Part shown: one piece after another, positions 1 to 64,000 of the stretch | How positions within the stretch are numbered: the stretch's first letter is position 1 | How the letters are laid out: each line of letters starts with the position of its first letter | Assembly: GCA_937132085.1 (NCBI GenBank) | Contig: CAKZNV010000163.1 | Location: 7,441-71,440 of the forward strand | Length of the DNA stretch: 64,000 bases | Source of the DNA: an uncultured Rubritalea sp. | GTDB taxonomy: Bacteria > Verrucomicrobiota > Verrucomicrobiia > Verrucomicrobiales > Akkermansiaceae | Direction of reading: 5' to 3' | The notes under the pieces: generated by a model | The model's database searches: none | Told to the model about the DNA's origin: nothing | The model's input: the letters and a program-made list of their open reading frames with translations, nothing else | Translations under genes and position numbers: made by a program

Positions 1-1
1 T

Positions 2-1309
2 AACACCATTTCAACAGCTGAACTAGCATTCACACTCATGCTCTCAACAGCAAGAAACATTTCTCACGGCCACGCTGGAGTCATCGCTGGTGACTTCCCT
101 GCTGCTCGTAAAGCATTCAAAGGTATCGAACTCAACGAAAAGAGACTCGCTGTCATCGGCATGGGCCGCATCGGCTCAGAGTTTGCCAAGCGTGCTCAAG
201 CATTCAACATGGATGTAGTCGCTTACGACCCTTACCTCACTCCAGCTCGTGCTGAGCAACTAAAGGTAGAACTTGCTGAAACTCCTGATGAAGCCCTTAA
301 AGGCGCAGATGTAGTTACTCTTCACGTTCCATTGATCGATCAAACTAAACACATTCTCAATGAAGAGCGTCTCGCTCTCATGAACAAAGGCGCTATCGTA
401 GTAAACTGCGCTCGTGGTGGACTCATCGACGAAGTAGCTCTTAAGGCTGCGATCGATTCAGGTCACATAGCAGGTTGCGGACTCGATGTATTCGAGGAAG
501 AGCCTCCATCAGCGGATCACCCACTCTTCACACTAGGCAAGCACACAGCATTCACCCCTCACCTCGGAGCATCTACTAATGAAGCTCAAGAGAACGTAGG
601 AATCCAAGTTGCTGAACAAGTGCGTGACTTCCTCACTACTGGTGAGATCCGCAATGCGATCAACATGCCATCACTCGATGCTGCTGCTCTCGCAGAAGTA
701 GGCCACTATCTCGATCTTGCGACTTCACTCGGCAAGTTCCTAGCTAAGCTCGGACCTGTTAATCCAGATTCACTCCGCGTTTCCTACCACGGCGACATTG
801 CTCAGAAGGACACAGCTCTCATTTCACGCACCGCACTAACAGGTTACCTTGAAGCCGCTCGTGCAGACGGTCAGGTAAATATAGTCAATGCGACTGCGAT
901 AGCTAAGGACATGGGACTCAATCTCACTGAAACTACTATCCACGCAGCTACTGAGTTCTCAGAACTCATGGTAGTAGAGCTTAACAAAGATGGTAAGAAA
1001 TTCCGCGTTGCTGGAACGATCATCGGTAAGTCAGCTCGCATCGTAGAGATCGACAAACTATTCGTAGACATCAATATCAAAGGCATCTTCCTCGTTGTGC
1101 GCAACGACGACTCCCCAGGTATCGTAGGACACGTAGGAACAGTCCTCGGAACAAACAGCTTGAACATCGCTAACCTCTCACTTGCTCGTAACAAATCAGA
1201 AGGTAATGCACTCAATGTGATCGAACTCGATTCCACTCCAACAGCAGATGTGCTCACAGAGCTAGCGAGTCACAAAGGCATCATTTCAGTGACAACAGTA
1301 GAAGTTTAA
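2..1309 (+). CDS. serA: D-3-phosphoglycerate dehydrogenase, 5' truncated by the window edge
   Basis: Frame is open from base 2. Rossmann GMGRIG, VTLHVPL, NCARGGLIDE, LDVFEEEP and TPHLGAST motifs, plus a C-terminal ACT-like DSPGIVG region. Confidence 0.93.
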   Translation, partial: NTISTAELAFTLMLSTARNISHGHAGVIAGDFPAARKAFKGIELNEKRLAVIGMGRIGSEFAKRAQAFNMDVVAYDPYLTPARAEQLKVELAETPDEALKGADVVTLHVPLIDQTKHILNEERLALMNKGAIVVNCARGGLIDEVALKAAIDSGHIAGCGLDVFEEEPPSADHPLFTLGKHTAFTPHLGASTNEAQENVGIQVAEQVRDFLTTGEIRNAINMPSLDAAALAEVGHYLDLATSLGKFLAKLGPVNPDSLRVSYHGDIAQKDTALISRTALTGYLEAARADGQVNIVNATAIAKDMGLNLTETTIHAATEFSELMVVELNKDGKKFRVAGTIIGKSARIVEIDKLFVDINIKGIFLVVRNDDSPGIVGHVGTVLGTNSLNIANLSLARNKSEGNALNVIELDSTPTADVLTELASHKGIISVTTVEV

Positions 1310-1399
1310 AATATCTACAGAAAAAGATTGCAAGATCGTCACGTGGATACTAGTTTTTCGCCGACGTGAGAGCCAATCTTTTGGAGATCACAGACAAGT

Positions 1400-1475
1400 G
1401 CATGATTAGCTCAGTTGGTAGAGCAATACCTTGACATGGTAGAGGTCACTGGTTCAAATCCAGTATCGTGCACCA
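1400..1475 (+). tRNA. tRNA-Val(GAC)
   Basis: Acceptor stem GCATGAT/ATCGTGC, D arm GCTC-AGTTGGTA-GAGC, anticodon loop TT-GAC-AT, T loop GGTTCAAATCC, encoded CCA; 76 nt. Confidence 0.97.
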
Positions 1476-1476
1476 T
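1427..1476 (+). repeat. attL core (3' part of tRNA-Val)
   Basis: TACCTTGACATGGTAGAGGTCACTGGTTCAAATCCAGTATCGTGCACCAT, identical to 56345-56394. Confidence 0.95.
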
Positions 1477-1483
1477 TATTTTT

Positions 1484-1516
1484 AAAGGACTTACGAGAAA
1501 TCGTAAGTCCTTTTTT
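1484..1516 (+). terminator. Intrinsic terminator after tRNA-Val
   Basis: AAAGGACTTACGA-GAAA-TCGTAAGTCCTTT followed by a T run. Confidence 0.85.
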
Positions 1517-1536
1517 CTTACTAGAAGACTTGAAAT

Positions 1537-1566
1537 TCGCCACTAAATCGCCACTATTCGCCACTA
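1537..1566 (+). repeat. Three TCGCCACTA direct repeats, putative integrase arm-type sites (attL)
   Basis: Copies at 1537, 1548 and 1558; the same motif recurs next to attR. Confidence 0.75.
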
Positions 1567-1607
1567 TTATTCTCGTCAAAGCACCAGTTTTTTGACATAT
1601 TTCCCCC

Positions 1608-2885
1608 ATGGGAAGAAAGGCAACATTAGAAGCAAGCTATGATTCGAGTAAAAAACTATGGTGTATTTCTATCCCAGCACGCTTTTCTAGCACGGCTAAA
1701 AGGCAACGAGAATATTTCAAAACCAAGAAAAAAGCTGATTCAAGAACCAAAGCCTTGAAAACGATGGAAAAGGAGTGCGAGGGTATGTCGCGCCATGTCA
1801 GCACTAATCTTATAGAAGATGCTGTATACTGTGATCAAATGGCTCAAATTTATGGATTCTCTGGCTTGAAAGAAGCTTTTCAAACATGGGCTCAGAATGC
1901 TGACACGGAGAAAGCCACACCTACACTTAATGAGCTAATCCAAGCTTACGAAAGCGCCAACAGCAGCAATTGGTCCGAACGATACATTTCCTGTAGATGG
2001 AAAACATTTACTAATCATGTTGAGGACTTGCTTGAGACTCAAATATCTGATCTAGATTTTGAGTTCTGGCAAAGCTGGCTAAACAAATGGAGAGTCTATA
2101 AAGTGGGTATTCCCAAAAAACGGAAAAACTTTCCTGACATCAAGAGTTCAGAAACTCAAAATAATTTTGTATCCACTCTCCGAGCCGTGTTTTCCCAACC
2201 TCTTGCACGAAGAACCTATCCAGAAAACCCGATCTTAGACATAAAGCCTGTTTACAACCTTTCTGATCAAGAAATCTGCGTATTCTCACCAAAAGAGGCC
2301 CAAGTTCTTTTAGATACAGCATGGAAACATGATAAAGAAATGATCCCATTTATAGCTACTGGCATTTTCTGCGGAGCTAGACCCGAATCAGAACTTTCTA
2401 TTTTGACATGGGAAGACTTCAATTGGGAAGAAGACTGGATACTAGTCAAATCACCCAAAACACGTAGAAAAGGCATTAACAAACGCTACGTTCCCCTCTC
2501 AAACAATCTAAAGCTCTGGTTAACACCTTGGAAAAAGGCCTCTGGCTTGATCAGAGTCGAATCAAATCATCGCCGAAGACTAGAATCAATTAGAGCCAAG
2601 GCAGGATTAATATTGGCAAAACCAACTAAAGAAAAGCAAAAGCTCGATAACCGCTCTTTAATGAAACTCTTCCCTTGGGGAGCAGACATCATGCGCCATA
2701 CCTATGGGTCATACTTAGAAGCTGAGTGCAGACATACTAAAAATGGCAAAAGCACCGTCATGGCTAATATGGGGCACTCAAACCTAAAAACCTTTGAGCA
2801 ATACTACCTCAATAGCCGAACTCCAAAACAAGCAGCAGAATTCTGGAATATTACACCACCATCCACCCAAAAACATCAACAATAA
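1608..2885 (+). CDS. Tyrosine integrase (Int1) of the ICE
   Basis: GARPESEL, IMRHTYGSY, MGH and distal Tyr motifs; immediately downstream of attL. Confidence 0.9.
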   Translation: MGRKATLEASYDSSKKLWCISIPARFSSTAKRQREYFKTKKKADSRTKALKTMEKECEGMSRHVSTNLIEDAVYCDQMAQIYGFSGLKEAFQTWAQNADTEKATPTLNELIQAYESANSSNWSERYISCRWKTFTNHVEDLLETQISDLDFEFWQSWLNKWRVYKVGIPKKRKNFPDIKSSETQNNFVSTLRAVFSQPLARRTYPENPILDIKPVYNLSDQEICVFSPKEAQVLLDTAWKHDKEMIPFIATGIFCGARPESELSILTWEDFNWEEDWILVKSPKTRRKGINKRYVPLSNNLKLWLTPWKKASGLIRVESNHRRRLESIRAKAGLILAKPTKEKQKLDNRSLMKLFPWGADIMRHTYGSYLEAECRHTKNGKSTVMANMGHSNLKTFEQYYLNSRTPKQAAEFWNITPPSTQKHQQ

Positions 2886-2915
2886 AATTCTCACTCCAAC
2901 AGGCAGGACAATACT

Positions 2916-4556
2916 ATGAATAGAAAACAAAAAGCGAAGAGATTCAAAAAGGAAGATAATATTTATAGGCCTATGACTCCTCATGAATCTCGACTGGCAT
3001 CTTATACTTGTCCTTCTGTCCCTCCTGAAGATTCGCTAGAAGGCTTCATTCTCAAACGAAAAATGGAGAAAGACATTGGATTCAAAATATTAATGAGAAA
3101 AATTGAAGCAGACATAAATTTCATTAGAATAGAAGCGGCATTGGGAGGTTCAGGACTATATATGTCCAAGCTTCTGAGAGGATATATTCATGAGTTCTAT
3201 CACCGCTTCAATACATGTGGACCGAAAGGCTTCCCCCTTTCCTTCAACATATTGGAAGCATTTTTCAACTTCGAGCATCTTCCGGCTCCATTCAAACTCC
3301 ATAGAGAGTATGAACATCTGTTGAAGTTAGAAGATTTTCTTATTTGGGGACAAAAAAAAGGGTTCTCAAATCCTCTCCTTGAAATTTCATCGCTCTTAAA
3401 AGAAGGTGAAATTTACTCATTCAACTTTCTACCGAACTCACACACTTTCAACCAGAGGAATGAAACTGACTTTGTTATTGCTGGAATTTCGATCGTTAGG
3501 CACGAACATGAACTATCTTGCGTTCTTCTGACTGGCGAAAGCCCCCCTTCTCTTCAGCCTAATTGCGATACCGATATGGCTACATACGAAGGCATGCCTG
3601 CTGAAAAGGAAAATCTGAAAATTGACCCCACACTAACTGAAGAAGATAGTTTACTTGAAGGCTATCCAGATCATGGCAGGGTTATACTCCTTAGTCGTAT
3701 TAATCTTGCGTCAAGCACGCACGACGTGCGATATATACTTCGAGATCTAGGTAATAGCTATTCTGTATCCACAGATGATCCTTCTGGTCTTGAAGACTTA
3801 AATGCTGACGATAGAGAAAGCTTACTCACGAATTCTCAATCTGTTATTGAAAATTACTCCGAGCTTTTCTCCTTGTTTCTCACACTCATTCAAATACCAA
3901 TTTATCTACATGATAGACAATCCGACGTTACCTCTTTCGATGTGTTTACTGAATATGGCAGTGAGAAAACTATGCCATCTTTACGTAAGCAACTCAAAGA
4001 CTGGCAAAAAGAGATTGATAAAACAAAATCTATCAACGGTCTTACAATTTGGGAAGATGATGACCCATACACTTTAGAAGTCAGCCCTCCTGATATTATT
4101 TTTGAAACAACTGGATACTGGAAACCTCTCTCTAACAATCAATTCGGTGTTGATGCACATGGAAACACTATTGCAGGGAAAACGTGGGTTAGCAGAAAGG
4201 ACAGTTGGGAAACTCCTCCTCCCGAAAGCTTTTTTATTCGTAAGCGCACTCCAATTACCGAAGGAGACAACCCAGGACATATCTACATTATGCGTAGCCC
4301 TTCTCATGAACCAGACATTTACAAAATAGGCCTAACTACAAATGAACCAAAAGACCGTGCTAAGCAGCTCAACAAGACCGCTACACCACTCCCCTTTGAG
4401 GTAATTGCTTCATGGCAAGTTGGAGACTGTAAATCAGCCGAAGCAGAGATACATCGCCTTTTAGAGGCTCGAAGGATCAACCCACGTAGAGAATTTTTCC
4501 ACGCTCCTCTTCAGGAAATAATTCAGATAGTGTCTAGTGTTTGTAATCTCGCTTAG
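2916..4556 (+). CDS. Large protein with C-terminal GIY-YIG (T5orf172-type) domain
   Basis: C-terminal GHIYIM...IYKIGLT...RAKQL...AEAEIH...REFF pattern; the N-terminal ~450 aa are unassigned. Confidence 0.7.
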   Translation: MNRKQKAKRFKKEDNIYRPMTPHESRLASYTCPSVPPEDSLEGFILKRKMEKDIGFKILMRKIEADINFIRIEAALGGSGLYMSKLLRGYIHEFYHRFNTCGPKGFPLSFNILEAFFNFEHLPAPFKLHREYEHLLKLEDFLIWGQKKGFSNPLLEISSLLKEGEIYSFNFLPNSHTFNQRNETDFVIAGISIVRHEHELSCVLLTGESPPSLQPNCDTDMATYEGMPAEKENLKIDPTLTEEDSLLEGYPDHGRVILLSRINLASSTHDVRYILRDLGNSYSVSTDDPSGLEDLNADDRESLLTNSQSVIENYSELFSLFLTLIQIPIYLHDRQSDVTSFDVFTEYGSEKTMPSLRKQLKDWQKEIDKTKSINGLTIWEDDDPYTLEVSPPDIIFETTGYWKPLSNNQFGVDAHGNTIAGKTWVSRKDSWETPPPESFFIRKRTPITEGDNPGHIYIMRSPSHEPDIYKIGLTTNEPKDRAKQLNKTATPLPFEVIASWQVGDCKSAEAEIHRLLEARRINPRREFFHAPLQEIIQIVSSVCNLA

Positions 4557-4577
4557 CTAGAAACCATTAATATGAAT

Positions 4578-4877
4578 TTAAATACGTTCCATCCTCTCCA
4601 GCACCTCTAGTAGATTAATCTTACGAATAACATACTTTTTGCCCAGTTTGAAGACTTTCCCATCCACCTCCTTAAGTTTCTTCTTCATCGTATCTATAGA
4701 AACTCCAGTTTGTGAGCTAAGATCATCTAGAAACACCAAATCTACTAAATCATCTAAGGGCTTCTCTTGAATTATCTGATGCTCTACTTGTATGCGTAAC
4801 TGATCTAAATCACTCACCAATGTTGCTATTTTCTCCAGAGGTGGAAGCTTCTCAGTTTTCTCTTTCGTCGTAACCAT
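4578..4877 (-). CDS. Small HTH DNA-binding protein, putative excisionase/RDF
   Basis: 99 aa; LDDLSSQTGVSIDTMKKK resembles an HTH; converges on the integrase operon. Confidence 0.5.
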   Translation of the reverse strand: MVTTKEKTEKLPPLEKIATLVSDLDQLRIQVEHQIIQEKPLDDLVDLVFLDDLSSQTGVSIDTMKKKLKEVDGKVFKLGKKYVIRKINLLEVLERMERI

Positions 4878-4942
4878 CTACTCATTATACGAATCTAAAC
4901 AGAGATATCTCCAAATTTAGTAGTCACTCAGTTCGGTATAAT

Positions 4943-7900
4943 TTATGATCTAGAGTCTACACTTTCTATAGCCGCACTAACACGAGTAAGCGTGTTTTCC
5001 CACGTTTCCATAGCGTCCGTGTCCGCTAGAACTACTTTTATTACGTCGAATTTCTGGTGCAACTGCCTCCGCGACATCTTTTCATTGGCTATAATTTGCC
5101 TCAGTGCCATGATTTCAATTTTATTAAATCCTTGGCGAATGCATTGGCTCAAATGAACAACTATAGGAGGTAGCGGTTTCTCCTCCCCCTCTCCCGAAAC
5201 ATCTCTGTGCAAGAGAGCTGGGACTCCGTAAATATATGATAATGTAGGAACAAGCCTAAGAGCGAAGCGACGAGCTTTCACACAGGTCTTCAGCTTCGAT
5301 GGATTTGTATTGAAAGCCTTCTCAATCTCACTGAATGGCTGCCCTCTCATCCATAGCTCAGACGCCAGCCTGAGCGAAGGAATGATAATCGAAGTTTTCT
5401 CTTCAGCTCCCTCTGCATCTTTATAGGGTTTTCCAAAAAGTTCCTCCAAGGCCTGAGATCTAAAAATAAATCGTATCATTTCTGGATTTTTTGCCATCCA
5501 GTCAAAAAACCAATTATTCCAATCTTCCAAAGTGGCTAATTCTAGCAAATCCTCAGGAAGAGCCTCTGCAAGCCTCTTAACTAACTCCAAAGGTAACCCT
5601 AGCTTGGTAACAACGAACATTAAGTTAGCTGGAGTTGACTCATCCTCTTCTAAAGCTTCATGTCTCCCCAGTGCTGCAGTAATTCTTTGATCTATCCAAT
5701 CTTCTTTGTTTGCTTTACGAGCTCGAAATCCTGAAAATGACCTTGTAACATTAGAAGCCAAGGCGGATAAACTTTCTTCACTTTCACGTTCAGGCGAAGC
5801 CAAACGACGCAACACATATTCATCGAGATCTGAAATCGGATCAGACGAGTGCGCCCTATCAAGGACGGCCGTGAGTGGATCGTCTATAGTTAAGCACTGA
5901 TCCGACTGGCCAAATATCTCTTTCAAGCTACTCCAGTGACCTCCGATTGATCCAGATTTAACATTAAAAGGGATTACCTTCCCTGGAATAACTAAAACAA
6001 TTCCTGCTGCATTTTCACCCGCACGACCAGCTCGACCAGCAGCATTTAGTAACTCCCTTGCTTGTAGTAACTGACGTTTTTTTGTTTCTTGATTAAATTG
6101 ACTATCTTCTGCAATAATAACTAACTCACTCGGAAGGTTCATCCCTTGAGCTAAAGTAGACGTTGCCATGAGAATTTTTATTCCATCTGGTCTCTTATAC
6201 AACGATTCACACAGTTGCCTCTCTTCTGGAAGTAATAAACCGTGATGCACAGCGGCCGCATCTTGCAACACTCCACCTATTACATTTAAATAAAGATGCT
6301 CAGAAGATCCTAACTCTACTTCCGCTATCTTAAGCAGCTCTAACTCTTCAGAAGAGAGTGGAATCTGCGGGCTACCAAGAGAACTAGTCACCTTATTAAC
6401 TGCACTATTTGCATTTGTTATTGTAGCAAAAAACACCAAACTTTTAAGCCCGCTTTTTGAAGCCGCTACTGTCAGTGATGCAGAAACTTCTCCTGCGTTA
6501 GGAGTAAGTCGCCATTGTTTATTAGCTGCTAAGTTTACTTCTTCACCTAATAATAGGCTCAATCTATAATCTATAATATTAGTAGTTGCCCAAGTCTGCT
6601 TTAGGCTGAACATTCCATATGGAGTCATGTTCAACTGGCGCTTATCAGCACTAGAAGGTGCTTTAGTAGCTCGAATTAGCTTTGCCTCATAGAGCCCTTG
6701 ATTCAAAACATCGACCTGCTCTTCAGTGTAAACGAGTGTGCCTCGTAATTGGCGAGTAGGCTTCCATGATAAATCCAAACTAAGACACTTCCTAGAAGTT
6801 AATTCAGTTAACCATTCTGCAATCTCATCGGTGTTTTTCATCATGGCCGAGAGCAAAAGAAAATCTAAATCTGGCAACAAATTTGAAAGATTAAGAAGGC
6901 ACAGCATTGAGTCTACCGCTCTTTTATCCTCCGTGTTGTCACTGGGATGCAGTAAATGACATTCATCAAAAACAAGAAGCCCTACCTCCTCAAACACTTC
7001 CGGATCAATTCCAATCATCGTCAGACATGCTTCGGGAGTCATAACCATAATTTCAGGTAAATCCTGAAAACCAGAAAGCATACCCAACTCATCAACTCTC
7101 TCACCTTGCACCTTTGACGTAGGAAACGATTTGCGCAGAGACCTCGTTGTTTGGTCAACTAGAGCATGAGTCGGGGCAAGAAAGACGACTTTCCTCTCTA
7201 GCAATAGAACAGAGCTGATTTTGAGTTCTGATAAAGTAGACTTTCCAGCACCAGTAGGAAAGCCGATTACTGATGAAGTGCCAGTCTCAAGATACCCCTT
7301 AGCAATGGCATGAGTATGATTTTTCCATAAATAAGGCCGCTGTTCTGCAATTAATTCAAGACGGTTATTCCAGCCCGCAGCATCAGTATTTAAAGGAGGA
7401 GGAATCTTAGTAACAGCTTGCTTAGGAAGATACTCGGCAACTAAAATTAAAAGTGATGCGAGGTGATAAGGTCCAGAAAAGCAAACAGCAGCTTCATTTG
7501 ATTCAGAAATCAGCGGGTAACTATCGCCTACCGAAAGTTTTTTCACCTTCTTAAAAAGAATAGTCGGCTCATTATCAAGAAGTATATTATCTATTGAGAG
7601 TAAATTTCTTGCTAGAATATAAACACCTTCAGATAGTTGACGATAAAGAGCGTGAGTTGCAGTCTCGGACAAAAAAGTAGATTCTACTCCACTAACACCT
7701 GGAATCCCCCTATCTCTAATATCAGTGAGCCGTCCCATTGCTAAGTCCTGTAAACTTAACATCAACGAGCATAGAATTGGATTTTCATCTGAGTAATCCA
7801 TTGCTTTTGCCATTTCCCTAGCGTCAGCTGGTGCTTCGGAAATTAAAAAAAGTAGCATCGCTGCCACATCGCTTGAAATTCCCTGCATCCCTAAAGAAGT

Positions 7901-8221
7901 CGGCTCTTCATCATCTCCACTACTTCGACTTATATTCGCAAGTAATTGACATGAAGACGCTGCTACAAAAGCAGCAGAAGAACGATGTTCCAGCTCCTCA
8001 ACAGAAACAACTAAGGCTTCATTAGTGGATGATAATCTACGTAGTATGGAGATGACCTTTTGAATTTCCTCTTCATCAACGAGCGAGCCTTCTCTCAACT
8101 GCAGTCTCAACCCTGCTACCTGAGTATAAACATCAGAAAAGAACTCTGGTAGTCTGGCTCTATCTAGTCCCTCCAACTCGGGAGTTTGCCGAATCAAGTC
8201 AGCTGTATATGAATCATACAT
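4943..8221 (-). CDS. Ski2-like DExH helicase, Hachiman HamB-like
   Basis: PTGAGKS, DECH, LSAM, HHG, STLAQGMNLP and AGRAGRAG motifs; overlaps the upstream nuclease-like gene by 8 bp. Confidence 0.75.
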   Translation of the reverse strand: MYDSYTADLIRQTPELEGLDRARLPEFFSDVYTQVAGLRLQLREGSLVDEEEIQKVISILRRLSSTNEALVVSVEELEHRSSAAFVAASSCQLLANISRSSGDDEEPTSLGMQGISSDVAAMLLFLISEAPADAREMAKAMDYSDENPILCSLMLSLQDLAMGRLTDIRDRGIPGVSGVESTFLSETATHALYRQLSEGVYILARNLLSIDNILLDNEPTILFKKVKKLSVGDSYPLISESNEAAVCFSGPYHLASLLILVAEYLPKQAVTKIPPPLNTDAAGWNNRLELIAEQRPYLWKNHTHAIAKGYLETGTSSVIGFPTGAGKSTLSELKISSVLLLERKVVFLAPTHALVDQTTRSLRKSFPTSKVQGERVDELGMLSGFQDLPEIMVMTPEACLTMIGIDPEVFEEVGLLVFDECHLLHPSDNTEDKRAVDSMLCLLNLSNLLPDLDFLLLSAMMKNTDEIAEWLTELTSRKCLSLDLSWKPTRQLRGTLVYTEEQVDVLNQGLYEAKLIRATKAPSSADKRQLNMTPYGMFSLKQTWATTNIIDYRLSLLLGEEVNLAANKQWRLTPNAGEVSASLTVAASKSGLKSLVFFATITNANSAVNKVTSSLGSPQIPLSSEELELLKIAEVELGSSEHLYLNVIGGVLQDAAAVHHGLLLPEERQLCESLYKRPDGIKILMATSTLAQGMNLPSELVIIAEDSQFNQETKKRQLLQARELLNAAGRAGRAGENAAGIVLVIPGKVIPFNVKSGSIGGHWSSLKEIFGQSDQCLTIDDPLTAVLDRAHSSDPISDLDEYVLRRLASPERESEESLSALASNVTRSFSGFRARKANKEDWIDQRITAALGRHEALEEDESTPANLMFVVTKLGLPLELVKRLAEALPEDLLELATLEDWNNWFFDWMAKNPEMIRFIFRSQALEELFGKPYKDAEGAEEKTSIIIPSLRLASELWMRGQPFSEIEKAFNTNPSKLKTCVKARRFALRLVPTLSYIYGVPALLHRDVSGEGEEKPLPPIVVHLSQCIRQGFNKIEIMALRQIIANEKMSRRQLHQKFDVIKVVLADTDAMETWENTLTRVSAAIESVDSRS

Positions 8222-9008
8222 TAGCTGAGTCCGTTAATTTTTCAGCATGAGTAATAGCTTTTACAGCCACTTCACTAAACCAACTCCTTAAGTCATCTCG
8301 ACAAAGTAATTCTGCTAACCTGTCAGACTCCGTCCCATTCTTAGGGAATGCTTCTAACCCCTTAAATAATTTAGCTCTAGATGTAGGAGCAATATGATCT
8401 TCATCAGTTGCAACTGCAACACGATAGCGGCGAACCTTCTCCCAAAAAATCTTACTGACTGTTAAACGTGCATCAATTGAAGTGTTCAAAGCAAGAATAG
8501 TCATAGTCTCAGAAATCAGTTCGTTATCCCTTTCCCCTCTATCAAATGTTCCGAGTTCAGGCCAAACTTTATCTGTAAGCATGCTTCTTGGATTCTCTGT
8601 AGCCTTGTCCTCTCCTATGAGAACAAAATCAGCTTCTTGACCCGACTCTGATAGCCCTATTTGAAGTGAGTCAAATCCTTTATGAGCATGAATCATCTGG
8701 GGGGGAGACTTTAATAATTCAGGATGCGTAATGTGAGAAGCTATCCATGAGATCGTCTGAAATAACCACCCGTCTCTGTGATAGGGCGATGAAGGATTTT
8801 TAACTGTCAAAAGTTTACGAGCCCCCTGCAAGGCAGAAAACTGAGGGGCAATCGATTCGCACCCTGTGTTTTGTAAGATCTCTTGAACATGATGAGCTTG
8901 TCCAAGTGCCACACGCGCCACCATTTCAGCAAGAAGATCATCATTTTCAACCGACCAACATGATCCACTCCACTTAAAGGGGTTCGAGGCTGGAGTAAAT
9001 GTAAACAT
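8214..9008 (-). CDS. PD-(D/E)xK-like protein, Hachiman HamA-like
   Basis: KGFD...IGEDK motif; directly upstream of and coupled to a Ski2-like helicase. Confidence 0.55.
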   Translation of the reverse strand: MFTFTPASNPFKWSGSCWSVENDDLLAEMVARVALGQAHHVQEILQNTGCESIAPQFSALQGARKLLTVKNPSSPYHRDGWLFQTISWIASHITHPELLKSPPQMIHAHKGFDSLQIGLSESGQEADFVLIGEDKATENPRSMLTDKVWPELGTFDRGERDNELISETMTILALNTSIDARLTVSKIFWEKVRRYRVAVATDEDHIAPTSRAKLFKGLEAFPKNGTESDRLAELLCRDDLRSWFSEVAVKAITHAEKLTDSANV

Positions 9009-9195
9009 GGAATAATTATATAAGTAATATTCAAAGCTAACCAGCAGAAAATTTAAATGAATTAAGGCTTATCTATTCGTCTTAATACAACAACAGCATA
9101 GTTGAAGCTTTCCGACGTATCATATCAATATAAGCTTATTCGTCACACATACGATGAACAACAATAGTGACTTCTTTACCACAGTTCCTCACCAG

Positions 9196-9449
9196 TGGTA
9201 ACACTGATGGTAACAAGCCTTTAACTCCTTGAATAAAACAATAAAAAACAAGTGCTTACACCCCGCAATCGAATCCTGCCATCCCAGCCATTAACAAATA
9301 TTAATACCTTTCCCGCAACGTCTCACAAAGCCCCTGTCAGCCTCAGTTTTGGAAGGCAGATAGCCCGCTAAATTGGCTCAAATAGTCCCATTAGGATTCG
9401 AACCTGACCATATAATCTCACCAATCTCATGGTAATAAAAAGGGTAACG
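9196..9449 (+). other. Putative intact attP for Int2: tRNA-Gln 3' core flanked by paired arm-type repeats
   Basis: TGGTAACA at 9196 and 9208; core TCGAATCCTGCCATCCCAGCCA at 9269-9290; TGGTAATA at 9430 and GGGTAACG at 9442. Both pairs have a 12-bp period. Confidence 0.65.
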
Positions 9450-9510
9450 GATTCAACTATTTTACCCTGCGTGACTTCCCTATGTTTAACGACCAAGGTA
9501 AGATCATGAA

Positions 9511-10887
9511 ATGCTTCTAACTGATACAAAAATTCGCAGTGCCAAACCACAGCAAAAACAATACAGGCTTTCCGACGGCGAGTGCCTACACCTAGTCATC
9601 AGACCTAATGGCTCTAGGCTATGGCACTATCGATACGAGTTTTTAGGTAAAGCTAAAACACTTTCTATAGGGAAGTATCCAGAAATTTCACTAGCAGAAG
9701 CTCGTGAGCAAAAACGAGAAGCTAAAAAACTATTAAGAAAAAATATAGATCCATCTGCTCGTAAGCAGCAAGAGCGGTCAATTGCTACGTATAAAGCTAA
9801 CGATACCTTTGAAAAACTGACCCGTGAATGGCATGAGCATAAATCTATACGTTGGAGCCCTAAATATGCAGCAAACACGATAAGAAGGGCTGAAATCCAT
9901 ATTTTTCCTCATATTGGGAAAAGAGCCATCGCCGACGTTACTCCACTTGAAGTTCTAGCGATTATTCAAAAACTCGAATCCGAAGGTAAGACCGACATGA
10001 GCCGTCGTGTCCTAGAAATTATTAATGCTGTATTTAGACGTGCTATCATAACGGGTAGAATTGATCGCAACCCTGCTACGGGTCTAGTTGAAGAGGCAAT
10101 CCCTCATCACGTTGAGCATCACCCAGCTATCACAGAGCAGGAAATTCCCGATTTCCTCAAAGCATTGGATAATCTCAAATGCTATCAGCAATACACGAAG
10201 TATGCTTTCTGGCTTCTTCTCTTAACTGGTGTGAGGCAATGTGAGTTACGTTACTCTAAAAAAAGCGATATTGATTTTAAAGCCAAAGAATGGAGATTAC
10301 GACCAGAAGTTACTAAAATGAAGCGAGTTCACATTGTGGCCTTATCAACTCAGGCTATTTTTGTTCTGCGGAAGTTATTTGAGCTTACTGAATTCAGTGA
10401 ATGGCTCGTTCCATCTCAAAGAACCAAGATTCATCCTGTAATGAGCGAAAACACAATCAACCAAATTATCAAGCGCATGGGTTATAAAGGGAGAATCGTA
10501 GGGCATGGCTTCCGCTCGCTGTTTTCAACTACTCTTAATGATCATGGCTTCGATAGCAAAGTAATTGATCGTCAGCTAGCCCATGTAGGACGTGATAAGA
10601 TAGAGGCTGCGTATAACCGAGCTGAATACAGCAAAAAGCGTCGAGAAATTATGCAATGGTGGGGTGATTTCCTAGATTCACACCGCCCCAGAAATAAGCG
10701 ATTCTGTCCTAAAGAATATGAAATCAAAGGCCACTTCACTTTATCTCAGACTCTGATTCTAATGAATGCAACCCTTTCATACAGCGACGAATCTCTATTA
10801 CATCCCAACCCACAGAACGCTTACCAAGCTTCACAGGCTTTGGGTAAGCCCCTGATTCAATACCACGATACCATGTGCTTTTACTAA
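9511..10887 (+). CDS. P4-type tyrosine integrase (Int2) with N-terminal arm-binding domain
   Basis: MLLTDTKIRSAKP...LSDGECL N-terminus; TGVRQCEL, HGFRS, QLAH and AAYN catalytic motifs. Confidence 0.92.
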   Translation: MLLTDTKIRSAKPQQKQYRLSDGECLHLVIRPNGSRLWHYRYEFLGKAKTLSIGKYPEISLAEAREQKREAKKLLRKNIDPSARKQQERSIATYKANDTFEKLTREWHEHKSIRWSPKYAANTIRRAEIHIFPHIGKRAIADVTPLEVLAIIQKLESEGKTDMSRRVLEIINAVFRRAIITGRIDRNPATGLVEEAIPHHVEHHPAITEQEIPDFLKALDNLKCYQQYTKYAFWLLLLTGVRQCELRYSKKSDIDFKAKEWRLRPEVTKMKRVHIVALSTQAIFVLRKLFELTEFSEWLVPSQRTKIHPVMSENTINQIIKRMGYKGRIVGHGFRSLFSTTLNDHGFDSKVIDRQLAHVGRDKIEAAYNRAEYSKKRREIMQWWGDFLDSHRPRNKRFCPKEYEIKGHFTLSQTLILMNATLSYSDESLLHPNPQNAYQASQALGKPLIQYHDTMCFY

Positions 10888-10957
10888 CTGGTATGACAGT
10901 CAAAACTTGACTTAATCTAACATAGCCTTCTTTAGGCATCTCTAACATATTTTTCAC
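10736..10957 (-). CDS. AlpA-family excisionase/regulator
   Basis: VRLSQVL...VSKSTWYRGIESGAYPKPVKLGKRSVGW is the AlpA pattern; converges on Int2. Confidence 0.85.
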   Translation of the reverse strand: MKNMLEMPKEGYVRLSQVLTVIPVSKSTWYRGIESGAYPKPVKLGKRSVGWDVIEIRRCMKGLHSLESESEIK

Positions 10958-11277
10958 AACTACTCCCTTATTTAAAATTTTGAATAAGACTGTATAATAG
11001 CCTCTTCAATCATACGGAAGCCCCTGATATGAAATTTCATCCCTTACTTTCTTTATCCTATTCACAATCTACCCTCCTGATCCTACCACAAGGTGAAATA
11101 TAAAACCTCCAATCACTCAGAGCAAAGCTCTTCATAATTTCCAGTTTAAAAATTCACCTCCCCCATACATATAGCTGGTTTGAACCGACTTTGTCGGATC
11201 AGATTCCTTATCTTGCTCCTAATAGAAGTGTTGTATATTTGCCACACGTAACAAAAAAGTGACACTACCACCAATTG

Positions 11278-11294
11278 AGGGGCTCCCCTATGTT
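11278..11294 (+). repeat. oriT-like motif, copy 1
   Basis: AGGGGCTCCCCTATGTT; 16/17 identical to 13537-13553. Confidence 0.45.
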
Positions 11295-11365
11295 CTAAAC
11301 TATAGGTTATGCTCCGCTCCTTCTTTTTCAAAAGAATTAACAAACCTAAACAAAGAGGGGCTTGA

Positions 11366-11794
11366 ATGCTAAATTCTACTAATGATTTCCACACTGAAAA
11401 TGACTCTAACAACTCTGGAGATGACGATGATCTATATCGCTCGTTATGGCTTTCTGTCATTCTACAAGCACTAGCTGACGCTAAGAATAAAAGCGCCAAA
11501 GGCAAGCGCAAGCTTGATAAACTCCGTGCCTTAGCCTGGATAGCAGAAGCCAATGACCCTAATAGCGATTTTGCTCAGGTCTGCGAACTTGCTGGTGTTA
11601 ACTGCGCCAAAATGAAAGATCGAATTGACTGCATCCTTGCCGAAGAAAAAGAATCTATCGACTTTCGTTGCTTAAAGAAAACTCATCATCAAAAACGCTC
11701 TTGGAAAGACCGAACTCGACTCTTAAAGAAAACCAAACCAGCCCTTCACAAAACAGTCAAAGAACCTCTAAAAACTAACGGCACCATAAATTAG
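11366..11794 (+). CDS. Hypothetical protein (LWLSVILQALADA motif)
   Basis: 142-aa ORF with an AGAGGGG RBS-like sequence upstream and a hairpin downstream. Confidence 0.55.
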   Translation: MLNSTNDFHTENDSNNSGDDDDLYRSLWLSVILQALADAKNKSAKGKRKLDKLRALAWIAEANDPNSDFAQVCELAGVNCAKMKDRIDCILAEEKESIDFRCLKKTHHQKRSWKDRTRLLKKTKPALHKTVKEPLKTNGTIN

Positions 11795-11802
11795 AATTTC
11801 TT

Positions 11803-11838
11803 CCCACCGTTACCTACTGGTAGCGGTGGGATTCGTTT
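11803..11838. terminator. Hairpin terminator between convergent genes
   Basis: CCCACCGTTACC-TACT-GGTAGCGGTGGG followed by a T-rich tract. Confidence 0.6.
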
Positions 11839-11839
11839 T

Positions 11840-12166
11840 TTATCTAGCATCAAATTCTTGCCCTCGACCTAGAATCACAATTCTCTCAATGGCACACTCA
11901 TCCTCTAAACTCGTCCTTTCCGTCCCCTGCTCCTGCACCCAAAGAGCATCTTGAAGCTGGATAGATTCCCACAGTTCATCTAAATTTTCCCCATGTATTT
12001 CCACAATATAGGCATCGAAGCTCAATGTTATTTGAGAACCAGCATAATCAGCCTCTAACAAGCTATGCCAAACTAACATTTTTTGCTTATCCTCCTTTCT
12101 GATAGTCAGGGTTGGAGTGCCTGTCATTGATTTGTAGCAGCTTTGATCTTGTTTCATATTCATCAT
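11840..12166 (-). CDS. Small relaxase-linked protein (paralog of 35186-35521)
   Basis: Shares F....V...G.NLD....I.......E with the gene after the second relaxase. Confidence 0.6.
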   Translation of the reverse strand: MMNMKQDQSCYKSMTGTPTLTIRKEDKQKMLVWHSLLEADYAGSQITLSFDAYIVEIHGENLDELWESIQLQDALWVQEQGTERTSLEDECAIERIVILGRGQEFDAR

Positions 12167-12178
12167 TGTTTCTTCATT

Positions 12179-13510
12179 CTAATAATTTCGGGCTCTACGC
12201 TTTGCTTCGCGGATGAGTAAGCCGTTCGGACGCCCTTGCAAAGCGGCGCAAATTGTCATTCCCAACCTAAATCTACGCAACACCTCCAGCCTCGCTAGCT
12301 TCTGCCTATGCCGCTTTTGAATCATTTTCGGTCTTTCTTGCATCTTCACTGGTGCTCTATCGTGCGGAGTAGAGCGTTGACCTGCATTGCCTTCCTCAGT
12401 ATCTCTTGCCTCCTGCTTATGCTTTTCACTCTCGTTATTCTCAACCACCAACTCCTCTTTAAGACCATGCTCTATGTCTGCACCAGTCTTGATCAAAGCC
12501 ATCTGCAACTCTTTCTTTTCACTGCGGGTTAATAAAGAATTCTGAAATCTCTTCACCTTCTCTCTGCTAGAACTCAACATTTTGTTAGAACGTGCATCTA
12601 CAACAAAGCTCTTCACCTCCTTCCAGCTAGGTTTTCTATGAAAGGCTTCTTCAAACTCCCTTCTAAATCGAATCTTCGCCTCCCTAGACCGCTCCTTAAT
12701 AAATTGTTCAACACGAGCCTTATTCGGCTCTTGACCAAACAACTCCTGATATCTCCTCACAAACCGCTCTCGCTGAATACTTCGCTGTGAAAACTTTCTC
12801 TCTATAGTGTGAGAAACCTCATTAAGCCGAAAGCCATGCTCTCCCCAACTCACAGTATAGCCAATCGCCTCTGCTCTCTTTGCCAAATTCTGATAAAAAT
12901 ATTCTCGGATAGAAATCTTACTTTCCTCCATCATAGGACGTGGCTGTAAGGCTAGCCATTTTTGCCGATCTTCACAATATGTCACATTCCCAAACACCAA
13001 ATGTGTATGCAATAATGGATCTAACATTCTGCTCGTGTCATGCTGATAAACAGCGCACACCGCATTACCTGTAATCCGATATGACTCAGTATTCACATTC
13101 GTCCCATGCCGAACTCGAACCGCCGCAAACTCTTCCAGCTTCTTAAACGTTTCAATACTAGCTTTATGATACGCCTCAACCAAGCGTTCATCCCCTCCCG
13201 TTAGAGCCATTATACTATAAGACTTAGGAGCGGAAACGACTACATCGTGATAAGCCACTATCCGACTTCTCGGTGTCAGCTTCTCCCCTGTAAATGGATG
13301 CTGATTATTTCGTATTGCCTGAAAATGCTCTTCCTGGACTTCCACACCTAACAAACCCAACTTCTCCGCACCTTGACCATGCCAATAGCCTACCACCTTC
13401 TCGCTCTCGGAGTAATAATCGTTCGCAGAAAGGTGAACTCGTAAATAGTCCTTCCCATCCCTAATCTGGCTAATCGTAATCATCGTTCTAATAGTGATAC
13501 GGAAAACCAA
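12179..13510 (-). CDS. MOBF (TrwC-type) relaxase without helicase domain; likely start at 13483
   Basis: NDYY, YWHGQGAEKLGL, SAPKSYS and HDTSR..DP.LHTH (3-His) motifs; no Walker A motif. Confidence 0.88.
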   Translation of the reverse strand: MVFRITIRTMITISQIRDGKDYLRVHLSANDYYSESEKVVGYWHGQGAEKLGLLGVEVQEEHFQAIRNNQHPFTGEKLTPRSRIVAYHDVVVSAPKSYSIMALTGGDERLVEAYHKASIETFKKLEEFAAVRVRHGTNVNTESYRITGNAVCAVYQHDTSRMLDPLLHTHLVFGNVTYCEDRQKWLALQPRPMMEESKISIREYFYQNLAKRAEAIGYTVSWGEHGFRLNEVSHTIERKFSQRSIQRERFVRRYQELFGQEPNKARVEQFIKERSREAKIRFRREFEEAFHRKPSWKEVKSFVVDARSNKMLSSSREKVKRFQNSLLTRSEKKELQMALIKTGADIEHGLKEELVVENNESEKHKQEARDTEEGNAGQRSTPHDRAPVKMQERPKMIQKRHRQKLARLEVLRRFRLGMTICAALQGRPNGLLIREAKRRARNY

Positions 13511-13536
13511 CCAATCTAATCCAAAAAATAGATCAC

Positions 13537-13553
13537 AGGGACTCCCCTATGTT
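13537..13553 (+). other. Candidate oriT motif upstream of relaxase 1
   Basis: AGGGACTCCCCTATGTT lies between relaxase 1 and the leading-region-like cluster; a related copy sits upstream of relaxase 2. Confidence 0.5.
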
Positions 13554-13624
13554 TCCACTCTCGTTTATAAAGAGGTCATAAAGGAGCAATTCAGTTCCTC
13601 AATAACTCAAACAAAGGAGTCTCT

Positions 13625-13930
13625 ATGAGCAATAAACCTATTCTAACTGTTTCCGCTGGAGGGGGCGTAAAAGCGAGTGTCTGGAAAAATAATAACTCTG
13701 CCGATGGCTCAGATTTTTACTCTGTCACTCTTAACCGATCATACGAAAAAGACGGAGAGTGGAACGAAACCCAATCATTCCGTCGTGATGATTTGCCCAA
13801 GCTAGAATACGCTCTGAACAAAGCCTATGAGTTCATTCTATCCCAACAATATGAGGTTAACACGGATCATGAGCAAGGAACTCATGCATCACGCGTTTCT
13901 CGCGGTCAAGAATCGCAGGCAAGAGGTTAG
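13625..13930 (+). CDS. Small putative ssDNA-binding protein
   Basis: VKASVWKN...FYSVTLNRSYEKDGEW.ETQSFRRDDLPKL; strong AAGGAG RBS. Confidence 0.5.
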   Translation: MSNKPILTVSAGGGVKASVWKNNNSADGSDFYSVTLNRSYEKDGEWNETQSFRRDDLPKLEYALNKAYEFILSQQYEVNTDHEQGTHASRVSRGQESQARG

Positions 13931-13962
13931 AAAGAAAAATAAATAATTTCACCTAGCCTCAC

Positions 13963-14066
13963 GAAAAGCTCCGTCTCCGACGAGAAATATGGAAATCCCA
14001 TTCTCGACGAAGCTTTTCTCCCACTGAAAAAAACGACACACGGTGATGCTTCATCATCACCGTGTG
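13963..14066. promoter_or_regulatory. Two adjacent hairpins upstream of the second SSB-like gene
   Basis: Imperfect long stem GAAAAGCT...AGCTTTTC (13963-14018) and perfect 12-bp stem CACACGGTGATG/CATCACCGTGTG (14037-14066). Confidence 0.5.
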
Positions 14067-14095
14067 AATATTCTGTTGAATAAAAGGAGCAATCA

Positions 14096-14401
14096 ATGCC
14101 ATCAAAAACGATTAAAACCTTCTCTGCTGGATCGGGGATTCAGGCTAATGTTATTATGCAAACTCATCGAGGTTACCAACCCAGCTATAGCGTATCTGTA
14201 GCAAGACATTTCAGAAAGTCAGGCACACAGCAAGAATCTAACATTTACCTCAGAGATGACCTGCCAAAACTTGAGCATGTTATCCGCAAAGCGTTTGATT
14301 TTATCCTTACTCAACAGCAAGCCTCTCTGGAAGAAACTCTCAATTCTCATGTTTCTAAACTGGCTAAAGAGCAGACCGAAATTTCTTGGAGCAAGGCTTG
14401 A
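14096..14401 (+). CDS. Paralog of 13625-13930
   Basis: Same length (101 aa); shares SAG.G, YSV and RDDLPKLE...KA..FIL.QQ. Confidence 0.6.
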   Translation: MPSKTIKTFSAGSGIQANVIMQTHRGYQPSYSVSVARHFRKSGTQQESNIYLRDDLPKLEHVIRKAFDFILTQQQASLEETLNSHVSKLAKEQTEISWSKA

Positions 14402-14531
14402 ACCTCACAACTTAAACAACAAGCAGCTTAACTTGCCTATTCTACTTCAAGGGGGCAAGCCCCCTCAATAAGTAAACTGAAAAATCGTTTCCCCTTAAAA
14501 GGGAACCCACCATTTTTAAGCTGACTTCTTT

Positions 14532-14607
14532 CACCCCCGTAATTTTTGTCCCCCATGGGTTCATATGCGGAGATATGAACCCGTTCTATAATTAAAAAAA
14601 AGGAGAA
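14532..14607 (+). promoter_or_regulatory. Conserved hairpin leader, copy A
   Basis: CACCCCCG...GGGTTCATAT-GCGGAG-ATATGAACCC-N9-TTAAAAAAAAGGAGAA. Confidence 0.6.
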
Positions 14608-14614
14608 CCTAACT

Positions 14615-14989
14615 ATGATGTTACTAACCAAAGCCAATAAAGAAAAACTACTCGATAACGGCAACAAACAGCTACAACTCAGAGGCACAGATAAATGCCA
14701 TGATTTCTACCCCGTAGTTAAACTTTTCATGCCTCTTTCTGCTGCTACGTGGCTACTTACAGAAATCGACCCAGAAGACACAGACATCGCCTTTGGACTA
14801 TGTGACCTCGGCATGGGCTTCCCTGAGCTTAGAACTGTTAGCTTATCAGAATTAGAATCAGTCAAGATTCATGGCGTATCAATTGAACGAGATTTACACT
14901 TCAAAGCCGATAAACCTATCTCAGAATATTCCAGACTAGCACGGCAGCACGGACACATTGTTGAGCAATCTGAAGGGAGGTCAATCTAA
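14615..14989 (+). CDS. DUF2958-family protein
   Basis: PVVKLFMP...ATWLLTEIDPEDTDIAFGLCDLGMGFPEL..VSLSEL, with C-terminal ERDLHF. Confidence 0.8.
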   Translation: MMLLTKANKEKLLDNGNKQLQLRGTDKCHDFYPVVKLFMPLSAATWLLTEIDPEDTDIAFGLCDLGMGFPELRTVSLSELESVKIHGVSIERDLHFKADKPISEYSRLARQHGHIVEQSEGRSI

Positions 14990-15068
14990 CATCGCGTTCA
15001 AACCTTACTTGGCGGCAGTTCTAGCAATTGCCGCCAATATTTTAATATAAATCTTTACGGAGGCACTA

Positions 15069-15506
15069 ATGCCCAACAATCAAATCCCATACGAGCCTGG
15101 ACACCCTTGGTATTACGTCCTTGGTGGCAAGGTTCTGAAACCCAGTCAAATCAAACAAAATGTAATCAAAAGCGGCTATCAAGGCTACTTGAAAGAAGAT
15201 ATTGAAAAAGCTGCAAACAAGGTAGAACCTCAACGCTCAATAGCATTACGCAGAATAAGAGAATCTGCTAAAAATGATCTTTTCTCCGATTTGAGCCGCT
15301 ACCGTGAAGTAGTCAGAGAACTAAGCCAGCACCGAGCTAGTAACTTAGACAAAGAACCACAACATCACGACATCCATACAAGCATAAGCCTCAAACATAA
15401 CCACATTTACAATAATTTGGCTCATCTTGTCACCATAGACGACTTACTCTCAGAGCAACCAGAACTTGATTTATTCTCTTCTCTAGGAGGCGCAAATGGC
15501 AGATGA
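15069..15506 (+). CDS. Hypothetical protein coupled to the methylase-like gene
   Basis: 145-aa ORF with GGAGG RBS; overlaps the next gene. Confidence 0.6.
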   Translation: MPNNQIPYEPGHPWYYVLGGKVLKPSQIKQNVIKSGYQGYLKEDIEKAANKVEPQRSIALRRIRESAKNDLFSDLSRYREVVRELSQHRASNLDKEPQHHDIHTSISLKHNHIYNNLAHLVTIDDLLSEQPELDLFSSLGGANGR

Positions 15507-16266
15507 AACCTACCGCACAATAATAGAGCAAATAGCTAGAACTAAATCGTCAACCATCACCGTGTTTGCAGATTTTTGCCGTATCGCCGCTTGTTGCTTT
15601 GCCGCAGGAACTAGAGAAGATGAATATTTTGAAGCCATCAAAAGCTATTCTAAAGACGAGCTAACACAGCTTTCCAAAGCTCTAGCCTTACTCATCTCAG
15701 AAATGGAGTCTAAGCCATTCACCGATGTTCTAGGCACTTACTATTTAGACATCGCTAGCCACTCCAGCAAACAAAGCCGAGGTGAATTCTATACACCACC
15801 AGAAATATCAAAGCTAATGGCAAAAATATCCGTAAATGCAGAATCGGTCATCGAAAAAGGCAAACCAATCACCGTCAACGAACCTGCCTGTGGAGCTGGT
15901 GGCATGATGCTAACCCTAGCAGAACAATTCGCCCCTCATTCAACAGGCAAAGAAAAAAGCTATGTAGACTTACTCCGCGTAACCTGCCAAGACATCAACC
16001 CCGTAGGCGTAGACATGTGCTACATAAACATGACCCTCTGGGGCATCCCAGCTACAATGATATGCGGTGACACCTTGCGAGGCACAATCAACAATTCATG
16101 GAAAAATATACATTGGCATCGCGTTGGCGAAGACCAACGCCAAGCAGTAGAAAACATGCTAGACTTCATCAAAAATCCACAAGCGGAGGAAAAAGAAAAA
16201 CCTGCTGACATTACAATGCCTAGTGCCTTTTTTCAAACTGGAGAACAGATGGAGTTAGGCTTTTGA
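15496..16266 (+). CDS. N6-methyltransferase-like protein (SAM-binding part; NPPx motif not seen)
   Basis: GEFYTP, EPACGAGGM, QDINP and GDTL motifs. Confidence 0.7.
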   Translation: MADETYRTIIEQIARTKSSTITVFADFCRIAACCFAAGTREDEYFEAIKSYSKDELTQLSKALALLISEMESKPFTDVLGTYYLDIASHSSKQSRGEFYTPPEISKLMAKISVNAESVIEKGKPITVNEPACGAGGMMLTLAEQFAPHSTGKEKSYVDLLRVTCQDINPVGVDMCYINMTLWGIPATMICGDTLRGTINNSWKNIHWHRVGEDQRQAVENMLDFIKNPQAEEKEKPADITMPSAFFQTGEQMELGF

Positions 16267-16270
16267 TTTT

Positions 16271-16591
16271 TTACTGCGCTCCAGATTGCGCGATAGGCAC
16301 TAGCCTAATTTTTAAATGTAAGCCGTTCAGAACATCACGTAGCGTTTCTATAGTCGGATTACCTTTCTCAGATAAAGCTCGATACAAGTTTTCACGCTTA
16401 ATATTCACATTCTCAGCTAGCTTGCCTAAGCCTCCCTGAGCCTCAGCAACACTTCGCAGAGCAAGCATAAGCGAAGCTCTATCATCATCGGCTTGAAACT
16501 CTTCAAAAGCCGCTTCCAAATACCCTCTAGCATTTTCTGAATCCGCTAGGTATTCCTTCTTATATTCACTCCATTTTTTTGTTTTAGCCAT
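16271..16591 (-). CDS. HigA-like addiction-module antitoxin (HTH)
   Basis: YLEAAFEE...LALRSVAEAQGGLGKLAE...RENLYRALSEKGNPTIETL. Confidence 0.85.
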   Translation of the reverse strand: MAKTKKWSEYKKEYLADSENARGYLEAAFEEFQADDDRASLMLALRSVAEAQGGLGKLAENVNIKRENLYRALSEKGNPTIETLRDVLNGLHLKIRLVPIAQSGAQ

Positions 16592-16922
16592 TGTCTTTAT
16601 CCTCCAAGTAATTTTTCCAGTAATCTTGTGCTTGCGTAATATCCTTATTCTGGGATTTTTTATCCCCTCCTGTTAGTAGTAAAACGATCTTTCCATCATC
16701 AACCCCATAATAAACTCGATACCCAGAACCAAAGAAAAACCTTAGTTCTGAAACACCTTTGCCGACGATTTTATGGTCACCAAAGTTACCGAGCTGAACA
16801 CGGTCAAGACGAGCCATAATTCGATTCTGAATATTACGTTCCAAACTTTTCAGCCATGATTCAAATGGAGCCTTTCCACTTTCCAGAACATAAATCTCAA
16901 TTTCGTATTCAACTCTTCCCAT
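16584..16922 (-). CDS. RelE/HigB-family addiction-module toxin
   Basis: PFESWL...RIMARLDR...GNFGDHK.VGKGVSELR..FGSGYRVYY...LLLTGGDK. Confidence 0.87.
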   Translation of the reverse strand: MGRVEYEIEIYVLESGKAPFESWLKSLERNIQNRIMARLDRVQLGNFGDHKIVGKGVSELRFFFGSGYRVYYGVDDGKIVLLLTGGDKKSQNKDITQAQDYWKNYLEDKDNG

Positions 16923-17122
16923 CTGAGTTTAATTGTATCATAAACGATACAACCCGTCAACCAGTTCCTACAGCAGCAAAGCAATTGAATCTTCAAGCAC
17001 TTAGACAAGTGCTTATAAGGTGGCGCGGCCCCCTCAAAATCAAGCAGATTAGTAAATTGTCCTCGGAAGTTTTCATTGATTTTTGATGTCCTGCGGGACT
17101 TTACGAATCGGCTTGATTCCTA

Positions 17123-17197
17123 CACCCCCGCCCTCGCCGGGAGCAAGGTTTCATATGCAGGCATACGAAACCCTGCATTCATTAAAAAAAAGGAGAA
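17123..17197 (+). promoter_or_regulatory. Conserved hairpin leader, copy B
   Basis: CACCCCCG...GGTTTCATATG-CAGG-CATACGAAACC-N9-TTAAAAAAAAGGAGAA. Confidence 0.6.
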
Positions 17198-17201
17198 TAT
17201 A

Positions 17202-17558
17202 ATGACACATACTTTTTACCACGCTAAATCATCTGCTAAGCTATTTGGCGGCACTCCAGAGGACTATCTGGAAATTCATCATTGGTTTGATGCCACGAAA
17301 GAAAGCTTTTGTGATTTCAGACACAGGGCTATTCGCCACCACTCAGAAGGCATTTTTGAATGTGAACGAATTTTCGGCACAACGATAACCAACAGCGACG
17401 GCAAAGAAATACCAACTCGTTATATTGGTGAGCAACATGTCATGGAAGATTGTGGAGGCTATGTCCCCTCCCTCAGCGACTGGCTTTCCACCATCCAGCC
17501 TAAGCCGTGGATGGCAAAAGCAACTCAAGTTGGCGCAAGAGCAAGGAGGGCTGAATAA
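17202..17558 (+). CDS. DUF6915-like protein (start reassigned to the ATG at 17202)
   Basis: HAKSSAK.FGG.PEDY..IHHWFD...RHRAIRHHSEGIF..ERIFG...EQHVMED; RBS directly before 17202. Confidence 0.7.
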   Translation: MTHTFYHAKSSAKLFGGTPEDYLEIHHWFDATKESFCDFRHRAIRHHSEGIFECERIFGTTITNSDGKEIPTRYIGEQHVMEDCGGYVPSLSDWLSTIQPKPWMAKATQVGARARRAE

Positions 17559-18004
17559 TGGAATCTAGTAAAAAAGCATACATGAAGACACTGGCTACAA
17601 TTTTACCCATACTTCAGAAGCATAAAATTAAATCTGTTGAAGTATCATTTGAAGGCTGTGGCGATAGCGGTGCTATTGATGATATCACATTTAATCCATC
17701 TCTACCTGATGAGTTAGAAACCTTACAAATCTATTACCACACTTCTCGGAGGGAGCTTTCAGAAGGTAACTGGCTATGGAGTAATATAGAGGAAACAGGC
17801 TCTGTTCAAGATGCCATCGAAAAACTAACCTACGAGTTTTTAGAAGCAACTCAAGTTGACTGCTATAATAACGAGGGAGGATTTGGCAAACTTATTATCG
17901 ACACCAAAGAGGAGTCCGTCACTCTTGACGTAAACGTTAACTATTACGAATCCTATAATGAATTCAGCTCTAAACTAGGCATTATTACAGGAGAGGAAAT
18001 ATAG
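17558..18004 (+). CDS. DUF6878-like protein
   Basis: VEVSFEGCGDSG and NNEGGFG motifs; TAATG coupling to the upstream gene. Confidence 0.65.
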   Translation: MESSKKAYMKTLATILPILQKHKIKSVEVSFEGCGDSGAIDDITFNPSLPDELETLQIYYHTSRRELSEGNWLWSNIEETGSVQDAIEKLTYEFLEATQVDCYNNEGGFGKLIIDTKEESVTLDVNVNYYESYNEFSSKLGIITGEEI

Positions 18005-18025
18005 TAGGTAATTAGTTGCATACAC

Positions 18026-18119
18026 AGAGGCACAGTAACCACTTCGGAACTGTGCCTCTACCCCGAAAACAAGTCGCCCTATGGGAAGACACAAGACCCT
18101 TAGCGCATTCGCGCTAAGG
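18026..18119. terminator. Two hairpins closing the leading-region-like cluster
   Basis: AGAGGCACAGT/ACTGTGCCTCT and CCTTAGCGC-ATTC-GCGCTAAGG. Confidence 0.5.
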
Positions 18120-18225
18120 AAACAGAGACTTTCCAACATCAACTCCACTCACCTTCCAACTATTTTCCACTTACAATCCACCACTATTCCACCCCTCCTC
18201 CACGTATAAATCAACGCACATTCCA

Positions 18226-18579
18226 ATGGATATCCACCACAGTTTCCACGTATTACCTGTAATGCAATTTGAACTACACATACCACCCAACAGAAGCGCA
18301 CTCGAACCATACCGAGAACAAATCACAGCCATGCGAGCACAAAACTGGCCTCACCTAAAAATAGCCAGATGGCTCAGCGATAATCATCAAATCACTATTC
18401 ATCAGGAGTCAGTAAGGCGTTTTTGTATCTCCAGAAGCATTCACAAACTAACACTGAAAAATGCTCCGAAAATACAGAGTAAAACAAAGACTGCTCCCAA
18501 ACAATCAAAGTTAGCCGAAAAGGAAAAATTCATCTATGAGCCAAGTCTCATAGACATCCACTCATCCTCAAAACACTAG
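18226..18579 (+). CDS. Small basic HTH-like protein
   Basis: SALEPYREQI..MR...W....IARWL...H.I.I..ESVRRF pattern. Confidence 0.45.
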   Translation: MDIHHSFHVLPVMQFELHIPPNRSALEPYREQITAMRAQNWPHLKIARWLSDNHQITIHQESVRRFCISRSIHKLTLKNAPKIQSKTKTAPKQSKLAEKEKFIYEPSLIDIHSSSKH

Positions 18580-18580
18580 G

Positions 18581-19228
18581 TTACCTCCTCCCTCGCTTAG
18601 CGTCTAAAACCTCTAAGCCTATACGTATTCGATTCACACACCATTCTACGTCTTCTATACTCCAGTTTAGAATCTCATTTAAATAACGCCCTATCCTATC
18701 TACATCCACTTTGCCTCTAGAATGACTAGATGCAGAACATATGAATTCATCCAATCTACGGACATCATAGAAATGATGACTCAAGGGGTGATGAGCCAAA
18801 TACATTTCAAATTTAGAGCGTGTCTTAGCCCCACTAATCGCTGACTTTAGAGTTAATTCAGCACTTGTCGACTTAACTAGCAGCCCCCATTTTTTCTCTT
18901 TAGCAAAAGCTTTAAGGCTCTTTTCAAAACTATTGAGAAAGCTATTATACTCCTCTACAGACAATTCTGATTTCGATTGTGGAACTATATTAGTCAACTG
19001 TAATGATGCTCCATCAGATGTAGCGAAATGTATAGAGGGGTATGGTTCAGCATAAACTGCATGGGCTACAATAGCATCAGAATCAATAGCTCTTCGATAC
19101 ATTAATGTTTGCTTCCTCAAATACTCATATTCATGAGATCTCTCGACAAACAAACTCACATACTCAACTAAATCTCTAGAGTCTTTTTCTGTAGCTCTAA
19201 TTGTCAATTCTTGAAACACCATCATCAT
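18581..19228 (-). CDS. Hypothetical protein coupled to the Mrr-like nuclease
   Basis: 215-aa ORF; ATGA overlap with the upstream gene. Confidence 0.6.
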   Translation of the reverse strand: MMMVFQELTIRATEKDSRDLVEYVSLFVERSHEYEYLRKQTLMYRRAIDSDAIVAHAVYAEPYPSIHFATSDGASLQLTNIVPQSKSELSVEEYNSFLNSFEKSLKAFAKEKKWGLLVKSTSAELTLKSAISGAKTRSKFEMYLAHHPLSHHFYDVRRLDEFICSASSHSRGKVDVDRIGRYLNEILNWSIEDVEWCVNRIRIGLEVLDAKRGRR

Positions 19229-20229
19229 TTTACTATAGAACGCTTTATTAAGCTTAGCAGTTCCCTATAATCTATTAATTGAAGTTCCCATGTATGCTTC
19301 TCTGCAAAAGCAACAGCATCTTTAGTGAACCCCGATGTCGTTGCTATTATTGCCTTAGATGCTCCTTCACTTATTTTCACACCATACAATTCCCTAACCT
19401 GAGAAACAGACACTTTCCTCTCTTTTTTATACCTTTTACATTCTATAATATGCTTAAGCATTATATTACCGGGGTTACCAATTGCTAAAATATCACGTCC
19501 TCCATCCCTCGTCCTCTGGGTTAAACAAACTTCATACCCCATCTTAGAAAAAACAGTTCCGACAAGTTCCTCAAAAAATCTAGGATCTACCGAATACAAT
19601 GATTGGGGGTTATCAACGAATCCTTCTGCTATTTTACTACTAACTTCGATAAAGATTTCATCATCTAGGTAATTTGAATCTTCAGGCGTCCAAATATTAG
19701 AATATTTCTCATGTATTAAAAACTCTATTGCTTCCCGAACTTCATCAAAAATGCTATCAGGATCTCGTCTCGAATACCTCTCTTCAACTCCTAAATCATA
19801 GATTTTTCCCTCCAAAATATCTAACTGTTCAAGAGCCTTATACCACTCTCCTCTAGTCGACAGCTCAATTGCTAAATCTCTATCTTGAGCCATTGATTCA
19901 AAATGCCCATCACAATATATTCTTTGATTCGCTTCAAATTCATACTCACCTGCATTTTTATCCACCAAATATGACTGGTGTTCTAACTCTGATATAACAT
20001 CTCCATTAGGCATCGTTATAAACCCTCGAGGATTCATGGGGATACCTGTTACTGTATCAGGTATTATCAATCGTCTATCTGGGATTCCTATAATAGCTCC
20101 CAACTTATTTAGTTGGGTTTCTATTTTTGATCGCTTCCGGTCACATATATGTAACAATTGCTTTTCACTTGGCATTGAATTGATTTTCTCAATCAGAAAC
20201 ATACTGTCAAGAATACTATTTATTCTCAA
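19225..20229 (-). CDS. Restriction endonuclease with C-terminal Mrr catalytic domain
   Basis: FEELV..VF..MGY.V..T..TRDGGRDI...IECKRY...V.V..VRELYG...ATTSGFT..A. Confidence 0.82.
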   Translation of the reverse strand: MRINSILDSMFLIEKINSMPSEKQLLHICDRKRSKIETQLNKLGAIIGIPDRRLIIPDTVTGIPMNPRGFITMPNGDVISELEHQSYLVDKNAGEYEFEANQRIYCDGHFESMAQDRDLAIELSTRGEWYKALEQLDILEGKIYDLGVEERYSRRDPDSIFDEVREAIEFLIHEKYSNIWTPEDSNYLDDEIFIEVSSKIAEGFVDNPQSLYSVDPRFFEELVGTVFSKMGYEVCLTQRTRDGGRDILAIGNPGNIMLKHIIECKRYKKERKVSVSQVRELYGVKISEGASKAIIATTSGFTKDAVAFAEKHTWELQLIDYRELLSLIKRSIVK

Positions 20230-20260
20230 AATTGTAATAAATCAGTAATAATTTCCTGCT

Positions 20261-21109
20261 ATGATGAATTGTAGAAACAATATGGGGAAATGGATGTCTG
20301 GATTAGACGAAGCGGAATATCAAAAGCTCGCGGCAGCTGTTAAGCAAGCCGAGCAAATACAAGAGAACGGAGGTTCAGCTCCTAATGGAGTGATCTCTAA
20401 TTTTATCTTTAATGCGAAACATCGTATGAGTGTGCTAGATGAACAGATTGACATTTCTCAGGAACAGTCGAAAAAAGATAAAGCATCACTTACCGAAGCA
20501 GCTATTGCTCAGCTAGTAAGTCAAGAAACTCGCTTGAACTCTACAGAGAAAGAAGCGTATGCGAGTTTCCTAGGGAAGGATTACTTTACACGTGAAGACA
20601 TCAACGACCTTAACACATTTTATGCCGACGGTGGGGCGTGGGATAAATTATCTAAGAAAGGTAAGGACGAAATTGGCATTCGACTTGAAGAAGGCTTGCA
20701 ACGTGGTGAAATAGAATTTTCGGATGTATCTAAATCGGTTCAGAAAAAGCATAATGACTGGGTTTATGAGCAGTTCACACAGCGTGAAATTCCAGCTGAT
20801 AATTTAGCTAATGTATCTGGCGAAGCTCGTGAAAATTTCATCCGTGAGTATGAATCTGGAAACACTGAAGCAGCACGCAAGGTTTTGGATCAGCAGAGTT
20901 CTTCTGTTTCTGTTCATGCTGAACAGAAACAATCGGCTACATCACTAAGCGATGTAGCCGCCGTGGCGGAAAACAACGAAAAAACTGACTCGAATAAATC
21001 CGATACCGCCAATATAAAAGAGGATAATGTCATGAATGAACTCGCCAATTTAGGACAAAGTCCAACTTCTCTAGAAATGACCTCGCCCCCAGACCTTGGG
21101 AGAAGCTAG
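20261..21109 (+). CDS. Hypothetical protein with a DGG.WDKLS domain
   Basis: 282-aa ORF; aa ~85-146 are homologous to part of the convergent neighbour. Confidence 0.65.
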   Translation: MMNCRNNMGKWMSGLDEAEYQKLAAAVKQAEQIQENGGSAPNGVISNFIFNAKHRMSVLDEQIDISQEQSKKDKASLTEAAIAQLVSQETRLNSTEKEAYASFLGKDYFTREDINDLNTFYADGGAWDKLSKKGKDEIGIRLEEGLQRGEIEFSDVSKSVQKKHNDWVYEQFTQREIPADNLANVSGEARENFIREYESGNTEAARKVLDQQSSSVSVHAEQKQSATSLSDVAAVAENNEKTDSNKSDTANIKEDNVMNELANLGQSPTSLEMTSPPDLGRS

Positions 21110-22146
21110 TTATTTTGCTTAATATTTCTCTTCATCCTAGCCTCACGAAACCCTGCCAACATCTCTGAATGCGCAATTATTCGCAAGCTATCAACCATAC
21201 TCATCATTCGAATTTTCACTGACTTTGCTCCACTTGAGCTAAGCTTCTTATCCACGAGATCAAATCTCCTTTGGAACGCATCCTTGATATGATGGGAATA
21301 ACGAACGGCATCCTTGTCTTTCCAACCGAACTTTTTGTAATCAACTTTGTCCTCATTCAACTTTAGTTTCTTGATAAGCATAGACTCTAACAATGAAGAA
21401 TTAATCTTCTTTTCAGGGTCTTTGAAATACCTCAATTGATAATCTAGGAACAACTGAGAAATAGCCAAGTTACCATTCATCAGCTTCTTAAAAGATTCAC
21501 GTTCTTTTGCCGTCTTCATGCCTAGCTCCAACCTGATACCAATCTGATCTTTACCTGTTGGACTAAGCTTGTCCCATCCTCCACCATCAATATAAAACTG
21601 ATCAATCTCTTTCTTATCTGACTTCTTAAAGAACTCCTTTTGCAAGAGTTTCAGATACATAGCTTTCTCTCGTTTATCAAGCTTTGACTCCTCTGCTACC
21701 AATTCAGCATGAGTCTTACGCCATGAACCACGAATGGCATGTCGCATATCAACTCCACACTCTCTGCACAAAGCTTGTAACTGCAAAGGCTTCTCTAGCT
21801 CTTTCCAATTCTTAATAAGAAGTTCAAGCTTTTCATCGGTGAACCAGCCTGGTCTAGCACTCGATTTAGTATCTCCAGTAACTTTCGCATACAGTGCATC
21901 AATCCGCTTATGCTCAGCCATTACATGCCGAATATAAGGCTCAGGTGAGCCGTGATGCTTCAAGCTGCCAGCAAGCTGTAGCATTGTCGCTGACAGGTCT
22001 GACTGAGCAGGTTTAAAACCTTTCTGTGGATCATAGAACGTTTGTTGAGCTGTAGCCGATTGATAGGTCAATATCAGTGTTAGCAATGGAATTAAAGCAC
22101 TCCGTAAGTAACTCTTCCTTAATAGATTTATAGTAGTCTGAAACAT
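21106..22146 (-). CDS. Secreted hypothetical protein with a DGG.WDKLS domain
   Basis: Basic N-terminus, hydrophobic stretch and ATA cleavage-like site; the start codon lies inside the left inverted repeat. Confidence 0.7.
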   Translation of the reverse strand: MFQTTINLLRKSYLRSALIPLLTLILTYQSATAQQTFYDPQKGFKPAQSDLSATMLQLAGSLKHHGSPEPYIRHVMAEHKRIDALYAKVTGDTKSSARPGWFTDEKLELLIKNWKELEKPLQLQALCRECGVDMRHAIRGSWRKTHAELVAEESKLDKREKAMYLKLLQKEFFKKSDKKEIDQFYIDGGGWDKLSPTGKDQIGIRLELGMKTAKERESFKKLMNGNLAISQLFLDYQLRYFKDPEKKINSSLLESMLIKKLKLNEDKVDYKKFGWKDKDAVRYSHHIKDAFQRRFDLVDKKLSSSGAKSVKIRMMSMVDSLRIIAHSEMLAGFREARMKRNIKQNN

Positions 22147-22164
22147 AATAGGTAAATTGTTTCA
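22139..22164 (+). repeat. Left inverted recombination site (IRL)
   Basis: TGAAACA-TAATAGGTAAAT-TGTTTCA; 24/26 identical to the reverse complement of 22775-22800. Confidence 0.85.
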
Positions 22165-22173
22165 AGGAATCCC

Positions 22174-22725
22174 ATGGGAAATCAAATATATGATAAGGTC
22201 GGACAACGTAAGTATCTTAACAAAGCAGAGAGCAAACTATTCTTAGATGAGGCTTCGAAACTAGAAGGTCATGAGAAGGCTCTTTGCCTCTTTCTCTATT
22301 ATACTGGTTGCCGTATCTCAGAAGCTCTAGAGATGACACCTCAGAGAGTCGAGTTCGAGAACGACTTGGCTGTTATACGATGCCTCAAGAAGCGTGCTAG
22401 CATTGAATATCGCGCTGTATTAATACCTCAAAGGCTAGTTTCTCAACTCTCTATTATGACAGCCACTCATGATACAAGGTTCTGGAATTTTTCGAGAACT
22501 ACAGCTTGGAGAATAGTTAAGAAGGTGATGTCTCAGGTTGGTGTAACAGGCTCCAAGGCTACAGCCCGATCACTGCGCCATACTTTTGCTGTTCGTGCTA
22601 TTCTCAATGGCGCTCCACTCAATAAGATTCAATCATGGCTGGGGCATTCTGACTTGTCAGTAACATCGATCTATTTAAATGTGACGGGTGAGGAAGACCG
22701 TCAGTTCATTAAAAAAACATGGTAA
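22174..22725 (+). CDS. Small catalytic-domain tyrosine recombinase, putative invertase
   Basis: YTGCRISEAL, SLRHTFA, LGHSD and IY motifs; 183 aa; flanked by inverted sites. Confidence 0.85.
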   Translation: MGNQIYDKVGQRKYLNKAESKLFLDEASKLEGHEKALCLFLYYTGCRISEALEMTPQRVEFENDLAVIRCLKKRASIEYRAVLIPQRLVSQLSIMTATHDTRFWNFSRTTAWRIVKKVMSQVGVTGSKATARSLRHTFAVRAILNGAPLNKIQSWLGHSDLSVTSIYLNVTGEEDRQFIKKTW

Positions 22726-22741
22726 ATACAGAGCTTTAGGC

Positions 22742-22769
22742 TTGAATTAATAGCGCGTTTTCATAGCTT
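22742..22769 (+). promoter_or_regulatory. Candidate outward-facing promoter inside the invertible segment
   Basis: TTGAAT-N16-TAGCTT ending 5 bp before IRR; imperfect sigma70 match. Confidence 0.4.
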
Positions 22770-22774
22770 GGATA

Positions 22775-22800
22775 TGCAACAATTTACCTATTGTGTTTCA
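22775..22800 (-). repeat. Right inverted recombination site (IRR)
   Basis: Reverse complement reads TGAAACA-CAATAGGTAAAT-TGTTGCA. Confidence 0.85.
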
Positions 22801-22860
22801 ATGCTAATCAGACCAACCTTTGGCTTGCTCTGCTTAATCAATGGCAATAAACTGTGACAA

Positions 22861-23697
22861 ATGATTAGGGTAACAAATTATCAATATATTAGAAATGAGG
22901 CAGTATCCAGTTCACTCCAGAATTTACTAAACAACAAACACCTATATCAAAGTGAAACAATTACCTCAAAGGCTTTGGCTTTCAAGGAAACTTATGGAAA
23001 TGGTAAACCTACAGAACAAGCTATCAGTGAGGTCGAGCTAGCAAAAAAATATTTCTTTATGCCTTGGAATTTCATTTGCGACACCAACAATGAAAAGCCA
23101 AATAACGACGATATTGTCATACCCAACATTGAAACTTATTGCCACCTCTGTAAGACTAGAACTGCCTTTAAAGCGATCTCTTCAGTTGAAAGCTCTCTCC
23201 ATATTCCGGCACAATCGGAAAAACGCCAAGTCCACTTACTTTCTTTTATGTGTCAAAAATGCTCTATCACAAACGTTGATTTTGCAATTACAAGATCTGG
23301 TATGAAATTGACTCTCGTAGGTAGGTCTCCCATTGAAACTATTGAAGCCCCTCCATTCATTCCCAAAGCACTAAGGAAATATTATTCAGAAGCTGTTATA
23401 GATCGCAATGCAGGAGCGACCTTACAAGGTTTATTTATGCTGAGAACACTACTAGAGCAATATTGGAAGAGCCTAAACCTTCGACCTAATCCTTCCCGTC
23501 CCACTGGAGACGAGCTTGGCGATGCTTATAACGAATCTCTCCCAGACGATTTTAAACAACGCTTCCCAAGCTTAAGAGAAATATACGCTGAACTCAGTAA
23601 GGCCATGCATAATGCTCAATCTGATAACACTCTATTTGACAATAGCCGATCAAAAATTGATGAACACTTCGACGCTAAACGATTGTTTAAAATTTAA
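22861..23697 (+). CDS. Zn-ribbon plus DUF4145/HEPN-like helical domain protein
   Basis: CHLC and CQKC pairs followed by P..LRKYYSEA...LRTLLE. Confidence 0.45.
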   Translation: MIRVTNYQYIRNEAVSSSLQNLLNNKHLYQSETITSKALAFKETYGNGKPTEQAISEVELAKKYFFMPWNFICDTNNEKPNNDDIVIPNIETYCHLCKTRTAFKAISSVESSLHIPAQSEKRQVHLLSFMCQKCSITNVDFAITRSGMKLTLVGRSPIETIEAPPFIPKALRKYYSEAVIDRNAGATLQGLFMLRTLLEQYWKSLNLRPNPSRPTGDELGDAYNESLPDDFKQRFPSLREIYAELSKAMHNAQSDNTLFDNSRSKIDEHFDAKRLFKI

Positions 23698-23792
23698 TTT
23701 ATTCAACCGCTAGTAGCTACTAGTGGTTTTCAATGAGAGCCCTTGAAATAAATATGACTAAATCTGATGTGATATAGCTCATGAGCCCTATT

Positions 23793-24251
23793 TTATTTTG
23801 CGGACTTTTTTATATACCTAATCTCCCCCATTGGCGTAAACATGAATGCCTCTCGTTGGTCTAAATCTTGAATAAGAATAGGACAGTCATCTTCACAGGC
23901 AAGAAAAGCATCCCAGTTTTTAACAAAATTCCTCCACGTAGTTTTAAAAACAATCAATCGAGAGGCACAAAAATAAATATCCGCATCCTCTTTCCACTTA
24001 ACCGACTCTTTTAGCGCCAGCGAAACAGATGAATTCTCATCTAAGTTATATGCCTCAATCCAGCGTCCAACACATTGGCTATCTGCTTGAACAAACCAAT
24101 GGTTCTCAGTAAAAGAGTAAAAACTACTCTCTATTTCTCCAAACATGGTAGTAAAAATGACCAGTGATTCAGATTGAGAAAGTTGGTATATTTCCTCGTT
24201 TAAACGACCATCAAAATTATCTGCATATTCTGTTTTATTAACAAGTTCCAT
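23793..24251 (-). CDS. Putative immunity protein (DUF2947-like)
   Basis: Acidic 152-aa ORF 10 bp after the toxin-like gene; W...IYF...V.KTTW..FV.NWD.FL..EDD pattern. Confidence 0.5.
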   Translation of the reverse strand: MELVNKTEYADNFDGRLNEEIYQLSQSESLVIFTTMFGEIESSFYSFTENHWFVQADSQCVGRWIEAYNLDENSSVSLALKESVKWKEDADIYFCASRLIVFKTTWRNFVKNWDAFLACEDDCPILIQDLDQREAFMFTPMGEIRYIKKSAK

Positions 24252-24261
24252 TGGCTATATC

Positions 24262-25683
24262 TTAGTTTGCAGTGTTGTAGAAAATGTGTCCACCAGCTTT
24301 ACCATCTTTCCACTTCAAGTGTTGTAAATCATTACCAGCTTCAATTTCACGCGTATTTTTATCATTATGCACTTCATATCCCTTTTTGTAGACCTGCCCC
24401 CTATCTTTAGAATATTGCTTATAGCGATTCATGTTTCCTCTAGCCTCGACGAGAAGCTTCTTTGCATCCGTAGCATTCACGGTTCTAAAATTCAATTTGC
24501 CTTTACCTAGTCCAGAGAGACTTTTGACAGCAGCTTTCCACTCTTTTGTTTCTGGCTTAATCGTAGAGAGACCAGATGCTACACCTTCTCTCTTGATTCT
24601 TCCTTTCTTATTATAGCTCGCTAGCTTCTTTGATTCAACTTCTATCTTACGAGCTAACTTATTTGGTATTCCTAATGCATGGTTAACTTTAATCTTCCCC
24701 CTTTGATCCTTAGCTAGTTTTTTTATCAGTTTACGACTAGACGTGAGCTTAGAGTTAACTCCATTCAAAGCTTTAGCCCACTGTGTTCTCCGTTTGTGAG
24801 TTTTCTTACTGCCTCCAACTTGAGGTCTATTGGCGTGGTTAGGAGAATGCCCTACAGACTTTTTAATCTTCTTTCTATCTGCCCTTCTAGCAGTTTTAAG
24901 TTTCCTCCCCTTTTTACTTGTCTTGCCACTAATTGACCTTCTTTCTATTCGTGGTTTGTTTTTTACATTTGTTCTAAAAGTTCCTGATTTTCTAGCTGAT
25001 ATTCCAGACTTAGCACTATGATATTTCGCTACTGTGTTTCTGTAGCCTTTCCTTATACGAACTGAATTTCTGCCTATTTTGCCATACTTTACACCCCTTC
25101 TAACATTTGCTTGTTTAGACTGAAAAGAGCTTCTCACTCTTCCAGCGGATGCTCTTAACCTGCTTTTTGCTGTAGTAACCTTCCTCTTAACCGCAGAACG
25201 TGTATTTCTAGCAGTTGTTCTAACGTTATTAAAGCGTCTCCGTGCAGTAGAACGAGCAGTCCTATATTTATGCTTGGCTGATTGTCTAACATTCCGACCT
25301 TGCCTCCCAATGTTTGCACTTATTTTACGCACCCTTTTCCGAGCACCTTTAACACTACGCTTAGCCCTCCAATTAGCGATTCTTGCTTGTCGTCTAATTC
25401 GAGGTTGAGATCGTGGAACAACTTTACGAGCAGAGTTAGGTTTTACTTTCGGTTTAGGAGCAGGACGAGGCTTTGGCTTTGGGCGTGCTTTGGGTTGCGG
25501 TTTAGGGCGAGGCTTCGGACGTGGCTTAGGTTTAGGACGAGGTTTTGGGGCTGTTTTAGCGAAATAAAATGCAACAGTTCCCCCTCGCCCTTTAAACTGA
25601 ACAGCGTCTATAGGGACAACTAGAAGAAAGCTGAATAGAAAAAACAGATTTTTACGTAACAGTAGGTGGAAACTAAAATTCAT
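24262..25683 (-). CDS. Secreted Pro/Lys/Arg-rich protein with C-terminal toxin-like tip
   Basis: Signal peptide, (PK/PR)n tract and long R/K-rich region; C-terminal YEVH...NDLQHLKWKD..GGHIFY. Confidence 0.6.
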   Translation of the reverse strand: MNFSFHLLLRKNLFFLFSFLLVVPIDAVQFKGRGGTVAFYFAKTAPKPRPKPKPRPKPRPKPQPKARPKPKPRPAPKPKVKPNSARKVVPRSQPRIRRQARIANWRAKRSVKGARKRVRKISANIGRQGRNVRQSAKHKYRTARSTARRRFNNVRTTARNTRSAVKRKVTTAKSRLRASAGRVRSSFQSKQANVRRGVKYGKIGRNSVRIRKGYRNTVAKYHSAKSGISARKSGTFRTNVKNKPRIERRSISGKTSKKGRKLKTARRADRKKIKKSVGHSPNHANRPQVGGSKKTHKRRTQWAKALNGVNSKLTSSRKLIKKLAKDQRGKIKVNHALGIPNKLARKIEVESKKLASYNKKGRIKREGVASGLSTIKPETKEWKAAVKSLSGLGKGKLNFRTVNATDAKKLLVEARGNMNRYKQYSKDRGQVYKKGYEVHNDKNTREIEAGNDLQHLKWKDGKAGGHIFYNTAN

Positions 25684-26309
25684 TTTCTCTGCAATAGCTT
25701 ACGACTATCTAATATCACCCCTTCTTCAAACTTTTTATATTTATCACTCTCTATGACTTTTAGTAATTCTGCTAAGGCATTCATAGGGAATGGAACACCT
25801 GCATCCAAAATATCAGTTGCGGCTAGTTTTAAGGATTCTAGCCTTGTGTGTTCAGGAGCGTCTTTCTCCAGATACTCCGTGAGTAGAACCGAAAGTGTTT
25901 CCTCTAATTCTTCACAAACTTGGAACAGTTCAAAATAAATAGAATGATCGTATTTAGGCGGAGCACCCCTCTCTTTTGCATTATATTTATACCAGAAATA
26001 AATATCCTCATAATATGAAAGCTCTGAATTTTTATAGAGAGTGAGTAGCATTTCATACTTCCGCTCTAGGCTCTCGGCTTCTTGCATTAGCTCCTCTAGA
26101 TCCAGAGCGTCCATTTGTTGATTGTATTCCGCCTCAAACTGCTCTTCCATCTTAATGGCATCGAGAGTAGCATCTATTTCTGCTTCACTTAAACTAGATT
26201 CCTCCTGTATGCCCTTGGATTCAAACGAAGATTTTCTTTGCTGTTCCTTACAAGCATTCAGAAGACTCAGTGCTATTGATAGGCTTCCATAATATATTAT
26301 TTTTCTCAT
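25680..26309 (-). CDS. Acidic lipoprotein
   Basis: Lipobox-like LLNAC; E/D-rich helical body. Confidence 0.65.
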   Translation of the reverse strand: MRKIIYYGSLSIALSLLNACKEQQRKSSFESKGIQEESSLSEAEIDATLDAIKMEEQFEAEYNQQMDALDLEELMQEAESLERKYEMLLTLYKNSELSYYEDIYFWYKYNAKERGAPPKYDHSIYFELFQVCEELEETLSVLLTEYLEKDAPEHTRLESLKLAATDILDAGVPFPMNALAELLKVIESDKYKKFEEGVILDSRKLLQRK

Positions 26310-26320
26310 ACCTGTTTGTG

Positions 26321-27868
26321 TTACTCTGTTCCTCCTGGAAAGCTTTCAATATATTTTACGGCTCTTTGATACATCAATTTCACCAACAATTCATTATCCC
26401 CGTAATAATGAATACAAAGTTTCTTTGCATCCATTAAACCTTGCCTATCAATAATCCTCAATAACCTTTCCTTTATTTCATTAGGCTTGTTAATTAAAGA
26501 TGTCCTATCTCCCCCAGCCCCGAGGTGATCTCCTGCAATAAGTTGGAATAATTGGAAAAGGTTTTTCTTATTCTTATAACGTGAGAAACTTTCTTCAAAA
26601 TTTGCTACAGTCCTTGTAAATCTGCCCGCTCCTAATTTCATCTTGGCTTCACCTCTAGCAGCGGCTCCTCCCATGACAAATTTGGGAGGCCATTTCGCTA
26701 CTTCTTGCATCATGAAAAACAAAGACTCACCTTCAAACTCATTTACAAAAGCAGTCATGTATCTTAATCGGTCATAAGAATCACTTGATCCTATTTGAGG
26801 CTGAGGAACACTATCTTCTATTAAATCTTTAATGTGGTGATGACCTGCAAAATCATTTAAATCAATCTTTTGCTTTTGCACGGCTATACTAGCCTTTGCG
26901 TATCTCAACTCACTCGCACGTCTTAAATACTCTCTTCTTCTTTCCTCATTCTTTTCTAACTCTACTCGATTACCCAAATTCCATGCAGCTGTCGCAGAGC
27001 CTAGAGCTTCTGCATTTAGCATTAACTCTCTAGCATCTTTCCATTTTTCCATTCGAACAGCGATTCTTCCCATTCCAGCCATTAACCTCGGCTGATCACT
27101 TCTCTGTTCAGCAAAACCTTTATATGCCATATAAACCTCTTGTTGTTCACTAGGCTCAATCCACGCCATAGCCTCGTCAGTCACAGTAGGGGAAGATCTA
27201 GGCACTTCTTCGTCATTTGGGTCAGCTGACACTCTATCAATCTCTAGAATAATTTCTTTTTCTATCTTTCGAGCTAATTCTCCAGCTGGTGAAAAACTTC
27301 TTGAAGCTTCAAGGAGTAACTTTAACTTCCTCATTTTTAGCCGCGGAGTTTCTTGTGCTGTAATTAACTTCCCACTCTCATTCTCATATATCCCATCTAA
27401 TAGATTTGTTTTTGCCTGGTAATATTTTGCGGAAGAAGAGCCAGATTTCACGGCTAATTGCCAATAGTGATCTGCTGTCTCCAAGTCTCCTAGGTAGTAG
27501 GCGATTCGGCCCATTGCAAAAGTGTATTCAGCTTTATCAGAATTGTTTTCTACAAATTTGAACGCCTTTTCACTTTCGAGTATAGAACGAGCTTCTGCTC
27601 TGTTTACTTCGCCAGATTCCCAAGCTAAATCTAGATTTCCTCTCCCTTTGGAGAATGGATCTTTCGGATGAGCTCCAGTTCGTATAACTAATTTTAAAAA
27701 TATGTCCTCTCTATCTTTATGAGACATCTCTTTATCTAATACAGTCGTCAGAGCAAATTCTTCCTCTGCATTTTCCCGATATGAAGAGGACGTGTTGCGT
27801 TTTGATAACGCTATCAATCCCCCTATAAGCACGGATGCTGCAAAAATGGTTATTCCTATATTCTTCAT
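26321..27868 (-). CDS. Membrane-anchored TPR/Sel1-like repeat protein
   Basis: N-terminal hydrophobic helix; two similar repeats MGRIA.......A......A...GS..A. Confidence 0.6.
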   Translation of the reverse strand: MKNIGITIFAASVLIGGLIALSKRNTSSSYRENAEEEFALTTVLDKEMSHKDREDIFLKLVIRTGAHPKDPFSKGRGNLDLAWESGEVNRAEARSILESEKAFKFVENNSDKAEYTFAMGRIAYYLGDLETADHYWQLAVKSGSSSAKYYQAKTNLLDGIYENESGKLITAQETPRLKMRKLKLLLEASRSFSPAGELARKIEKEIILEIDRVSADPNDEEVPRSSPTVTDEAMAWIEPSEQQEVYMAYKGFAEQRSDQPRLMAGMGRIAVRMEKWKDARELMLNAEALGSATAAWNLGNRVELEKNEERRREYLRRASELRYAKASIAVQKQKIDLNDFAGHHHIKDLIEDSVPQPQIGSSDSYDRLRYMTAFVNEFEGESLFFMMQEVAKWPPKFVMGGAAARGEAKMKLGAGRFTRTVANFEESFSRYKNKKNLFQLFQLIAGDHLGAGGDRTSLINKPNEIKERLLRIIDRQGLMDAKKLCIHYYGDNELLVKLMYQRAVKYIESFPGGTE

Positions 27869-27872
27869 TTCC

Positions 27873-28415
27873 TTAGTTTTTTTTGTGTTTACGAGATGAC
27901 TCAGCTTTGAACTTACGATATTTCTCGATTCTTTTCTTCAATGAGCTAATAAGAAATTCTTCTTGTCTAACTTGATACTCAAGATTTTGAAGCTCTCTCT
28001 CATGCTCTCCTAATAGATCATCCTTATGACGATCTAGCTCAGCCGATTTAATTTTGAGCAACCTCATTCTTAAAGACGACCGTCTGACTTCTTTTTCAAG
28101 GTCATAAATTTTAGCCCTTTGCTCATTAAGTAGAATCTGCTGCTTTTCATTTTTTGCCACAATTTGAGATAAATTATCGTTTTCGTTTTTCAATATGCCG
28201 CGAAGTGTAGCAAGAGAACGTTCACTCGTTTCTAATCTCTTCTTAGATAAGGACAGCTCTCCTTTCTTCTTTTGCACAAACTGTTCCATGTTTTTACTGC
28301 AAAACATAACTTGTATCGACGTTGCTGAGCGTGGATCAATAGCCCCACTAGGGCAACAACTATCTAACATTATTGCTGATACTATTAACACAGAACAATT
28401 AAGTGACTTTTTCAT
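27873..28415 (-). CDS. Coiled-coil lipoprotein
   Basis: LDSCC lipobox-like sequence, DPR motif, long heptad region. Confidence 0.6.
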   Translation of the reverse strand: MKKSLNCSVLIVSAIMLDSCCPSGAIDPRSATSIQVMFCSKNMEQFVQKKKGELSLSKKRLETSERSLATLRGILKNENDNLSQIVAKNEKQQILLNEQRAKIYDLEKEVRRSSLRMRLLKIKSAELDRHKDDLLGEHERELQNLEYQVRQEEFLISSLKKRIEKYRKFKAESSRKHKKN

Positions 28416-28433
28416 TCTCTTTTTTGCTTTATC

Positions 28434-29297
28434 TTAAAAAGGAACAGCATCGCGTATTCCCTTTAAATTGACTCCGAATGGATTCCATTTACCACTTGCT
28501 CCGATACTATTATCATAAGATTTTGAACCAGATCTTTTGATTAAATTGTCCAGCATTCTCTCAGCTCTAGATTTTATTCCTAGCATCTCATTAAAGCGCG
28601 TTCTGTGCTTCGACTTCTTATAAGATAACTGTCTTACCAGCACTTTTAATTTCCCTCGTTCAATACCTTGAACTCTATTAGCATCTGCTATTACATTCTC
28701 GGTGTAGAGGATTGACCTTTTAACATAAACAATTTCACTATCTAGAGCTTTGATAAACTCCGATAGCCTAGCAATGACTAAACTATTCTTTTCCGCTGAA
28801 TATTGACCTTTGCTATTCTTAACATTTGCACGAGATATTTGACTTCGGATGCTATTTAGCTCGGAGTTAAAAAAATTCTTCAACTTCGTATTATTGCTAA
28901 GAGCTAGTTTAGAATATGATATTTCTTTGTCTAAAAACTCAGCTCGGCTTGAATATTTCATTCGCTTTGCTGCAACGCTAGTAGCAACGCTATCGCTAGC
29001 TTTAGAGAGAACTGCTACCGCAAGACCTGCATAGACTACTTTCTTAAGTTGCCTAGGATCTTTAAGTTTTATCTGAATGTTTTTTGCCAGATATCGAACC
29101 CTAGAGCTACTAGCAGAAATATTAGGCTTCTTACGATAGGCTTGGGTTTTGAGAGGTGAAGTCGTAGGACTCGAGATCTTTGGCAAGCCACTGACTATTT
29201 TCATAGGATCAATAGACGAGCAGTTACTCAATCCAATACAGCTCCCAATAGCCACTGCCATGGCTCCAACATTTCTTAATATTAATTTTATTTTCAT
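28434..29297 (-). CDS. Coiled-coil lipoprotein with internal hydrophobic segment
   Basis: LSNCSS lipobox-like sequence; VVYAGLAVAVL segment followed by a coiled coil. Confidence 0.6.
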   Translation of the reverse strand: MKIKLILRNVGAMAVAIGSCIGLSNCSSIDPMKIVSGLPKISSPTTSPLKTQAYRKKPNISASSSRVRYLAKNIQIKLKDPRQLKKVVYAGLAVAVLSKASDSVATSVAAKRMKYSSRAEFLDKEISYSKLALSNNTKLKNFFNSELNSIRSQISRANVKNSKGQYSAEKNSLVIARLSEFIKALDSEIVYVKRSILYTENVIADANRVQGIERGKLKVLVRQLSYKKSKHRTRFNEMLGIKSRAERMLDNLIKRSGSKSYDNSIGASGKWNPFGVNLKGIRDAVPF

Positions 29298-29941
29298 TAC
29301 TTTGTTGTTTTATTCTTAAATAGAAATACTTGAGGATGTGGATAGTGTCGTTTCCATATTTTTTTTGATTGCTTCAAAGCTGATACATCAGACTTCAATA
29401 ATAATTCATTTTTTAAGATGAAATACCTTTGCTCTGATCGTAAATTAGATAGCTTTTTTTCCTTTGCTATTGTGTTATTTAAACTTAAAATGACCAATTC
29501 AGGTTCTTCTCGATATACATCAATTAGTCTCGCTATCCCTTCTATTAGCAACTTCCGATCTTCTTCTTTAGTAGCAACTCGATCTACTAAAGCCGCTTTA
29601 AGAGCAGTTTCGCTTTCAAAATCAGCGCTCTTCACTGAATCTTTTTGTAGAATTTTTAATTGAGCTATCTCCTCGTCCCCTTTTAAGCAACTAATCCAAT
29701 CTCTGTCTATTTGAACTAGCGAAGTCTCAATATTCGGCTTTACCTTGTCCACAGCTCTTTTATCAAACATTTTAACACACAACAAACCGACGCCTAAACC
29801 TGTAGCGATTAAAACGATGAGTGCTACAAACCTAAACGAAGCGATCTTACGAACAAAACCCTTCCATTCTAAAGGCTCTATATTTTTATCCTTAGAAGAA
29901 TCCTCCTCAGGTATATTGATTTCTATTTTTTCTTTTTTCAT
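29297..29941 (-). CDS. Single-pass membrane protein with helical extracytoplasmic domain
   Basis: FVALIVLIATGLGVGLLC transmembrane segment; coupled to both neighbours. Confidence 0.65.
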   Translation of the reverse strand: MKKEKIEINIPEEDSSKDKNIEPLEWKGFVRKIASFRFVALIVLIATGLGVGLLCVKMFDKRAVDKVKPNIETSLVQIDRDWISCLKGDEEIAQLKILQKDSVKSADFESETALKAALVDRVATKEEDRKLLIEGIARLIDVYREEPELVILSLNNTIAKEKKLSNLRSEQRYFILKNELLLKSDVSALKQSKKIWKRHYPHPQVFLFKNKTTK

Positions 29942-30885
29942 TTCAAAACTGCTAATAATAATGCACTTAACACTCCAGACGAGTCATTCGTGAACACCCC
30001 CCTATCTCCAGCGGCTACTGCTAGATGTTCAAAAAATTGTTTAGATGCTCGATCTCTTCTGCTACTTCCATTTCCAGTAAAACAAGCTACCATGGTAAAA
30101 TTGGCATTTTGCTTAGATAAGCTCATTACTTTCGATACAATATTGTTTTCGATTTGCGACTGACGGGTAGAACCAATGGTCACATTTTTAACCTCATAAG
30201 GACCGACATCACCAAATACAACCACTGCCTGTCTCCCTTCGTTTCCCAGAGATGCTTTAGACACTTCCAATGCTTTCAGTAAAGCTTGCTCTATATCTGC
30301 ATTACCTCCTCCCGCTTTAAGACCTTTTGTAAACTCTATAAGTTGCTGGGCTGAATGATGAAGCTTCTCTGGATCATATTCAATTTTTTGATTCAGTAAG
30401 GAATATATAGTTCCTTTAGCGTAAGCAATAATTGAGATAGTAACTCTGGGCGAAATTGCTGGTAAAGATTTTGATAACGCCTCGATGCTCGTTTTAAGTT
30501 GCTCTATCTGACTTGACATTGATCCAGATATGTCAATGACAACCACGAGATCTAACGGTTGACTTGAAATGTCACCTGATTTTTTAGAGTCTTCATTTGT
30601 TATTTTTTGATTCTCTGCATCTACCGCAAAACCTCTATTTTCAACCTCTAGCGAAACCTTATCTTGTTCAGATTTACTAAGTTGGGCTTCTAACTCTTTA
30701 ATCTCTTCCTTCTGTTCTTTTATAATTTCGCGAGCTACAGGATCACCCTCCGTTTTAAAATCACCCTCTTTAACCACCGATAAAGCAATCATCAGTAATA
30801 GAACAAAAATTGCCATCGTAGCAAATATCAAATCACTAAAAGACTCATAGAATGAAGGTTGAGTATCTGCTCCGCTAAGTTTCAT
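29938..30885 (-). CDS. MotB/ExbD-like TM helix + coiled coil + vWA domain protein (start reassigned to 30885)
   Basis: SFSDLIFATMAIFVLLL carries the conserved TM Asp; MIDAS-like DISGSMS and FGD. Confidence 0.75.
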   Translation of the reverse strand: MKLSGADTQPSFYESFSDLIFATMAIFVLLLMIALSVVKEGDFKTEGDPVAREIIKEQKEEIKELEAQLSKSEQDKVSLEVENRGFAVDAENQKITNEDSKKSGDISSQPLDLVVVIDISGSMSSQIEQLKTSIEALSKSLPAISPRVTISIIAYAKGTIYSLLNQKIEYDPEKLHHSAQQLIEFTKGLKAGGGNADIEQALLKALEVSKASLGNEGRQAVVVFGDVGPYEVKNVTIGSTRQSQIENNIVSKVMSLSKQNANFTMVACFTGNGSSRRDRASKQFFEHLAVAAGDRGVFTNDSSGVLSALLLAVLK

Positions 30886-31699
30886 TACTTCCTTCCTTGC
30901 TACTGTTTTCCGCATTTTTTCTTAATGCAGGAAGAATGTAAATTTCTGTCATTTCCAGCACATACGCCACGTATTTAGTTATTTGAGAATCCATAACACT
31001 AGCCAGAATACGTAAAATAATTCCTCCACATAAAGAACCTAAAAGAGTTGTATAAAAAGCAAGGCCTAGCCCAGCAAGAGGTCCTTCTGCACCTAGCAAG
31101 CTTTGAAGTAATCCACCTGAATCCTGCTTAATGTTCTGTATTGCCAAAGTAAGATCCTCCATCATGATGATAAGACCTACAATCGTTCCTACCAAGCCAA
31201 GCGTGACTAGGATACTAGCGAATATGTTAACGTCTCTAATTCGGAAACGTAACATTGTGTGCATATTCTCAAGCAGGTTATCTTGCTCTACTTTATGATG
31301 CACTTGAGATATTTTTTCTAAAGAACGTATGTGACCAACAAACAAACCAGAGTGAGATAGGTTATCCACCACTTCATTCAAACCTTTGTTCTCTCTAATA
31401 GAATTAATAATGTTCCGAGCTTCCACAAACTCTTGATCCAAATGAACAGCACCTATAATCAACTTACAAATCATTATAACCGATATAGATAGAATCAATA
31501 CGTAGAATATTATGCCTGATTGATTGTCGAGATACGCTTGGTAAGAAACCCATCCAACACCACCTAACAGTAGCAACCAAAAAACCGTGCTAACTAGAGC
31601 TCCTGACGTTTTATTATTTGAAGTATTACAGTTTAGACTCACAATTGATTGAATAAATTTTTCGTTTACAATATACGCTATGCTTGACAGATCTGCCAA
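30875..31699 (-). CDS. MotA/TolQ/ExbB proton-channel family protein
   Basis: TLGLVGTIVGL and GLGLAFYTTLLG channel helices plus two N-terminal TM segments. Confidence 0.8.
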   Translation of the reverse strand: MADLSSIAYIVNEKFIQSIVSLNCNTSNNKTSGALVSTVFWLLLLGGVGWVSYQAYLDNQSGIIFYVLILSISVIMICKLIIGAVHLDQEFVEARNIINSIRENKGLNEVVDNLSHSGLFVGHIRSLEKISQVHHKVEQDNLLENMHTMLRFRIRDVNIFASILVTLGLVGTIVGLIIMMEDLTLAIQNIKQDSGGLLQSLLGAEGPLAGLGLAFYTTLLGSLCGGIILRILASVMDSQITKYVAYVLEMTEIYILPALRKNAENSSKEGSNET

Positions 31700-31880
31700 G
31701 TTCCAAAGTGATAAATATTCATCAACTCATCAACTAACTTAGGATAAATAAATAACACATCTAAGAGGGATAATCAGGAACTCGATAAATCTTTTGATTT
31801 CAGAGTTCAACGTTTGTCATTCATTGGATATCTTACGTTCCTTTTGCGTATCACCAATAAGGCACACTGCCTTATTGATT

Positions 31881-32603
31881 ATGAAAACAACTACACGCAT
31901 TATATTTACGCAGGGTGGCAAGGGAGGTGTTGCTAAGACCGAGGTCTTACTTTCACTTGTTCCTTGGTATCGCCAACAAGGGATTGAGCCTATCTTGCTC
32001 GACTTTGATATTGAGAATACTAACAAAAGTGGGCTACAGAATTTCTACCCAGAAGCTAAAAAATTCGACGTGCATACTGAGGGAGCATTGGATGAACTCT
32101 TTGACATCTGCGATGAGTCAGATTCTCGCATCATCATTGCCGATCTAGGAGCTGGTGCTGGGAGTGCTACTTATGCTTGGTTTGAGGAAGCATTTCAGGA
32201 TGCGGAGGAACTGAATATCAAGTTTACTTCGATTGGAGTCACGACCAATGAAGCTGGAGCGGTGCAATCAGTGCTCAAATGGGCTGCACATCTACAAGAT
32301 CAGTCAGAGTATTTAATCGTGCTCAATGAGCTTCATGAACCTCATTCTAAGTTTGAATACTGGCATAAAGAACCAGCCGTAGAGAAGTTTCAACAACTGC
32401 TCTCCCCTACTATCATCACCATGCAAGCACGTATTCAGGAGTTTCAGGCAGAACTTAGAAACCAATCCGTTACCCTTCAACATGTGATTGATGGTATCGT
32501 TAGCAACGATTTCTTACGCAAAAAGAAAAATACAGTTAGAGCCAACCGCTACCAGCGACAGCTCTTTGCAGGGTTTGACTCAGCATCTCATATCTTAATT
32601 TAA
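31881..32603 (+). CDS. TraL/StbB-like ParA-type ATPase (start reassigned to 31881)
   Basis: TQGGKGGVAKT deviant Walker A, LDFD and IADLGAG motifs. Confidence 0.7.
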   Translation: MKTTTRIIFTQGGKGGVAKTEVLLSLVPWYRQQGIEPILLDFDIENTNKSGLQNFYPEAKKFDVHTEGALDELFDICDESDSRIIIADLGAGAGSATYAWFEEAFQDAEELNIKFTSIGVTTNEAGAVQSVLKWAAHLQDQSEYLIVLNELHEPHSKFEYWHKEPAVEKFQQLLSPTIITMQARIQEFQAELRNQSVTLQHVIDGIVSNDFLRKKKNTVRANRYQRQLFAGFDSASHILI

Positions 32604-33055
32604 TGATGTCTGCTCTCACAACACTTCATAAAGTCGCCCAGCTTCTTCCAAGTGAAGAGCGCGAGCGATTTTTGGCAATGATCGCCAGCTTCAAGAACGT
32701 GCCAGAGGATGATGAATATTTAATGATCCTAGAAGCAATCGGCTTTATGACGCTCATCTGGAATCAAGTTCCCGAGGAGGTAAGCAATATCCTCGATGGA
32801 GTAAACCCAATCACAGAAACTCGTCAAGAGCTGTCAAAGTGCGTTCATAAAGCGGTGCAAGAGGCTGTCCCCTCCCATCAAGATTTACGCCAAATTGTTC
32901 AGTCTTTAGAAGAACATAAACTATCTCTCAAGCAAGCCATTGGCTCAACGCATTCAAGCAAGTCACACTTTAGCTCCTCTCTTACTGTCAGTCTAGCATT
33001 CTTGTTAGGTATCTGTTCCTGCTTTATCGCGATCTACTTCTTTTACTCGAAATAA
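32603..33055 (+). CDS. Hypothetical protein with C-terminal TM helix (mobilization operon)
   Basis: Coupled between the ATPase and the T4CP. Confidence 0.6.
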   Translation: MMSALTTLHKVAQLLPSEERERFLAMIASFKNVPEDDEYLMILEAIGFMTLIWNQVPEEVSNILDGVNPITETRQELSKCVHKAVQEAVPSHQDLRQIVQSLEEHKLSLKQAIGSTHSSKSHFSSSLTVSLAFLLGICSCFIAIYFFYSK

Positions 33056-34513
33056 ATGAGATTTATCATCGCCATCACTACCCTCAGTATTGGTTCATGG
33101 TTCAGTCTTTATGTCCATGGCTCGTATTACTTAAGCCTACTTGCCTGCTCATTATTACTGGCGATATGCTGCTTATTCTACCGGAAGAGGTTGATCATTT
33201 TAAGGTGCGGATCACTCACTTGGACACAAGAGGAGCTATGCAGACACATCTTAATCTCTGGCGATACAGGAAGCGGTAAGACATTAAGTGGTTTCCATCC
33301 TATACTAGTTCAACTAACAAAAAATTTGCCCAATTGGGGCGGGCTAGTGCTGGGTGTGAAAGGTGATGAGCATGAATTCATCGAAGAACTCACAGAAGCT
33401 CATGGTAGGTCTCACGATGTCATTCATTTGCAAATCAGACCAGACGGTGAATCGACTAAATGGAAGCCACAACATCGATACAATTTTCTGAGTGACCGAT
33501 CAATCCCATGGATGACTCATGCTAAAGCCGTTGTTGATGTTGCCGCCAGCATGACCGAAGGAAAACAACATGCATTCTTTCGACCTATCGCTCAGATAGC
33601 TTTAGCCAATGCGTTCACCTTGCTTGATGAGCTAGATGAACCTGTGACTCTGACAAGAGCCTATTCCCTGCTCACTTCGTTGGATACGACTCAAGCGACA
33701 TTGAAACGCTTCAAGCGGATAGTGACAACCGCCAAACAACAGGAGCTAGCTAATTTCTTCGATTCCACTTTCATCCAGGCCAAAGCCCATGAACAACAAG
33801 AGGCAATCAAAGGCACTCTGACCACCTACATGTCATTCTTTCTAGATCCTGATGTAGCTAATGTATTTTCTAGTGACGAACCCAATACCTTCTCATTTTG
33901 TCAAATCGATCAAGGAGCAATCATCACGCTAACAATGCCTCAGAGACTCATATCTGAAAGACGCTATGTTCAGACTTACTTGAAAATTCTGTTCTATCTT
34001 CATGCTCTAAGACGTTTTGACAAACCAAGCAAAGAACGAAAGAATGAAAATCTCATCCTCCTAGTAGCTGATGAATTCCAAGATATTGTTACAGCCAGTG
34101 AAGACGGAATAAGCGACCATAAAATAATCGATCGTATCCGCTCAGCCAATGCCGCCATCATCGCTGGAATGCAATCAGAGATCTCTGCAGACCCAACTAT
34201 CGGGCAAATCAAACGCAAAGTTCTCACACTCAACATGAGAACTAGACTCATCTTTAAAGCCGCAGAACACGAAGGAGCTACACTCAGCGCAGAGTTCATC
34301 GGTAAAAAAGAAATCTGGAAAACCACCAAAACCTCCAGCGGCTATGACCGCACCAGCTACACAAAACGTAAAGAGGAAGAATACAAAATCAAACCAACAA
34401 AACTAATGAGCCTCGGTGACCACGTAGCGATCATCGTCCATCCTTCAAAGAAATGGATCAAAAAGAAAATAGCTCCGTTGAATGGCAAGGGTAAGGTTTA
34501 TGATTGGTATTAA
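33056..34513 (+). CDS. Type IV coupling protein (TraD/VirD4-like)
   Basis: Two N-terminal TMs, RHILISGDTGSGKT Walker A, LVADEFQ Walker B, R..N..I...MQS. Confidence 0.85.
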   Translation: MRFIIAITTLSIGSWFSLYVHGSYYLSLLACSLLLAICCLFYRKRLIILRCGSLTWTQEELCRHILISGDTGSGKTLSGFHPILVQLTKNLPNWGGLVLGVKGDEHEFIEELTEAHGRSHDVIHLQIRPDGESTKWKPQHRYNFLSDRSIPWMTHAKAVVDVAASMTEGKQHAFFRPIAQIALANAFTLLDELDEPVTLTRAYSLLTSLDTTQATLKRFKRIVTTAKQQELANFFDSTFIQAKAHEQQEAIKGTLTTYMSFFLDPDVANVFSSDEPNTFSFCQIDQGAIITLTMPQRLISERRYVQTYLKILFYLHALRRFDKPSKERKNENLILLVADEFQDIVTASEDGISDHKIIDRIRSANAAIIAGMQSEISADPTIGQIKRKVLTLNMRTRLIFKAAEHEGATLSAEFIGKKEIWKTTKTSSGYDRTSYTKRKEEEYKIKPTKLMSLGDHVAIIVHPSKKWIKKKIAPLNGKGKVYDWY

Positions 34514-34639
34514 ATTTGAAGGAACTATTTGATCCGCAATCCCTATATTCCTCCAACAATTTAATTAATCTGGCTAATAACAGCTCCTCTCGTATAATAC
34601 CCACAGCCCCAAAAATAATTCCAATTCATATAAGAATCT

Positions 34640-35170
34640 ATGCAGAAGACTCACAATACGATCTCAAAATCTCCCCCTAGCTTAGAGACCTCTTCTCAAA
34701 AGCCCCAAAATGACACTACAGTGAACCCATTTACAATTACTCCTGATACCCGAATAGATTTGATGAAGTTTGAACTAACCCAACTTTATGACTGGGATAG
34801 GCTACATGCTCAGCTTCGGCGCAGGGATCTCATTTTCTTTTTCGGCGTGCCTAGTATTTTATTAAAAATCATTGGAGAAAACATTTTTGATCTCAAAAAC
34901 TATGAGATATGCCTTTCAGTTCTTGGCTTCATCATATCTCTTTTAGGGTTTTCTATCAGCTCCAGAGCAACTCAGTATGTGACTGCATATAAAGAAGTCA
35001 TAGCCCTCAGAGAAGCAGACCTTGGAATTCAGTTATCAAAGGATCTTGAGGATCGTGTAGGACGAAAAGGAAAGATCACAGCAGCCGAAAGAACTAAAAT
35101 TATTCACTCCCTCATAATCGGTCTTTGGATATTTATTTTTGCGATCAACATTTATACGAATTTATATTAA
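34640..35170 (+). CDS. Small multi-pass membrane protein
   Basis: Three hydrophobic segments; solitary insertion between the T4CP and the relaxase operon. Confidence 0.55.
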   Translation: MQKTHNTISKSPPSLETSSQKPQNDTTVNPFTITPDTRIDLMKFELTQLYDWDRLHAQLRRRDLIFFFGVPSILLKIIGENIFDLKNYEICLSVLGFIISLLGFSISSRATQYVTAYKEVIALREADLGIQLSKDLEDRVGRKGKITAAERTKIIHSLIIGLWIFIFAINIYTNLY

Positions 35171-35185
35171 TACAAGCAAAGATCA

Positions 35186-35521
35186 TCACTCCATCACCGA
35201 AATCTGATCAATCCTAGCATCTTTCTCAGGCAGAAATATACCTGACGGCAGTTCTCGGAGATAGATCACTCTATGGTCTGTAATTGCCTTATGAATCACA
35301 TCTAGGTTTGCACCAACGACAATCACCTTGCTTTGCGTGAACTCGATGCGTAAGGCATGAGACAAGCCTTTGACTCCGTAGAGATGATTATATCCAGCAG
35401 AGTAGCGTGATTTATCACGCTTGATGAAGGTGAGCATGTTTGAACGGTCCCTGAACTTCACAAACTCATAGCACTCAGTCTTTGACCGACCGTCAAAGCC
35501 ATTAAAAACCTCCTCACTCAT
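35186..35521 (-). CDS. Small relaxase-linked protein (paralog of 11840-12166)
   Basis: ATGA overlap with the relaxase 2 stop; G.NLD motif. Confidence 0.6.
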   Translation of the reverse strand: MSEEVFNGFDGRSKTECYEFVKFRDRSNMLTFIKRDKSRYSAGYNHLYGVKGLSHALRIEFTQSKVIVVGANLDVIHKAITDHRVIYLRELPSGIFLPEKDARIDQISVME

Positions 35522-38217
35522 GCTACCCCTCTTTGCAATGACGTTGCTGGCTGAGGTTGCGAACGCACACTTACTTCTGTTACCCGATTCGCAAGCTCTT
35601 GCTGAGTTTCGTCTAACCTCTTCTGCTCTAACAATTCTTGAGCTAACATTCCTTGTCTACTCCTACTCACCCCCTCAATAAAATCTGCCTTATTCTCTAC
35701 CCAAATCGAAATTTCCTCTCTAGCCCTAGATGCACTGACATAGAACTGTTCCATACTTTCTGCTCCTTGACTCTGTGCCCCCTGACAGATGATTACTTTC
35801 TGCGTTGTCTTACCTTGACTTGCATGACTAGTAGAAACATACCCATATGCAATGGCTGTTGTTCCCTTCGCTATTTTACTGCCATTTTGAAGCTCTATTT
35901 CACCCGTATCTGTAATTGACTTCACCTGATGCACCGAACCGTTATAAATCCTCTTCCCTTCGATACTTTTGACGTTTTTGGTAAAGCGAATCTTATCATT
36001 CACAACTAGTTTCAACGGTATTTGCTCAAACACTTCAAAATGCGTTGAAAAGCTTAAATCTAATCTTTTCAGTGCCTCTGAATGCTCCGAACTGAGTATA
36101 ATCTGCCCGTCTTGCACAGCTTCTATTTTATACGATTCCCCTCTCTTAGAAACTCCGGCCACCCCTTTATGAAAACAAATCACATTGCCCACTTCCAGAA
36201 AATGCGCCATCTGCTTTTGTGCATCGGTCAGATTTTTATTGCGATAACTTATCACTTCTTTCTCTTCTGAACTTAAATAACCTATCGATTTGAGCTTCTC
36301 TCTAATGGCAGAAGTAACAAGCCGCCCTTCTGCGTGAGAAGGTGACACGACCAAAGTATTTTTGCCAACTCCATCAACATAATCTTGAGCGACAAGCTTC
36401 AATTTTTCAGCTAAATCATCATATTCTTTGATAGCTCCCATTTCATCAAATATCTCAACTGCGTCTATCACATTTCCAACACTCAAACACTCAACAGCCT
36501 CCTTATATTGAGCTAGTTTCTGTCGATAGATAGTGCGTGTCTCTTTCACTTCAACCAAGCCACTATCTGTCACCAAGCGCAAACTCCCCCTACCCACACT
36601 TTTATGTTGAAAAACATCACCACTAAGCACTATACGATTTCCATATTTTTCACTTATTTCAAACAGCTTACTAAGCTCTTTTGCCGAGAGCATGCCTGCT
36701 TCATCAACCCACAACACGGCATGACTCGCTTCTTCCTGTAAAGCTGTATTGAGTAAAAATTGCTGAATCGTCTCGCTGTTTTCGAAACCTTCTTGCTTTA
36801 GCACCTGATGGCTCGCCTGTGATGTCGGAGCAAATGTATACACGCGCTCGCCAAATTTCATCATCGAATCTATTGCCGCTTTCATCATCGTAGTCTTTCC
36901 TGTTCCAGCCTTTCCAGCCACTACAAACACACGATCTTTAGAACGCATCAAAGCCTCAACGACCGACTTCTGTTCATCATCTAAGTTAGAATCTTGAAGG
37001 CTAAACTCAGAATGTATCTGATATTGCGTTCCTTTAGTCCGAGCTAAGAATTTTAGTATTTTATTCTCTTCTTCCAACACTAATTTAGTAGTCACATATT
37101 CAGTATTATTCTTGCTACTAATAATCAATTCATCACGTCCTGCTATTTCATCCTCTACCTCTTCTACCGTGCAACTACCAAGTGAATTTTGCAAAACCTC
37201 TGCGATAAGCCTACGATACTGCATCACACTATCTCGCTCGAACATAGAATCGATGGTCTGATCTACCACTTGCTTTAAATCAACATGAATGCTTTCATTT
37301 GCGTCCCAATCATAATCATCGCCCACTCTGTTAGCACGCTCCAGCCACTGATTCCGCATCTCACTCTTGCTTGTATTCGTGATTTTAGGATTACGAGTGC
37401 GTGAAGCTAAGCCATCCATCGCTTTTTTATCCCCAGCAATGCCTAATTCCTCTGCCAGATGCTCTATTTCCTCAGATCGTTTTGAAAACTCATCAATCAA
37501 AGCCTGTGATACTCCCCTCACCTCAAAGCCAAACTTCTTATTGATAATTTCATAGCCAAGCTCTTTCAATCCCATCGCCAATCGACTATGAAAAGCCGCT
37601 TGAAAATACGGAGCTTCTTTTACAACATGATACAGATCTACTGCTTGAAACCTAGCATCATGTAACGTTGTATTAAAAGTATAGGCATGACAATGAAGCG
37701 CAGGATCGCATTCCATCCGTTTTGAATTCTCATTAAACACAGGTCTGGAAACCAAATGAGTAAACTCAGCCCACACCAAATTACCTGTCTTGGCTTCCGT
37801 AGCAACACCACCCTTACGCACACGCACATAAGCACTTTCCTCCACACTCAACATCGTATCTCTAACAGCTTTCTGAAACACAGACAGCACTCTCTCATCA
37901 GAAAAAACGCTATAGAGAATTGAGACTGACTTAGGAGCAGCCCAGGTCAGATCGCATCCACAGCGCCGATCAAGATCTTCTCTAGGGTTCAACTTTCCAA
38001 GCGTATCAGGTCTACGATTATCACACAAAAGCGAGAAATCATCCTTCTCAACATCGCCACTGAGCCCCAAAACACCAGCCGCTTTCCCCGCCCAAACCCC
38101 ACAACCAACCTCCTGCCCATAATAATCCCCCTGAGCCAGCCCAGAATTATAATACGACTTCGCCGCCCCTACTGTTTTACTGTGATGAATTCTCAGCATC
38201 CAACATGTATATACCAC
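35518..38217 (-). CDS. MOBF relaxase-helicase (TrwC/TraI-like); likely start at 38199
   Basis: SYY...DYY, AAPKSVS, H..SRP...DPALHCH, Walker A GKAGTGKTT, VDEAGM and GYVSTSHASQGKT. Confidence 0.92.
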   Translation of the reverse strand: MVYTCWMLRIHHSKTVGAAKSYYNSGLAQGDYYGQEVGCGVWAGKAAGVLGLSGDVEKDDFSLLCDNRRPDTLGKLNPREDLDRRCGCDLTWAAPKSVSILYSVFSDERVLSVFQKAVRDTMLSVEESAYVRVRKGGVATEAKTGNLVWAEFTHLVSRPVFNENSKRMECDPALHCHAYTFNTTLHDARFQAVDLYHVVKEAPYFQAAFHSRLAMGLKELGYEIINKKFGFEVRGVSQALIDEFSKRSEEIEHLAEELGIAGDKKAMDGLASRTRNPKITNTSKSEMRNQWLERANRVGDDYDWDANESIHVDLKQVVDQTIDSMFERDSVMQYRRLIAEVLQNSLGSCTVEEVEDEIAGRDELIISSKNNTEYVTTKLVLEEENKILKFLARTKGTQYQIHSEFSLQDSNLDDEQKSVVEALMRSKDRVFVVAGKAGTGKTTMMKAAIDSMMKFGERVYTFAPTSQASHQVLKQEGFENSETIQQFLLNTALQEEASHAVLWVDEAGMLSAKELSKLFEISEKYGNRIVLSGDVFQHKSVGRGSLRLVTDSGLVEVKETRTIYRQKLAQYKEAVECLSVGNVIDAVEIFDEMGAIKEYDDLAEKLKLVAQDYVDGVGKNTLVVSPSHAEGRLVTSAIREKLKSIGYLSSEEKEVISYRNKNLTDAQKQMAHFLEVGNVICFHKGVAGVSKRGESYKIEAVQDGQIILSSEHSEALKRLDLSFSTHFEVFEQIPLKLVVNDKIRFTKNVKSIEGKRIYNGSVHQVKSITDTGEIELQNGSKIAKGTTAIAYGYVSTSHASQGKTTQKVIICQGAQSQGAESMEQFYVSASRAREEISIWVENKADFIEGVSRSRQGMLAQELLEQKRLDETQQELANRVTEVSVRSQPQPATSLQRGVA

Positions 38218-38220
38218 CAG

Positions 38221-38240
38221 CTAGACATACGGGAGTCCCT
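38221..38240 (-). other. Candidate oriT upstream of relaxase 2
   Basis: Minus strand reads AGGGACTCCCGTATGTCTAG: a short inverted repeat followed by a CGTATGTCT stretch reminiscent of MOBF nic regions. Confidence 0.55.
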
Positions 38241-38340
38241 TTTAAGGATTTTATTACCTCAAATCTAAATTCCACTTTTTTATGAACTTTTAGCTTTTCC
38301 ACGGCTTACAAATTTCGCAGAGTATAATCAGAAATCACAC

Positions 38341-39453
38341 ATGCCAGTAAAGTTCAAACTAGACCAAGTAATTTTAGGATGTGCTCCTATATCATATCGA
38401 CGAGGTGATAGCCCCAAGCTGATTTATAGAGAACTGTTGTCGCCTGAAGATCCTGAGTTAATCGATAGATTAGAGCAACTTCATGGTTGCATTTTTTCTA
38501 AAATTACAGGTTTACCAGAACCTTCACACGTTAAAGATCTCGTTATCATAATTAATAAAGAGCTTGATGGCTTAGCATACATTGATGAATTAAAGGTTAA
38601 CGGAGTCGTAGATTATAATAAAAAAGAAGCCGTAATTGGTGATCCAATTAGAATTTCAGATATAAAAAAAATTATTTCTATCGATTTAGGTATTAACATT
38701 TCACCTGAAGATGCTGTAATTATTGTCCGAAGTTTTTCATGGAAAAGATCTTTATTTTTCGATTTTGGACCTTTGCATAATAGCACAGGACCTAGAACCT
38801 ATGATATCCAAAAAGCTTTAGCACAACAATTAAGTCTATTACTAGGAATCCCTTCATCATCGGAGCCTACAACTCAAGGCAGAACTAGAGTTCAAGAAAT
38901 GAAACGCTCTTTGGACAAATTTGATGCTCTATTAGCCAGAAACTGTAAAGAAGAAAGCTACTATCAAAAATTATTAAATGAAGCCCCTTGGATGTTCGGA
39001 TCGTCCTATAGTAAACTTAAGAGGCACAAAAAATTAGATGATGAGAATATTCCTGATTTAACACTAGTTCGCTCATACGATGAGTGTCATGATATTGTAG
39101 AACTAAAACAGCCTTTCTTGAAAATATTCAAGAAAGACAATACATTCGCATCTGCTTTTCACAACGCTTGGGATCAAGCGGAGAGATACTTGAATTTTTG
39201 TGATAATCAGCGGAGCTACTTAAAGGAAGAGAAGGATTTAGATTTTCAAAATCCCACCTGCATTCTATTAATAGGTAACTCATATGATAACGAACAAGCC
39301 AAACTAATAAAGAGTAAGGAAGCATTCAACTCAAGAATTCGTGTAATGTCATACCAGCAATTAAAGCAACAAGCAGAACATATTTTAGAAACCTCAATGA
39401 GGACACAAGACCGAAATTACAGCCCAAAATCTACCATCTCACCTAGTGAATAA
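38341..39453 (+). CDS. Shedu (SduA, DUF4263)-like nuclease
   Basis: C-terminal E..YQ..L...PW.FG, PDL...DIVELK.P and AWDQAERY motifs. Confidence 0.72.
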   Translation: MPVKFKLDQVILGCAPISYRRGDSPKLIYRELLSPEDPELIDRLEQLHGCIFSKITGLPEPSHVKDLVIIINKELDGLAYIDELKVNGVVDYNKKEAVIGDPIRISDIKKIISIDLGINISPEDAVIIVRSFSWKRSLFFDFGPLHNSTGPRTYDIQKALAQQLSLLLGIPSSSEPTTQGRTRVQEMKRSLDKFDALLARNCKEESYYQKLLNEAPWMFGSSYSKLKRHKKLDDENIPDLTLVRSYDECHDIVELKQPFLKIFKKDNTFASAFHNAWDQAERYLNFCDNQRSYLKEEKDLDFQNPTCILLIGNSYDNEQAKLIKSKEAFNSRIRVMSYQQLKQQAEHILETSMRTQDRNYSPKSTISPSE

Positions 39454-39648
39454 TGATAGAAAGTCTTTCCGTCCTCAGAGCAATAGATTAGCAAGTGTTT
39501 TTAATAATCAAGGGTCTAATGTATCACTCGTATCTTCTGCAAAGTCTTTACAATAAATTAATCACTGATAAAACCCTTATGATCGTAACATTCTAGACAG
39601 ACATCTCCTCTTAAACAGAGTTTAAGAAGGGCAGAAGACGGCAGAAGA

Positions 39649-40299
39649 CTATTTTTGCATTGCTTTCAATCGATTATTTGCCTCATTTAATTTAGTAGCT
39701 AAATGGGCGTTTACAGCTTCTTTTTCTTCAAGACGCTTGTGTAGGTCTCTCTTACTCCTCTCCAGCATAGCTACCTTTCTTTCCACGTCTTTAATATCTC
39801 CAATTTGAGCAAGTGCTACACTCAGCTCTTTACGCTCAGTTACCATCCTCGCTAATTCTATATTTTTCTCTTCTAAGGAATCCTGCAATGACTTGATTCG
39901 TTTCTTGTGAGCAGCTATCGCATTATTAAAAACAATCACTTCATTTTTCAAACGTTCCATCTCTGCCCTTTTGTCTTCTATGATCTTATTTTTATCTTCC
40001 TTTAATGATCTAACTTGCTGCTCTAATTCTTTTTGATCTTCCACATATGGTTGTTTTACTGTTTCCACGACTTCTTTGGGGTCTACTTTCAATAATCCTC
40101 GGAAAGCTGCAAAACAAACGGCCGCCAATTGAATGACTAAAATCCAATATAGTTTGTTTCTAACACTTGGCTCCTTTAGTATTCTAACCCCAGATAATGA
40201 CAGCAATGTCAATATGACAACCACAACAAAAGCAAATAGTAATGTATAGCTAATTGCGATTTTTATAATTTCTATATGTGCTTCAGCCTCTATTTTCAT
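39649..40299 (-). CDS. Two-TM protein with long C-terminal coiled coil
   Basis: Two hydrophobic helices followed by heptad-rich sequence. Confidence 0.6.
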   Translation of the reverse strand: MKIEAEAHIEIIKIAISYTLLFAFVVVVILTLLSLSGVRILKEPSVRNKLYWILVIQLAAVCFAAFRGLLKVDPKEVVETVKQPYVEDQKELEQQVRSLKEDKNKIIEDKRAEMERLKNEVIVFNNAIAAHKKRIKSLQDSLEEKNIELARMVTERKELSVALAQIGDIKDVERKVAMLERSKRDLHKRLEEKEAVNAHLATKLNEANNRLKAMQK

Positions 40300-40364
40300 T
40301 TTATTAATATTTTAAGAATATAGCTCAATTAACCAAATTAGTCGATTTCATCTTACAGAAAGCA

Positions 40365-41513
40365 TTAAAAATTAGCTTTAAACCCTACTCCAAAAAATCG
40401 ATCTTTTTCTTGGCTAAAGGGTAAATCACCCTCCGAGTAAGATATGCTCCATCCCTTTTGCGTGACTAAGCCTACTGAATACATAAACTGCTCATCTCGT
40501 CCCAAGGACTTAATCGTATTAGATGCACCAAGTTCCTTGTAATAACGGGCGTTCATTTCTAGATACACATACTCTCCAAATACTTTTGCAGCTAACGATC
40601 TAGAAGCTATCTCAGCCCCTACCCTAAAATAACTGTCATCATCACCTCCACGAACGGATATTTCCTCCTCTAAAGGATGGACATAATCAGCAGTAAACAA
40701 CAAAGTTGGTATTGATGCTCCGTTCACTGAAATTTTTCCATCTATACCAGTAGCATAACGCAATACAGCCGAAGGATAATCAAATATATTAATCTTTGCT
40801 CCTATAGACTGAGGGTCGTAGGCTTTAAAATCCAAAGCAGTATGAGCCCCGAAAGTGAATTGATAGTTTTCAAACTTTTGATCACTTTCAAATCCCAAAT
40901 TTAACCCGACCTCTGTGTATAGATCATTACCTAAAGTTTTTCTTACTGCTGAATTAAATTCTTCCAGCTCTTGTGGCGTGCCATTTCTTAACAGCCAAGT
41001 TAACCTTTCTGCTCGCCTTTGCGCAATTTCCTCATTTTCTAATTCTTGAGCCTTATTTAAAAATACAGATCTTCGCGTAAAGTTATACTGCACGTTCAAA
41101 GACATAAAATCTTGCGGGTTAATCGAAGAATCAAATGCTACATTACCTCTCGTTTTAAAAGCCCAATCTATACTACCCTCAGCACCACTTTCCAAGGAGA
41201 GTTGGCTTATTTCATTTGATTTTGAAAAATCCCAAGAAATTCCTAAACTCGACTTACTGGAGTCATCTAAAGTTAAGGTTAAAAATTCGACATTTGCTTT
41301 ATCTACAAATTTTCCGATCTTAGAATCTTTTCTAAAAAAGCGATTAATATATTTGTTATACGTTTCAGGAGAATTCAGCTTCTCCTTTAAATCTTCTTTT
41401 TTCGATTCATATAGATTTTCTAACTTCTCAGCCACAAGTCTATCAAATGATTGAGACCAAGCGTTATTAGAGAACAGAAGAGATACTACAGAGCATATTG
41501 TTATACATTTCAT
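40365..41513 (-). CDS. Secreted protein, possible outer-membrane beta-barrel
   Basis: Signal peptide, alternating hydrophobic strands, terminal FGVGFKANF ending in Phe. Confidence 0.5.
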   Translation of the reverse strand: MKCITICSVVSLLFSNNAWSQSFDRLVAEKLENLYESKKEDLKEKLNSPETYNKYINRFFRKDSKIGKFVDKANVEFLTLTLDDSSKSSLGISWDFSKSNEISQLSLESGAEGSIDWAFKTRGNVAFDSSINPQDFMSLNVQYNFTRRSVFLNKAQELENEEIAQRRAERLTWLLRNGTPQELEEFNSAVRKTLGNDLYTEVGLNLGFESDQKFENYQFTFGAHTALDFKAYDPQSIGAKINIFDYPSAVLRYATGIDGKISVNGASIPTLLFTADYVHPLEEEISVRGGDDDSYFRVGAEIASRSLAAKVFGEYVYLEMNARYYKELGASNTIKSLGRDEQFMYSVGLVTQKGWSISYSEGDLPFSQEKDRFFGVGFKANF

Positions 41514-41539
41514 AATTTTTGTATTTCGTTTTTCAAAAT

Positions 41540-41887
41540 TTATTCGCCAAGGAATAGATAAATATCATCCATTTTTCGCCCCAGATCGCCTACCGTTTTG
41601 GACGCATCTAATAACAAATCAGTCATAGCTTTCACGGCTGTGCTAGACCTCCATCCTTCTTCATATTTAGTCCTAAGTAAAACCCTATGTATACGGTCAT
41701 ATCTTCCAGCCAATGCCTTAGCCGCTGATTTCCTCTGTTGTTCAGTCGCCGATTTAACATAAAACCTAAGATCATCTACTTCATAAGACTCTGCATCTTT
41801 AAAGCTTACTCCCATTGGCATCTCATACAATGCTCTATTTGTTGCCCACGCACTTGAATGTGCGGCGTTATTTCTTGTCCAGCTCAT
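41540..41887 (-). CDS. Hypothetical protein
   Basis: 115-aa ORF 26 bp upstream of the barrel-like gene. Confidence 0.5.
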   Translation of the reverse strand: MSWTRNNAAHSSAWATNRALYEMPMGVSFKDAESYEVDDLRFYVKSATEQQRKSAAKALAGRYDRIHRVLLRTKYEEGWRSSTAVKAMTDLLLDASKTVGDLGRKMDDIYLFLGE

Positions 41888-42024
41888 AATATATATTGAT
41901 TGATTTTAATTTTATCGCATCTAATAGATACAATTGATTTATTCGAATACATCTAAACATGGATGACTCACTCACTTCAAGAATATTACAAACAAACACC
42001 ATTTTCCAATATGGAAACAAGCTC

Positions 42025-42840
42025 TTATATTCTTATCTGACCACACAAATACCTATGAGTCATTCGTTTCATAGGTCTAACACCTAGGTTTAAATTCCAG
42101 TCATTAGATAATAGAATATTCTCAACTTTAGGAGTCTCGGCAAAGGTGAAGCCTGCGTTTTTTAACCGTTTTACTTCTTGCTCCATTAGTTTTCTCGCAA
42201 TTTTCTGCAGATTCTCCCATGTGAGCTTGTTGAATACTTGCACGCTATCAATCCGAGCAAAGAGTTCTGGACGTAGTATCTGTTGAGCCTGATTTTCTAC
42301 GAATCTTCTCAACGCTGCACCTGATTGCTGTCGTGCTTTGACGATGGCTTTTGAGGCGATGTTGGAGGTTAGGACGATATAATATGCAGTGAGATCGAGA
42401 ATTGTTCCATCTGTTAGAGTCAATCTGCCATTGTCTAATATTTGTAGGAGCAGGTCTAAAATTGGTGGGTGAGCTTTTTCTATTTCATCGAAGAGGATAG
42501 TCCCCTGCCCGTTTGTTTTTTCTAGCAACTGCTGGAATACTCCTTGCCTCTCTGATGTGCCAAGGAATTGATAAATGGAGTCTGGATGCTGAAACTCGCT
42601 CATATCCAAACGAATGAGGTTATCATCACCAAACAAATAGCGAGTGAAGCATACTGCTAGCTCTGTTTTACCTACTCCCGTTGCTCCGAGGTAAAGAAAA
42701 CTACCTTTTGGGCGGGTCTTCTCTGCCATTCCCATTTCACCGATGCGTAAGATTTCTGCGGTCTCTTTGACGGCCTCTTCCTGACCGATGATATGCTCTG
42801 ACAAATGAGTTTCTAGTTGATCTAATTCTTGTGTTTTCAT
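42025..42840 (-). CDS. Stand-alone ClpB/ClpC D2-type AAA+ ATPase
   Basis: GATGVGKTELA, RLDMSEF, FDEIEKAHP, LLQILDNGRLT, LTSN and RPEL.ARID motifs; coupled to the virB10-like gene. Confidence 0.85.
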   Translation of the reverse strand: MKTQELDQLETHLSEHIIGQEEAVKETAEILRIGEMGMAEKTRPKGSFLYLGATGVGKTELAVCFTRYLFGDDNLIRLDMSEFQHPDSIYQFLGTSERQGVFQQLLEKTNGQGTILFDEIEKAHPPILDLLLQILDNGRLTLTDGTILDLTAYYIVLTSNIASKAIVKARQQSGAALRRFVENQAQQILRPELFARIDSVQVFNKLTWENLQKIARKLMEQEVKRLKNAGFTFAETPKVENILLSNDWNLNLGVRPMKRMTHRYLCGQIRI

Positions 42841-43919
42841 TATTTTTCTAGTTTTTTGCGCAAAACATTCATCAGCTCTTCACGTTGTTGAAGAGCGTTG
42901 TTCAGGTCATTTGGTGCGTAAGTGGGTGCGTTAGTAATTTCATTTGTCACATAAATATAAAACTCCGTTCCTGCTAAGGCTCTAACAAACGGCTTATCCT
43001 TGTTAGCTTCTTTTTCCAGATTCCCAGCATAGTCATCAACCACTGTTGCTGCTCCCTCTAACGCTCCATTGCGTGCAGTTGTTAGAACCTCTTCTCCCAA
43101 TATAGTCCGACCTCTTTTCTGAGCGAATCTGCTCATTGCTGATAGACCTTTTGCTAGAATTTTCTTAGAATCTCTCTTCACCCCCGAGCGAATCATTTCA
43201 CCTTTGATACCTAGCGAGCCATCATCCATTCCATAGCGTTTAGTGCGCAGGTTATAATCTCGGTTTAAGCCTGTCCCTGTCATATTCAATGATTTTCCAG
43301 AAGGCAGAACGACTCTCCAGAGAGTTTTCGTAGTCACACGATTTCCTCTGTGGTCTTTGTCTATGCTGCCATGAATCTCACTGCCATAGGGAATCAACAC
43401 CTTACCATTGCTTCTAACAGTTTTCATCACCTTGGCTATAATTGGCAAATCTTGAGTTCCTGATGCAACTGTGGTAACCAACCTACATCGTATCATCGTT
43501 CCCATAGGGATAGTTTGAGTAGGCTCATGCTTCACTATCTTTGTCTTTATTGGCTTTGGCTGAACGGGCTGATAGAAATGCACTAATGCAGGCTGAGGTT
43601 CGAATGCTTCGACCTCTTGAAGATCTGGAACTTCTGGCAATGTTACAGCTTGCTTAGGCTCTACAGCAACTATTGGCTTTGTTGGTCGATATGGGCTATA
43701 ACTCTCACGTTTTTGAACATGAACTCCTTTACCCATATCCGTTGGCTTCTCAGCAGAACTTCCAATGAACGGTATTTTCGGAAGCTTAGGAAGCTCCACA
43801 GTGCCCTTACCGCTACGCTTGCGACAACCATTAATGAAATAGAATATCGTGAGGCAAAGAATCACCAGCAGCACGGTCTTACCTATGCCTGATTTGAAGA
43901 AATATAGTTTATGAATCAT
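42840..43919 (-). CDS. VirB10/TrbI-like T4SS protein
   Basis: N-terminal TM, Pro-rich linker, IPMGTMI.C.L...IP.GS.I.G...DG..GI.G...GT.FYIY domain. Confidence 0.75.
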   Translation of the reverse strand: MIHKLYFFKSGIGKTVLLVILCLTIFYFINGCRKRSGKGTVELPKLPKIPFIGSSAEKPTDMGKGVHVQKRESYSPYRPTKPIVAVEPKQAVTLPEVPDLQEVEAFEPQPALVHFYQPVQPKPIKTKIVKHEPTQTIPMGTMIRCRLVTTVASGTQDLPIIAKVMKTVRSNGKVLIPYGSEIHGSIDKDHRGNRVTTKTLWRVVLPSGKSLNMTGTGLNRDYNLRTKRYGMDDGSLGIKGEMIRSGVKRDSKKILAKGLSAMSRFAQKRGRTILGEEVLTTARNGALEGAATVVDDYAGNLEKEANKDKPFVRALAGTEFYIYVTNEITNAPTYAPNDLNNALQQREELMNVLRKKLEK

Positions 43920-44737
43920 GGTATTAGTTTGAATGTATTTTCTGCGCTTAAATGTAATTTGCGCCCTTTAGTGTTCCCGATCATTACCGCCTCAAAGGCA
44001 ATGCTCTGATCTGCAGCAATGATATATTTTAACAAGCCAAGTTTATTGGGCTTGTAGACACGGCTTTCACCTACACGAATTCTCATTTGCGAGGGATTCA
44101 GCTTTATCGCGTTTTTCCCTATGTTCTTTATCGTTCCAAAGATTACTAAAGTATCCTCTTTAGAAAATCGATGCACCTCAGTAACCATTGTTTCCACATC
44201 TTTGGCTGTATGTAGAAAAGCTACCTTACGTGATGAGACTCCTTTATATTGGTCTGGCAAAGATGCTTCCAGATCATCTCTAGTCCGCGCTAATTTCACA
44301 AGCTGCATCACTCGCTCTTGCCATAGGTCAATTTTAAATCGAGATAAATCAGCCGCCTCTATTTGCTTTGCTTTTTCGCTCTTTAGCAAATGCACCACAC
44401 TATCTGGTGCATCACTACCGACCAACTTAAACAACACCATTCTATCATCGCATAGAACTTGCATGAACGAAGTAGATTTTAAATCTAACAGCCTCAACAC
44501 CACGATCTTTGAACCTTTAGGGCTAGAATATTGAACCTTGCCTGGGGTGCTACCATCAGTTAGCCCTTTGCCCACGACCATCGAGACTTTCTCAGGAAAC
44601 TGTAATATAGTCGTTAGCTCATGGTGGATCTTAATGACGGTGATATTCTCAGTATCGAAACTAAGTGTTCTCGGTGGATGAGGCTCAACGGCATAGGCTA
44701 CTGTTGACCATAACATTAAAATTAGAATGTATTTCAT
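43916..44737 (-). CDS. VirB9/TrbG-like T4SS protein
   Basis: Signal peptide, TVIKIHHELTTILQFPE; position before virB10. Confidence 0.55.
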   Translation of the reverse strand: MKYILILMLWSTVAYAVEPHPPRTLSFDTENITVIKIHHELTTILQFPEKVSMVVGKGLTDGSTPGKVQYSSPKGSKIVVLRLLDLKSTSFMQVLCDDRMVLFKLVGSDAPDSVVHLLKSEKAKQIEAADLSRFKIDLWQERVMQLVKLARTRDDLEASLPDQYKGVSSRKVAFLHTAKDVETMVTEVHRFSKEDTLVIFGTIKNIGKNAIKLNPSQMRIRVGESRVYKPNKLGLLKYIIAADQSIAFEAVMIGNTKGRKLHLSAENTFKLIP

Positions 44738-45333
44738 TTGATTGGTGTGGTTTGAATTTGAAATGAACTGACTAAGGTCGGATAAGCTCCATTAGCCGAG
44801 ATTTGCGGATTCCTCACAAAGGTTAAATTCACCTTTAGATAAAGCCCTTCATCAAATGACCTCCCTGAAAAACTACCAAAGCGAATCAATTGTCCTTCAA
44901 CAACCATCTCAATACTCCCGTCTGTAGCTTGCAACATCGATATTTTGGAAATCTCTACTTTTTGATGAATCTCTTGCTCTTTAAATCGATCCGCTTCCGA
45001 GAGCAGATATTTCAATGCTTGATTATAAGCTGATTGGTCAAAGAGCCTCTTCATTCTCTTAGGCTGATCCACTCCATTAGCATGACGGTTAAACAATGCC
45101 TCAACTGCCATCGTTGCTTGATCATCATGGAGCTGCTTGGCTTCTGTAAAATCTAAGAGCTTGTCGAGATAGTAAGTTTTCTCGCCCACTACTAAAACCT
45201 GCATTTCAGCATTGATTCGGCTTACTAGATGCCAACGGTCTATAGAGAAACCGACGAATGTCAGAATGAACATCACGCACCATAATCTCGCTTGATTCCT
45301 GTGACCTTTAAAAGTATTTATTGCATTCTTCAT
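44734..45333 (-). CDS. VirB8/TrbF-like T4SS protein
   Basis: Single N-terminal TM, ~200 aa, position between virB6 and virB9. Confidence 0.55.
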   Translation of the reverse strand: MKNAINTFKGHRNQARLWCVMFILTFVGFSIDRWHLVSRINAEMQVLVVGEKTYYLDKLLDFTEAKQLHDDQATMAVEALFNRHANGVDQPKRMKRLFDQSAYNQALKYLLSEADRFKEQEIHQKVEISKISMLQATDGSIEMVVEGQLIRFGSFSGRSFDEGLYLKVNLTFVRNPQISANGAYPTLVSSFQIQTTPIK

Positions 45334-46391
45334 ACTCCAACCTTTCTAGCTATCTCTTCTGCTCTCTCATTAGGATTCGAACTTTGAGTTGGACTTCCAG
45401 ACATCGCAGCGAGTGTCCCTATTGCCGCAGGCAAGAGAACACTTCCTGAACTTGCCGCACCCATAGCAACCCCTGCCAATCCACCAGCAGTTGATGCACT
45501 AGCTACAGCTCCTTTTCCTCCGCCTTGCATGGCCGCAGTAACTCCTGCCCCTACAGCATAGCCAGTTCCTTGCCCTAGTGAGCGACCAAACCCAGAAAGT
45601 AGATCCGCACCTATTTGAGAGCCATGTTGCAGCATTTTAGAAATCAGCTTAGGAGCAAGTAATGTGCTCACCAAAATCCACAGACTAATCACTATCACGA
45701 CGAAGAACATCTGCGCGCCTTCGATAAGAAGACTTTCGTTAGAAGCTTTTCCAATGCTATCACCTGTTACCAATTTCAATAAAGATGCGGTGAATATATC
45801 TGACACGGCCCACCCGATCGGGATACAGATCGTCCCTAGTAAACCGAGCAGAAACTTCACACCAATACTTCTCGTAACTCCAAGTGCTAGCATAGAAATA
45901 AATAATGGGCTCACACTTACACCAAACACCAAAACCAGCTTCTGAATGATGAAGCAAATCCACATGACAGCTAATGCCATATTCGCAAACAAGAGAATCA
46001 AACCATAAAGAATTACCATTCCCAGCCCTCCCTTGTCAGCCCATAAAATATCCCAAGCTCCAACTTCTTCACCTTTTACATCAGGCTCAACAATAAGCTC
46101 GGCAAATCTTCGATGTGATTCCGCTGGTGATGCGTCTAGCTGATCTACCACACTATACGCCATCGCCTGTAATTGATCTATCCAGTCAGGGAATACGCTG
46201 ATAACCACAGCAATAATCCCAGCAGTAGCCACGCTTCGTATCAATGTGCTCAAATCTCCAAATGTGCCTCGCCAAGCCGCCATCGTTACGCCAGCAAATA
46301 CAAGCACGATTCCGATAGTTGAGAATACTCCATACAACTCCTGCGCTTTATCCAGAATATCTGGAAACAATTCATTAAATCCAGTCTCCAT
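45330..46391 (-). CDS. VirB6/TrbL-like polytopic membrane protein
   Basis: Several TM helices and a Gly/Ala-rich C-terminal tail. Confidence 0.7.
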   Translation of the reverse strand: METGFNELFPDILDKAQELYGVFSTIGIVLVFAGVTMAAWRGTFGDLSTLIRSVATAGIIAVVISVFPDWIDQLQAMAYSVVDQLDASPAESHRRFAELIVEPDVKGEEVGAWDILWADKGGLGMVILYGLILLFANMALAVMWICFIIQKLVLVFGVSVSPLFISMLALGVTRSIGVKFLLGLLGTICIPIGWAVSDIFTASLLKLVTGDSIGKASNESLLIEGAQMFFVVIVISLWILVSTLLAPKLISKMLQHGSQIGADLLSGFGRSLGQGTGYAVGAGVTAAMQGGGKGAVASASTAGGLAGVAMGAASSGSVLLPAAIGTLAAMSGSPTQSSNPNERAEEIARKVGV

Positions 46392-46393
46392 AT

Positions 46394-47194
46394 CTATCTC
46401 TTCCTCCAGTTTAAAATGACAGGCTTCGTATCGATCTTGAACGTGCGAGCATTTTTGAGTGTGCCGTGTTTAAGCTTGGCTTTCTCATCTTCCACAAAAG
46501 CTTTTTTCTCGATGCTTTCCTGAACTTGATTCTCCATCCAGCGCACAAACACTTCGTTCTTCGCTAAATTCGACTCACTATCTATTGCTGATAACTCAGC
46601 TTCCAAGCTCGACTTTATAGAAGCAATTTTCTGCACTTCACTTCCAGTCTTCGCAAATTTTAGCTGATGATTAGCACTGGCTATCGCAGACTTGAGCTGC
46701 TTTCTACGGCTAAGTGTGCTCGTCTGAATTTTGCGATAATTCTCAATGCTACGTTTTGCTGCTACCTCTGGTAGATAGCTCTCTTCCTTACGCTTACCTA
46801 CTATCTTTCCATCAATAGTAACTTCCTTATTCACTCTCTGATAAATAGGATCATACTTAAACGCCTCCGCTCCTTTAATTTCTATCAATATCTCCCGAGC
46901 CGTTTTACTCAGAGTTTTTTGTTTGAGAAGCATATCTAACACCTCAGAGCCATTGAGCTTCTTTATGTCAGCAGGGTTACCATAACGTTTCAAATAGTCA
47001 TCAAACTGCTTGATCTGCTGTGCTAGTCTCAACACTTGCGATTCATTGCTGATCCCGTGCAGTAACTGTTCAAGATAATCACGTTCACTACTAATACGCT
47101 GAACTGCGATGAGTGTCGGATCAGTAACAATAATCCCGGCCTCTGATAACGAAGTCAGAAACATTCCAATAATGATAATAGCTATAGTTTTCAT
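46394..47194 (-). CDS. VirB5/TrbJ-like protein
   Basis: Signal peptide then IVTDP; helical; upstream of virB6. Confidence 0.55.
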   Translation of the reverse strand: MKTIAIIIIGMFLTSLSEAGIIVTDPTLIAVQRISSERDYLEQLLHGISNESQVLRLAQQIKQFDDYLKRYGNPADIKKLNGSEVLDMLLKQKTLSKTAREILIEIKGAEAFKYDPIYQRVNKEVTIDGKIVGKRKEESYLPEVAAKRSIENYRKIQTSTLSRRKQLKSAIASANHQLKFAKTGSEVQKIASIKSSLEAELSAIDSESNLAKNEVFVRWMENQVQESIEKKAFVEDEKAKLKHGTLKNARTFKIDTKPVILNWRKR

Positions 47195-47472
47195 TATTCG
47201 TGGATTTCTACAGCTCGGTTATGTGCCTCAATCTTTACGCCATCATGAGTGACGTGTGCTGGCACAGGAATCTGATAATAACGAGGCTTTGCCACAGGCT
47301 GGACTACTTCCGTCTTCTGTTGCTTTTCCTCCCAATAGGCTCGACGCGTCTCATGAGCCACACCTGCCTTATAGCCTCTCTCATAAATCACCTTTGGTGA
47401 CGGACTAGATGAGCAGCCAATTCCCAACAGGAACAGCACGCTCAAGATTAAGTAATTCATTGTCTTTTTCAT
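47194..47472 (-). CDS. Small lipoprotein (VirB7-like or exclusion protein)
   Basis: LGIGCSS lipobox; first gene of the operon. Confidence 0.5.
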   Translation of the reverse strand: MKKTMNYLILSVLFLLGIGCSSSPSPKVIYERGYKAGVAHETRRAYWEEKQQKTEVVQPVAKPRYYQIPVPAHVTHDGVKIEAHNRAVEIHE

Positions 47473-47805
47473 AATAGTAGTTGGTGGTTGTTTGTATCTT
47501 AGGCTTCACCAGCCTTTCTAATCATTACACGCAACTACTGATGAAATTATCCATAGACTGCTCAAATTAGTCTTACTAAATCTCATGATCTAACACTTTT
47601 ATGGGCTTGCCAGCCCAAACCCGTCTAAACTGATGGCAGTTTAATCCCATTATTCTTGGGGGATGGAACTATTTACTCTTAAGACTCTCTATTTTCTATA
47701 TCTCAGTTTGGATATAAATCTGAGGTTATCCGTATCACCTACAATAAGAGACTGTGCGACTCTCGGACAGTCTCGATTAAACACAACAATAGAAAGTATA
47801 ATTAT

Positions 47806-48072
47806 ATGAATGAATTAATAGTTTTAGCACAGCAAGGAGCTGGCACGCTACAAGAAGGACTCGGAGAAGTTGTTGCGATAATACGCAGTATCTCTGTTGT
47901 GCTGTTTTTTGCTGCATTGGTGATTAGTGGTGTGATGTATGCAACTGGTAAGACAGACGCAATCAAGTATGGGTTAGTTGGCTCTGCTATAGGTGGGCTG
48001 GCATGGTTGATCGTCACAGCGATGTTTGGAGCTTCTGGCGCAGATGCAGGCGTAACACTTCCTAAATTCTAA
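47806..48072 (+). CDS. VirB2/TrbC-like pilin
   Basis: 88 aa with two hydrophobic segments; precedes virB3/virB4. Confidence 0.6.
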   Translation: MNELIVLAQQGAGTLQEGLGEVVAIIRSISVVLFFAALVISGVMYATGKTDAIKYGLVGSAIGGLAWLIVTAMFGASGADAGVTLPKF

Positions 48073-48076
48073 GCTC

Positions 48077-48436
48077 ATGAATGAATATCAAAAATACCAT
48101 CCATGCAGTGCCAGCCAAGACAGCAAGGCGGTTGTGTGGAAGCTCCAAGGAAAAGAAGTGCTGTGGTTTACGGCATCATGTGCGGTGGCAATCTTATTAT
48201 TCAGAGTGATATATGATGCTCTTCACTTCGGTTTTATAAGTAGCCTGACATCCGCCGTGATGTGTCCTCTCCTAATCCTCACCTATTTACTACGTTACGT
48301 GGTGGGCAAGCCAGCATCCTACGCGAAAGACTGGCTAGAATGGAAAAGGCTACAGATGCGCGCATGGCTTGCAGAACACGGTATCACTAAAAATGCTCAA
48401 GCATTAATCACTCAACCCAAGCAACATGATGAATAA
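48077..48436 (+). CDS. VirB3-like membrane protein
   Basis: Two TM segments; overlaps the virB4 start. Confidence 0.55.
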   Translation: MNEYQKYHPCSASQDSKAVVWKLQGKEVLWFTASCAVAILLFRVIYDALHFGFISSLTSAVMCPLLILTYLLRYVVGKPASYAKDWLEWKRLQMRAWLAEHGITKNAQALITQPKQHDE

Positions 48437-51080
48437 AGGATTACAAGATGCCTATGTAAGCCATGGTCAATTAGTGTTCGGTGACGTCAATAAAGGTGGC
48501 TATGTAGCGAAAGGCTACATGGTCAGCCTGCCCTCGATGGAGAATGCGTCAGCTAGCTACCTTGATGAATTACAACATGGAATGTGCTCATTGGTGAGAT
48601 CATTGCAAAATGAGCGGCTTCAATTTGCATGGTCTACAGGTGATGACTATCAGAATCATCTGTTAGAATATTATCAGACAACTAAGTCTGAGGTGCAAAA
48701 TGAATGGTCAAAGCGACAACGCTCCGAAAGGTTCTGTCGCTACACGGATAGAAAACTCAGAAGTGAGAGATTAGTGATCTACTCAACCCGTCCACTAGAT
48801 TGCAAAGCTGTAAAAGGAGACATTGAAATGCTACTTGAGTCCAGCGCAAAGAGCTTTGAGATGCTTCAAACCGATCTTTCTCAAATCATAGAAAATCTCG
48901 GAGGATCAGTTACAGCATTAGCTGACAGCGACTTATTCGAAGAATATTACCGAGTGTTCAGCCCTGCAACAAATCTACCTGCTGAGTTCGAATTCGATTC
49001 TGCCAGATCGGTGCTTGAAAATTGCTTGGCTGGAGATGCAAGCCCGATAGAAAAGCCTGACATAGGGCTATATTTTGACGGCTACTATCATGGTATGCTG
49101 AGTATGAAATCAATGTGTCACAATACCTACATGGGCATGATTCAGCAACTCACAGGCTTAGCCATTCATGATTATTCAGTAACGATGAATGTGACTGCTT
49201 TAGATGTAACGAAGCAGATCACAAAGATTCAGTCTGAGGCAAACAAGCTGCGAACTGCATTGACTAAGAGTAATAACATTCAAATGAGTTCAGCTTTGGC
49301 GATGAAAGAGCAGAAAATAGCACGGCTAATGTCCAACCAAATTCAACCCATGAATGGGCAGTTGATCATTGCTGTGAAGAGTAAAAACCGAGATAAGCTA
49401 CAGCAGAAAATGAGCATCATCAAATCTGCGATTCTACGAATGCAATCTGCTCAGGCATTAGAATGCGGCTTCCCGACGACGGCTCGTAATTTACTTCGTG
49501 CCAGCCAACCTGGGTGGAGCTATGACAAATACAAAGATGGAACACATTACCTAGAAGACATTAATCTGTGTCACTTGCTACCTCTCTCTGGCTCAAATTC
49601 TGACTCTCTCAATCAAGCCGAAGCAATCTATGACGGAGCGAATGGCAACTTGATAGGAATGAGTGGGTTCGCAGGCGAAGGAGAAAACGCATCACCCCAG
49701 CATATCGTCTGTTCTGGCGACACAGGCTCAGGTAAGTCTAATTTTCTGTGTGACTATATTTCACAAGTCTACAGCCTCTATGAATTTGTGGTTATCATCG
49801 ACTTTGGCTTATCCTATGAATCTTTAGTGCGAGTTCTCGACCCAAAAGTAAACCCCCTGATTATAGAAGCTAAAAACAATGATGTAGTCTTCAACTATCT
49901 TGATACTCGTGGCAGAGCACTTATAGCCGAGCATCTATCTGATGTTGTCGGAGTCTGTAGCTTAATGGCTCATCTTGAAGATGGCGACCCCATCAAGAAT
50001 ATACTCTCTCGCTCAGTAGTTCAGTTTTACCAAGACCATTTTCAGGACTGGGTAAAAGCGAATCAAGATCGCTTTCAAGATCTATCACGAGATGCAGTCA
50101 TCATTGAGCAAATCCGTAAAAGCAAGTCTGTAACATGGGAAGCCGCTACTGAGATATTTCTGAATAAAATAAAGCCTGACTCTGAGAAGCTCAGCAAACT
50201 AAGAAATGCAGTAACCGATTCTAACATTAAAGACTACCAACTGCGAGAAGTAGCAAGAGAAGAGTTATTTCGATTCAGCTACTCTTCTATGACTCCAGAA
50301 GAAGCCCCCAGACACTCGGACTTCCAAAACTGGCTCGAACTAGAAAACTTAGCAGAGGTAGCAGAAAGTGATGACATTGCTCGCTTAGCTAGCGACTTAG
50401 CAACATGGTGCGCTAGTGACGGACGACATGGCAACTTACTAGATGGAGTAAACACCGTCTCCTTTGATGAATCGCTCATCTATATTGAATTAGGAAACAT
50501 TCAAGATTCCTCTGCTCAACTTAAAGAAATGTCATCTTATATCGTCACAAATTACATTCAATCAGCAATCGCTAGCAGAGCTCGATCTGAAAAAAAGCTA
50601 ATCCTCATCGAAGAGCTTGGTGCGTTTTTCTCAATCAGAGGCGGTGCTAAAATCGCACGCAACTTCTATGAACGCTCAAGAAAATCCAACACTTGCTGTA
50701 TTAGTGTCGCTCAGAGTTTAAGCTCCCTAGAACACAGGGATGTGGTTGAAAGCATGGTCAGTAACTCTTCAACAGGAATCTTCTTCAAACAATCAGGTGA
50801 AAGCGAGATCGAGTATATCTCCTCCGCATTCCGTCTACCACAATCAACCCGTGACACCCTACGAAGCTTCAACAAGCCGAACGCACAAACTGGCGCACCA
50901 TTCTTATGCTGTAAAAAATCAGGTTCAACACCAACCATTCTCACAGGATGCCACATAGCCCACCCAGAAATGCTCTACCTAGCATCAAGCAGTGGTGGAC
51001 AACATGAGAAGCGTAAAGCTGACTTCGATCACGATAAGGAGCTTATAGACGTCGTCATTGAGCAAGCCAGTGCAGAGTAA
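48426..51080 (+). CDS. VirB4-family T4SS ATPase
   Basis: HIVCSGDTGSGKS, IIDFGLSY, ILIEELGAF, R.RK.N...I.V.QS; 884 aa. Confidence 0.85.
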   Translation: MMNKGLQDAYVSHGQLVFGDVNKGGYVAKGYMVSLPSMENASASYLDELQHGMCSLVRSLQNERLQFAWSTGDDYQNHLLEYYQTTKSEVQNEWSKRQRSERFCRYTDRKLRSERLVIYSTRPLDCKAVKGDIEMLLESSAKSFEMLQTDLSQIIENLGGSVTALADSDLFEEYYRVFSPATNLPAEFEFDSARSVLENCLAGDASPIEKPDIGLYFDGYYHGMLSMKSMCHNTYMGMIQQLTGLAIHDYSVTMNVTALDVTKQITKIQSEANKLRTALTKSNNIQMSSALAMKEQKIARLMSNQIQPMNGQLIIAVKSKNRDKLQQKMSIIKSAILRMQSAQALECGFPTTARNLLRASQPGWSYDKYKDGTHYLEDINLCHLLPLSGSNSDSLNQAEAIYDGANGNLIGMSGFAGEGENASPQHIVCSGDTGSGKSNFLCDYISQVYSLYEFVVIIDFGLSYESLVRVLDPKVNPLIIEAKNNDVVFNYLDTRGRALIAEHLSDVVGVCSLMAHLEDGDPIKNILSRSVVQFYQDHFQDWVKANQDRFQDLSRDAVIIEQIRKSKSVTWEAATEIFLNKIKPDSEKLSKLRNAVTDSNIKDYQLREVAREELFRFSYSSMTPEEAPRHSDFQNWLELENLAEVAESDDIARLASDLATWCASDGRHGNLLDGVNTVSFDESLIYIELGNIQDSSAQLKEMSSYIVTNYIQSAIASRARSEKKLILIEELGAFFSIRGGAKIARNFYERSRKSNTCCISVAQSLSSLEHRDVVESMVSNSSTGIFFKQSGESEIEYISSAFRLPQSTRDTLRSFNKPNAQTGAPFLCCKKSGSTPTILTGCHIAHPEMLYLASSSGGQHEKRKADFDHDKELIDVVIEQASAE

Positions 51081-51121
51081 CCACCTCCACCTGCGCCAGT
51101 CACGACCAACCTAAGTAGCAA

Positions 51122-51147
51122 AAAGGAGGCGCATATGCGCCTCCTTT
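51122..51147. terminator. Perfect palindrome between convergent genes (bidirectional terminator)
   Basis: AAAGGAGGCGCAT-ATGCGCCTCCTTT. Confidence 0.7.
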
Positions 51148-51171
51148 GATTGTTGTAGCGATGCATGACCT

Positions 51172-51894
51172 CTACTGATTTCGCGATGCTTTAACTATTT
51201 TATCACGCTCATCACGCAGCTTCTTACGTAAGTATGATAAGCTCTTACTCACTTGATGTCTCACATATTTATCCTTATCTTTTTGTGGTTTACGAGGTTT
51301 GAATTTCTTCTTCTGATTCTCAGACATTGCCTCAAAAATAGTGTCTGCCGCAAAGTCACTCGGAAGAATCTTTTTGCGAATCACTTTAGAAAGGACTTTT
51401 TCTCGTTTAGACAATTTATCCTTCACTGCAACTAATATAGCTTTCACTTTTTTCTCAACCTTCTCGATTTCTTCTATGTCATAGACCATAGACTTATCAG
51501 GAGCAGCTTCACCTTCCTGCTCGTCATAGTAATTGGTGAGAACTTTGCCTCCATTAGTTATTGTTTTCTCGCTTCGTAAGGCGTCTTTTGCTCTCCACAG
51601 TGCTCTAGTCTTAAGAGATCCAAAAGTTGGAGTGCCTAAGACACGCCACCCCTTCACATGGATTTCTATAAAAAGATTCTGAACTACATCCTGAGCACCC
51701 GCTCGACCAAGAGCTGGTAAACAGTTGAAAGTGTAGTCAATAAGAGATGATCCGTATGTATAGAGACCAAGCTCTATCTCACGGTCATACTCCGTTTTAT
51801 TTGGGTCTAAGACCTTTGTGTATTTAGGGCTAGGTCTGTCGGTGTCTTCTCCATATGTGGGAAAACCTGTCTCTATAGTTTTATTTAGTCTCAT
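51172..51894 (-). CDS. Divergent ECF-type sigma-factor-like protein
   Basis: Region-2-like AQDVVQNLF...ALWRAKDALR and region-4-like LSKRE...VRHQVSKSLSYLRKKL. Confidence 0.5.
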   Translation of the reverse strand: MRLNKTIETGFPTYGEDTDRPSPKYTKVLDPNKTEYDREIELGLYTYGSSLIDYTFNCLPALGRAGAQDVVQNLFIEIHVKGWRVLGTPTFGSLKTRALWRAKDALRSEKTITNGGKVLTNYYDEQEGEAAPDKSMVYDIEEIEKVEKKVKAILVAVKDKLSKREKVLSKVIRKKILPSDFAADTIFEAMSENQKKKFKPRKPQKDKDKYVRHQVSKSLSYLRKKLRDERDKIVKASRNQ

Positions 51895-52002
51895 GATGAT
51901 TTTAATTATTGTTTAGTCAATCAACGTTCTCGCTGACATCACCATTCAAACGTTCATCAATTAAAATAAACCACTAAAATACAACAACTTACAAATAAAC
52001 CC

Positions 52003-52060
52003 CTCAATTAAAGTCTAAATTTATTCTCAATTAAGCTCAATTACTCCTCAATCCTCAATT
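52003..52060 (+). repeat. Five CTCAAT(T) direct repeats
   Basis: Copies at 52003, 52026, 52036, 52047 and 52054. Confidence 0.6.
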
Positions 52061-52069
52061 TATGAGAAT

Positions 52070-52708
52070 TTAACGATGAATACTCTGTGATTTGAGCTTT
52101 TCTTGAACTATTTGAACTGCTTCCGTCATATCCAATTTTTTAGGCGCAGCATCTAAACAACCTGTGCGAGTAATATACTGCCCCTTTAAAGGCGCAAGCA
52201 TCTCAAGAGTAGGGTCAATAAACTTCTCACGTTTCTCCTTTAAACTTGGAGTCTCAACAACCTCCCTTCCATCCTCATCATAATTATGATATAAGCTATT
52301 CCAACAGGAGCAAATCTCACCAGCAGGGTCCAATTCAAAAAATGACTTTAAAACATTCTCGCCACTATCTTTTAAAAAACCAAATGTAGCACAGCGGAAA
52401 AGAGAACTGACCTCTAGTGATCTCTTGCAATAATAATCAGAACCTTCTGAACGTAAAGCCCTATCCAATTCTTCCACTTGATCGGGGTTAGAACCCAAAA
52501 CCCATCTCCGTCTCTCCAACCCTACTACTACATGACTCACCCGCTCCCCATTTTGTAATATAGCAGGATAATCAAGAGTAAAATGCAAGAAGTGCTCTCT
52601 CCAAGAACTTACTTTGCTATTAAACTTTCTATTCTTATCATCCTTACTTTCACCTCCCTCAGTTAAGTGCAAACATTCATAATGAAGCACTCTATCCTCA
52701 CCTTGCAT
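52070..52708 (-). CDS. Hypothetical protein divergent from the NACHT gene
   Basis: 212-aa ORF; no motif recognised. Confidence 0.5.
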   Translation of the reverse strand: MQGEDRVLHYECLHLTEGGESKDDKNRKFNSKVSSWREHFLHFTLDYPAILQNGERVSHVVVGLERRRWVLGSNPDQVEELDRALRSEGSDYYCKRSLEVSSLFRCATFGFLKDSGENVLKSFFELDPAGEICSCWNSLYHNYDEDGREVVETPSLKEKREKFIDPTLEMLAPLKGQYITRTGCLDAAPKKLDMTEAVQIVQEKLKSQSIHR

Positions 52709-52790
52709 TACTCCTCCTTAAAATTTACCTTGCCACATCTAGCACACAGATTTAATTACTTTTAGATCATCAAAAAAATTTAACCACTCT

Positions 52791-55700
52791 ATGGGTAACC
52801 CCGTTCCACATATAGCACTATACTTCACTAAAAAGCAAGCCAGAATGGAACTGGTGAACCTTTATAAGGGCGAAAAGGCTGTTCCTCCTAATTCTGTTTT
52901 AGAATTTTCTCAATTTACTAGACCCAAATATCTCCCTAAAACCGAAACAAAACCCAAATTAGGCATCGGGTTACTTCTGCTAGCCCTAAAATTGATTGGA
53001 CTAGATAAAGAAAGATACTCACGAGATATTTTATTATTCGAGGGTTATGAAAAATCCTTAGCAGAAGTCCTACATGCTTGTTTAGGAAAAACATTCTCTA
53101 ATGAGACGTATGATCCAAAAGAGGAAAAAGACCGTTACCATCCTGGAAAAGATAAGCATTTCAGCAAATGGATATTAAATCTAATTAACTACCAACATAT
53201 AAATTTTAAAAAGCACGCTAATAATTCAATAGAGCTATATAAGTTTCAAATCCATGGAAATAAAGAATTTCATACGTTTTTCTCAATTCATTTATTCTGC
53301 AATAACGAATGTATCACCTCACCCACTCCAGAAGATCTAAAACAAATTTTTCTCGATATCGTCGACCAAGCAAATCAGGTTCAGGCAAAAAAAGACGGAC
53401 TTGAGGATGATGAAGTTGAGTATCTAAGAAGAATCAAAGATGAAACAAACGAATCTTATTGGGATGGGGAAAATATTCTATCTGAAATACTAGATCAAAT
53501 CAACAACCTTTCTGCTAGTTCTAACAAGACTAGCATTACTACTGAAAAAAATCCCCGAAATTCTAAGAAAAACTCACAGCAAAACTATCCAGTGTCTCTC
53601 CAAAACTGGCACAAAAATTTAAGAAAGAACCCCTACTGGAGTAGTGTTAAAGTTCTTGCTGACAAGCCTATTGATCTACGTGATATTTACACTAATATTC
53701 GTTTATCTCAAATAAAAGAAGATTCCTCTAGACGCGGAGTTAGTGCTCTCAAAACTGTTCTAAATCGAATCCATAAAAAGAATAAAATAATACATCTTTA
53801 CGGAGCCTCTGGCAGTGGTAAAACAACTCTTGCAAAATGGATAACTGGATACACATTCATTGAAAATGAGTATCCTACTATTCTAATCCTGCTGAGCCGA
53901 TATCTAAACAAAATCGAACAAAACCCTCTCCTATCGCTACTAGAATTCTTCATTGATGACTGCTGTCACCCTACTAAGTATAGTAATAATTCCCAACAAG
54001 AGCTTGAGCAATTTTTCCTCAATCACAAAGAATCTATTCTCATTCTTGATGGATGGGATAAGATGTCGCACAAACAGCAAATTCATGTTACAGAACAACT
54101 AAATGTCCCACCTCTTTCCCACCTCAGCAGAATAGTAATTAGTAGGCCTACTCGGCATAATGGGCAAGGAACTGAAAACATTGTAAGATCTTATAAAATC
54201 CAACCTCTTACAATTAGACAAGCTAAAGAATTTCTCTCAGAAACCTTATCACTACCTGCGGATGACATTGCACGACTTCAATCAGATTTCTCTACTATAA
54301 AATATTTCACTCCCTTCTTTTTAGTAATCTTCAATTATTTATTTTCTCACCCAGATTTAAGATCTAGAAAATATAAAAACTTTGCAGACATGCTAACAGT
54401 AGCTGTAGAGGAGATGCATCCTACCGATGAAAAACATTCAGTCTCGGCAGTAAAAGAAATGGAGAAAATTGCTAATATTTTAAGTTTTCAAGAGGATAAA
54501 AAGCAAGTCTACTTTTCTACCAAAAATACACATATTATCAACTCTAGGCTTGTCACACGTCGTAGCTCAATATCGGCTTCTTATCCTAGTAAAAACTACT
54601 TCTTTCTTCACCCTATAATCCAATCATATTTTACAGCTACTAGTTTAGTAGAGAACCCAGATAATTTAGAATCAAAACTCAACAGCCACGGTTTACGACC
54701 AGATAGAGAAGAAGGCTGGATTCTAATATCAGGTTTATTATTCAACGATTCTCGACTTGTGGAATCTAATCAAATATTCTGGAAATTTTGGAAACAGCAA
54801 GTCAAACAGCCAGGTCTATTAAAATCGGTTATATGCCTAGTTGCTCACCTTCTTAAACAACAACGTGTAACAGATGGAGGAATGAAATTATTAGGAGTAG
54901 ACTTAATTGCATTATTATGGGAGCAAATATTGAGTGAAATTAATATTGAAAGTAACATCAAAGCATTTATCGCTCTATCAGATAAAATTGACTTAATTTA
55001 CAACCTAGAATTTCTTCCAAAAAGAATTCGTAAACAAGTCCACTCAATACTCCAAGAATTAGAGGACGAAAAACCACCTGAAAAGCTTTCCGAAATTGAA
55101 AAACTAATAGAAAATGGCGACGAAAAAGATCATATCAAGGCTCTTGATGAGTTAATCAATCTTTCTCAAATTGAAGAGAATCAAAATGAAAACAACGCTC
55201 GAATAAAACTTATTTTATCTTCCTTCAAAAAGATTTCATACAGAAAAAGATTTTCCAAAGCCCCCCCCGTTTTACTAAAAGAAATTTTGACACCATCTTC
55301 CACTCCAAGATTGCTCTTAAACTGCTTAAAGGCCATGGAGAATTATTCCATCGAAACCGATGCCTACAACCTTGCCTTACTTTATAAAAAACAAACAAGC
55401 CAAAAAATAAAGAACTCTATTGCTCGAATAGTCTCTAATTGTCGAAGTAAAGAAGCTCAAGAACTCATCTTGTCGGAGTTGTTAGAAAAACCAATTTCTA
55501 ACACTAAAACCCTAAAGATTATGAGTAAAGGAACTCTCATCTGTGGTCAAAACATAGCTAAAATTATACTCCAAGCCGTCATTCAAAGTGACTATAAAAA
55601 CAAGTCTTTCCCCTACCTAATGAAGCTACTTAGCCAATGCTTTCACACCTTACCATCAGAGCCAGAACAACTTAATTTTGTTTGGTATGTAGATTCCAAT

Positions 55701-56210
55701 ATCAAAAAAATTATAAAGATTGGTAACAAAGGATTAACAGAATCTCTAGTCTCAAGCTTTAGTAACTTAGGTCGAACATCTCATTCGTTCAAATCCACTT
55801 TACAAGAATTCATCGACCCAAAAAATCAAGACTCTCTTTGGGGAACTGAAGACGATAAGCTTTCTCAAAAGGTCAGAGTTCAAGCTTGTTCTCTATTAAC
55901 CCTTTGCTACGACAAAAATTCTAGCATAGCATTTCTTAACGAACTACTTGTTACTAAACCTTCAAATTTAAAGTTCTTTAGAACTGTCATTAGAGTTCTC
56001 ATTGAGCTATCTCCATTATCTGTCGTTCGTTATTATTACAACACAAAGTGTAATACATGCTATGAAGAACTTTTAAAGTGGTCTGAAATAGAAAACATCC
56101 GTATTTATCCAGACCGTATATATCGAGCTAATGGAGAAATCACTAATATCTTGAATGAAACAAAATGCCCCCAATTTAAGCATCAGGTTGAAGTGGATTT
56201 AAAGGCATAA
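52791..56210 (+). CDS. NACHT/STAND NTPase with helical-repeat C-terminus (NLR-like)
   Basis: HLYGASGSGKTT, ILILDGWD, IVISRP, PFFL and FLHP.IQSYF motifs; Leu-rich helical tail. Confidence 0.75.
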   Translation: MGNPVPHIALYFTKKQARMELVNLYKGEKAVPPNSVLEFSQFTRPKYLPKTETKPKLGIGLLLLALKLIGLDKERYSRDILLFEGYEKSLAEVLHACLGKTFSNETYDPKEEKDRYHPGKDKHFSKWILNLINYQHINFKKHANNSIELYKFQIHGNKEFHTFFSIHLFCNNECITSPTPEDLKQIFLDIVDQANQVQAKKDGLEDDEVEYLRRIKDETNESYWDGENILSEILDQINNLSASSNKTSITTEKNPRNSKKNSQQNYPVSLQNWHKNLRKNPYWSSVKVLADKPIDLRDIYTNIRLSQIKEDSSRRGVSALKTVLNRIHKKNKIIHLYGASGSGKTTLAKWITGYTFIENEYPTILILLSRYLNKIEQNPLLSLLEFFIDDCCHPTKYSNNSQQELEQFFLNHKESILILDGWDKMSHKQQIHVTEQLNVPPLSHLSRIVISRPTRHNGQGTENIVRSYKIQPLTIRQAKEFLSETLSLPADDIARLQSDFSTIKYFTPFFLVIFNYLFSHPDLRSRKYKNFADMLTVAVEEMHPTDEKHSVSAVKEMEKIANILSFQEDKKQVYFSTKNTHIINSRLVTRRSSISASYPSKNYFFLHPIIQSYFTATSLVENPDNLESKLNSHGLRPDREEGWILISGLLFNDSRLVESNQIFWKFWKQQVKQPGLLKSVICLVAHLLKQQRVTDGGMKLLGVDLIALLWEQILSEINIESNIKAFIALSDKIDLIYNLEFLPKRIRKQVHSILQELEDEKPPEKLSEIEKLIENGDEKDHIKALDELINLSQIEENQNENNARIKLILSSFKKISYRKRFSKAPPVLLKEILTPSSTPRLLLNCLKAMENYSIETDAYNLALLYKKQTSQKIKNSIARIVSNCRSKEAQELILSELLEKPISNTKTLKIMSKGTLICGQNIAKIILQAVIQSDYKNKSFPYLMKLLSQCFHTLPSEPEQLNFVWYVDSNIKKIIKIGNKGLTESLVSSFSNLGRTSHSFKSTLQEFIDPKNQDSLWGTEDDKLSQKVRVQACSLLTLCYDKNSSIAFLNELLVTKPSNLKFFRTVIRVLIELSPLSVVRYYYNTKCNTCYEELLKWSEIENIRIYPDRIYRANGEITNILNETKCPQFKHQVEVDLKA

Positions 56211-56235
56211 TTTCAGAAAACCAACAACTGTCTCA

Positions 56236-56297
56236 TCGCCACTATTTCGCCAGTATTATCGCCACTATTTCACTGTTTTAGTGGCGAATTGTGGCGA
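56236..56297. repeat. Arm-type repeats at attR: three direct, two inverted
   Basis: TCGCCACTA (56236), TCGCCAGTA (56247), TCGCCACTA (56259); TAGTGGCGA (56279), TTGTGGCGA (56289). Confidence 0.75.
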
Positions 56298-56344
56298 AAA
56301 CGCCCTTAAAAAGCCCTTTTAAGCCTTATAACTGCGTTAAACAC

Positions 56345-56394
56345 TACCTTGACATGGTAGAGGTCACTGGTTCAAATCCAGTATCGTGCACCAT
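56345..56394 (+). repeat. attR core (duplicated 3' part of tRNA-Val)
   Basis: 50/50 identical to 1427-1476; the 5' part of the tRNA is absent. Confidence 0.95.
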
Positions 56395-56400
56395 CTTTTT

Positions 56401-56434
56401 AATAAGGGCTTACAAGAAATTGTAAGCCCTTATT
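56401..56434. terminator. Terminator after attR
   Basis: AATAAGGGCTTACAA-GAAA-TTGTAAGCCCTTATT. Confidence 0.8.
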
Positions 56435-56457
56435 TGTGTCCAGATATCTGGCGAACT

Positions 56458-56955
56458 TTAAAGTCGCTTATCGAAGCTGAATTCCTTCGCCTCGCTGATC
56501 TGTATTTTCTTAAAATCTGGATGATGAGGATTGAGTAAGATATTCGTTTCTTCAGGAATGAGAACTGAAGGCGCCATGATCGCTAGCTGACCAGCAGCAT
56601 TGATCCAATCATCCCCTATCTCTTGACTCAACTTTGACACTGGACTCTCTCTCCAGTCTTTATGAAGAATACTCAGCGGATAGTTTGCCACTAGATCTCT
56701 CGGGATTTTCACCTCAATGATACGATATGGCATCGCTCTGGTAAGTGGCGAAGTAAGGTGAACCAACATTTCCAGAGCAGCCAATGCACGACTACCACCT
56801 AAATACACCACAGCACGCCCCGGTGAGTTCCAGCGCCCACCATTGAGCCTAGCTCCTTCACTAGAAAAGGCATCATCTACCCACTTCGGAGACACAATCC
56901 TATAAGCACTGAGATACTTCCTCTCCTCTTTATCTAGCTCCTCGTTATAGTTCAT
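56458..56955 (-). CDS. RES-domain toxin (MbcT/ParT-like)
   Basis: YRI, GA...GGRWN, VVYL, ALAALE, PS...PEE.N.LLNP.H motifs. Confidence 0.88.
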   Translation of the reverse strand: MNYNEELDKEERKYLSAYRIVSPKWVDDAFSSEGARLNGGRWNSPGRAVVYLGGSRALAALEMLVHLTSPLTRAMPYRIIEVKIPRDLVANYPLSILHKDWRESPVSKLSQEIGDDWINAAGQLAIMAPSVLIPEETNILLNPHHPDFKKIQISEAKEFSFDKRL

Positions 56956-56966
56956 AGCGTTTACTT

Positions 56967-57428
56967 TTAGCTAAACACACCATGATCTATACGACCGATG
57001 AGATACTCCACCTCTCTGGCTCCGAACTCAGTATCCGCATAGCTCAACGGAGACTCACCAGCAGTGCCAGGGTTAGCAGTTTTAAGCCATTCACGAGTCG
57101 CCTCCTTAGTTTGGAAAACCTCCATAATGATCCCGAATAGACGAGCAAATCTCACCACACGTTCACTTTCTGAAGTTTCCAAACGACCAGATTTCTTTCG
57201 CCTATGAAGCGTAGCTGGTGAAACCCCAAGATAGCGACCTAGCTCTTCTTCAGGAATCAAAAGCAAGTCTTGTAACAACCTGAATTCCTTCATTGGAAAT
57301 CCTTCACGCAAACGCTCAACAATCGGTGTCTGTGAAGCCTCTGCATTCTCTTCCACCATTATTTTGCTTTCTGGCTTCATCTCTTTTGGCAGAAATGAAT
57401 TAACCACATATTCATCCGTATACTTCAT
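56967..57428 (-). CDS. Xre/MbcA/ParS-type antitoxin
   Basis: HTH (LGVSPATLHRRK) and A.EWL...P...GESPL...DT..G..EV..L.GRI.HG. Confidence 0.88.
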   Translation of the reverse strand: MKYTDEYVVNSFLPKEMKPESKIMVEENAEASQTPIVERLREGFPMKEFRLLQDLLLIPEEELGRYLGVSPATLHRRKKSGRLETSESERVVRFARLFGIIMEVFQTKEATREWLKTANPGTAGESPLSYADTEFGAREVEYLIGRIDHGVFS

Positions 57429-57503
57429 ATGAAATATTTAACTCACTCAATCAACATTGTCAAATGATTAAATAAATACTCTCACATGAAAGGTTGGTGA
57501 TTT

Positions 57504-57542
57504 AAAAAAAAGAGGCTCTCGTCTATAACAACGAGAGCCTCT
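57504..57542 (-). terminator. ftsH terminator
   Basis: 12-bp stem AGAGGCTCTCGT/ACGAGAGCCTCT with a T run on the minus strand. Confidence 0.85.
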
Positions 57543-57560
57543 GAAATTGATTATTCTGAG

Positions 57561-60038
57561 TTAAGCTGGAGAGCTTACCACTTCCCCTGCTAATGGGTCT
57601 TCTCCATCTTCATCTTCGGTCGTCTCTTCCTTAGCTGTGACCGCTGGAGGTGTCGGAGTCGGTGGCTTCGGTGGACTTGGCATCACTGGAGGATCCTCCA
57701 TTTCGCCTTTATAAAGTAGATCTTCAGTCTGCTTGCCATTAAGAGTTTCAAATTCTAGGAGAGCTCCAGCTACACGGTCTAGACCTTCACGGTGCTCGAC
57801 TAGTAATGCCATAGCACGAGAATAAGCATCATCGATGAGAGTTCTAACTTCTTCGTCAATAAGTTGAGCTGTTTCTTCAGAGTAGGTTTTACCCTTCGCT
57901 TGGAACATCTCCTGATTACCGTCGCTTCCGTATTCTACCATGCCGAGCTTATCACTCATGCCCCACTCACAAACCATCTTACGAGCGATGCTAGTAGCTT
58001 GTCTGATATCACCTGATGCTCCATTTGTAACGTTACCGAATACTAGCTCTTCAGCTACTCGACCACCCATTGCAACACAGAGCTGGTCAATCAACTCACC
58101 TTCACGACAAGTGTATTTATCTTCTTCAGGAAGGAACATAGCCATACCAAGAGCTGGGCCACGCGGAATGATTGTTACTTTATGAAGCGGGTCTGTCTGT
58201 TCACAAATGATGTTAAGGATCGCATGTCCAGCTTCGTGGAATGCTGTGTTCTCCTTTTCCTTATCACTGAGAGCTAGTGAGCGACGCTCACGTCCCCAAC
58301 GGACTTTATCACGAGCTTCTTCAAGCTCGGGTTGTTTAATATCTTCCTTTCCGCCTCTAGCTGCGAGAAGTGCAGCTTCGTTAATAAGGTTAGCTAGCTC
58401 TGCACCAGAGAACCCAGGAGTTCCGCGTGCGATGACGCCAAGATCTACGTCTTTATTAAGTTTTACCTTCTTAGCATGCACAGCGAGAATCTGCTCACGG
58501 CCTACTACGTCTGGAAGGTTCACTGTCACCTGACGGTCAAATCTTCCCGGTCTAAGAAGAGCTGGGTCGAGAACGTCTGGTCTGTTAGTCGCCGCGATGA
58601 TGATCACTCCAGAACGAGCATCGAATCCATCCATCTCTACGAGAAGTGCGTTCAAAGTCTGCTCACGCTCATCGTGTCCACCGCCCATACCTTGGCCACG
58701 GTGACGACCTACTGCGTCGATCTCATCAATAAAGATAATACATGGTGAGTTCTTCTTACCTTGCTCGAACATGTCACGGACACGGCTAGCACCGACACCT
58801 ACGAACATCTCTACAAAGTCAGAACCAGAGATAGAGTAGAACGGAACTTCAGCTTCACCAGCGATGGCTCTAGCGAGTAGCGTCTTACCTGTTCCCGGAG
58901 AACCAATCATGAGAACACCTTTAGGAATGTTACCACCGAGCATTTCGAACTTCTTAGGATCACGGAGGAAATCCACGATCTCATAGAGCTCTTCTTTCGC
59001 TTCATGAATACCTGCAACATCCTTAAATGTAACACGGTTTTTATCTTGGTTAAGCATCTTAGCCTTGCTCTTACCGAAACTCATTGCGCCCTTACCAGCA
59101 TTCTTCATCTGGCTACGGAATAGGAAGAATAGAAGCAGAACGATTAGAATGATCGGAAGGAAGTTGATGAGGAACATTTTCATCGTTCCAGACTCAATTT
59201 GAGGAACGATTTTATAGTTAGACAGGAACATCTTGTCAGCATCCGTAAGATCAGTGGTGTTTATAGGCACAATGAATGGCTTCCATTCAGGCTTAGCACC
59301 TGCACGCTTGGTATAAACTAGCATATCACCCTCAAATACAGCATCTGAGCTATCTCCCCCTAGCTTAAGCAGTCTCATTTGACCTTTACCTTTGAGAACA
59401 ATTTGCCCTTTAGAAAGCAGTGTATTTAACTCCACCATAGTGATCGATTTTTTCACATCTCGGGAGCTTGGTAATTCATTCACCTTTATAGTAGGGACGT
59501 TAAGACTCTGCTGGATTCGACTAATATATTCACCGTGAGCCTCTGTATCAAGAACCACTATAAAGGAAGTAGGAACAGGCTTCACCTTACTGTCATTATA
59601 GTCAGTAACATCCATTTTACCTTTGTATGTCTGCCTAATAACACTCTCTCCATAAACACGAGTCAGACTATCACCCTTGTTAAGACCATTATCTTTTAGA
59701 TACTTGTTTATTTCATCATTGCTATCCTTTTTGCCTTCGTAGTCCTGTAATGGTGTAATCAAGATTTTATCTTCTTGAAGTAGTCCACGGAACTCAGAGA
59801 ATGTAAGCTCTTTCGCTTGACCATTTGAGTTAGAATTCATCGCAGCGTAGATGATCCCTGCTCCGATAAGCAGCAGTATAATCACTCTCCAGTTAGGCCC
59901 AGATTTCTCAGGCTTACCTTCAGCATTAAGTTTAGGAGGATTAGGCCCTTTTTGTGATGGACCTTTCGGTGTTGGAGGAGGCTCTGGTGGTTGTTGGTTT
60001 GCCATGGAATGTATTTCTATTTTTTGGGAAAATTTCAT
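57561..60038 (-). CDS. ftsH: ATP-dependent zinc metalloprotease FtsH
   Basis: [39 protein letters not shown] and HEAGH motifs. Confidence 0.96.
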
Positions 60039-60221
60039 CGGATATGAGTGTTGAAATAACTGAATATCTCTACCCCACTAGCGATAACGCTATATAGGTG
60101 CGGCACAAGGTATCGACAAAACTTAAAAAGGAAATCCTTTTTTCATAGGTTTCCAAAAAAATCATCTATTTTAGCGATGGTTGCTTGCACAACTCAGAGT
60201 TGATGTTCAGTATCTTTCTTA

Positions 60222-63200
60222 GTGAAATCTCACACTGAATCACCAAATCGCAAGCCAAGATTGCAGTTTTTTGAACATGCATCATTTCTAAGACGCTGGA
60301 TCTCCCCCGTGCCCCGTTCTATCGCACATGCTGGCACCTTGGTGGACATCTTTGCGTCGTTTATCTCTATCGACGACACCGTGGACACTTCTGAGGCAGA
60401 AGTCGCTCTCGATTTACTCCGCCACGCATACCCAGAAGCAGACCACGGTTGGTTAGCCAGAAGACTACAGCGTGCATTCAAATCACCCAGCACTATTGAT
60501 ACGCTAGCGAATCGAATTAAAGCCGAGATGAAAGACTCTGCATTAGTCGATCTAGGTCTCCAGCTGTATCTACTCATCGATTCCTCAAACCACAAACAGC
60601 GTGGAGTCGAAGCGTTCAACTTACTCTTCAGTCTGATCGGAAAGTCCGAGCTAGGTTCAGCCATCTGTGAGGAAATGAACGACAGGTTTCAGGATGAGCT
60701 TCCCTTCACTAGAGTGATCTTCTCACCAGATCCTTCTGCCGATGTTCAGCTACCACCAGATCACACGAATCATGCATTTAGACTCTATAGAGCAGGACAA
60801 CTTACCGTTCTACGTAACACGGGAGCTGACACTCTCTGGCTAGGTGGCAATGCCATCCTCTCTGGACACAGCACAAGATTAAGATCTCACCAGAGACTCA
60901 CTCTACCAGGTTGGACTCTATTTCACGACGACCTCAGTTTCTTCCTTACCTCACATCAACAGGGCAAATCTAGACCACTCTTCATTCACGAAACCTCGGA
61001 GGGACTCACTGCTGAGCGTAGTCGATCAAGACAGAGTAGCATCAAAATAGCCTTTGGCACCAAAGCCACTCTGAGCGTGATCCGCAACTCTGATCTCACT
61101 ATCAGTGGCCAACAACTATTAGAAAATACTCCAATAGTATTAGGGCTACACGAGAAAATTATACTCTCTGATGGCAAACAAGTAAGTCTAGAACATCTCC
61201 GACGTCAGGCAATGGAAGCTGGTGGCCGATTCAGACTCAATGAAGGAGAACAAACGATTCTAGCATCCAACGATCCCACCGCTCTGGAAAAAGGAGATCT
61301 TCTTCTTTCACCTGGACTAGCAGGTAGAGTCTTGCTGAAAATTAAGTTTGACCCCTCACGCACCGAAGGCCAGCTAGAAGTCATCGAGGCGGAGAGATCT
61401 ATCTTCATCAATAACCAACCAGCCAAGCAATTCTCTACGCTCAATGACGGGATGTTAATTCGTCTTAGCTCTAGTCAGGGAATTCGTTGTAGATTCAGTG
61501 ATGGCATTATAGATGAAGAACGAACTGTCATTCGAGAACTAAAGTTAGATGGTGTCTCACACGAATTTTCTAAGAAAGACATCGCCCTAGATAACATCGA
61601 CCTCACGATCAAACGTGGTGAAATGCTCTGCATCATGGGACCTAGTGGCTGTGGTAAATCCACCCTACTTTCTACCATCGCCGGTCAGTTAAAGCCCACT
61701 CGTGGACACATCAGACTCAATGGGATCTCACTCTACATCCACCGTGAAAGACTAGCGCCATTCATCACCTACATGCCTCAAGAAGAGGCGCTCAACGCAA
61801 ATCTAACAGTCCGTGAACACTTACAACACGCTTGTAGTATTCGACGCCCACACCTCTCTAGCCAAGAACACGGCCGTCGAGTCGATAGCATTCTAGGAGA
61901 ACTAGCACTCCAATCACTAGCGCACCGCAAAGTAGGCTCCCCAGGCGATAAAAGCATCAGTGGTGGTGAGCGTGGCAGACTTAACCTAGGTTTAGATTTA
62001 GGCTCAGCTGCTGAGATTCTCTTGTTTGATGAACCCATCTCTGGATTATCTTCAAAAGATTCTGAGCACGTTGCTGAGACGCTAAAAGGAATCGCTCAAG
62101 ACAAAATCGTCATCGCTTCACTCCACAGACCAGGAGCAAGCGTGCTTAGCTTGTTTGATAAAATTCTCTTGTTAGACAAAGGTGGACGCGTAGCATTCTT
62201 CGGAACTTCTGAGCAGATGTTTGATTACTTCAAACAAGCTTGCCGAGAGCTTAACATCCCGACAAGACGCCGACTTAACGCTGAACAAAATTCTGCAGCC
62301 GACTTTGTCTTCGATGTAATAGAAACTCCATTACATAATTTCACCCAGTCTAACATCAGCTCCTACGCTAGACGATTCCCGCCAAGATTCTGGCAGGAAA
62401 AGTTTGAGAGTCACACGCTTCTAAAAAATGTAGCTAGTGGAGAAACTCCAGCTCAGACTCAGCTAGGTGACTTACCGAGAGCAGATGACAACATGCCCAT
62501 CCCTATTAGTAGGAAGCGTGTCTTAGGTGACTACTGGACCCTCTTCAAAACACACCTCAAGCGTAGTTGCTTATCTAAATTCAGAAACAAAGGCACCATC
62601 TATTCATCTATCCTTGAGGCGCCTCTGCTAGCATTCCTCATCGGACTCACCCTTCGAGCTTCAGAAGATGGAGCATACGAATTTGGCTCAGGAAACAACC
62701 TGATCGAATACCTCTTCCTCTCTGTCACTGTCGGTATGTTCCTAGGACTGACCAATAGTGCCACAGAAGTATTAAGGGATAAGCCCGTCCTAAGAAGAGA
62801 ACGGAATCACCGCTATGGCACAGGTATTTATCTGCTAGCCAAGTTCATGACCCTCGCTTTATTGGCAATCATTCAGTGTGGGATCTACATCGCTATTGGT
62901 AATGCCATGTTAGAAATTGACGGTATGTTCTTCCACCATTGGTTCTGGATGAGCTTCACTGCTATTGTTGGCACCGCTTTAGCAATACTGATTTCCTCCA
63001 TGGTGAAAAGTGAACGAGCAGCTCTTTCCGCAGTTCCCCTACTACTAGTCCCTCAGCTCCTTTTAGCGGGTGCTCTGGTGCAGTTTAAAGACATGAATAG
63101 AGGTCTTTTCCAAGGTGGCACAGAAGCTCGCAAAGAAGGTGCTGAGCCGTTCCCAGCTCGACTCATGCCTCTTAGATATGCCTACGAAGGCATCATCATC

Positions 63201-63779
63201 ACACAGGCTAAAGAAAACTGGTTCACTCGCACCACCGATAGACTGGTTAGCAAACGTGACTGGCTTAAGAAACAGGTGAACCCGAATAACGGAGACTCAG
63301 TCATCGATCCTCAAACAGGAAAACCTAAATTAGATGAAGAGCAATTAGAGCGATTAAAAATTCTCAATTTAGCCATCCAGTTAGCAGACGCAGCAGAAGC
63401 TCCTGACAAGCAAAGTGCCAAAACGCTCATCAATCTCATTGTCAAAACAGGCTTAAACGACTCCTACAAAGACCTTGAAAACCTACCAATTAGAGACAAA
63501 GAGACCATTTATCACTCCTGCCAGTCCTACTTTAAAAACACCAAACTAGCAGATGCGACTAAACTCTCTAACACGATAAGAGCCGCCAGCGCCTATCAGC
63601 GTGAAGACAACAAGAACCAAGCAATGACCAACTCTGTCTTCCTCGATGAATGGAAGTTCTGGTTTGGAATCAAGGTCAGCACCATCACTTGGTGTCTGCT
63701 GATTCTCAGCGTAATTACCTCCACCTGTCTCATCCTTTCCACCTTCATTATCACGAGGTGGAACCGTAAGGTAAACTAA
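60222..63779 (+). CDS. Fused ABC transporter (ABCG-like NBD + permease) with large N-terminal region
   Basis: GPSGCGKST, ISGGE, LFDEP and SLH motifs; C-terminal ABC2-type TM helices; TerB-like helical N-terminus. Confidence 0.85.
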   Translation: MKSHTESPNRKPRLQFFEHASFLRRWISPVPRSIAHAGTLVDIFASFISIDDTVDTSEAEVALDLLRHAYPEADHGWLARRLQRAFKSPSTIDTLANRIKAEMKDSALVDLGLQLYLLIDSSNHKQRGVEAFNLLFSLIGKSELGSAICEEMNDRFQDELPFTRVIFSPDPSADVQLPPDHTNHAFRLYRAGQLTVLRNTGADTLWLGGNAILSGHSTRLRSHQRLTLPGWTLFHDDLSFFLTSHQQGKSRPLFIHETSEGLTAERSRSRQSSIKIAFGTKATLSVIRNSDLTISGQQLLENTPIVLGLHEKIILSDGKQVSLEHLRRQAMEAGGRFRLNEGEQTILASNDPTALEKGDLLLSPGLAGRVLLKIKFDPSRTEGQLEVIEAERSIFINNQPAKQFSTLNDGMLIRLSSSQGIRCRFSDGIIDEERTVIRELKLDGVSHEFSKKDIALDNIDLTIKRGEMLCIMGPSGCGKSTLLSTIAGQLKPTRGHIRLNGISLYIHRERLAPFITYMPQEEALNANLTVREHLQHACSIRRPHLSSQEHGRRVDSILGELALQSLAHRKVGSPGDKSISGGERGRLNLGLDLGSAAEILLFDEPISGLSSKDSEHVAETLKGIAQDKIVIASLHRPGASVLSLFDKILLLDKGGRVAFFGTSEQMFDYFKQACRELNIPTRRRLNAEQNSAADFVFDVIETPLHNFTQSNISSYARRFPPRFWQEKFESHTLLKNVASGETPAQTQLGDLPRADDNMPIPISRKRVLGDYWTLFKTHLKRSCLSKFRNKGTIYSSILEAPLLAFLIGLTLRASEDGAYEFGSGNNLIEYLFLSVTVGMFLGLTNSATEVLRDKPVLRRERNHRYGTGIYLLAKFMTLALLAIIQCGIYIAIGNAMLEIDGMFFHHWFWMSFTAIVGTALAILISSMVKSERAALSAVPLLLVPQLLLAGALVQFKDMNRGLFQGGTEARKEGAEPFPARLMPLRYAYEGIIITQAKENWFTRTTDRLVSKRDWLKKQVNPNNGDSVIDPQTGKPKLDEEQLERLKILNLAIQLADAAEAPDKQSAKTLINLIVKTGLNDSYKDLENLPIRDKETIYHSCQSYFKNTKLADATKLSNTIRAASAYQREDNKNQAMTNSVFLDEWKFWFGIKVSTITWCLLILSVITSTCLILSTFIITRWNRKVN

Positions 63780-63889
63780 TAATAGTTCAGAAATTCATAT
63801 ACAATATTCATGAAAATCTGTTTCCTAGTAGAATAGAATGAACGACTAACGTTACATTCCATTAAAAACAAAAAACAGATATTAACCTC

Positions 63890-64000
63890 ATGAAAAAATA
63901 TATAGCAGAATTAATAGGAACCATGTGGCTCGTCCTCGGTGGTTGTGGTAGTGCAGTCTTCGCTTGCACAGTTGATAATGGCATCGGATACCTAGGAGTA
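63890..64000 (+). CDS. aqpZ: Aquaporin Z, 3' truncated by the window edge
   Basis: [23 protein letters not shown] matches the AqpZ N-terminus. Confidence 0.8.

Follow-up and report, generated by a model that had tools for sequence, protein, structure and literature searches.

Positions 9176-9467 of the DNA analyzed here (64 kb in full, hereafter called the window) probably constitute the complete, unrecombined attP site of a P4-type tyrosine integrase, Int2, which together with this site would form a native and still functional module of an ICE backbone. A second integrase, Int1, and the cargo next to it would then be an interchangeable add-on to this backbone. A functional standby integration module is the most likely description of Int2 and its site, in an element that now resides at a tRNA-Val gene.

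Two integration modules in one ICE

The chromosomal target of the element is the tRNA-Val(GAC) gene that ARAGORN calls at 1400-1475 (+ strand). The 3' 49 nt of this gene (1427-1475) are the attL of Int1, and the right copy of the same 49-bp repeat at 56345-56393 (+ strand) is its attR and the right end of the ICE, the two direct copies bounding an element of 55 kb. The int1 gene (1608-2885, + strand) encodes a divergent tyrosine recombinase of 425 aa with a weak match to PF00589, and its att sites have arms built of TCGCCACTA repeats: three direct copies in the P' or int-proximal arm (1537-1566, + strand) and three direct plus two inverted copies in the P or distal arm (56236-56297, + strand). 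There are 21 matches of TCGCCACTA in the window versus 8.7 expected, and they are clustered at both ends of the element. Contigs in runs X10, X11 and X5, the chromosome flanks of which are near-identical, show the empty site, since they join the 5' half of tRNA-Val directly to the sequence from 56345 onward. The presence of integrase, relaxase, coupling protein and T4SS genes between the target repeats, together with this empty-site allele, identifies the element as an ICE. The host, a marine bacterium, is assigned by SerA homologues to Verrucomicrobiota, close to Akkermansiaceae and Rubritalea. Integration of the element at tRNA-Val, claimed in a preliminary description of this DNA, is thus borne out by the 49-bp repeat, the TCGCCACTA arms at both ends and the empty-site contigs.

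Because the outer att sites bear a different arm motif (TCGCCACTA) from that of the Int2 site, we attribute the present insertion to Int1 and not to Int2; the outer ends carry Val cores with Int1 arms, and no Gln cores. Int1 is 94% identical in a related element (L077) inserted at the same tRNA-Val, where three TCGCCACTA repeats are kept, and the dN/dS of int1 in this comparison is 0.07. The relatives of Int1 in the phage collection are exclusively integrases of Akkermansia phages. The homology of run X6 to the window starts precisely at 56235; the Logan unitigs of this run end within the 49-bp Val core, with depths that fit either linkage of the Int1 attP. A recent homologous fusion of the two modules was considered and found unsupported, since no homology was found between the junctions of the Int1 segment with the rest of the ICE (~9100 and ~56230).

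The inner attP lies 7.6 kb inside the ICE, the two integration modules being 7.6 kb apart. Its core is the 22-mer TCGAATCCTGCCATCCCAGCCA at 9269-9290 (+ strand), present as a single copy in the 64-kb window. Counted back from CCA, this 22-mer is identical to positions 55-76 of tRNA-Gln, from the T-loop to CCA; the base preceding it is A instead of the T54 of the tRNA, and the 5' half of the T-stem is missing. Since ARAGORN calls no whole tRNA at 9269-9290 (the sole tRNA called in the window is the tRNA-Val(GAC) mentioned above) and a Rfam scan of 8900-9600 gave no match, the 22-mer is a tRNA fragment rather than a gene. Scanning public metagenome contigs for CAGG followed by the 22-mer returned 113 stretches, which read as 75-nt genes starting with TGGGATG and having the anticodon UUG or CUG; ARAGORN calls them tRNA-Gln. 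The 22-mer had previously been read as the 3' end of a Gln-type tRNA with TGGGATG as predicted acceptor, and these genes agree with the reading on both counts; such identity with the 3' end of tRNA-Gln(UUG/CUG) genes, through which an integration event leaves the tRNA restored, qualifies the 22-mer as an attP core. The identity block of Int1 begins in the anticodon loop and the core of Int2 in the T-loop, which correspond to the two symmetric sublocation classes known for tRNA-targeting integrases (bioRxiv 10.1101/2020.11.02.365908). The earlier statement that the core has no partner in the window extends to imperfect copies, as none was found there with up to three mismatches over the 22 nt or, for the 15-nt 3' part, with up to two mismatches. 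A nested element bounded inside the window was rejected for want of a partner Gln core, and so was a simple tandem of two Val-targeting elements, there being no degenerate tRNA-Val core near 9000-9300.

An attP site is recognized by arm sites flanking its core on the left and on the right, in contrast to the one-sided attL and attR. At 9269-9290, arm-type repeats occur on both flanks. The P arm (9176-9214, + strand) comprises an inverted KGGTAA at 9176-9181 and the direct pair TGGTAAC-N5-TGGTAAC at 9196-9214 (TGGTAACACTGATGGTAAC), and the P' arm (9430-9467, + strand) comprises the direct pair TGGTAAT-N5-GGGTAAC at 9430-9448 (TGGTAATAAAAAGGGTAAC), 82 bp upstream of int2, and an inverted site at 9462-9467. 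Six KGGTAA sites therefore fall within 292 bp, in the order (-)(+)(+) core (+)(+)(-), on a background of 0.28 sites per 300 bp (Poisson P ~5e-7 per stretch of that length). The pattern KGGTAAY-N5-KGGTAAY has two matches in the 64 kb, one on each side of the core, for 0.01 expected, so that the paired (T/G)GGTAA repeats reported earlier to flank the core were both recovered, and nowhere else in the 64 kb. In the comparison with L077, the core is conserved at 22/22 positions and the P pair at 18/20 (90%), amid diverged flanks: the sequence to the left of the P pair is 40% conserved and the spacer to its right 56%. Since relatives located beside whole tRNAs keep only the int-proximal pair, we take the left pair as the P arm and the site, having both P and P' arms, as an attP, in agreement with the preliminary description.

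As had also been proposed, the site is followed by an intact P4-type integrase and an AlpA protein. The int2 gene (9511-10887, + strand) encodes 458 aa with the Pfam domains Arm-DNA-bind_3 (PF13356), Phage_int_M (PF22022) and Phage_integrase (PF00589), and is called P4-type from these domain models; it also matches NCBIfam PRK09692, at 262 bits, which is below the cut-off of 434 bits. Besides its arm-binding N-domain, the protein has the R-H-R-H-Y residues of integrases, for which R242, H332, R335, H358 and Y368 are the candidates located by motif. Int2 is 40% identical to phage tyrosine integrases; its exact protein sequence has no database record, and megablast of 8900-11000 against the plasmid collection gave no match. 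(Of note, Int2 relatives match residues 1-392 only, the C-terminal tail being lineage-specific). The alpA gene (10736-10957, - strand; 73 aa) belongs to the AlpA family (PF05930, E = 1e-12), is convergent with int2 and overlaps its 3' end, the last 152 bp of int2 (10736-10887) being shared with alpA on the opposite strand. Its position is the same in L077, L081, L082 and L083, and the protein may serve Int2 as recombination directionality factor or as regulator. The intact ORF, conserved motifs and purifying selection suggest that Int2 is functional: the dN/dS of int2 is 0.12 at a dS of 0.50 versus the 89%-identical protein of L077 and, together with the value for int1, indicates purifying selection since these two dual-integrase elements diverged.

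A variable cargo slot (2916-9008) occupies the space between int1 and the inner attP. In the window it contains the gene of a T5orf172 protein (2916-4556) matching the PD-Lambda-1/PDC-S57 models, a 99-aa ORF without family match (4578-4877, - strand), and an unannotated 264-aa gene (8214-9008) placed before a HamB-like DEAD helicase (4943-8221), with which it forms a Hachiman-like pair. The slot in L077 and L078 holds PIN/MazE and CTD11/MC7/DUF2326 instead, but retains the 99-aa ORF, with 93% identity in L077 and 81% in L078, whose Int1 is just 42% identical; the product of this ORF might regulate the outer module or act as its directionality factor.

The ICE backbone (11366-51080) includes small ORFs, conjugation genes and defence cargo (Mrr, Shedu). 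Near its start, ORFs of 142 aa and 108 aa lie between alpA and a short MobF/TrwC relaxase (12179-13510, - strand; 443 aa, relaxase domain only). The backbone further contains T4CP (33056-34513), a TrwC relaxase-helicase of 899 aa adjoining this coupling protein (35518-38217, - strand), TrbI/VirB10-like (42840-43919) and TrbL/VirB6-like (45330-46391) genes and a VirB4/TraG-P-loop ATPase (48426-51080). Two MobF/TrwC relaxases are present in this one ICE, and the 443-aa copy by int2 and alpA is conserved in relatives. The defence cargo outside the slot (19225-20229, 38341-39453 and 52791-56210) consists of a Mrr-like type IV restriction enzyme, Shedu SduA and a 1139-aa NACHT/STAND NTPase, the last in a segment of 34-36% GC that adjoins the right end of the ICE. 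A perfect 26-bp palindrome at 51122-51147, between the VirB4-like gene and the following ORF, may be a terminator or a protein-binding site.

Recurrence of the inner site among relatives

Fourteen relatives have a contig that spans the site (Int2 identity 49-100%), and in each of them the site is unrecombined, with a tRNA 3' fragment between arm pairs. L202 is an ENA assembly contig of 55,122 bp that is identical to the window where compared. (This contig starts ~50 bp before tRNA-Val and by its coordinates should end just past the right repeat; such ends would fit an assembler break at a branch with co-occurring empty-site strains). L077 (JGI, 277 kb) derives from a related host, has 89% identity in Int2, 94% in Int1 and 91% in SerA, and presents in order tRNA-Val, three copies of TCGCCACTA, Int1, different cargo, the Gln core with both arm pairs, Int2, AlpA and the backbone. 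The sequence from 1427 to 56393 is contiguous in the window and L202, and L077 shows the matching left-hand 17 kb.

Other relatives with a Gln core have Int2 identities of 67% (L080), 66% (L081 and L082) and 62% (L083 and L084); the core is identical in L077, L078, L080, L082 and L084, and differs at two positions in L081. Relatives with other tRNA cores show 64% (L236), 55% (L237) and ~50% identity (L001, L002, L003 and L007). Pairs with a 12-bp period lie on both sides of the core in L077, L080, L081, L082, L084, L001, L002, L003 and L007 and, as judged by eye, in L236 and L237; the left arm pair is degenerate in L078 and L083. Among the relatives, the left pair is 55-75 bp from the tRNA 3' fragment and the other pair 60-140 bp before int, and the arm motif varies with the integrase (GGTAAC, GGGGTAT, GGGTAT or GGGTAA). 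The attP-like cores of other tRNAs include a Phe-type end in L003 and different ends in L001, L002, L007, L236 and L237; all these sites have ICE genes on both sides, some of the contigs measuring 0.3-2 Mb. Relatives with 47% identity or less are mostly beside whole tRNAs, and those so placed have the int-proximal pair only (e.g., L004, L006 and L008). This pair is at the same position in 20 of the 23 tRNA-adjacent distant relatives, in which a search for an attR with a P pair found no repeat within the 10-kb flanks.

The block formed by int2, alpA, the 142-aa and 108-aa ORFs and the short TrwC is syntenic in L077 and L081-L083, with T4CP next in L083. L079 and L080 retain int2 and TrwC together with counterparts of the two small ORFs, and no AlpA is called in either; ~8 kb of cargo intervenes in the block of L080. 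The window and L077 share Int1 as the upstream recombinase; L078 has instead an Int1-like protein (42%), L083 an integrase of 317 aa and L080 an unrelated integrase of 435 aa, which lies beside an inverted tRNA fragment. A second integrase of 424 aa lies immediately downstream of int2 in L237, in convergent orientation, and none was found within 10 kb in L081, L082 and L084. (The inverted fragment of L080, at 5803-5870, is a long-arm tRNA 3' end, tentatively Leu-type by eye and not called by ARAGORN, ~130 bp upstream of the 435-aa integrase; the ICE of L080 may have its outer boundary there). From the synteny of int2, alpA and TrwC, the variable upstream recombinase and the restriction of Int1 relatives in the phage collection to Akkermansia phages, we infer that Int2 and its attP are the backbone's own. 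Since the two-integrase layout recurs in independent assemblies and diverged relatives (L077, L078, L080, L083 and L237), the element is not a one-off cointegrate, a possibility that the preliminary description had entertained.

In L078, the Int2 cassette corresponding to 9241-10747 matches the window at 99.7% identity over 1.5 kb, which hold the core, the P' arm and the greater part of int2. This cassette sits in an otherwise different element (L078; runs X1, X2 and X4). Its sharp breakpoints at 9241 and 10747 are outside the core, which argues for homologous rather than site-specific exchange of the integrase module.

Possible use of the tRNA-Gln site and alternative explanations

The search for relatives integrated at tRNA-Gln through this site, which the preliminary description had proposed, yielded one. 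A contig of run X6 has the tRNA-Gln(UUG) sequence CAACGGGTTTTGATCTCGTCATGCGCAGGT, that is the anticodon arm, variable loop and T-stem, joined precisely at 9269 to window sequence: CAACGGGTTTTGATCTCGTCATGCGCAGGT terminates a different sequence of at least 255 nt, and ~135 nt of related P' region follow. By its sequence, this junction is the attL expected from a relative integrated at tRNA-Gln via this core. The recombined form is seen in this one short unitig only, versus the unrecombined form in 14/14 spanning relatives. A metagenome scan for the attL pattern of tRNA-Gln followed by the P' pair gave no matches, and no close Int2 relative was present at any of 57 such metagenome loci for which the sequence downstream of tRNA-Gln exceeds 1.5 kb; the one downstream integrase among the 113 tRNA-Gln loci is that of L100, with 39% identity. 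Four viral contigs carrying the 22-mer have no Int2 relative, and a search of run X10 for the matching tRNA-Gln end gave no alignment, host coverage there being just 3-6x. In L169 (7617-9173), an ORF for a 518-aa serine recombinase contains at its 3' end, in antisense orientation, a tRNA-Gln that ends in this 22-mer, and a type I restriction-modification gene set is adjacent. This tRNA-Gln seems to be targeted by unrelated islands too.

On this evidence, the module could work as follows. The excised circle would carry both attP sites and might dock either at tRNA-Val by means of Int1 or at tRNA-Gln by means of Int2. In the present host Int1 would have been used, with the inner Int2 site then remaining silent, either from Int2 not being expressed while the ICE is integrated, or from the host having no matching attB, or from attP x attB recombination on the same chromosome being lethal or rare. 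Were Int2 to act on a chromosomal tRNA-Gln, either a deletion or an inversion, the latter splitting the ICE, would result, depending on orientation (following the logic of PMC5882170). The Int1 module and the cargo slot would have been inserted just upstream of attP. Host-range extension and chromosome rearrangement might be brought about by the inner module. Against a standby module stands the consideration that its routine use should show more tRNA-Gln junctions than that of X6 alone. The bias of the Int2 clade toward the unrecombined form may come from clade-wide reliance on an outer recombinase, from assembly breaks at tRNA genes, or from another role of Int2. We regard as possible, though rather doubtful, the broader proposition that a whole clade, mainly of Verrucomicrobiota, keeps its native P4-type integrase and attP permanently unrecombined as a selected device and relies on interchangeable outer recombinases for residence. 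If true, the device could serve second-tRNA docking in new hosts, programmed inversions and bipartite states, or a fixed recombination site beside which defence cargo and foreign integrase modules gather.

Recombination at the second site could alternatively be programmed, the inner attP reacting with tRNA-Gln after Int1 has acted and splitting the ICE by inversion into two parts of the chromosome, as happens in multipartite ICEs, in which case the window would represent an assembled or pre-dispersal state. One ICE with two integrases and an att site for each fits this idea, as do the passage of tripartite ICEs through internal-attP states (PMC5882170) and the selection acting on an Int2 that is unused for the present insertion. 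However, attP and int are contiguous with ICE genes in the window, L202 and L077, and likewise in the larger chromosomal contigs L080, L237, L002 and L003, where no dispersed attL/attR pair is seen. Moreover, the X6 attL would equally be given by simple integration at tRNA-Gln, and AlpA is the one clear RDF candidate; we thus find a programmed reaction improbable. The same constancy of the unrecombined site in every spanning contig examined, and the fact that Int1 fully explains the present insertion, could be taken to mean that Int2 and attP are an inactive relic of a tRNA-Gln-using ancestor, made redundant by the gain of Int1. Such decay is quite unlikely, given an intact ORF with candidate R-H-R-H-Y residues and a dN/dS as low as that reported above, over a dS of 0.50, in a lineage already having both integrases. 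The fully conserved core and the arm pairs preserved amid diverged flanks, the co-variation of arm motif and integrase across relatives, and the use of the site by a relative in X6 point in the same direction.

Should the site instead serve the circular ICE and not chromosomal docking, for instance in multimer resolution following rolling-circle replication, module exchange among ICEs residing together or a regulatory nucleoprotein complex at the int2 promoter, one would understand why it is unrecombined clade-wide (14/14 relatives at 49% identity or more, those at 47% or less being mostly at whole tRNAs). The distance of 82 bp between the P' pair and int2 makes autoregulation plausible, and the cargo directly left of attP is highly variable. 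We nevertheless hold this unlikely, for different relatives have cores that match perfectly the 3' ends of different tRNAs (Gln; Phe in L003; others in L001, L002, L236 and L237), a pattern to be expected only with periodic resetting of attP through integration into, and excision from, tRNA genes, and the mosaic breakpoints of L078 outside the core indicate homologous exchange. It is very improbable that the site is an artefact or an ordinary junction, be it an attR/attL fusion in a tandem array or an assembly chimera of circular ICE and chromosome. Tandem arrays do yield attP-like internal sites, and the source contig of 80.5 kb is probably metagenome-assembled; yet the same order is found in three separately assembled contigs (the window, L202 from ENA and L077 from JGI), the window has no other Gln core and shows Val cores with Int1 arms at the outer ends, and the upstream segment is without an Int2-type integrase.

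Comparison with known systems

The usual description of an ICE gives it a single integrase, a single target and a single att pair. The present element combines two complete integration modules that differ in integrase lineage and tRNA sublocation class; one of them is used, and the other is intact and conserved. If both work, a single element could choose between two chromosomal targets, with effects on host range, stability and the risk of ICE-driven chromosome rearrangement, and would exemplify, in a simple and natural form, an intermediate step toward multipartite ICEs. Between the modules lies a variable locus of defence genes, Hachiman-like here and of other systems in relatives. Tools that delimit islands by an integrase plus a tRNA fragment would wrongly divide this ICE at 9269-9290.

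In accretion arrays, the same core occurs three times and the integrases are of one family. The element resembles the products of tandem accretion (ICE/CIME and ICE/IME) in the attP-like site internal to a composite island and in the modular nature of its cargo and integrases, but differs in that the inner (Gln, 22 bp) and outer (Val, 49 bp) cores, the arm motifs and the integrases are all unrelated. Instead of at least three copies of the same core, it has one Gln core, with two Val cores that are confined to its outer ends.

Likeness is also found with the attP sites of P4-type (Arm-DNA-bind_3/DUF4102) tRNA-targeting tyrosine integrases from genomic islands, ICEs and phages, which share the N-terminal arm-binding domain, the repeated arm-type sites, the adjacent AlpA-family gene, the core from T-loop to CCA (T-loop sublocation class; bioRxiv 10.1101/2020.11.02.365908) and the location of int ~220 bp downstream. 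Unlike these, the present site is unrecombined inside a chromosomally integrated element and not in an excised circle, and its carrier is held in the chromosome by another integrase.

The element is also similar to tripartite ICEs such as ICEMcSym1271 of Mesorhizobium (PMC5882170, with Haskett et al. 2016 cited therein), with several tyrosine integrases that have their own att sites and different targets, including tRNA genes: Int1 with tRNA-Val and TCGCCACTA arms is combined here with Int2, tRNA-Gln and KGGTAA arms. Internal attP sites occur in some recombination states of ICE3, which in its resting state is dispersed over three chromosomal regions, every site being an attL or an attR, and whose three RDFs are controlled hierarchically (PMC5882170). 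In contrast, our element has two modules and an intact inner attP, is contiguous from 1427 to 56393 with no dispersal observed, and belongs to a Verrucomicrobiota host and a MobF/TrwC relaxase type; on account of this contiguous resting state, we do not classify it as a multipartite ICE.

Follow-up and report, generated by a model that had tools for sequence, protein, structure and literature searches.

Two structured leaders ahead of establishment-type operons in an uncultured Rubritalea sp. are members of an apparently unnamed module family

The window analysed here is the whole stretch of 64,000 nucleotides from an uncultured Rubritalea sp. (contig CAKZNV010000163.1), which carries operons of an integrated conjugative element. 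On its plus strand lie a DUF2958 gene and, further downstream, a DUF6915 gene followed by a DUF6878 gene, and the first two of these are each preceded by a copy of one structured non-coding module. The second copy adjoins a divergent toxin-antitoxin operon. The features of the two copies and of the genes that they serve are as follows.

14450..14465, plus strand: H0 of copy 1, the GC hairpin AGGGGGCAAGCCCCCT, then CTCAA; left end of the module (direct reading), with counterparts at 17019-17033 and in both copies on contig C128 of the same assembly
14467..14530, plus strand: fold-back of copy 1, arms 14467-14488 and 14509-14530 (22 nt each, 77% complementary), 95-100% identical to the C128 copy
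14467..14530, plus strand: inside this fold-back, a small hairpin TTCCCC/GGGAA with the 3' bulge CCCACC (folding)
14532..14539, plus strand: C-tract CACCCCCG of copy 1 (direct reading)
14557..14582, plus strand: H3 of copy 1, a 10-bp stem with loop GCGGAG, 100% complementary
14592..14607, plus strand: A8 run and Shine-Dalgarno TTAAAAAAAAGGAGAA of copy 1 (direct reading, motif count)
14615..14989, plus strand: DUF2958 gene, first after copy 1, ATG at 14615 (Pfam PF11171, E 9e-40)
17019..17033, plus strand: H0 of copy 2, the GC hairpin GGTGGCGCGGCCCCC, then CTCAA (direct reading, alignment)
17038..17118, plus strand: fold-back of copy 2, arms 17038-17056 and 17100-17118 (19 nt each, 89% complementary)
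17123..17130, plus strand: C-tract CACCCCCG of copy 2, then CCCTCGCCGGGAG (direct reading)
17143..17176, plus strand: H3 of copy 2, core 17147-17172, with two A.C mismatches on the plus strand (folding, family comparison)
17182..17197, plus strand: A8 run and Shine-Dalgarno TTAAAAAAAAGGAGAA of copy 2 (direct reading, motif count)
17202..17558, plus strand: DUF6915 gene, first after copy 2, ATG at 17202 (Pfam, E 1e-47)
17558-18004, plus strand: DUF6878 gene, after the DUF6915 gene (Pfam)

A preliminary description of this locus had reported that CACCCCCG, a 26-nt hairpin (here H3), a 9-nt spacer and TTAAAAAAAAGGAGAA recur ahead of the DUF2958 and DUF6915 genes while the intervening bases differ, and direct reading together with the Pfam assignments bears this out. 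H3 reads GGGTTCATAT-GCGGAG-ATATGAACCC in copy 1 (14557-14582) and GGTTTCATAT-GCAGGC-ATACGAAACC in copy 2 (17147-17172, extendable to 17143-17176), where the core has one A.C mismatch; the third stem pair is G-C in the former and T-A in the latter, the compensatory change that had been reported. The 9 nt between H3 and the A8 run are GTTCTATAA in copy 1 and CTGCATTCA in copy 2. The 16-mer TTAAAAAAAAGGAGAA occurs exactly twice in the window, where 0.27 occurrences would be expected at up to two mismatches, and twice at up to one mismatch in the 4.46-Mb assembly. The C-tract CACCCCCG has three sites in the window against 0.34 expected, the third of them (43179) lying within a minus-strand open reading frame without an adjoining hairpin. 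The duplication therefore stands, and its 75-nt limit does not: similarity between the copies extends upstream to the GC hairpin and CTCAA, taking in the word AGTAAAYTG and the fold-back, and the flagged stretches are the terminal 75 nt of two modules of ~160-180 nt, each ordered as GC hairpin (H0), fold-back, C-tract, H3 and A-rich Shine-Dalgarno. Within the C-tract CCCCG is invariant across a 10-sequence alignment with alphaproteobacterial relatives, and the words TGTCCTCGG and GTCCTGCGGGAC of the copy 2 fold-back are common to a core found on many plasmids.

Both leaders are under selection, being conserved above the genes that flank them. Contig C128 carries a region 82-84% identical to that of the window, with two further modules (copies 3 and 4); no fifth copy was found in the assembly by blastn-short with all four copies as queries. 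In the same kind of search leader 1 is 97.6% identical to its C128 counterpart over 126 nt and leader 2 is 95.6% identical over 90 nt. In 40-nt windows, identity to C128 is 0.93-1.0 across 14436-14634 and 0.88-1.0 across 16990-17147, as against 0.65-0.9 in the flanking genes and 0.25-0.7 in other intergenic stretches, and the differences between copies are in loops and in the spacer 3' of H3.

Judged by sequence comparison, the two leaders are members of a large, apparently unnamed family of modules that stand ahead of the genes needed first on mobile elements of many bacteria. Distant relatives precede DUF2958, DUF6915, ArdC-like, DUF736-like and DUF932 genes in Alphaproteobacteria, where an element carries two to three copies, in Gammaproteobacteria and, going by record titles, in other phyla; in the elements examined, which cover all five kinds of gene, the module runs in the direction of the gene behind it and adjoins that gene's Shine-Dalgarno. 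The C-tract region of copy 2 (17125-17153) is 93-96% identical to four Paracoccus plasmids, and the Paracoccus relative of the copy 2 module contains a core of 43-63 nt, with 9-10-bp inverted ends, that is present in at least 261 plasmid records and that a Paracoccus and a Xanthomonas plasmid share at 98% identity over 53 nt. A 4.1-kb Paracoccus plasmid of the Rep_3 type (L160) has a convergent inverted pair of cores upstream of rep, a 16-kb Xanthomonas plasmid (L162) has two 100% identical 63-nt copies in inverted orientation, and at a further locus (L157) a core has no co-oriented gene behind it. The fold-backs of the window share with this plasmid core four short ordered words in copy 2 and fewer in copy 1. 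The stem base GGTTYC/GRAACC and the words CCCCG...CTCGCCG...GGGAG are kept across phyla, which points to a specific partner.

No closely similar leader was found among 33 DUF6915 loci or among 80 DUF2958 metagenome loci. DUF6915 itself was found in 3 of the 401 genomes of the window's phylum sample, its own assembly counted and the other two being weak matches, and, in the phylum sample around G401, in 1 of 401; the DUF2958 upstream regions of the L008 and L010 genomes are not repeats of the DUF6915 upstream regions there. The H3 pattern had no matches in viral contigs, copy 1 had no blastn match in the plasmid collection, and an nhmmer profile of the alphaproteobacterial type had no match to the window. 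A scan of Rfam, which the preliminary description had proposed, returned no family for the leaders: with Rfam 15 the whole window gave only a tRNA at gathering score, the region 14300-17400 only chance-level matches at E <=10, and sixteen relative loci nothing on the leaders at E <=1. In the accessible text of the literature on leading regions, single-stranded DNA promoters and the served gene families we found no description of the module, with the sole exception of an unnamed DUF736 cluster that is taken up below.

On comparison with its relatives H3 is a real helix, since its two arms covary. The base of the stem reads GGGTTC/GAACCC, GGTTTC/GAAACC, GAGGTTC/GAACCTC, GGGGTTC/GAACCCC or GGGTTGC/GCAACCC among 12 family members, whose H3 pairs comprise 114 Watson-Crick, 3 A.C and 2 G.T, and the loop ranges from 3 to 18 nt across relatives. 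The closing helix of the alphaproteobacterial type covaries too: it has 11-14 bp, a different sequence in every copy and arms ~45-95 nt apart, with one G.T and no A.C among ~130 positions in 11 helices. So low a share of G.T is atypical of a covarying RNA helix and is more like that of a DNA hairpin. Covariation in homologs was the check by which the preliminary description had proposed to judge its element, and its presence in both helices upholds the general claim that a conserved and structured element acts in cis where establishment-type operons of a conjugative element begin. Mismatch types were also compared in 101 non-identical upstream regions, 34 of which have a hairpin of 8 or more Watson-Crick pairs, where 12 A.C stand against 10 G.T; we rejected the deduction of a folding strand from these mismatches because the counts are too few and the mismatched A, which is bulged in other members, is itself conserved. 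At three loci (L084a, L084b and L142) only 0-2 nt separate the end of the extended H3 stem from the Shine-Dalgarno, too few to fit a promoter between them, so that H3 must be transcribed there.

Our best explanation, which we hold tentatively, is that the flagged part is a transcribed 5' leader with a local hairpin that keeps a strong ribosome-binding site accessible; both the action of H3 as RNA and its role there are inferred. In this view conjugative elements would head their establishment operons with a standard expression module of ~160-180 nt, and the flagged 75 nt would be its end nearest the ribosome, in which a constant 9 nt separate the C-rich tract and a stable H3 from the A8 run, itself unstructured, and the strong Shine-Dalgarno. 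By folding on itself H3 would keep upstream sequence off the ribosome-binding site, with protection of the mRNA or binding of a factor as possible further roles; the expected outcome is efficient translation of the first gene whatever the position of the module. The GC hairpin and fold-back of the upstream half probably hold the start or entry signal. In favour of a 5' leader, both copies of the window keep 9 nt between H3 and the A8 run despite their different spacer sequences. The strand suits it as well. The two relaxase genes of the window are minus-strand genes, opposite in orientation to the served genes, and by the usual rule that the relaxase operon is transcribed away from oriT and transferred last (PMC11541004), this gene order suggests that the plus strand, the coding strand of the served genes, is the one transferred, as would fit an ordinary mRNA leader. 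Since tblastn found no near relatives of either window relaxase in the flanks of any locus or in G407 or G408, the window and three small plasmids were the only places where orientation could be judged, and of these plasmids pP14_e was uninformative.

Several observations count against the 5' leader. Neither a consensus scan nor a relaxed scan found a sigma-70-like promoter of at least 9/12 on the plus strand of the four modules, so no source of a transcript for copy 2 is evident. Wobble pairs are rare, and the RNA fold of copy 2 is better on the minus strand (-34.3 kcal/mol, z -3.7) than on the plus strand (-23.0 kcal/mol, z -2.8). An RNA leader also leaves unexplained the plasmid cores that are inverted (L160, L162) or lack a co-oriented gene (L157).

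A different RNA-level role, sequestration of the Shine-Dalgarno by a riboregulator or an RNA thermometer, was rejected. In the minimum-energy folds of both copies the pyrimidine stretch just 5' of CACCCCCG does pair with the Shine-Dalgarno, but this candidate anti-Shine-Dalgarno window ranks 7th of 125 and 9th of 142, and pairing of GGAG is not above that of shuffled sequences: its probability is 0.53-0.73 in the native leaders and 0.66-0.76 in 200 dinucleotide shuffles of each, 54%-94% of the shuffles being at least as paired as the native leader (94% for copy 2). In a third type of DUF2958 leader the Shine-Dalgarno pairs, as read by eye, with an upstream stretch in a covarying manner (TCTCTCC/GGAGAGA, GTCTCC/GGAGAC), which shows, in support of the 5' leader, control at the RNA level in the wider group. 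Three smaller candidates were also set aside: a small reading frame in H3 (MRRYEPVL in copy 1, 15 codons with a stop overlapping the ATG in copy 2) is not kept in the Paracoccus relatives, a CsrA-type GGA in the loop is present only in copies 1 and 4, and LexA boxes misfit in their spacing.

The main rival is a role on single-stranded transferred DNA, as a priming signal or a promoter, and of these a priming signal is an explanation that we regard as rather unlikely. The module, above all its fold-back half, would fold in the transferred plus strand as a single-strand initiation site and recruit a primase or primosome, complementary-strand synthesis would start at each operon boundary and run back to the nick, and proximity to a ribosome-binding site would merely reflect tight intergenic packing. 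Such a role would account for the related core outside leader contexts (the inverted pair upstream of rep at L160, the inverted pair at L162, and L157) and is consistent with stems that are almost purely Watson-Crick; in the three orientable cases (window, L160 and L162) there is, by the relaxase rule, a plus-sense copy on the transferred strand. Near-identity across bacterial classes would suit recognition by conserved host replication proteins, and there is precedent in ssiA/ssiB of IncQ (PMC8567376) and in priming by Frpo (PMC11541004). However, the homology of the window fold-backs to the plasmid core amounts to a few short words, and the alphaproteobacterial nhmmer profile, which represents a different relative, misses the window; the fixed 9-nt distance and the abutting of H3 on the Shine-Dalgarno in relatives go unexplained; Pfam finds no RepB'-type primase domain in the MobA of L160 and no primase among the scanned window proteins; and the transferred strand is deduced from gene order.

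The preliminary description had offered three options, a single-stranded DNA promoter, a priming signal or a cis-regulatory RNA motif, with Frpo/ssi hairpin promoters as the precedent. In a promoter of the Frpo type, folding of the template strand after transfer would restore a promoter, such that transcription precedes synthesis of the complementary strand. We consider this improbable here. The analogy draws on a module repeated ahead of establishment-type genes with a relaxase nearby, on the lack of an ordinary promoter in our scans, on copy 2 folding best on the template strand (DNA fold -45.1 kcal/mol over 261 nt, z -4.2), and on the 27-nt fold-back arms of L009, where TTGACG-N16-TAGGCT can be read by eye on the would-be non-template arm. 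Yet the template-strand folds of both copies consist of several separate hairpins, and at that energy and at -24.8 kcal/mol for copy 1 (236 nt, z -1.7) they are far weaker than the threshold with which known single-stranded DNA promoters were found, below -75 kcal/mol per 300 nt (PMC12672017). Scans and hand reading of the arms turned up no -35/-10 pair in the stems of copies 1-4 for either strand, and the only consensus promoter match, TTGAGG-18-TAGAAT on the minus strand at 14468-14439, spans H0 and is directed away from the gene. By the relaxase rule the coding strand is the transferred strand in the window, L160 and L162, so a promoter of this type would probably be on the wrong strand. 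The plus-strand excess of A.C over G.T is small (3 vs 2 in the family members, 12 vs 10 in the upstream regions), and the A concerned is conserved and elsewhere bulged.

Quite improbable, too, is a double-stranded promoter with an operator, in which H3 would be the palindromic site of an element-encoded repressor overlapping the promoter and both operons would fire in a new host free of repressor. Repeated operators ahead of leading-region operons are a feature of R388 (ArdK) and RK2 (KorA, KorB). A perfect TATAAT lies directly 3' of H3 in copies 1 (14587-14592) and 4, with TGTAAT there in copy 3; apart from one change in copy 2, the H3 half-sites TTCATAT/ATATGAA are kept within the assembly, and the centres of the inner half-sites CATAT-N6-ATATG lie 11 bp from each other. 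Against this, the -10-like hexamer is lost in copy 2 and no -35 fits, while relatives keep the pairing, change the stem sequence, vary the loop and leave no room for a promoter after H3, as expected of a nucleic-acid helix and not of a protein site with fixed geometry; in the alphaproteobacterial type the closing helix, with its copy-specific sequence and distant arms, speaks against a protein site as well. Least probable of all is a selfish miniature repeat, in which the core and its inverted ends would be spread by mobility or recombination in plasmid intergenic DNA without function for the adjacent genes: identical or near-identical copies do occur within and between unrelated plasmids, in varied contexts and both orientations, but orientation and distance to the next gene's Shine-Dalgarno are fixed in the elements examined, the two window copies differ from each other and yet each is far above its neighbouring genes in identity to its C128 counterpart, and an unsystematic look noticed no target-site duplications.

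Experiments have shown only for a few enterobacterial plasmids how a conjugative element turns on its protective genes in the first minutes after arrival in a new cell. The present module, conserved and non-coding, stands ahead of such operons in the integrated element of a bacterium from the environment. It is possible, though on the doubtful side, that both leaders are diverged members of one superfamily heading establishment operons across several phyla, which would work while the entering DNA is single-stranded, as an entry signal of a new, host-independent class that serves priming and/or transcription, with an architecture distinct from enterobacterial Frpo and coupled to a built-in translation start. 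If the module is an entry signal, the idea of a single-strand signal would be extended, with a different architecture, far beyond IncF and IncI plasmids; if it is the RNA leader that we tentatively prefer, it would be a widespread cis-regulatory RNA missing from Rfam. Either way, it offers a sequence handle for finding establishment regions and their poorly known genes.

Among known systems the nearest in placement are the Frpo/ssi single-stranded DNA promoters, described in F, ColIb-P9 and pESBL and divided into classes 1-3 (PMC11541004, PMC9849209, PMC12672017, bioRxiv 10.1101/2025.04.03.647016), which are likewise repeated, conserved, structured non-coding elements lying directly ahead of early or establishment genes, several to an element; Frpo serves in the priming of DNA synthesis as well (Masai and Arai 1997, cited in PMC11541004). 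In the accessible text of these sources, however, they are single large hairpins that rebuild a -35/-10 on the transferred strand, which is the template, whereas the window modules, compared by architecture, consist of a number of small hairpins (-25 and -45 kcal/mol) without rebuilt boxes, and the coding strand is probably the one transferred. The ssiA/ssiB signals of IncQ (RSF1010), hairpins of 40 nt, occupy opposite strands of oriV (PMC8567376), and as short, conserved, hairpin-containing signals beside a replication gene they resemble the core of L160, which forms such an inverted pair upstream of rep. L160 differs in its Rep_3 initiator and in a MobA that has no RepB' primase domain recognisable by Pfam, the features given for ssiA in the available text (6-nt tail, hairpin at nt 7-27, GTG start triplet; PMC8567376) could not be matched to the module, and the window copies are direct repeats ahead of genes, not an origin pair.

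A preprint lists an unnamed cluster with a covariation-supported motif upstream of DUF736, the family that here carries the alphaproteobacterial leader type (L076, L101, L119, L121); its accessible text gives no sequence, mechanism or link to conjugative elements. That this cluster is the leader family described here is a guess. Hairpin insulators and 5' stem-loops of bacterial mRNAs likewise set a stable local hairpin upstream of an unstructured, A-rich ribosome-binding site. Such insulators are generic, whereas the leader here has a stem base and flanking words that are conserved across phyla.

Two leaders of the same build stand in the window, copy 1 before the DUF2958 gene and copy 2 before the DUF6915 gene. 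Direct reading confirmed the position that the preliminary description gave for each, as well as the genes that it placed behind them, and its observation is here both confirmed and extended: when the leaders are aligned with each other and with their counterparts on another contig of the same assembly (C128), one architecture emerges that is common to both and larger than the 75 nt first flagged.

Parts of the module, in order (copy 1; copy 2)
14450-14468; 17019-17038: GC hairpin H0, then CTCAA
following H0: the word AGTAAAYTG
14467-14488/14509-14530; 17038-17056/17100-17118: arms of a fold-back, 77% and 89% complementary, respectively
14532-14539; 17123-17130: CACCCCCG, preceded by a short pyrimidine stretch
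14557-14582; 17147-17172 (extendable to 17143-17176): hairpin H3, after about 20 nt; in copy 1 a perfect 10-bp stem with loop GCGGAG
next 9 nt: spacer, GTTCTATAA; CTGCATTCA
14592-14607; 17182-17197: TTAAAAAAAAGGAGAA, a 16-mer of A8 run and Shine-Dalgarno
14615; 17202: start codon

The 16-mer turns up two times and no more in the window, where 0.27 sites would be expected with two mismatches or fewer, and two times across the whole 4.46-Mb assembly with up to one mismatch allowed. As had been claimed, the spacers before it are equal in length and different in sequence, and the third pair of the H3 stem undergoes a compensatory change from G-C in copy 1 to T-A in copy 2. Copy 2 also has two A.C mismatches, one within the core stem and the other within the extension, and over the four copies in the assembly one H3 pair is compensated and one broken. 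Across H0 lies a leftward promoter-like pair (TTGAGG-18-TAGAAT, 14468-14439, minus strand, in copy 1; TTGAGG-14-TATAAG, 17038-17017, in copy 2).

When reversed, contig C128 (8557 bp) shows synteny with window 13961-18059 (nucleotide identity 82-84%), and both leaders recur on it, ahead of DUF2958 and DUF6915 genes that are 93% and 91% identical to those of the window. Leader 1 is 97.6% identical to its counterpart over 126 nt and leader 2 95.6% over 90 nt; in 40-nt windows identity is 0.93-1.0 across 14436-14634 and 0.88-1.0 across 16990-17147, genes showing 0.65-0.9 and other non-coding stretches 0.25-0.7. Where a leader differs from its counterpart, the change falls in a loop, in a homopolymer run or in the spacer that follows H3. 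Read from these alignments, the conservation of the leaders is evidence of selection. On C128 a different gene stands between DUF2958 and the methyltransferase, and the toxin-antitoxin stretch differs as well; the contig could come from another, related element or from a variant strain whose DNA was binned with this assembly, in which searches with all four known copies found no fifth.

No closely similar leader was found among 33 DUF6915 genome loci (by record title from Verrucomicrobiota, Alpha- and Gammaproteobacteria, Planctomycetota and others) or 80 DUF2958 metagenome loci, and the Rfam scan proposed in the preliminary description, now run, matched no family in the window or in 16 relative loci. 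A GC-rich hairpin does lie 15-40 nt upstream of the Shine-Dalgarno in many DUF6915/DUF2958 loci, and there are three related leader types: an alphaproteobacterial type, a copy-2-like subgroup and that of Paracoccus plasmids. The alphaproteobacterial layout runs ...GGTATCCCC...GTGCAG..GGGTGATCCCCCTCC, then a C-tract, at least one hairpin and the Shine-Dalgarno; an element has two to three copies of it, and the genes behind them include DUF6915, DUF2958, ArdC-like and DUF736-like ones. In a class sample of 401 genomes, 15 contain its exact 14-mer, at 20 sites, some of them chance matches, against 2 for the reversed control. By eye, this type has the same leftward order of TTGACA, H0 hairpin and weak -10. 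Its closing helix shows 5-7 double changes per pair (RNAalifold, 15 sequences); the extended helix reaches 11-14 bp in most copies, with a different sequence in each, and 11 such helices hold one G.T and no A.C mismatch. The copy-2-like subgroup (loci L084, L119, L121, L142 and L151) aligns with copy 2 by its 3' half, the aligned stretch being CTACACCCCCGCCCTCGCCGGGAGCAAGGTTTCA in copy 2 and CTACCCCCGGCCTCGCCGACGGGCAGAGGTTCA in L084, and CCCCG is invariant in 10 of 10 aligned sequences.

Among 12 members, the base of the H3 stem reads GGGTTC/GAACCC, GGTTTC/GAAACC, GAGGTTC/GAACCTC, GGGGTTC/GAACCCC or GGGTTGC/GCAACCC, the loops span 3 to 18 nt, and the pairs total 114 Watson-Crick, 3 A.C and 2 G.T. 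This pattern of substitutions marks H3 as a conserved helix; covariation in relatives, which the preliminary description had named as a test, is seen for H3 and for the closing helix.

Window 17125-17153 also matched four Paracoccus plasmid records, with 93-96% identity across 28-30 nt; in two of them the match is followed after about 110 nt by a small ORF (L155) or by an ArdC-like gene (L156). When the leader from Paracoccus served as query, matches came from 261 plasmid records, in 393 places, most of which hold a core of 43-63 nt: GTCAAGGGG-CCGTGTCCTCG-small covarying hairpin-CTGCGGGCCGCACCAA-CCCCTTGAC. Copy 2 has four words in common with this core, in order, and copy 1 fewer; the apparent homology of the window leaders to it is weak. 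The core is also found where no co-oriented gene follows: a 4.1-kb Rep_3 plasmid (L160) has a convergent inverted pair upstream of rep, and the 16-kb Xanthomonas plasmid pLMG965-1 (L162) has 63-nt copies at 1288-1350 and 4288-4350 that are 100% identical and inverted. The latter flank a block from virB5 to type IV secretion genes, and in a related plasmid (L163), which has a single core copy, the block contains an IS5 insertion. Unrelated to the leader, L155 carries a ROSE thermosensor match upstream of an Hsp20 gene (926-1025, minus strand; 38.6 bits against a gathering score of 45).

Setting of the leaders in the window
1400-1472: tRNA gene
1608 and 9511: two tyrosine-recombinase genes
12179-13510, minus strand: short TrwC-type relaxase without the helicase part
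to its right, plus strand: orf13625, orf14096, DUF2958, orf15069 and an orphan N6-methyltransferase
after the methyltransferase, minus strand: Gp49/HI1420 toxin-antitoxin pair
after that pair: DUF6915, DUF6878 and Mrr nuclease
35518-38217, minus strand: second, full-length TrwC relaxase-helicase
also in this further part: coupling protein and type IV secretion genes

The two TrwC-family relaxases are 33% identical to each other, and next after each of their genes comes a small minus-strand ORF of about 110 aa; relaxases and small ORFs together suggest that a self-transmissible element has a mobilisable one next to it or within it, and the region may comprise two elements in tandem or a single integrative element that has a mobilisable partner. 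Between orf13625 and orf14096, at 13955-14070, are two strong hairpins, about 450 nt from the divergent relaxase gene start, which are candidates for an origin of transfer, the candidate region as a whole being 13511-14096. One of them is a nested fold, some 62 nt long, with arms at 13963-13975/14006-14018 and 13975-13986/14001-14012, and it is 88-95% identical to the C128 copy; the other is a perfect 12-bp hairpin, CACACGGTGATG/CATCACCGTGTG, at 14037-14066, and on C128 its loop is different. A candidate operator is the perfect palindrome at 16995-17014 (AAGCACTT-AGAC-AAGTGCTT, 8-bp arms). It has the copy 2 module on one side and, on the other, the promoter of the toxin-antitoxin pair (TTGACG-17-TACAAT, minus strand, 16960-16932), and it has one change on C128, although the adjoining toxin-antitoxin region is not kept there. 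The small protein of orf13625 (13625-13930), without a Pfam family, has relatives of 38-42% identity in two Verrucomicrobiota assemblies, directly upstream of DUF6915 (L007, 2666-2866) and of DUF2958 (L042, 1253-1426), and seems to be repeatedly associated with these genes. At 24262-31699 on the minus strand, eight co-oriented genes form a run, most without a Pfam family and the last two with a VWA and a MotA/ExbB-like domain; the run may encode a membrane system, or one for defence, as cargo of the element.

In the minimum-energy folds of the leaders, the pyrimidine stretch 5' of CACCCCCG pairs with the Shine-Dalgarno. The GGAG is no more paired than in shuffles (pairing probability 0.53-0.73 in native leaders, 0.66-0.76 in shuffles; 94% of copy 2 shuffles paired at least as much there as the native sequence), and therefore hiding of the ribosome-binding site by the leader was rejected; if anything, the leader keeps it open.

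Our best reading, which we hold tentatively, is a transcribed leader, whose hairpin would insulate a strong ribosome-binding site and which would form the end of a standard module heading establishment operons. Counted for RNA are the orientation of the module, always that of the next gene, whose Shine-Dalgarno it abuts; the constant distance from H3 to the A8 run in both window copies; and another DUF2958 leader type in which, as we read it, the Shine-Dalgarno is itself paired, with covariation. The extended H3 stem reaches, from upstream, to within 0-2 nt of the Shine-Dalgarno in L084a, L084b and L142, so that H3 must be transcribed there. Counted against RNA are the rarity of wobble pairs, the better fold of the minus strand in copy 2, the core copies without a co-oriented gene, those of the Rep_3 and Xanthomonas plasmids included, and the absence from the four modules of any plus-strand sigma-70-like promoter scoring at least 9/12.

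The relaxase genes lie on the strand opposite to the served genes, and under the usual rule, which gives the transferred strand from relaxase orientation (in the excerpted text of PMC11541004), the coding strand would be the transferred strand in the window, L160 and L162. Such a geometry suits either a leader RNA or a priming signal carried by the strand that is transferred; a single-strand priming signal of this kind is the main rival to the transcribed leader and, in our estimate, rather unlikely. The Frpo-like single-stranded DNA promoter of the preliminary description was not borne out and is improbable: its sole support is the context and the lack of an ordinary promoter, whereas the folds are weak against the threshold used for known classes (in the excerpted text of PMC12672017), no -35/-10 pair is rebuilt in any stem, and transfer would, by the same relaxase rule, be of the coding strand. 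A promoter-operator is very improbable, and a selfish repeat hardly credible. As a whole, the leader family seems undescribed, with the possible exception of an unnamed cluster upstream of DUF736 genes (#378,112, in the excerpted text of a 2026 preprint, bioRxiv 10.64898/2026.10.21.760802), whose motif may belong to the same family as this leader.

Follow-up and report, generated by a model that had tools for sequence, protein, structure and literature searches.

The segment shared by the convergent genes A and B is a genuine helical module of ~67-75 residues, in which three to four helices come after a first, short one. The domain and the two protein families that carry it are defined here; their predicted folds are confident, but no relatives turned up in the domain and structure libraries tried. 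The genes are arranged in a fixed and unusual way where the elements integrate, at one end, and conjugative elements have hardly been studied in Verrucomicrobiota. It is possible, with the balance leaning against it, that A and B represent the alternative outputs of a switch in the ICE, each interfering with the other.

A module shared by two convergent genes

The window, the whole stretch of 64,000 nucleotides that was analysed, holds the features listed in Table 1. The preliminary description had reported a gapless similarity of ~60 amino acids between A and B, and this was borne out: 31 of 62 residues were identical, and the BLOSUM62 score of the 62-residue pair was 173, compared with -54 +/- 17.5 for shuffled sequences (z 12.9; 0/20,000 shuffles reached 173). 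BLASTP of the whole A protein against B gave 32/65 identities without gaps (E 3e-20). Alignment of family A with family B by hhalign covered 67 columns (probability 99.5, E 8.5e-23) and detected no similarity outside the module. The module columns E, L, F, F, R, and G were invariant across 16 sequences. At the DNA level the two copies were 53% identical and third codon positions agreed at 24/62, which shows an old duplication, as opposed to a recent inverted DNA repeat.

A chance or low-complexity coiled-coil resemblance would suit two all-alpha proteins with many charged residues, as A and B are. Against this stand the shuffle and hhalign results and the invariant columns, and such a resemblance, like gene conversion or a recent duplication of DNA in inverted orientation, is extremely improbable as a source of the similarity. 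Recent duplication or gene conversion between the neighbouring A and B was ruled out by the saturated third codon positions and by the module tree, in which A modules and B modules formed separate groups. An EF-hand-like reading of the "DGG.WD" loop, made by eye, was dropped because these residues are absent from many family members.

The start of A is probably M12 of the open reading frame (position 20294), as homologues begin MSxLDEAEY, giving a protein of 271 residues. A helical hairpin forms the N-terminus of the protein; after it come the module, a C-terminal extension that is helical and conserved, and a polar tail that is disordered. The core of family B opens with "DPxKGFKPAQ...LQLAGSLEHHGSPEPYIRH". 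AlphaFold models of both proteins, which the preliminary description had proposed as a check, were confident and all-alpha (AF2; A, pLDDT 83.7 and pTM 0.65; B, pLDDT 90.2 and pTM 0.82), and the export-signal helix of B (residues 4-29) had low pLDDT. A signal peptide had been assigned to B and not to A. In agreement with this, a hydrophobic N-terminus and an A-x-A site were present in B and absent from A, and the N-terminal sequence of the window's B contained no lipobox cysteine. The stop codons overlap, as had been described: the TAG of A is at 21107-21109 and that of B is the reverse complement of 21106-21108, so that the palindrome CTAG is common to both. The terminator-like hairpin on the strand of B lies ~150 nt past the B stop, within the region encoding the tail of A; it is a consensus-scan match and not evidence of function.

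Table 1. Features of the A/B locus, in coordinates of the window
Feature	Position	Strand	Description
Gene A	20261..21109	+	Cytoplasmic (predicted) all-alpha protein, 282 aa as ORF
Module copy in A	20504..20710	+	Residues 82-150 of the 282-aa ORF; BLASTP, hhalign, exact check
Segment of A in the preliminary description	20513-20698	+	Translation exact, 62 aa
Terminator-like hairpin	20934..20960	- (strand of B)	12-bp stem; consensus scan only
CTAG	21106..21109		Palindrome common to both genes; overlapping stops of convergent A and B
Gene B	21106..22146	-	Exported (predicted) all-alpha protein, 346 aa
Module copy in B	21505..21711	-	Residues 146-214; insertion into the B core at site 1
Segment of B in the preliminary description	21517-21702	-	Translation exact, 62 aa
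N-terminal export signal of B (predicted)	22042..22146	-	~Residues 1-35: hydrophobic helix, then ATA|QQ (A-x-A site)
Left arm, 26-nt inverted repeat	22139..22164		Contains the B start codon and first codons
Tyrosine recombinase	22174..22725	+	183 aa, catalytic domain only; divergent from B; Pfam Phage_integrase 7e-23
Right arm, 26-nt inverted repeat	22775..22800

Two architectures, with the module as an insertion in B

A profile search, also proposed in the preliminary description, found that the module matched at least 207 clusters, counted at 50% identity, among 1.84 billion representatives (207 proteins at E<=1e-3, of which 193 at <=1e-10). Essentially two architectures were found among the carriers, family A and family B. 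The module occurred without the B core in 126 of 165 proteins compared, and the remaining 39 matched that core. The A N-terminal profile was matched by 110, and the profile of the A C-terminal extension by 113, of 135 non-B module proteins; neither was matched by any B protein (0/57).

Proteins of family A are ~270-300 aa long and have no export signal. The module is always present in them, at residues ~75-145, where it makes up the leading half of a globular domain that is conserved. Proteins of family B are ~260 aa long and all-alpha, with a Sec-type export signal; the module is optional and is absent from many members. By a crude hydropathy test, a hydrophobic N-terminal stretch was present in 42/43 full-length B proteins versus 0/112 A proteins. 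Sequence features thus predict A to be cytoplasmic and B to be exported. The earlier suggestion of a domain used in two compartments holds in that the module occurs in one architecture without an export signal and in one with it.

In an alignment of family B, the module was cleanly absent from six homologues and displaced in P0015. Three insertion sites were found in B (B1, B2, and B3, with ~24, 9, and 3 members, respectively). When the module was removed and a tree of the B core was built, the site-1 forms made up one group (SH-aLRT 100), and the site-2, site-3, and module-less forms interleaved. In the tree of the module, a single branch split 36/36 B modules from 135/135 A modules (SH-aLRT 91); the B copies are therefore not derived from the A that is now their neighbour. 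The home of the module is family A, and in B it is an optional insertion.

Searches of domain, structure, and sequence libraries

The proposal of a new domain family was upheld, as no model in Pfam, NCBIfam, PHROGs, or PADLOC fitted the module, A, or B significantly and above its curated threshold. Pfam returned no family for A or B at E<=0.1 and only three single-member chance matches over 19 members of family B; over 16 module segments searched at E<=10, 2 matched DUF6433, with E>=0.0087. NCBIfam gave no match for the module, A, or B, and PADLOC gave none for A or B. In PHROGs the only match was of A to phrog_4729 (unknown function), at an E of 7e-4.

Structure searches used the models of the whole A and B proteins as queries. 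Foldseek against the PDB yielded no match for either at E<=1e-3, and Foldseek of B against viral structures (BFVD) yielded none at the same level. In the wide VIA-align search, only the N-terminal hairpin of A was matched, generically (Z<=8.8), and the best Z for B was 5.6. Profile searches against PDB sequences gave nothing at E<=0.1 for A or B. The ESM Atlas feature search returned no cluster at >=0.9, the level at which matches carry meaning, for A or B; the nearest named clusters were DUF3849, DUF4316, DUF6047, and DUF5045, uncharacterised families of conjugative elements, which scored 0.75-0.80, had no HMM match, and serve as leads only.

Five homologues that were looked up were annotated as "hypothetical protein" or carried no name. 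Families A and B were not found in listings and abstract openings of the literature on Verrucomicrobiota conjugative elements, tyrosine recombinases, and invertons. Both families merit domain models, with which their genes would no longer be annotated as unrelated hypothetical proteins.

Conserved convergent pairing of A and B

A and B were adjacent and convergent in 9/9 genome loci and in 18/21 metagenome loci; the metagenome loci had been fetched through A, and the other three have <=326 nt after A. In 26 loci the stop-to-stop gap ranged from -18 to +8 nt (median -4), with an overlap in 14. Eleven further genome loci had two module matches, and these were in the order plus then minus in 11/11. 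Strict adjacency was broken in G639, where a lipoprotein-like gene of 195 aa separates A from B, and in G448, where the Xer-like integrase does so. The pair does not follow the pattern of type II toxin-antitoxin systems, in which two small genes run in one direction and are co-transcribed and one product has a toxin fold: A and B were convergent in every locus examined, and neither matched a toxin or antitoxin family in Pfam, NCBIfam, or PADLOC.

This strict co-occurrence and adjacency would be expected if A and B were direct binding partners, a ligand/decoy or exclusion pair of the kind proposed in the preliminary description, joined by homotypic helical packing of their modules. The net charges of the modules are complementary (median -5 in A and +1 in B), which would favour such packing. 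However, the predicted compartments of the two proteins differ, as the hydropathy counts indicate, and B was without any module in 11 of the 17 loci in which a full-length B was typed, yet A was still paired with it there. Thus, the shared module is not the general tie between A and B and cannot be their general interface, and direct binding is an improbable explanation of the pair.

A recombinase cassette beside B

The arms of the inverted repeat flank a 662-bp segment that holds the recombinase gene. In NCBIfam, the window's recombinase gave sub-threshold Xer/invertase-like matches, among them "tyrosine-type DNA invertase" (E 2.6e-7; 30 bits against a cut-off of 222). A small tyrosine recombinase abuts the 5' end of B in 12 loci. 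Inverted repeats of 26-29 nt, ~610-620 nt apart, were found in the window and in 4/4 other loci checked (L001, L002, L012, and L014), and in all five the outer arm encodes the first codons of B. Beyond the other arm there is an HTH_17-type gene in L001 (Pfam), and look-alike open reading frames were recognised by eye in L014, L017, L027, and L029. The cassette has the layout of a fim-like inverton, namely, inverted repeats around a short segment together with a tyrosine recombinase.

No match to the small recombinase was found in the DNA available beside B in 5 of 17 loci with a full-length B (L003, L004, L005, L013, and L018), so the switch is not obligatory for the A/B pair; in L026 and L028 there is too little DNA beyond B to tell. 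Where present, the recombinase had the same orientation relative to B in every locus, and the alternative state is therefore hypothetical. No joint produced by inversion of the 662-bp segment was found in four public runs, all of them assembled contigs, which drop rare variants. The best run contained 0.24 of the sequence words, and a ~95%-alike relative spanned A, B, and the recombinase in pieces. Among public RNA runs, none was listed as containing the stretch. A scan for the sigma-70 consensus found 7 promoter-like sites, compared with 7.5 expected by chance, and the scan for promoters and terminators gave no excess over shuffled sequences. A weak -35/-10 pair was seen by eye near 22740-22770 and is not evidence of a promoter.

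Mobile context and hosts

The preliminary description had suggested examining linkage to ICEs, and genes for conjugation, integration, or defence were indeed found around the annotated A/B loci. They include TrwC relaxase, T4CP, TrbI, ArdC, RPA, integrases, and defence islands, and in several annotated loci A and B lie at an end of the element, next to an excisionase-like gene and an integrase. The hosts, where named or sampled, were all Verrucomicrobiota. The distribution is patchy: the family was found in 21/401 genomes of the order, in 4/401 of the phylum sample, and in 0/7 other species of the window's genus.

Defence genes often adjoin the pair, as they would if A and B were cargo, that is, a two-gene defence, anti-defence, or addiction system in an integrase-side hotspot, linked to the recombinases by location only. 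The window has an Mrr-type nuclease and a methylase fragment; CBASS (SMODS, HORMA, patatin) is beside the pair in L003, L004, and L013, Hachiman (HamA and helicase) in L002, Fic in L001 and L013, and ArdC in L012. However, these neighbours vary by locus while the arrangement of A, B, and recombinase is constant, and neither A nor B matches PADLOC. Further, toxin-antitoxin and defence operons do not usually consist of convergent genes that overlap. Carriage as cargo is therefore considered unlikely.

Immediately upstream of A, and read in the same direction, there is an Xer-like integrase of ~325 aa in L003, L004, L005, and L013 (Pfam) and, by weak HMM matches to ~325-aa open reading frames, in L018, L020, L023, L026, L029, L032, and L035. 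This position would be natural for an accessory or directionality factor of the adjoining tyrosine recombinases, with B unrelated to A except for a captured piece of it, as would the placement of the cassette at the element end, where a second integrase and an excisionase-like gene adjoin it. Several observations weigh against this role: A has no DNA-binding domain recognisable in the Pfam, NCBIfam, or PDB profile searches, its module is acidic, and in the window itself the place upstream of A is taken by an Mrr nuclease gene on the opposite strand and not by an integrase. An accessory role for A would also leave the constant convergent position of B unexplained, and we rate it a poor prospect.

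A possible switch between A and B

The reading of A and B as switch outputs gives what we regard as the best explanation as a whole, observed and inferred parts together, and it is put forward tentatively. Inversion of the recombinase segment would switch transcription of B on and off, alternating with that of the excisionase-like gene on the other side. A and B are too close together for a terminator to fit between them, so transcription of B would run antisense into A, and it could continue into the Xer-like integrase that often precedes A. Two mutually exclusive states of the element would result, one in which A is made in the cytoplasm and one in which B is exported. The common module may give both proteins one binding specificity, on either side of the inner membrane, and its putative partner would be element-encoded or envelope-spanning. 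That the two modules have a common binding partner is pure supposition, and the difference in their net charge could equally mean that each has a partner of its own.

A fuller version, a bistable lifestyle switch, is a long shot. In this version, a 0.66-kb flip would redirect one promoter from the excisionase-like gene to B, transcription of B would silence the convergent unit of integrase and A, through collision or antisense, and the module would address one partner from the cytoplasmic (A) or periplasmic (B) side. If that were so, the three module insertion sites in B would record selection for presenting a binding surface in the envelope. More generally, if the pair is the output of a switch, it would be a compact mobile-element case in which DNA inversion, convergent transcription, and protein localisation are coupled.

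Comparison with known systems

Conjugative elements encode entry and surface exclusion proteins, such as TraS/TraT of F, Eex of SXT, and TrbK of RP4. B resembles these in being an element-encoded, putative envelope protein with a signal sequence, of a kind that varies between related elements; an envelope location is suggested by the hydrophobic N-terminus (42/43 proteins) and by the A-x-A site of the window's B. It differs from them in that profile and fold searches of the PDB brought up nothing similar, the B gene lies by the int/xis end and not among the mating-pore genes, and the window's B lacks a lipobox.

Invertible-promoter phase switches with small tyrosine recombinases include fimS of E. 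coli, with FimB and FimE, and the "invertons" of Bacteroides. The A/B locus departs from these in that the recombinase gene itself fills the putative invertible segment, the putatively regulated gene has its start codon and the codons after it within the repeat, and B is half of a convergent, 3'-overlapping pair; inversion of the segment was not observed in assembled contigs. In common with them, it has a short segment bounded by inverted repeats, a tyrosine recombinase of ~180-200 aa, and a gene for a predicted exported protein by one of the repeats.

A helical module shared by convergent genes

The preliminary description, made without database searches, reported that two convergent genes, A and B, share a segment of about 60 residues. 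Both of the 62-residue strings that it quoted were exact translations, of 20513-20698 (+) and 21517-21702 (-), and they aligned without gaps at 31/62 identical positions. The BLOSUM62 score of this pair was 173, as compared with -54 ± 17.5 for 20000 shuffles, of which 0/20000 reached 173. Whole-protein BLASTP of A against B gave 32/65 identities (E 3e-20) and no further significant match, and profile-profile comparison of the two families aligned 67 columns (probability 99.5, E 8.5e-23) and nothing beyond the module. The module DNA of A and B was 53% identical, with third positions common at 24/62. A recent inverted repeat was therefore rejected as the source of the similarity, and these values point to an old relationship at the protein level. 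A and B overlap at their stop codons, which share the palindrome CTAG (21106-21109), and only B has a predicted export signal, a hydrophobic N terminus followed by an A-x-A site. The sequence observation was thus confirmed in all details. In the homologue alignment, relatives of A start at the residue aligned with its M12 (20294), and the true A protein is therefore probably 271 aa long.

Coordinates of features in the window, in other A-B loci (L numbers), and in the A and B proteins
Feature	Position	Strand	Remark
ORF A, 282 aa	20261..21109	+	Open reading frame; one of two long frames in the stretch
ORF B, 346 aa	21106..22146	-	Open reading frame; one of two long frames in the stretch
Terminator-like hairpin	20934-20960	-	Sole one on B's strand, ~150 nt inside A; consensus match only
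Integrases	1608-2885 and 9511-10887
TrwC relaxase, 443 aa	12179-13510	-	Relaxase domain alone
TrwC relaxase, full-length	35518-38217	-	With helicase
Coupling protein	33056-34513
TrbI	42840-43919
TraG/VirB4-like ATPase	48426-51080
Mrr-type nuclease, 334 aa, and 215-aa protein	18581-20229	-	PADLOC PDC-S02/type IV REase matches (nuclease); no family match (215 aa); 4-nt overlap
473-aa ORF	24262-25683	-	Hydrophobic N terminus, long PKP/RPKP repeat run, extremely basic body, no Pfam match
Small recombinase	Window, L001, L002, L012, L014, L015, L017, L020, L027, L029, L036, L037
Repeat-bracketed cassettes	Window 22139-22800; L001:2066-2745; L002:7298-7972; L012:10837-11514; L014:10755-11431
B module site 1	After core position ~142		As in window B; about 24 proteins
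B module site 2	After core position ~186-195		About 9 proteins
B module site 3	B C terminus		About 3 proteins
Module helices, A model	H83-93, H100-109, H115-118, H121-137		Predicted structure; end of H31-77 precedes
Module helices, B model	H146-152, H158-168, H175-184, H190-193, H196-209		Predicted structure

Searches of domain and structure libraries

Consistent with the earlier suggestion of a new domain family used in two compartments, no library model was found for the module, A, or B, and the module occurs in architectures without and with an export signal. Membership of a known Pfam domain had been named as evidence against this suggestion; Pfam returned no family for 16 isolated module segments, A, B, or 19 B-family members. 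NCBIfam and PADLOC searches of A and B returned nothing, PHROGs gave a single marginal match of A to a family of unknown function, and no PDB sequence matched the profiles of the A and B families. Models built from the family alignments were confidently all-alpha for both A (pLDDT 83.7, pTM 0.65) and B (pLDDT 90.2, pTM 0.82), and the module pattern was alike in the two: a short helix leads into two helices of medium length, and a longer one comes after a turn. Fold searches used the whole models, and their outcome applies to the whole proteins, not to the module by itself: Foldseek gave no match at E≤1e-3 in the PDB (A and B) or among viral structures (B). Exhaustive alignment against 48161 PDB representatives generically matched only the N-terminal helical hairpin of A (Z≤8.8) and reached at most Z 5.6 for B, values below the level that the aligner's notes deem meaningful for helical proteins. 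Full-text literature searches, as judged from result entries and abstract openings, yielded nothing on A, B, or the module. Neither the two proteins nor the module could be assigned to any of the families tried.

Two module architectures

A module profile of 16 segments, searched against 1.84 billion representative proteins, gave 207 matches at E≤1e-3 and 193 at E≤1e-10; no third module architecture was found among the best 150 of the 207. The 165 module or B proteins collected comprised 126 with the module but without the B core and 39 matching the B core. When loci were included, there were 135 non-B module proteins, of which the A N-terminal profile matched 110 and the post-module profile 113; those missed were mostly fragments or members of one divergent subgroup. 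Neither profile matched any of 57 B proteins (0/57). On these data, the non-B module proteins are one family, A. In A proteins, the module occupies residues ~75-145 and makes up the front half of a conserved globular domain, beyond which lies a disordered polar tail. A crude hydropathy test detected a hydrophobic N-terminal stretch in 0/112 A proteins versus 42/43 full-length B proteins. Many of the disordered A tails (window 20900-21106 and homologues) carry a recurring short motif of the type D-L-S-x-I/L-x-L-x-G-x-x-L, a candidate linear motif for interaction or export, and the tails often finish in a basic residue plus G or S.

The module as an optional insertion in B

Alignment of B relatives revealed six proteins of 258 to 288 aa that cleanly lack the ~78-residue module block, and one relative (P0015) in which the module lies ~50 residues farther along. 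The counts in the table for the three insertion sites cover all B proteins collected. On a tree of the B core without the module (53 rows, quick IQ-TREE, SH-aLRT support only), site-1 proteins formed a single group (support 100); site-2, site-3, and module-less proteins were intermixed, and well-supported branches require at least 2-3 changes. A module tree of 171 rows and only 76 columns, with poor internal resolution, had one branch splitting all 36 B modules from all 135 A modules (support 91); the window's own A and B modules fell among other A modules and other site-1 B modules, respectively. Together, these trees indicate a common origin of the B copies, separate from present-day A copies and without renewal from the adjoining gene, and movement, loss, or passage of the module between B genes more than once. 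The module's median net charge was -5 in A versus +1 in B. Direct binding of A to B is weakened as an explanation, given that the proteins are predicted to lie in different compartments and that many B proteins lack the module.

Conservation of the gene pair

A and B were tail to tail in 9/9 genome loci, namely, the window and eight independent Verrucomicrobiota loci: three from genomes of the window's order and L001-L005, whose record titles name Verrucomicrobiaceae, Verrucomicrobiales, Verrucomicrobiae, and Chthoniobacterales MAGs. Metagenome loci fetched by A-family alignment had an opposite-strand B-core or B-type module ORF directly after A in 18/21 cases, and the remaining three had ≤326 nt of DNA beyond A. 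The stop-to-stop distance was -18 to +8 nt (median, -4) in the 26 loci with both ends readable, 14 of which overlap. Pairing was independent of the module: full-length B, typed in 17 loci, was module-less in 11 and carried the module at site 1 in 2 and at site 2 in 4. Eleven further loci with two module matches always had them in the order + then -. Two wider-spaced loci among these 11 were examined. A 195-aa lipoprotein-like gene (L036:2277-2864) lies between A and B in L036 (G639); in L037 (G448), the intervening gene is a Xer-like integrase (L037:2309-3271) that converges on B, giving the order A-integrase, not integrase-A. Thus, A-B adjacency is a rule with exceptions. The spread of the module was patchy (4/401 genomes in a phylum sample, 21/401 sampled genomes of the window's order, and 10/67 genera). 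The window's genome has exactly two copies, those of A and B, and 0/7 other species of its genus had the module.

Mobile-element context

The window is a conjugative element. ICE linkage, a check proposed in the preliminary description, was found in the relaxase, coupling protein, TrbI, and integrases of the window and in TrwC and ArdC at other loci, which also carry RPA, IS elements, CBASS, Hachiman, and Fic. With two relaxase genes (one of 443 aa, one full-length) plus two integrases, the window may contain two mobile elements, either nested or in tandem. Its defense or addiction genes are Mrr, a methylase fragment, Shedu, NACHT, RES-Xre, and a HigB/A-like pair; such neighbors fit a reading of the A-B pair as defense, anti-defense, or addiction cargo, but PADLOC had no match to the pair. 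The Mrr nuclease and the 215-aa protein may form a two-gene defense unit directly upstream of A. An unannotated gene block (24.2-31.7 kb) starts with the 473-aa ORF, and its last genes encode a VWA and a MotA/ExbB-like protein. CBASS-type operons (SMODS/DncV-like cyclase with HORMA plus AAA, patatin, or DUF6602 effectors) lie just past the A-preceding Xer-like integrase at L003:11898-14633, L004:12180-14305, and L013:11185-13111.

Recombinases and inverted repeats

Three kinds of tyrosine recombinase or partner gene recur around the pair: a small recombinase, a ~325-aa Xer-like integrase, and a 365- to 405-aa integrase past an HTH_17 gene. The small recombinase (183-188 aa, catalytic domain only) is divergent from B in 12 loci. 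Inverted repeats of 26-29 nt, ~610-620 nt apart, bracket it in the window and in 4/4 other loci checked, where the outer arm holds the B start codon and first codons and thus accounts for the conserved N-terminal peptides of B (MKQNPMKLVH..., MF(Q/H)...). Each arm is nearly palindromic (TGAAACA...TGTTTCA), has an asymmetric core, and resembles a recombinase target with two half-sites. The far arm in L012 also opens a 99-aa ORF whose first ten residues are identical to those of B. In public run X1, which contains a ~95%-alike relative, a low-depth contig matched to the right-repeat end (22801), but its sequence past that point was unrelated, so that relatives differ in the right flank of the cassette. 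All 6 loci with a module-bearing B had an adjoining small recombinase versus 4/11 with a module-less B, among the 17 loci with a full-length B; because these loci are related, the comparison is purely descriptive.

Pfam identified the Xer-like integrase immediately before A, on A's own strand, in L003, L004, L005, and L013, and weaker matches to ~325-aa ORFs suggested it in seven metagenome loci. The position of A would fit a recombinase accessory factor, but no DNA-binding domain was found in A. Past the small recombinase, an excisionase-like HTH_17 gene was identified in L001 (Pfam), and look-alike ORFs were seen by eye in L014, L017, L027, and L029. A converging 365- to 405-aa integrase ORF follows the HTH_17-type ORF in L014 (Pfam) and in L027 and L029 (weak recombinase-profile match); in the latter two, the next ORFs start like glycoside-hydrolase and aldo-keto-reductase genes, as read from their first residues. 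The cassette appears to lie close to the element's integration end in L014, L027, and L029.

A possible switch and its comparison with known systems

A conserved pair of convergent genes, overlapping at their 3' ends and carried by mobile elements, thus encodes a real, unmodelled module in architectures without and with an export signal, and the 5' end of B lies inside a repeat of the recombinase cassette. We tentatively propose, with rather less than even confidence, that inversion of the cassette would turn B transcription on or off, in alternation with the excisionase-like gene on the cassette's far side. Because no terminator fits between the A and B stops, the B transcript would enter A antisense, which would make the A and B states mutually exclusive. 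The common module would then offer an identical binding surface in either compartment, the cytoplasm (A) or the periplasm (B). Several results count against this switch: no inversion was seen in assembled contigs of public runs, and a promoter scan located no promoter for it. Five of the 17 full-length-B loci had no small-recombinase match in the available DNA next to B, and two more had too little DNA past B to judge. The unlike charges of the A and B modules could also point to separate binding partners.

The A-B pattern is clean, its layout is unusual, and it is widespread in one phylum; the mechanistic reading given above is inferred. We regard it as an accessory cassette that is linked to a putative phase switch, belongs to a conjugative element, and consists of protein families without models. 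B resembles exclusion proteins solely as an element-encoded envelope protein. The proposed switch has parts similar to those of fim-type invertons; it departs from them in that the segment proposed to invert is occupied by the recombinase gene and that the N terminus of the target is encoded within the repeat.

Follow-up and report, generated by a model that had tools for sequence, protein, structure and literature searches.

The nine-gene operon analyzed here suggests a so far undescribed mode of bacterial toxin delivery. It lies within 64,000 nucleotides of DNA from an uncultured Rubritalea sp. (the window; all positions are counted from its first letter), and the explanation that we favor, tentatively, is that it encodes a rare Tol/Ton-like, ion-motive-force-driven trans-envelope apparatus, of which the version with one vWA gene and a g6-type gene would be specialised for a Sec-exported polymorphic toxin. 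It is possible, and we say this with somewhat greater reserve, that this version is an unrecognised ion-motive-force-powered pathway by which polymorphic toxins exported through Sec would cross the outer membrane or be placed on it, i.e. a new secretion or delivery system with the polybasic linker of the toxin as export signal; if true, its base would be a MotA5:(TM-Asp-vWA)2 motor together with glycine-zipper/coiled-coil lipoproteins. An initial annotation had proposed an envelope machine that exports, displays or delivers a polymorphic toxin, and this is largely supported by genomic association, with the functional reading resting on gene neighbourhood.

Operon layout and the motor pair

Nine tightly packed minus-strand ORFs (g1 to g9) occupy positions 23793-31699, with spacing of -11 to +18 bp when g2 is started at the ATG at 30885, a choice backed by all homologs. 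A divergent intergenic region of 94 bp (31700..31793, unstranded), in which promoter matches are at consensus level only, separates g1 from a ParA-like gene, a 150-aa ORF and a T4CP gene that run in the opposite direction. Two copies of a 50-bp perfect direct repeat, each the 3' half of tRNA-Val, form attL (1427..1476, plus strand) and attR (56345..56394, plus strand) and bound an integrated tRNA-Val element of ~55 kb that contains the operon; integrases, a TrwC relaxase, the T4CP and VirB4/6/10-type genes all lie between them. The close or overlapping packing, the carriage on an ICE and the transcription divergent from the T4CP operon, all part of the initial annotation, are thus confirmed. 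Shedu, NACHT and Mrr defence genes are found on the same element.

The first gene, g1 (30875..31699, minus strand; 274 aa, TTG start uncertain), encodes a MotA/ExbB/TolQ-type channel subunit that matches PF01618 (MotA_ExbB) with E 1.7e-6 and 28.3 bits, the gathering cut-off being 22.9. In the family alignment, threonines T166, T172, T217 and T218 of the last two TM helices are invariant, as are LGLxGT and FxTT motifs, and g1 therefore combines the MotA_ExbB domain with the Thr/Gly motifs of an A subunit. None of the solved MotA/ExbB/TolQ structures was matched at sequence level. Because the protein is only 274 aa long it has no ZorA-type long cytoplasmic tail, as annotated. Homologs of g1 (E 1e-32 to 1e-47) sit directly upstream of every vWA gene surveyed.

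The B-subunit analogue, g2 (29938..30885, minus strand; 315 aa, with the ORF open up to 30915), overlaps g1 by 11 bp and has a TM-Asp helix followed by a periplasmic vWA domain. Its single N-terminal TM helix, encoded directly after the A gene, bears an invariant FYESFSD (invariant residues F22-E24-F26-S27-D28), which includes the Asp of B subunits. Profile matches were to VWA (1.7e-10), the N-terminus of ZorB1 (1e-6) and MotB_plug (0.011), and an AF2 model (pLDDT 82) placed the TM helix at residues 22-49, a 54-residue helix at 59-112 and the vWA domain at 121-325, with vWA domains matched in Foldseek at E ~1e-8. The MIDAS is DISGS, of DxSxS type, with D128, M133 and a GD-GP-E motif invariant. 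The family is small, with 127 representatives at E<=1e-30 among 1.84 billion sequences. By sequence and comparison, then, g1 and g2 bear the hallmarks of a MotA5:MotB2-type motor, in a predicted Thr ring and an Asp helix respectively, and g2 ends on the periplasmic side in a vWA domain with a MIDAS, carried by a ~8-nm helix. Both the motor assignment and the placing of a vWA domain where a PG-binding or ExbD domain would be expected are borne out by these matches.

Envelope components, predicted toxin and related loci

Downstream of the motor, g3 (29297..29941, minus strand; 214 aa) is a predicted inner-membrane protein that would pass the membrane once, at residues ~36-58 (by eye), and has a helical part in the periplasm. 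By position it corresponds to family c3 (25 loci), with which it also agrees in size and topology, but the sequence match reaches only E 0.19. Two lipoproteins follow: g4 (28434..29297, minus strand), in which a long coiled coil accompanies a glycine-zipper-like segment of small residues, matches the c2 HMM over residues 85-247 (E 7.9e-9), and some of its homologs carry PG_binding_1 in a family in which PF13441/PF13488 Gly-zipper domains occur; the ~180-aa coiled-coil lipoprotein g5 (27873..28415, minus strand) matches the c4 HMM over its full length (E 3.7e-10), and c4 was found in every complete locus surveyed. Sequence comparison shows that the g4 and g5 families always accompany the MotA-vWA motor. 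The next gene, g6 (26321..27868, minus strand), encodes a membrane-anchored Sel1/TPR-like protein with a duplicated repeat module, matching the c6 HMM at E 2.1e-32 in two copies of HMM region 43-196 (hhalign 96.5%). Its earlier designation as a TPR protein holds in that it is a clear member of the Sel1/TPR-like family c6, although the match to TPR_2 itself is weak (0.003). The acidic lipoprotein g7 (25680..26309, minus strand; pI 4.6) is specific to the operon in the window, with no counterpart in any related locus or in the HMM libraries searched. Lipobox-like N-termini were seen by eye in g4, g5 and g7. A conserved core had been predicted, and this is upheld for g4 and g5 but not for g7, and for g3 by position only. 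Among the components, neither a pore for the outer membrane nor anything secretin-like was identified.

The predicted toxin precursor g8 (24262..25683, minus strand) begins with a Sec signal of residues 1-27 (25603-25683) and ends in a C-terminal toxin domain of residues ~367-473 (24265-24585); in between are a Pro-Lys repeat (25438-25551) and a linker rich in K/R. The pI of g8 is 12, with 29% K+R overall and 34% in the linker. At 50-70% identity, the last ~105 residues match RHS (PF03527/PF25023) and PT-HINT (PF07591) proteins at their C-termini, so that this domain recurs on unrelated trafficking scaffolds as expected of polymorphic toxins; an AF2 model (pLDDT 76) had no significant fold match. 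By comparison, then, g8 has a signal peptide predicted to be cleaved, and its disordered polybasic linker is joined to a putative toxin domain common to RHS/PT-HINT toxins. The last gene, g9 (23793..24251, minus strand; pI 4.5), encodes a DUF2947 protein (PF11163, E 1e-18) without a signal peptide, the predicted cognate immunity protein, and in all five unrelated loci checked, the gene immediately after the g8-type toxin domain is of the DUF2947 family. The terminal toxin-immunity-like pair of the initial annotation is therefore retained, and the evidence supports g8-CT/g9 as a probable polymorphic-toxin/immunity cassette that RHS and PT-HINT toxins employ as well.

Related loci numbered ~50, from Gammaproteobacteria, Betaproteobacteria, Desulfobacterota and Planctomycetota, with the same gene order of MotA, vWA, c3, c2 and c4; their conserved core comprises, besides MotA and either a single vWA gene or two, a single-pass protein and two lipoproteins, one with a glycine zipper and one with a coiled coil. 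A two-vWA version (at least 14 loci) has an upstream Sel1-like protein and no toxin, and most one-vWA loci, the window operon among them, have an added Sel1/TPR protein of the g6 family. In all ten g6-family loci that could be read (the window, L001, L004, L008, L016, L019, L031, L051, L052 and L053), the g6-family gene is followed by one for a K/R-rich protein that has a Sec signal peptide and a C-terminal toxin domain of variable type, K+R making up 17-36% of its linker; the last gene of the nine others is built like g8. This link is kept in L004, L051 and L052 even though the operon there is split into two convergent units. Five types of C-terminal domain were represented among the ten: barnase (PF00545, 1.7e-12), adjoined by Barstar (PF01337, 3.4e-24), Ntox46 (PF15538, 2.5e-22) and three unnamed, one of which is common to L001 and L052, where the small downstream ORFs are alike too (by eye). 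Between the toxins of L001 and L004 the N-termini are homologous (E 4e-6) but the C-termini are not related, which indicates cassette swapping. The immunity candidates lack signal peptides; for L016 and L053 (two toxin types) no obvious immunity gene was adjoining. A constant N-terminal part with differing C-terminal domains, and an adjacent immunity gene that co-varies with the toxin domain, are thus both present as in polymorphic toxins. The survey had been proposed initially as a test, and it returned a conserved core with most one-vWA loci ending in variable toxin genes, several of them with an adjacent immunity-type gene.

Three one-vWA loci (L017, L020 and L037) have the lipoproteins and no toxin gene within the sequence covered. 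Occurrence of the motor pair elsewhere without the lipoproteins or toxin-like genes had been named as counting against the proposal; the toxin gene is indeed absent, in the sequence covered, from these three and from the two-vWA loci, but the lipoproteins are kept there. A toxin-independent activity of the core is therefore required, toxin handling belongs to the subtype with g6 and not to the entire motor family, and the g6 family is the marker of that toxin-bearing subtype.

Proposed mechanism and alternative explanations

In the favored reading, g8 would reach the periplasm via Sec and be held there by g6, with the acidic lipoprotein g7 probably also binding the very long basic g8 linker in this element. 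Force from the motor, which would have g3 as its partner in the inner membrane, would reach the outer-membrane lipoproteins g4 and g5 by way of a vWA-MIDAS contact, and the transmission of this force would release or expose the toxin at the outer membrane, where neighbours without g9 would be killed while g9 would shield the cytoplasm of the producer. On an ICE, such a module would be a weapon in competition and would also stabilise the element in the manner of an addiction system.

An alternative explanation could be a Tol-Pal-like system for envelope maintenance or force transduction, made up of motor, lipoproteins and g3 and with a toxin-independent job of its own, to which the g6-toxin-immunity cassette is merely adjacent or docks, release being by lysis, vesicles or leakage. 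The toxin-free loci would fit this, as would the separate convergent transcription unit formed by the g6-toxin-immunity genes in L004, L051 and L052, and the generic force-transducing role proposed in the portion of PMC12204202 covered is in line with it. We nevertheless think it rather unlikely, since among the loci examined the g6-toxin module occurs only beside the MotA-vWA motor, the adjacency is kept in three phyla and after rearrangement of the operon, and the peculiar polybasic N-terminal part common to the toxins points to a dedicated handling route.

The other two alternatives are considerably less probable. The motor might serve for entry and not exit, with the disordered basic N-terminus of the toxin parasitising the Tol/Ton-like motor of recipients and hitting only carriers of the system that lack matching immunity, a form of kin discrimination or "greenbeard". 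Colicin import runs through TolQRA/ExbBD-TonB, and the long disordered toxin N-termini with TonB-like Pro-Lys repeats resemble colicin translocation domains; the strict linkage of toxin and motor also agrees. That this is the explanation seems improbable, however, because no receptor-binding domain is recognisable and because a system this rare (127 representatives) would offer such a toxin few targets. Slightly less credible again is a Zorya-like anti-phage system, in which the motor would sense envelope damage during infection and trigger the toxin as abortive-infection effector, an idea suggested by weak ZorA/ZorB HMM matches and by the defence genes on the element. Those matches are limited to generic MotA/MotB parts, with no ZorA tail and no ZorC/D-type effectors, and the toxin domains are of interbacterial RHS/PT-HINT type, paired with immunity genes; the signal peptides, moreover, are cleavable, so that the toxins leave the cytoplasm, where an RNase would need to act.

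Comparison with known systems

The closest description is that of predicted "TPH-vWA" partners of TolQ-like pentamers, of unknown function, for which AF3 models of the architecture were presented (PMC12204202, 2025, here and below as far as its text was covered). Alike are the TM-tethered vWA with a MotB/TolR/ExbD-like Asp helix, its position directly after a tolQ/motA-like gene and the absence of a tolR/exbD/motB gene, and the two-vWA loci of our survey match the "heterologous pairs" of that paper. With a C-terminal vWA domain, Asp helix, tolQ-like linkage and no tolR/exbD nearby, g1/g2 agree with TPH-vWA as matched by the paper's description only. The system is therefore not wholly unrecognised, and the initial statement that it was not recognised as a named system has to be narrowed: the MotA/vWA pair was already predicted, while toxins (0 occurrences) and the accompanying c3/c2/c4 downstream genes are not described in the portion covered. 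TPH-vWA there is the pair only, whereas the window operon has a single vWA with a g6-toxin-immunity module, on an ICE.

In its logic the operon resembles Tol-Pal (TolQ-TolR-TolA-TolB-Pal-CpoB), which likewise joins a 5:2-type motor in the inner membrane to a single-pass protein whose periplasmic part is helical, to lipoproteins of the outer membrane (a PG-binding domain occurs in some operon homologs) and to a TPR/coiled-coil protein, but only MotA_ExbB is detectably homologous and the periplasmic head of the operon's motor is vWA-MIDAS. Membership was rejected, with no TolR periplasmic domain, TolA domain III (CTD), TolB beta-propeller or Pal OmpA domain found in g2-g7 by Pfam and NCBIfam. 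Zorya (ZorAB with ZorC/D, E or F/G) is similar as a non-flagellar MotAB-like motor on mobile or defence islands, and g1/g2 match the ZorA and ZorB cores weakly, with NCBIfam scores far below cut-offs; it too was rejected, given the 274-aa g1 without the ZorA tail, a g2 ending in vWA and not a PG-binding domain, and no Zorya effector matches in PADLOC and NCBIfam. The Bat aerotolerance operon (BatA-E) and other membrane-anchored vWA/TPR clusters likewise encode a membrane-anchored vWA with TPR proteins, and a weak PDB match was to the vWA of BatB, but Bat proteins lack the MotB-type Asp helix, the MotA partner and a toxin.

Polymorphic toxin systems (RHS, PT-HINT, CdiA and colicin-type bacteriocins; Zhang et al. 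2012, PMC3482391) have the same constant N-terminal trafficking part, swappable C-terminal toxin and adjacent immunity gene, and have barnase/Barstar, Ntox46 and the g8-CT/DUF2947 cassette in common with the operon family; MotA, TolQ, ExbB and vWA have 0 occurrences in the ~300,000 of the 357,715 characters of that paper that were covered. In the operon family, by contrast, the trafficking part is a Sec signal with a polybasic disordered linker and the machinery is the MotA/vWA motor with its lipoproteins. The operon has no T9SS components or C-terminal-domain signals and no homology with T9SS past the general motor principle, but GldLM/PorLM of T9SS provides a precedent, in that there a 5:2 ion-driven motor powers the export of proteins through the outer membrane.

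The operon and the element that carries it

ORF calling across the window gave nine consecutive minus-strand genes (g1 to g9, 23793–31699), in which, with the start of g2 set at the ATG at 30885 by equivalence with all full-length homologs, neighbors either overlap by 1–11 bp or are separated by gaps of 4–18 bp. These calls and spacings bear out the single nine-gene row proposed in the initial annotation, and its gene-by-gene description was upheld by domain matches, transmembrane and lipobox signals, and isoelectric points: g3 has one transmembrane segment, lipobox-like signals start g4, g5, and g7, g7 is acidic (pI 4.6), g8 is extremely basic (pI 12, 29% K+R), and g9 is acidic (pI 4.5) with a match to DUF2947 (E 1e-18). 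A promoter and terminator scan found no terminator-like site on the minus strand inside the row, an absence of little weight because the signals did not rise above shuffled controls.

The 3′ half of a tRNA-Val gene (1427–1476) recurs as a perfect 50-bp repeat at 56345–56394. Between the repeats there were integrases at 1608–2885 and 9511–10887, a 183-aa integrase fragment (22174–22725), a relaxase-only copy of TrwC (12179–13510), a full TrwC relaxase-helicase (35518–38217), a T4CP, and VirB4-, VirB6-, and VirB10-type genes, and the operon lying among them is therefore cargo of a ~55-kb integrative conjugative element, diverging in transcription from the ParA-like/T4CP genes. The integrated element (1427–56394) is probably composite, and a tRNA-like GGTTCGAATCC remnant is present on the minus strand at 9394–9404. 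Other cargo is of defense type: T5orf172 with a DEAD helicase (2916–8221), an N6_Mtase piece (15496–16266), an Mrr_cat nuclease (19225–20229), a Shedu SduA_C protein (38341–39453), and, in a low-GC (0.34–0.36) stretch, a 1139-aa NACHT NTPase (52791–56210). The row of type IV secretion genes (VirB10/TraE/VirB6-type) is closed by a 271-aa ClpB-like AAA_2 ATPase (42025–42840), an unusual companion of a conjugation system.

The motor pair and its lipoprotein partners

The first two genes encode a motor of MotAB type, in which the C-terminal part of the B subunit is a MIDAS adhesion domain carried by a helix of ~8 nm. The channel, g1, is a 274-aa MotA_ExbB protein (PF01618 above threshold), while its partner g2 begins with a helix carrying the invariant motif FYESFSD, matched by ZorB1 models at 1e-6, and continues into an extended helix and ends in a vWA domain (PF00092, 1.7e-10). 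Modeled with AF2 from 35 family members (mean pLDDT 82), g2 has a transmembrane helix at 22–49, a second helix at 59–112, and a vWA fold at 121–325 that in a structure search resembled the vWA domains of CMG2, Rpn10, ITIH1, integrin beta, and LapA (E ~1e-8). The DISGS motif is a complete DxSxS MIDAS start, and D128, M133, and a GDxGPxE strand are invariant across the family, which is rare (127 members at E<=1e-30 when 1.84 billion cluster representatives were searched with its profile). Full-length relatives of g2, at ~30% identity, occur in Gammaproteobacteria, Betaproteobacteria, Desulfobacterota, and Planctomycetota. In the loci compared a g1-type gene (E 1e-32 to 1e-47 against g1) lay directly upstream of every vWA gene, and no motB, tolR, or exbD gene was found at the motor-vWA loci. 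Threonines in the last two transmembrane helices of the A subunit are invariant in the g1 family; a profile of this family, searched against solved structures, matched no MotA, ExbB, TolQ, or ZorA structure by sequence. On a Nitrosomonas nitrosa contig (locus L052, 10284–11768) a second MotA-like gene precedes one for a 236-aa protein in which the SFYESFSDLIF helix and the coiled coil recur, here joined to a beta-rich, non-vWA C-terminal domain, so the transpore-helix module is also fused to other heads.

Loci were compared from genomes (17) and metagenomes (29), with several more obtained by exact look-up, and their ORFs were called and clustered locally. Five families always co-occur in a fixed order: MotA, vWA in one or two copies, the single-pass protein c3 (~215–240 aa), the lipoprotein c2 with a glycine-zipper segment and long coiled coil (Pfam matches Gly-zipper_YMGG/Omp in L051–L053 and PG_binding_1 in L001 and L013), and the coiled-coil lipoprotein c4 (~180 aa). 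The lipoproteins are obligate partners of the motor. Small-alignment single-sequence hhalign did not place g3, g4, g5, or g7; the larger family HMMs assigned g4 to c2 (E 7.9e-9, residues 85–247), g5 to c4 (E 3.7e-10, full length), and g6 to the family c6 (E 2.1e-32, repeat module duplicated), matches that are not an artefact of composition because the operon's remaining coiled-coil proteins did not cross-match the c2, c4, and c6 models. By contrast with these, g3 (E 0.19 against c3) is equivalent by position only. No relative of the lipoprotein g7 was found among the family HMMs, and it was rejected as the counterpart of the last conserved gene at other loci, which corresponds to g8.

There are two subtypes around this core. 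Loci with two vWA genes have a Sel1-like protein, c5 (~450–600 aa), upstream and end after c4, and in most loci with one vWA gene, including the window, c6 follows the core; L017, L020, and L037 have one vWA gene and no c6 in the available sequence. A search for homologs of g6 (26321–27868) in a 5.8-billion-protein database returned the window's own protein only. Its residues 20–154 and 197–325 each match c6 HMM positions ~43–196, and this internal duplication explains its extra length compared with relatives of ~350–410 aa. In the proteins at the c3 position of L031 (10878–11750) and L053 (10906–11865), an N-terminal CxxC...CxxC zinc-ribbon faces the cytoplasm, a hint that the system may take an input from there. 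In L001 (1–8951), from a Lamellibrachia (tubeworm) symbiont, a Chp/Pil-type chemosensory cluster (PilJ, ChpA-like, CheW) immediately precedes the operon and another cheW lies downstream, an adjacency that may be coincidence.

Predicted toxin genes of the c6 subtype

The c6 subtype carries a predicted toxin, Sec-exported and with a distinctive polybasic linker. In all 10 loci with readable downstream sequence the gene after c6 had one common build, with a signal peptide and AXA-type cleavage site, a disordered linker (17–36% K+R, 1–7% D+E, often with a Pro-Lys run at its start), and a C-terminal domain of ~100–130 residues that varies in type among loci. In L004 and L051 this domain was a barnase-type RNase (PF00545, 1.7e-12) followed by a Barstar gene (PF01337, 3.4e-24), and in L031 an Ntox46 domain (PF15538, 2.5e-22) followed by a lipoprotein gene. 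L001 and L052 share a domain (43% identity) with small downstream ORFs alike by eye, and the L008 domain resembles theirs by eye only, with no BLAST match. Another domain is found in L016 and L053, with no obvious immunity gene next to it, and a fifth type in L019, followed by a small ORF of 85 aa. Pfam gave no name to the toxin domains of L001, L008, L016, and L019, and a suspected resemblance of those of L001 and L008 to TNT or Ntox46 found no support in BLAST against the L031 Ntox46 domain. The N-terminal part is common to L001 and L004 (E 4e-6) and the C-terminal domain is not, a signature of cassette exchange. Even where it forms a separate convergent unit (L004, L051, L052), the c6-toxin-immunity trio adjoins the motor.

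The window's own pair is a predicted toxin/immunity cassette that has been joined to the polybasic scaffold. Over its final ~105 residues, g8 is 50–70% identical to the C-termini of RHS (PF03527, PF25023) or pretoxin-HINT (PF07591) proteins, and a DUF2947 gene directly follows the g8-type domain in five of five loci (L049, L050, L054, L055, L056), two of which form part of classical arrays of toxin cassettes, alongside Imm-NTF2-2 and AHH genes; it is this combination that argues for a cassette. Numbered on a 173-residue query, K134, Y136, E137, H139, N140, N143, R145, E146, N151, H155, D160, and K162 are invariant in the C-terminal family. Foldseek of the toxin-domain model (pLDDT 76) against the PDB gave no significant neighbor, the best being teneurin (E 0.06), and PDB sequence searches with the g8 C-terminus and with g9 returned noise only. 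Weak PDB matches just before the toxin domain (24470–24590, residues ~365–405) to histone H2B alpha2-alpha3 (E 0.2–0.8) are probably an effect of composition, though the local identity is noticeable. The absence of a signal peptide from g9, the putative immunity protein, fits a cytoplasmic target.

Possible mechanism and comparison with known systems

A conserved core with variable terminal toxin and immunity genes, proposed in the initial annotation as the pattern to look for, was present in the c6-containing loci of the survey. Its reading of the operon as a powered envelope machine for polymorphic toxins is largely supported by this pattern, but toxin handling belongs to one subtype and not to the whole motor family. 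It is possible, at somewhat less than even probability, that the motor exerts a pulling or turning force on outer-membrane lipoproteins via the vWA domain. That domain would pass motor work to the lipoproteins, and in the c6 subtype the work would be spent on toxin release or exposure, with g6, and here likewise the acidic g7, as putative periplasmic handlers of the basic linker.

In the main alternative, the core would serve the envelope in a Tol-like way of its own, with the toxin cassette only sitting beside it. The loci that lack a toxin show that the core needs none in order to work, but motor and toxin are strictly co-located across three phyla, which argues for more than coincidence, and we consider this alternative rather unlikely. 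The apparatus could also be a route of toxin entry, as in colicin import, which seems improbable. A Zorya-like defense role is unlikely because the predicted toxins are exported and of interbacterial type; membership of the operon in Zorya, Tol-Pal, or Bat was rejected after domain and HMM searches of its proteins. One carrier of the barnase/Barstar version, Marinobacter maritimus CK47 (L004), is in culture, so the question can be approached by experiment.

The view that the operon matches no named system was only partly right, because the motor pair has already been predicted: in the accessible text of PMC12204202, AF3 places TPH-vWA proteins within a TolQ-like pentamer, and they are described as frequently occurring as heterologous pairs and as having unknown function. 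The word "toxin" is absent from that paper, and the accessible text of the 2012 polymorphic-toxin survey (PMC3482391) has no occurrence of MotA, TolQ, ExbB, or vWA. Combined full-text searches found no literature tying a MotA-vWA motor to polymorphic toxins, and within the literature that can be searched the link has not been described before.

The findings supply a first, predicted, immunity role for DUF2947, as well as a new predicted toxin domain of RHS and PT-HINT proteins. If the link is functional, it would define a new trafficking class of polymorphic toxins and provide a function, the first open to testing, for the predicted TPH-vWA motors. Known jobs of 5:2 ion-driven motors are in flagella, Ton, Tol, gliding/T9SS, and Zorya, and toxin delivery would, if so, be a new output for them.
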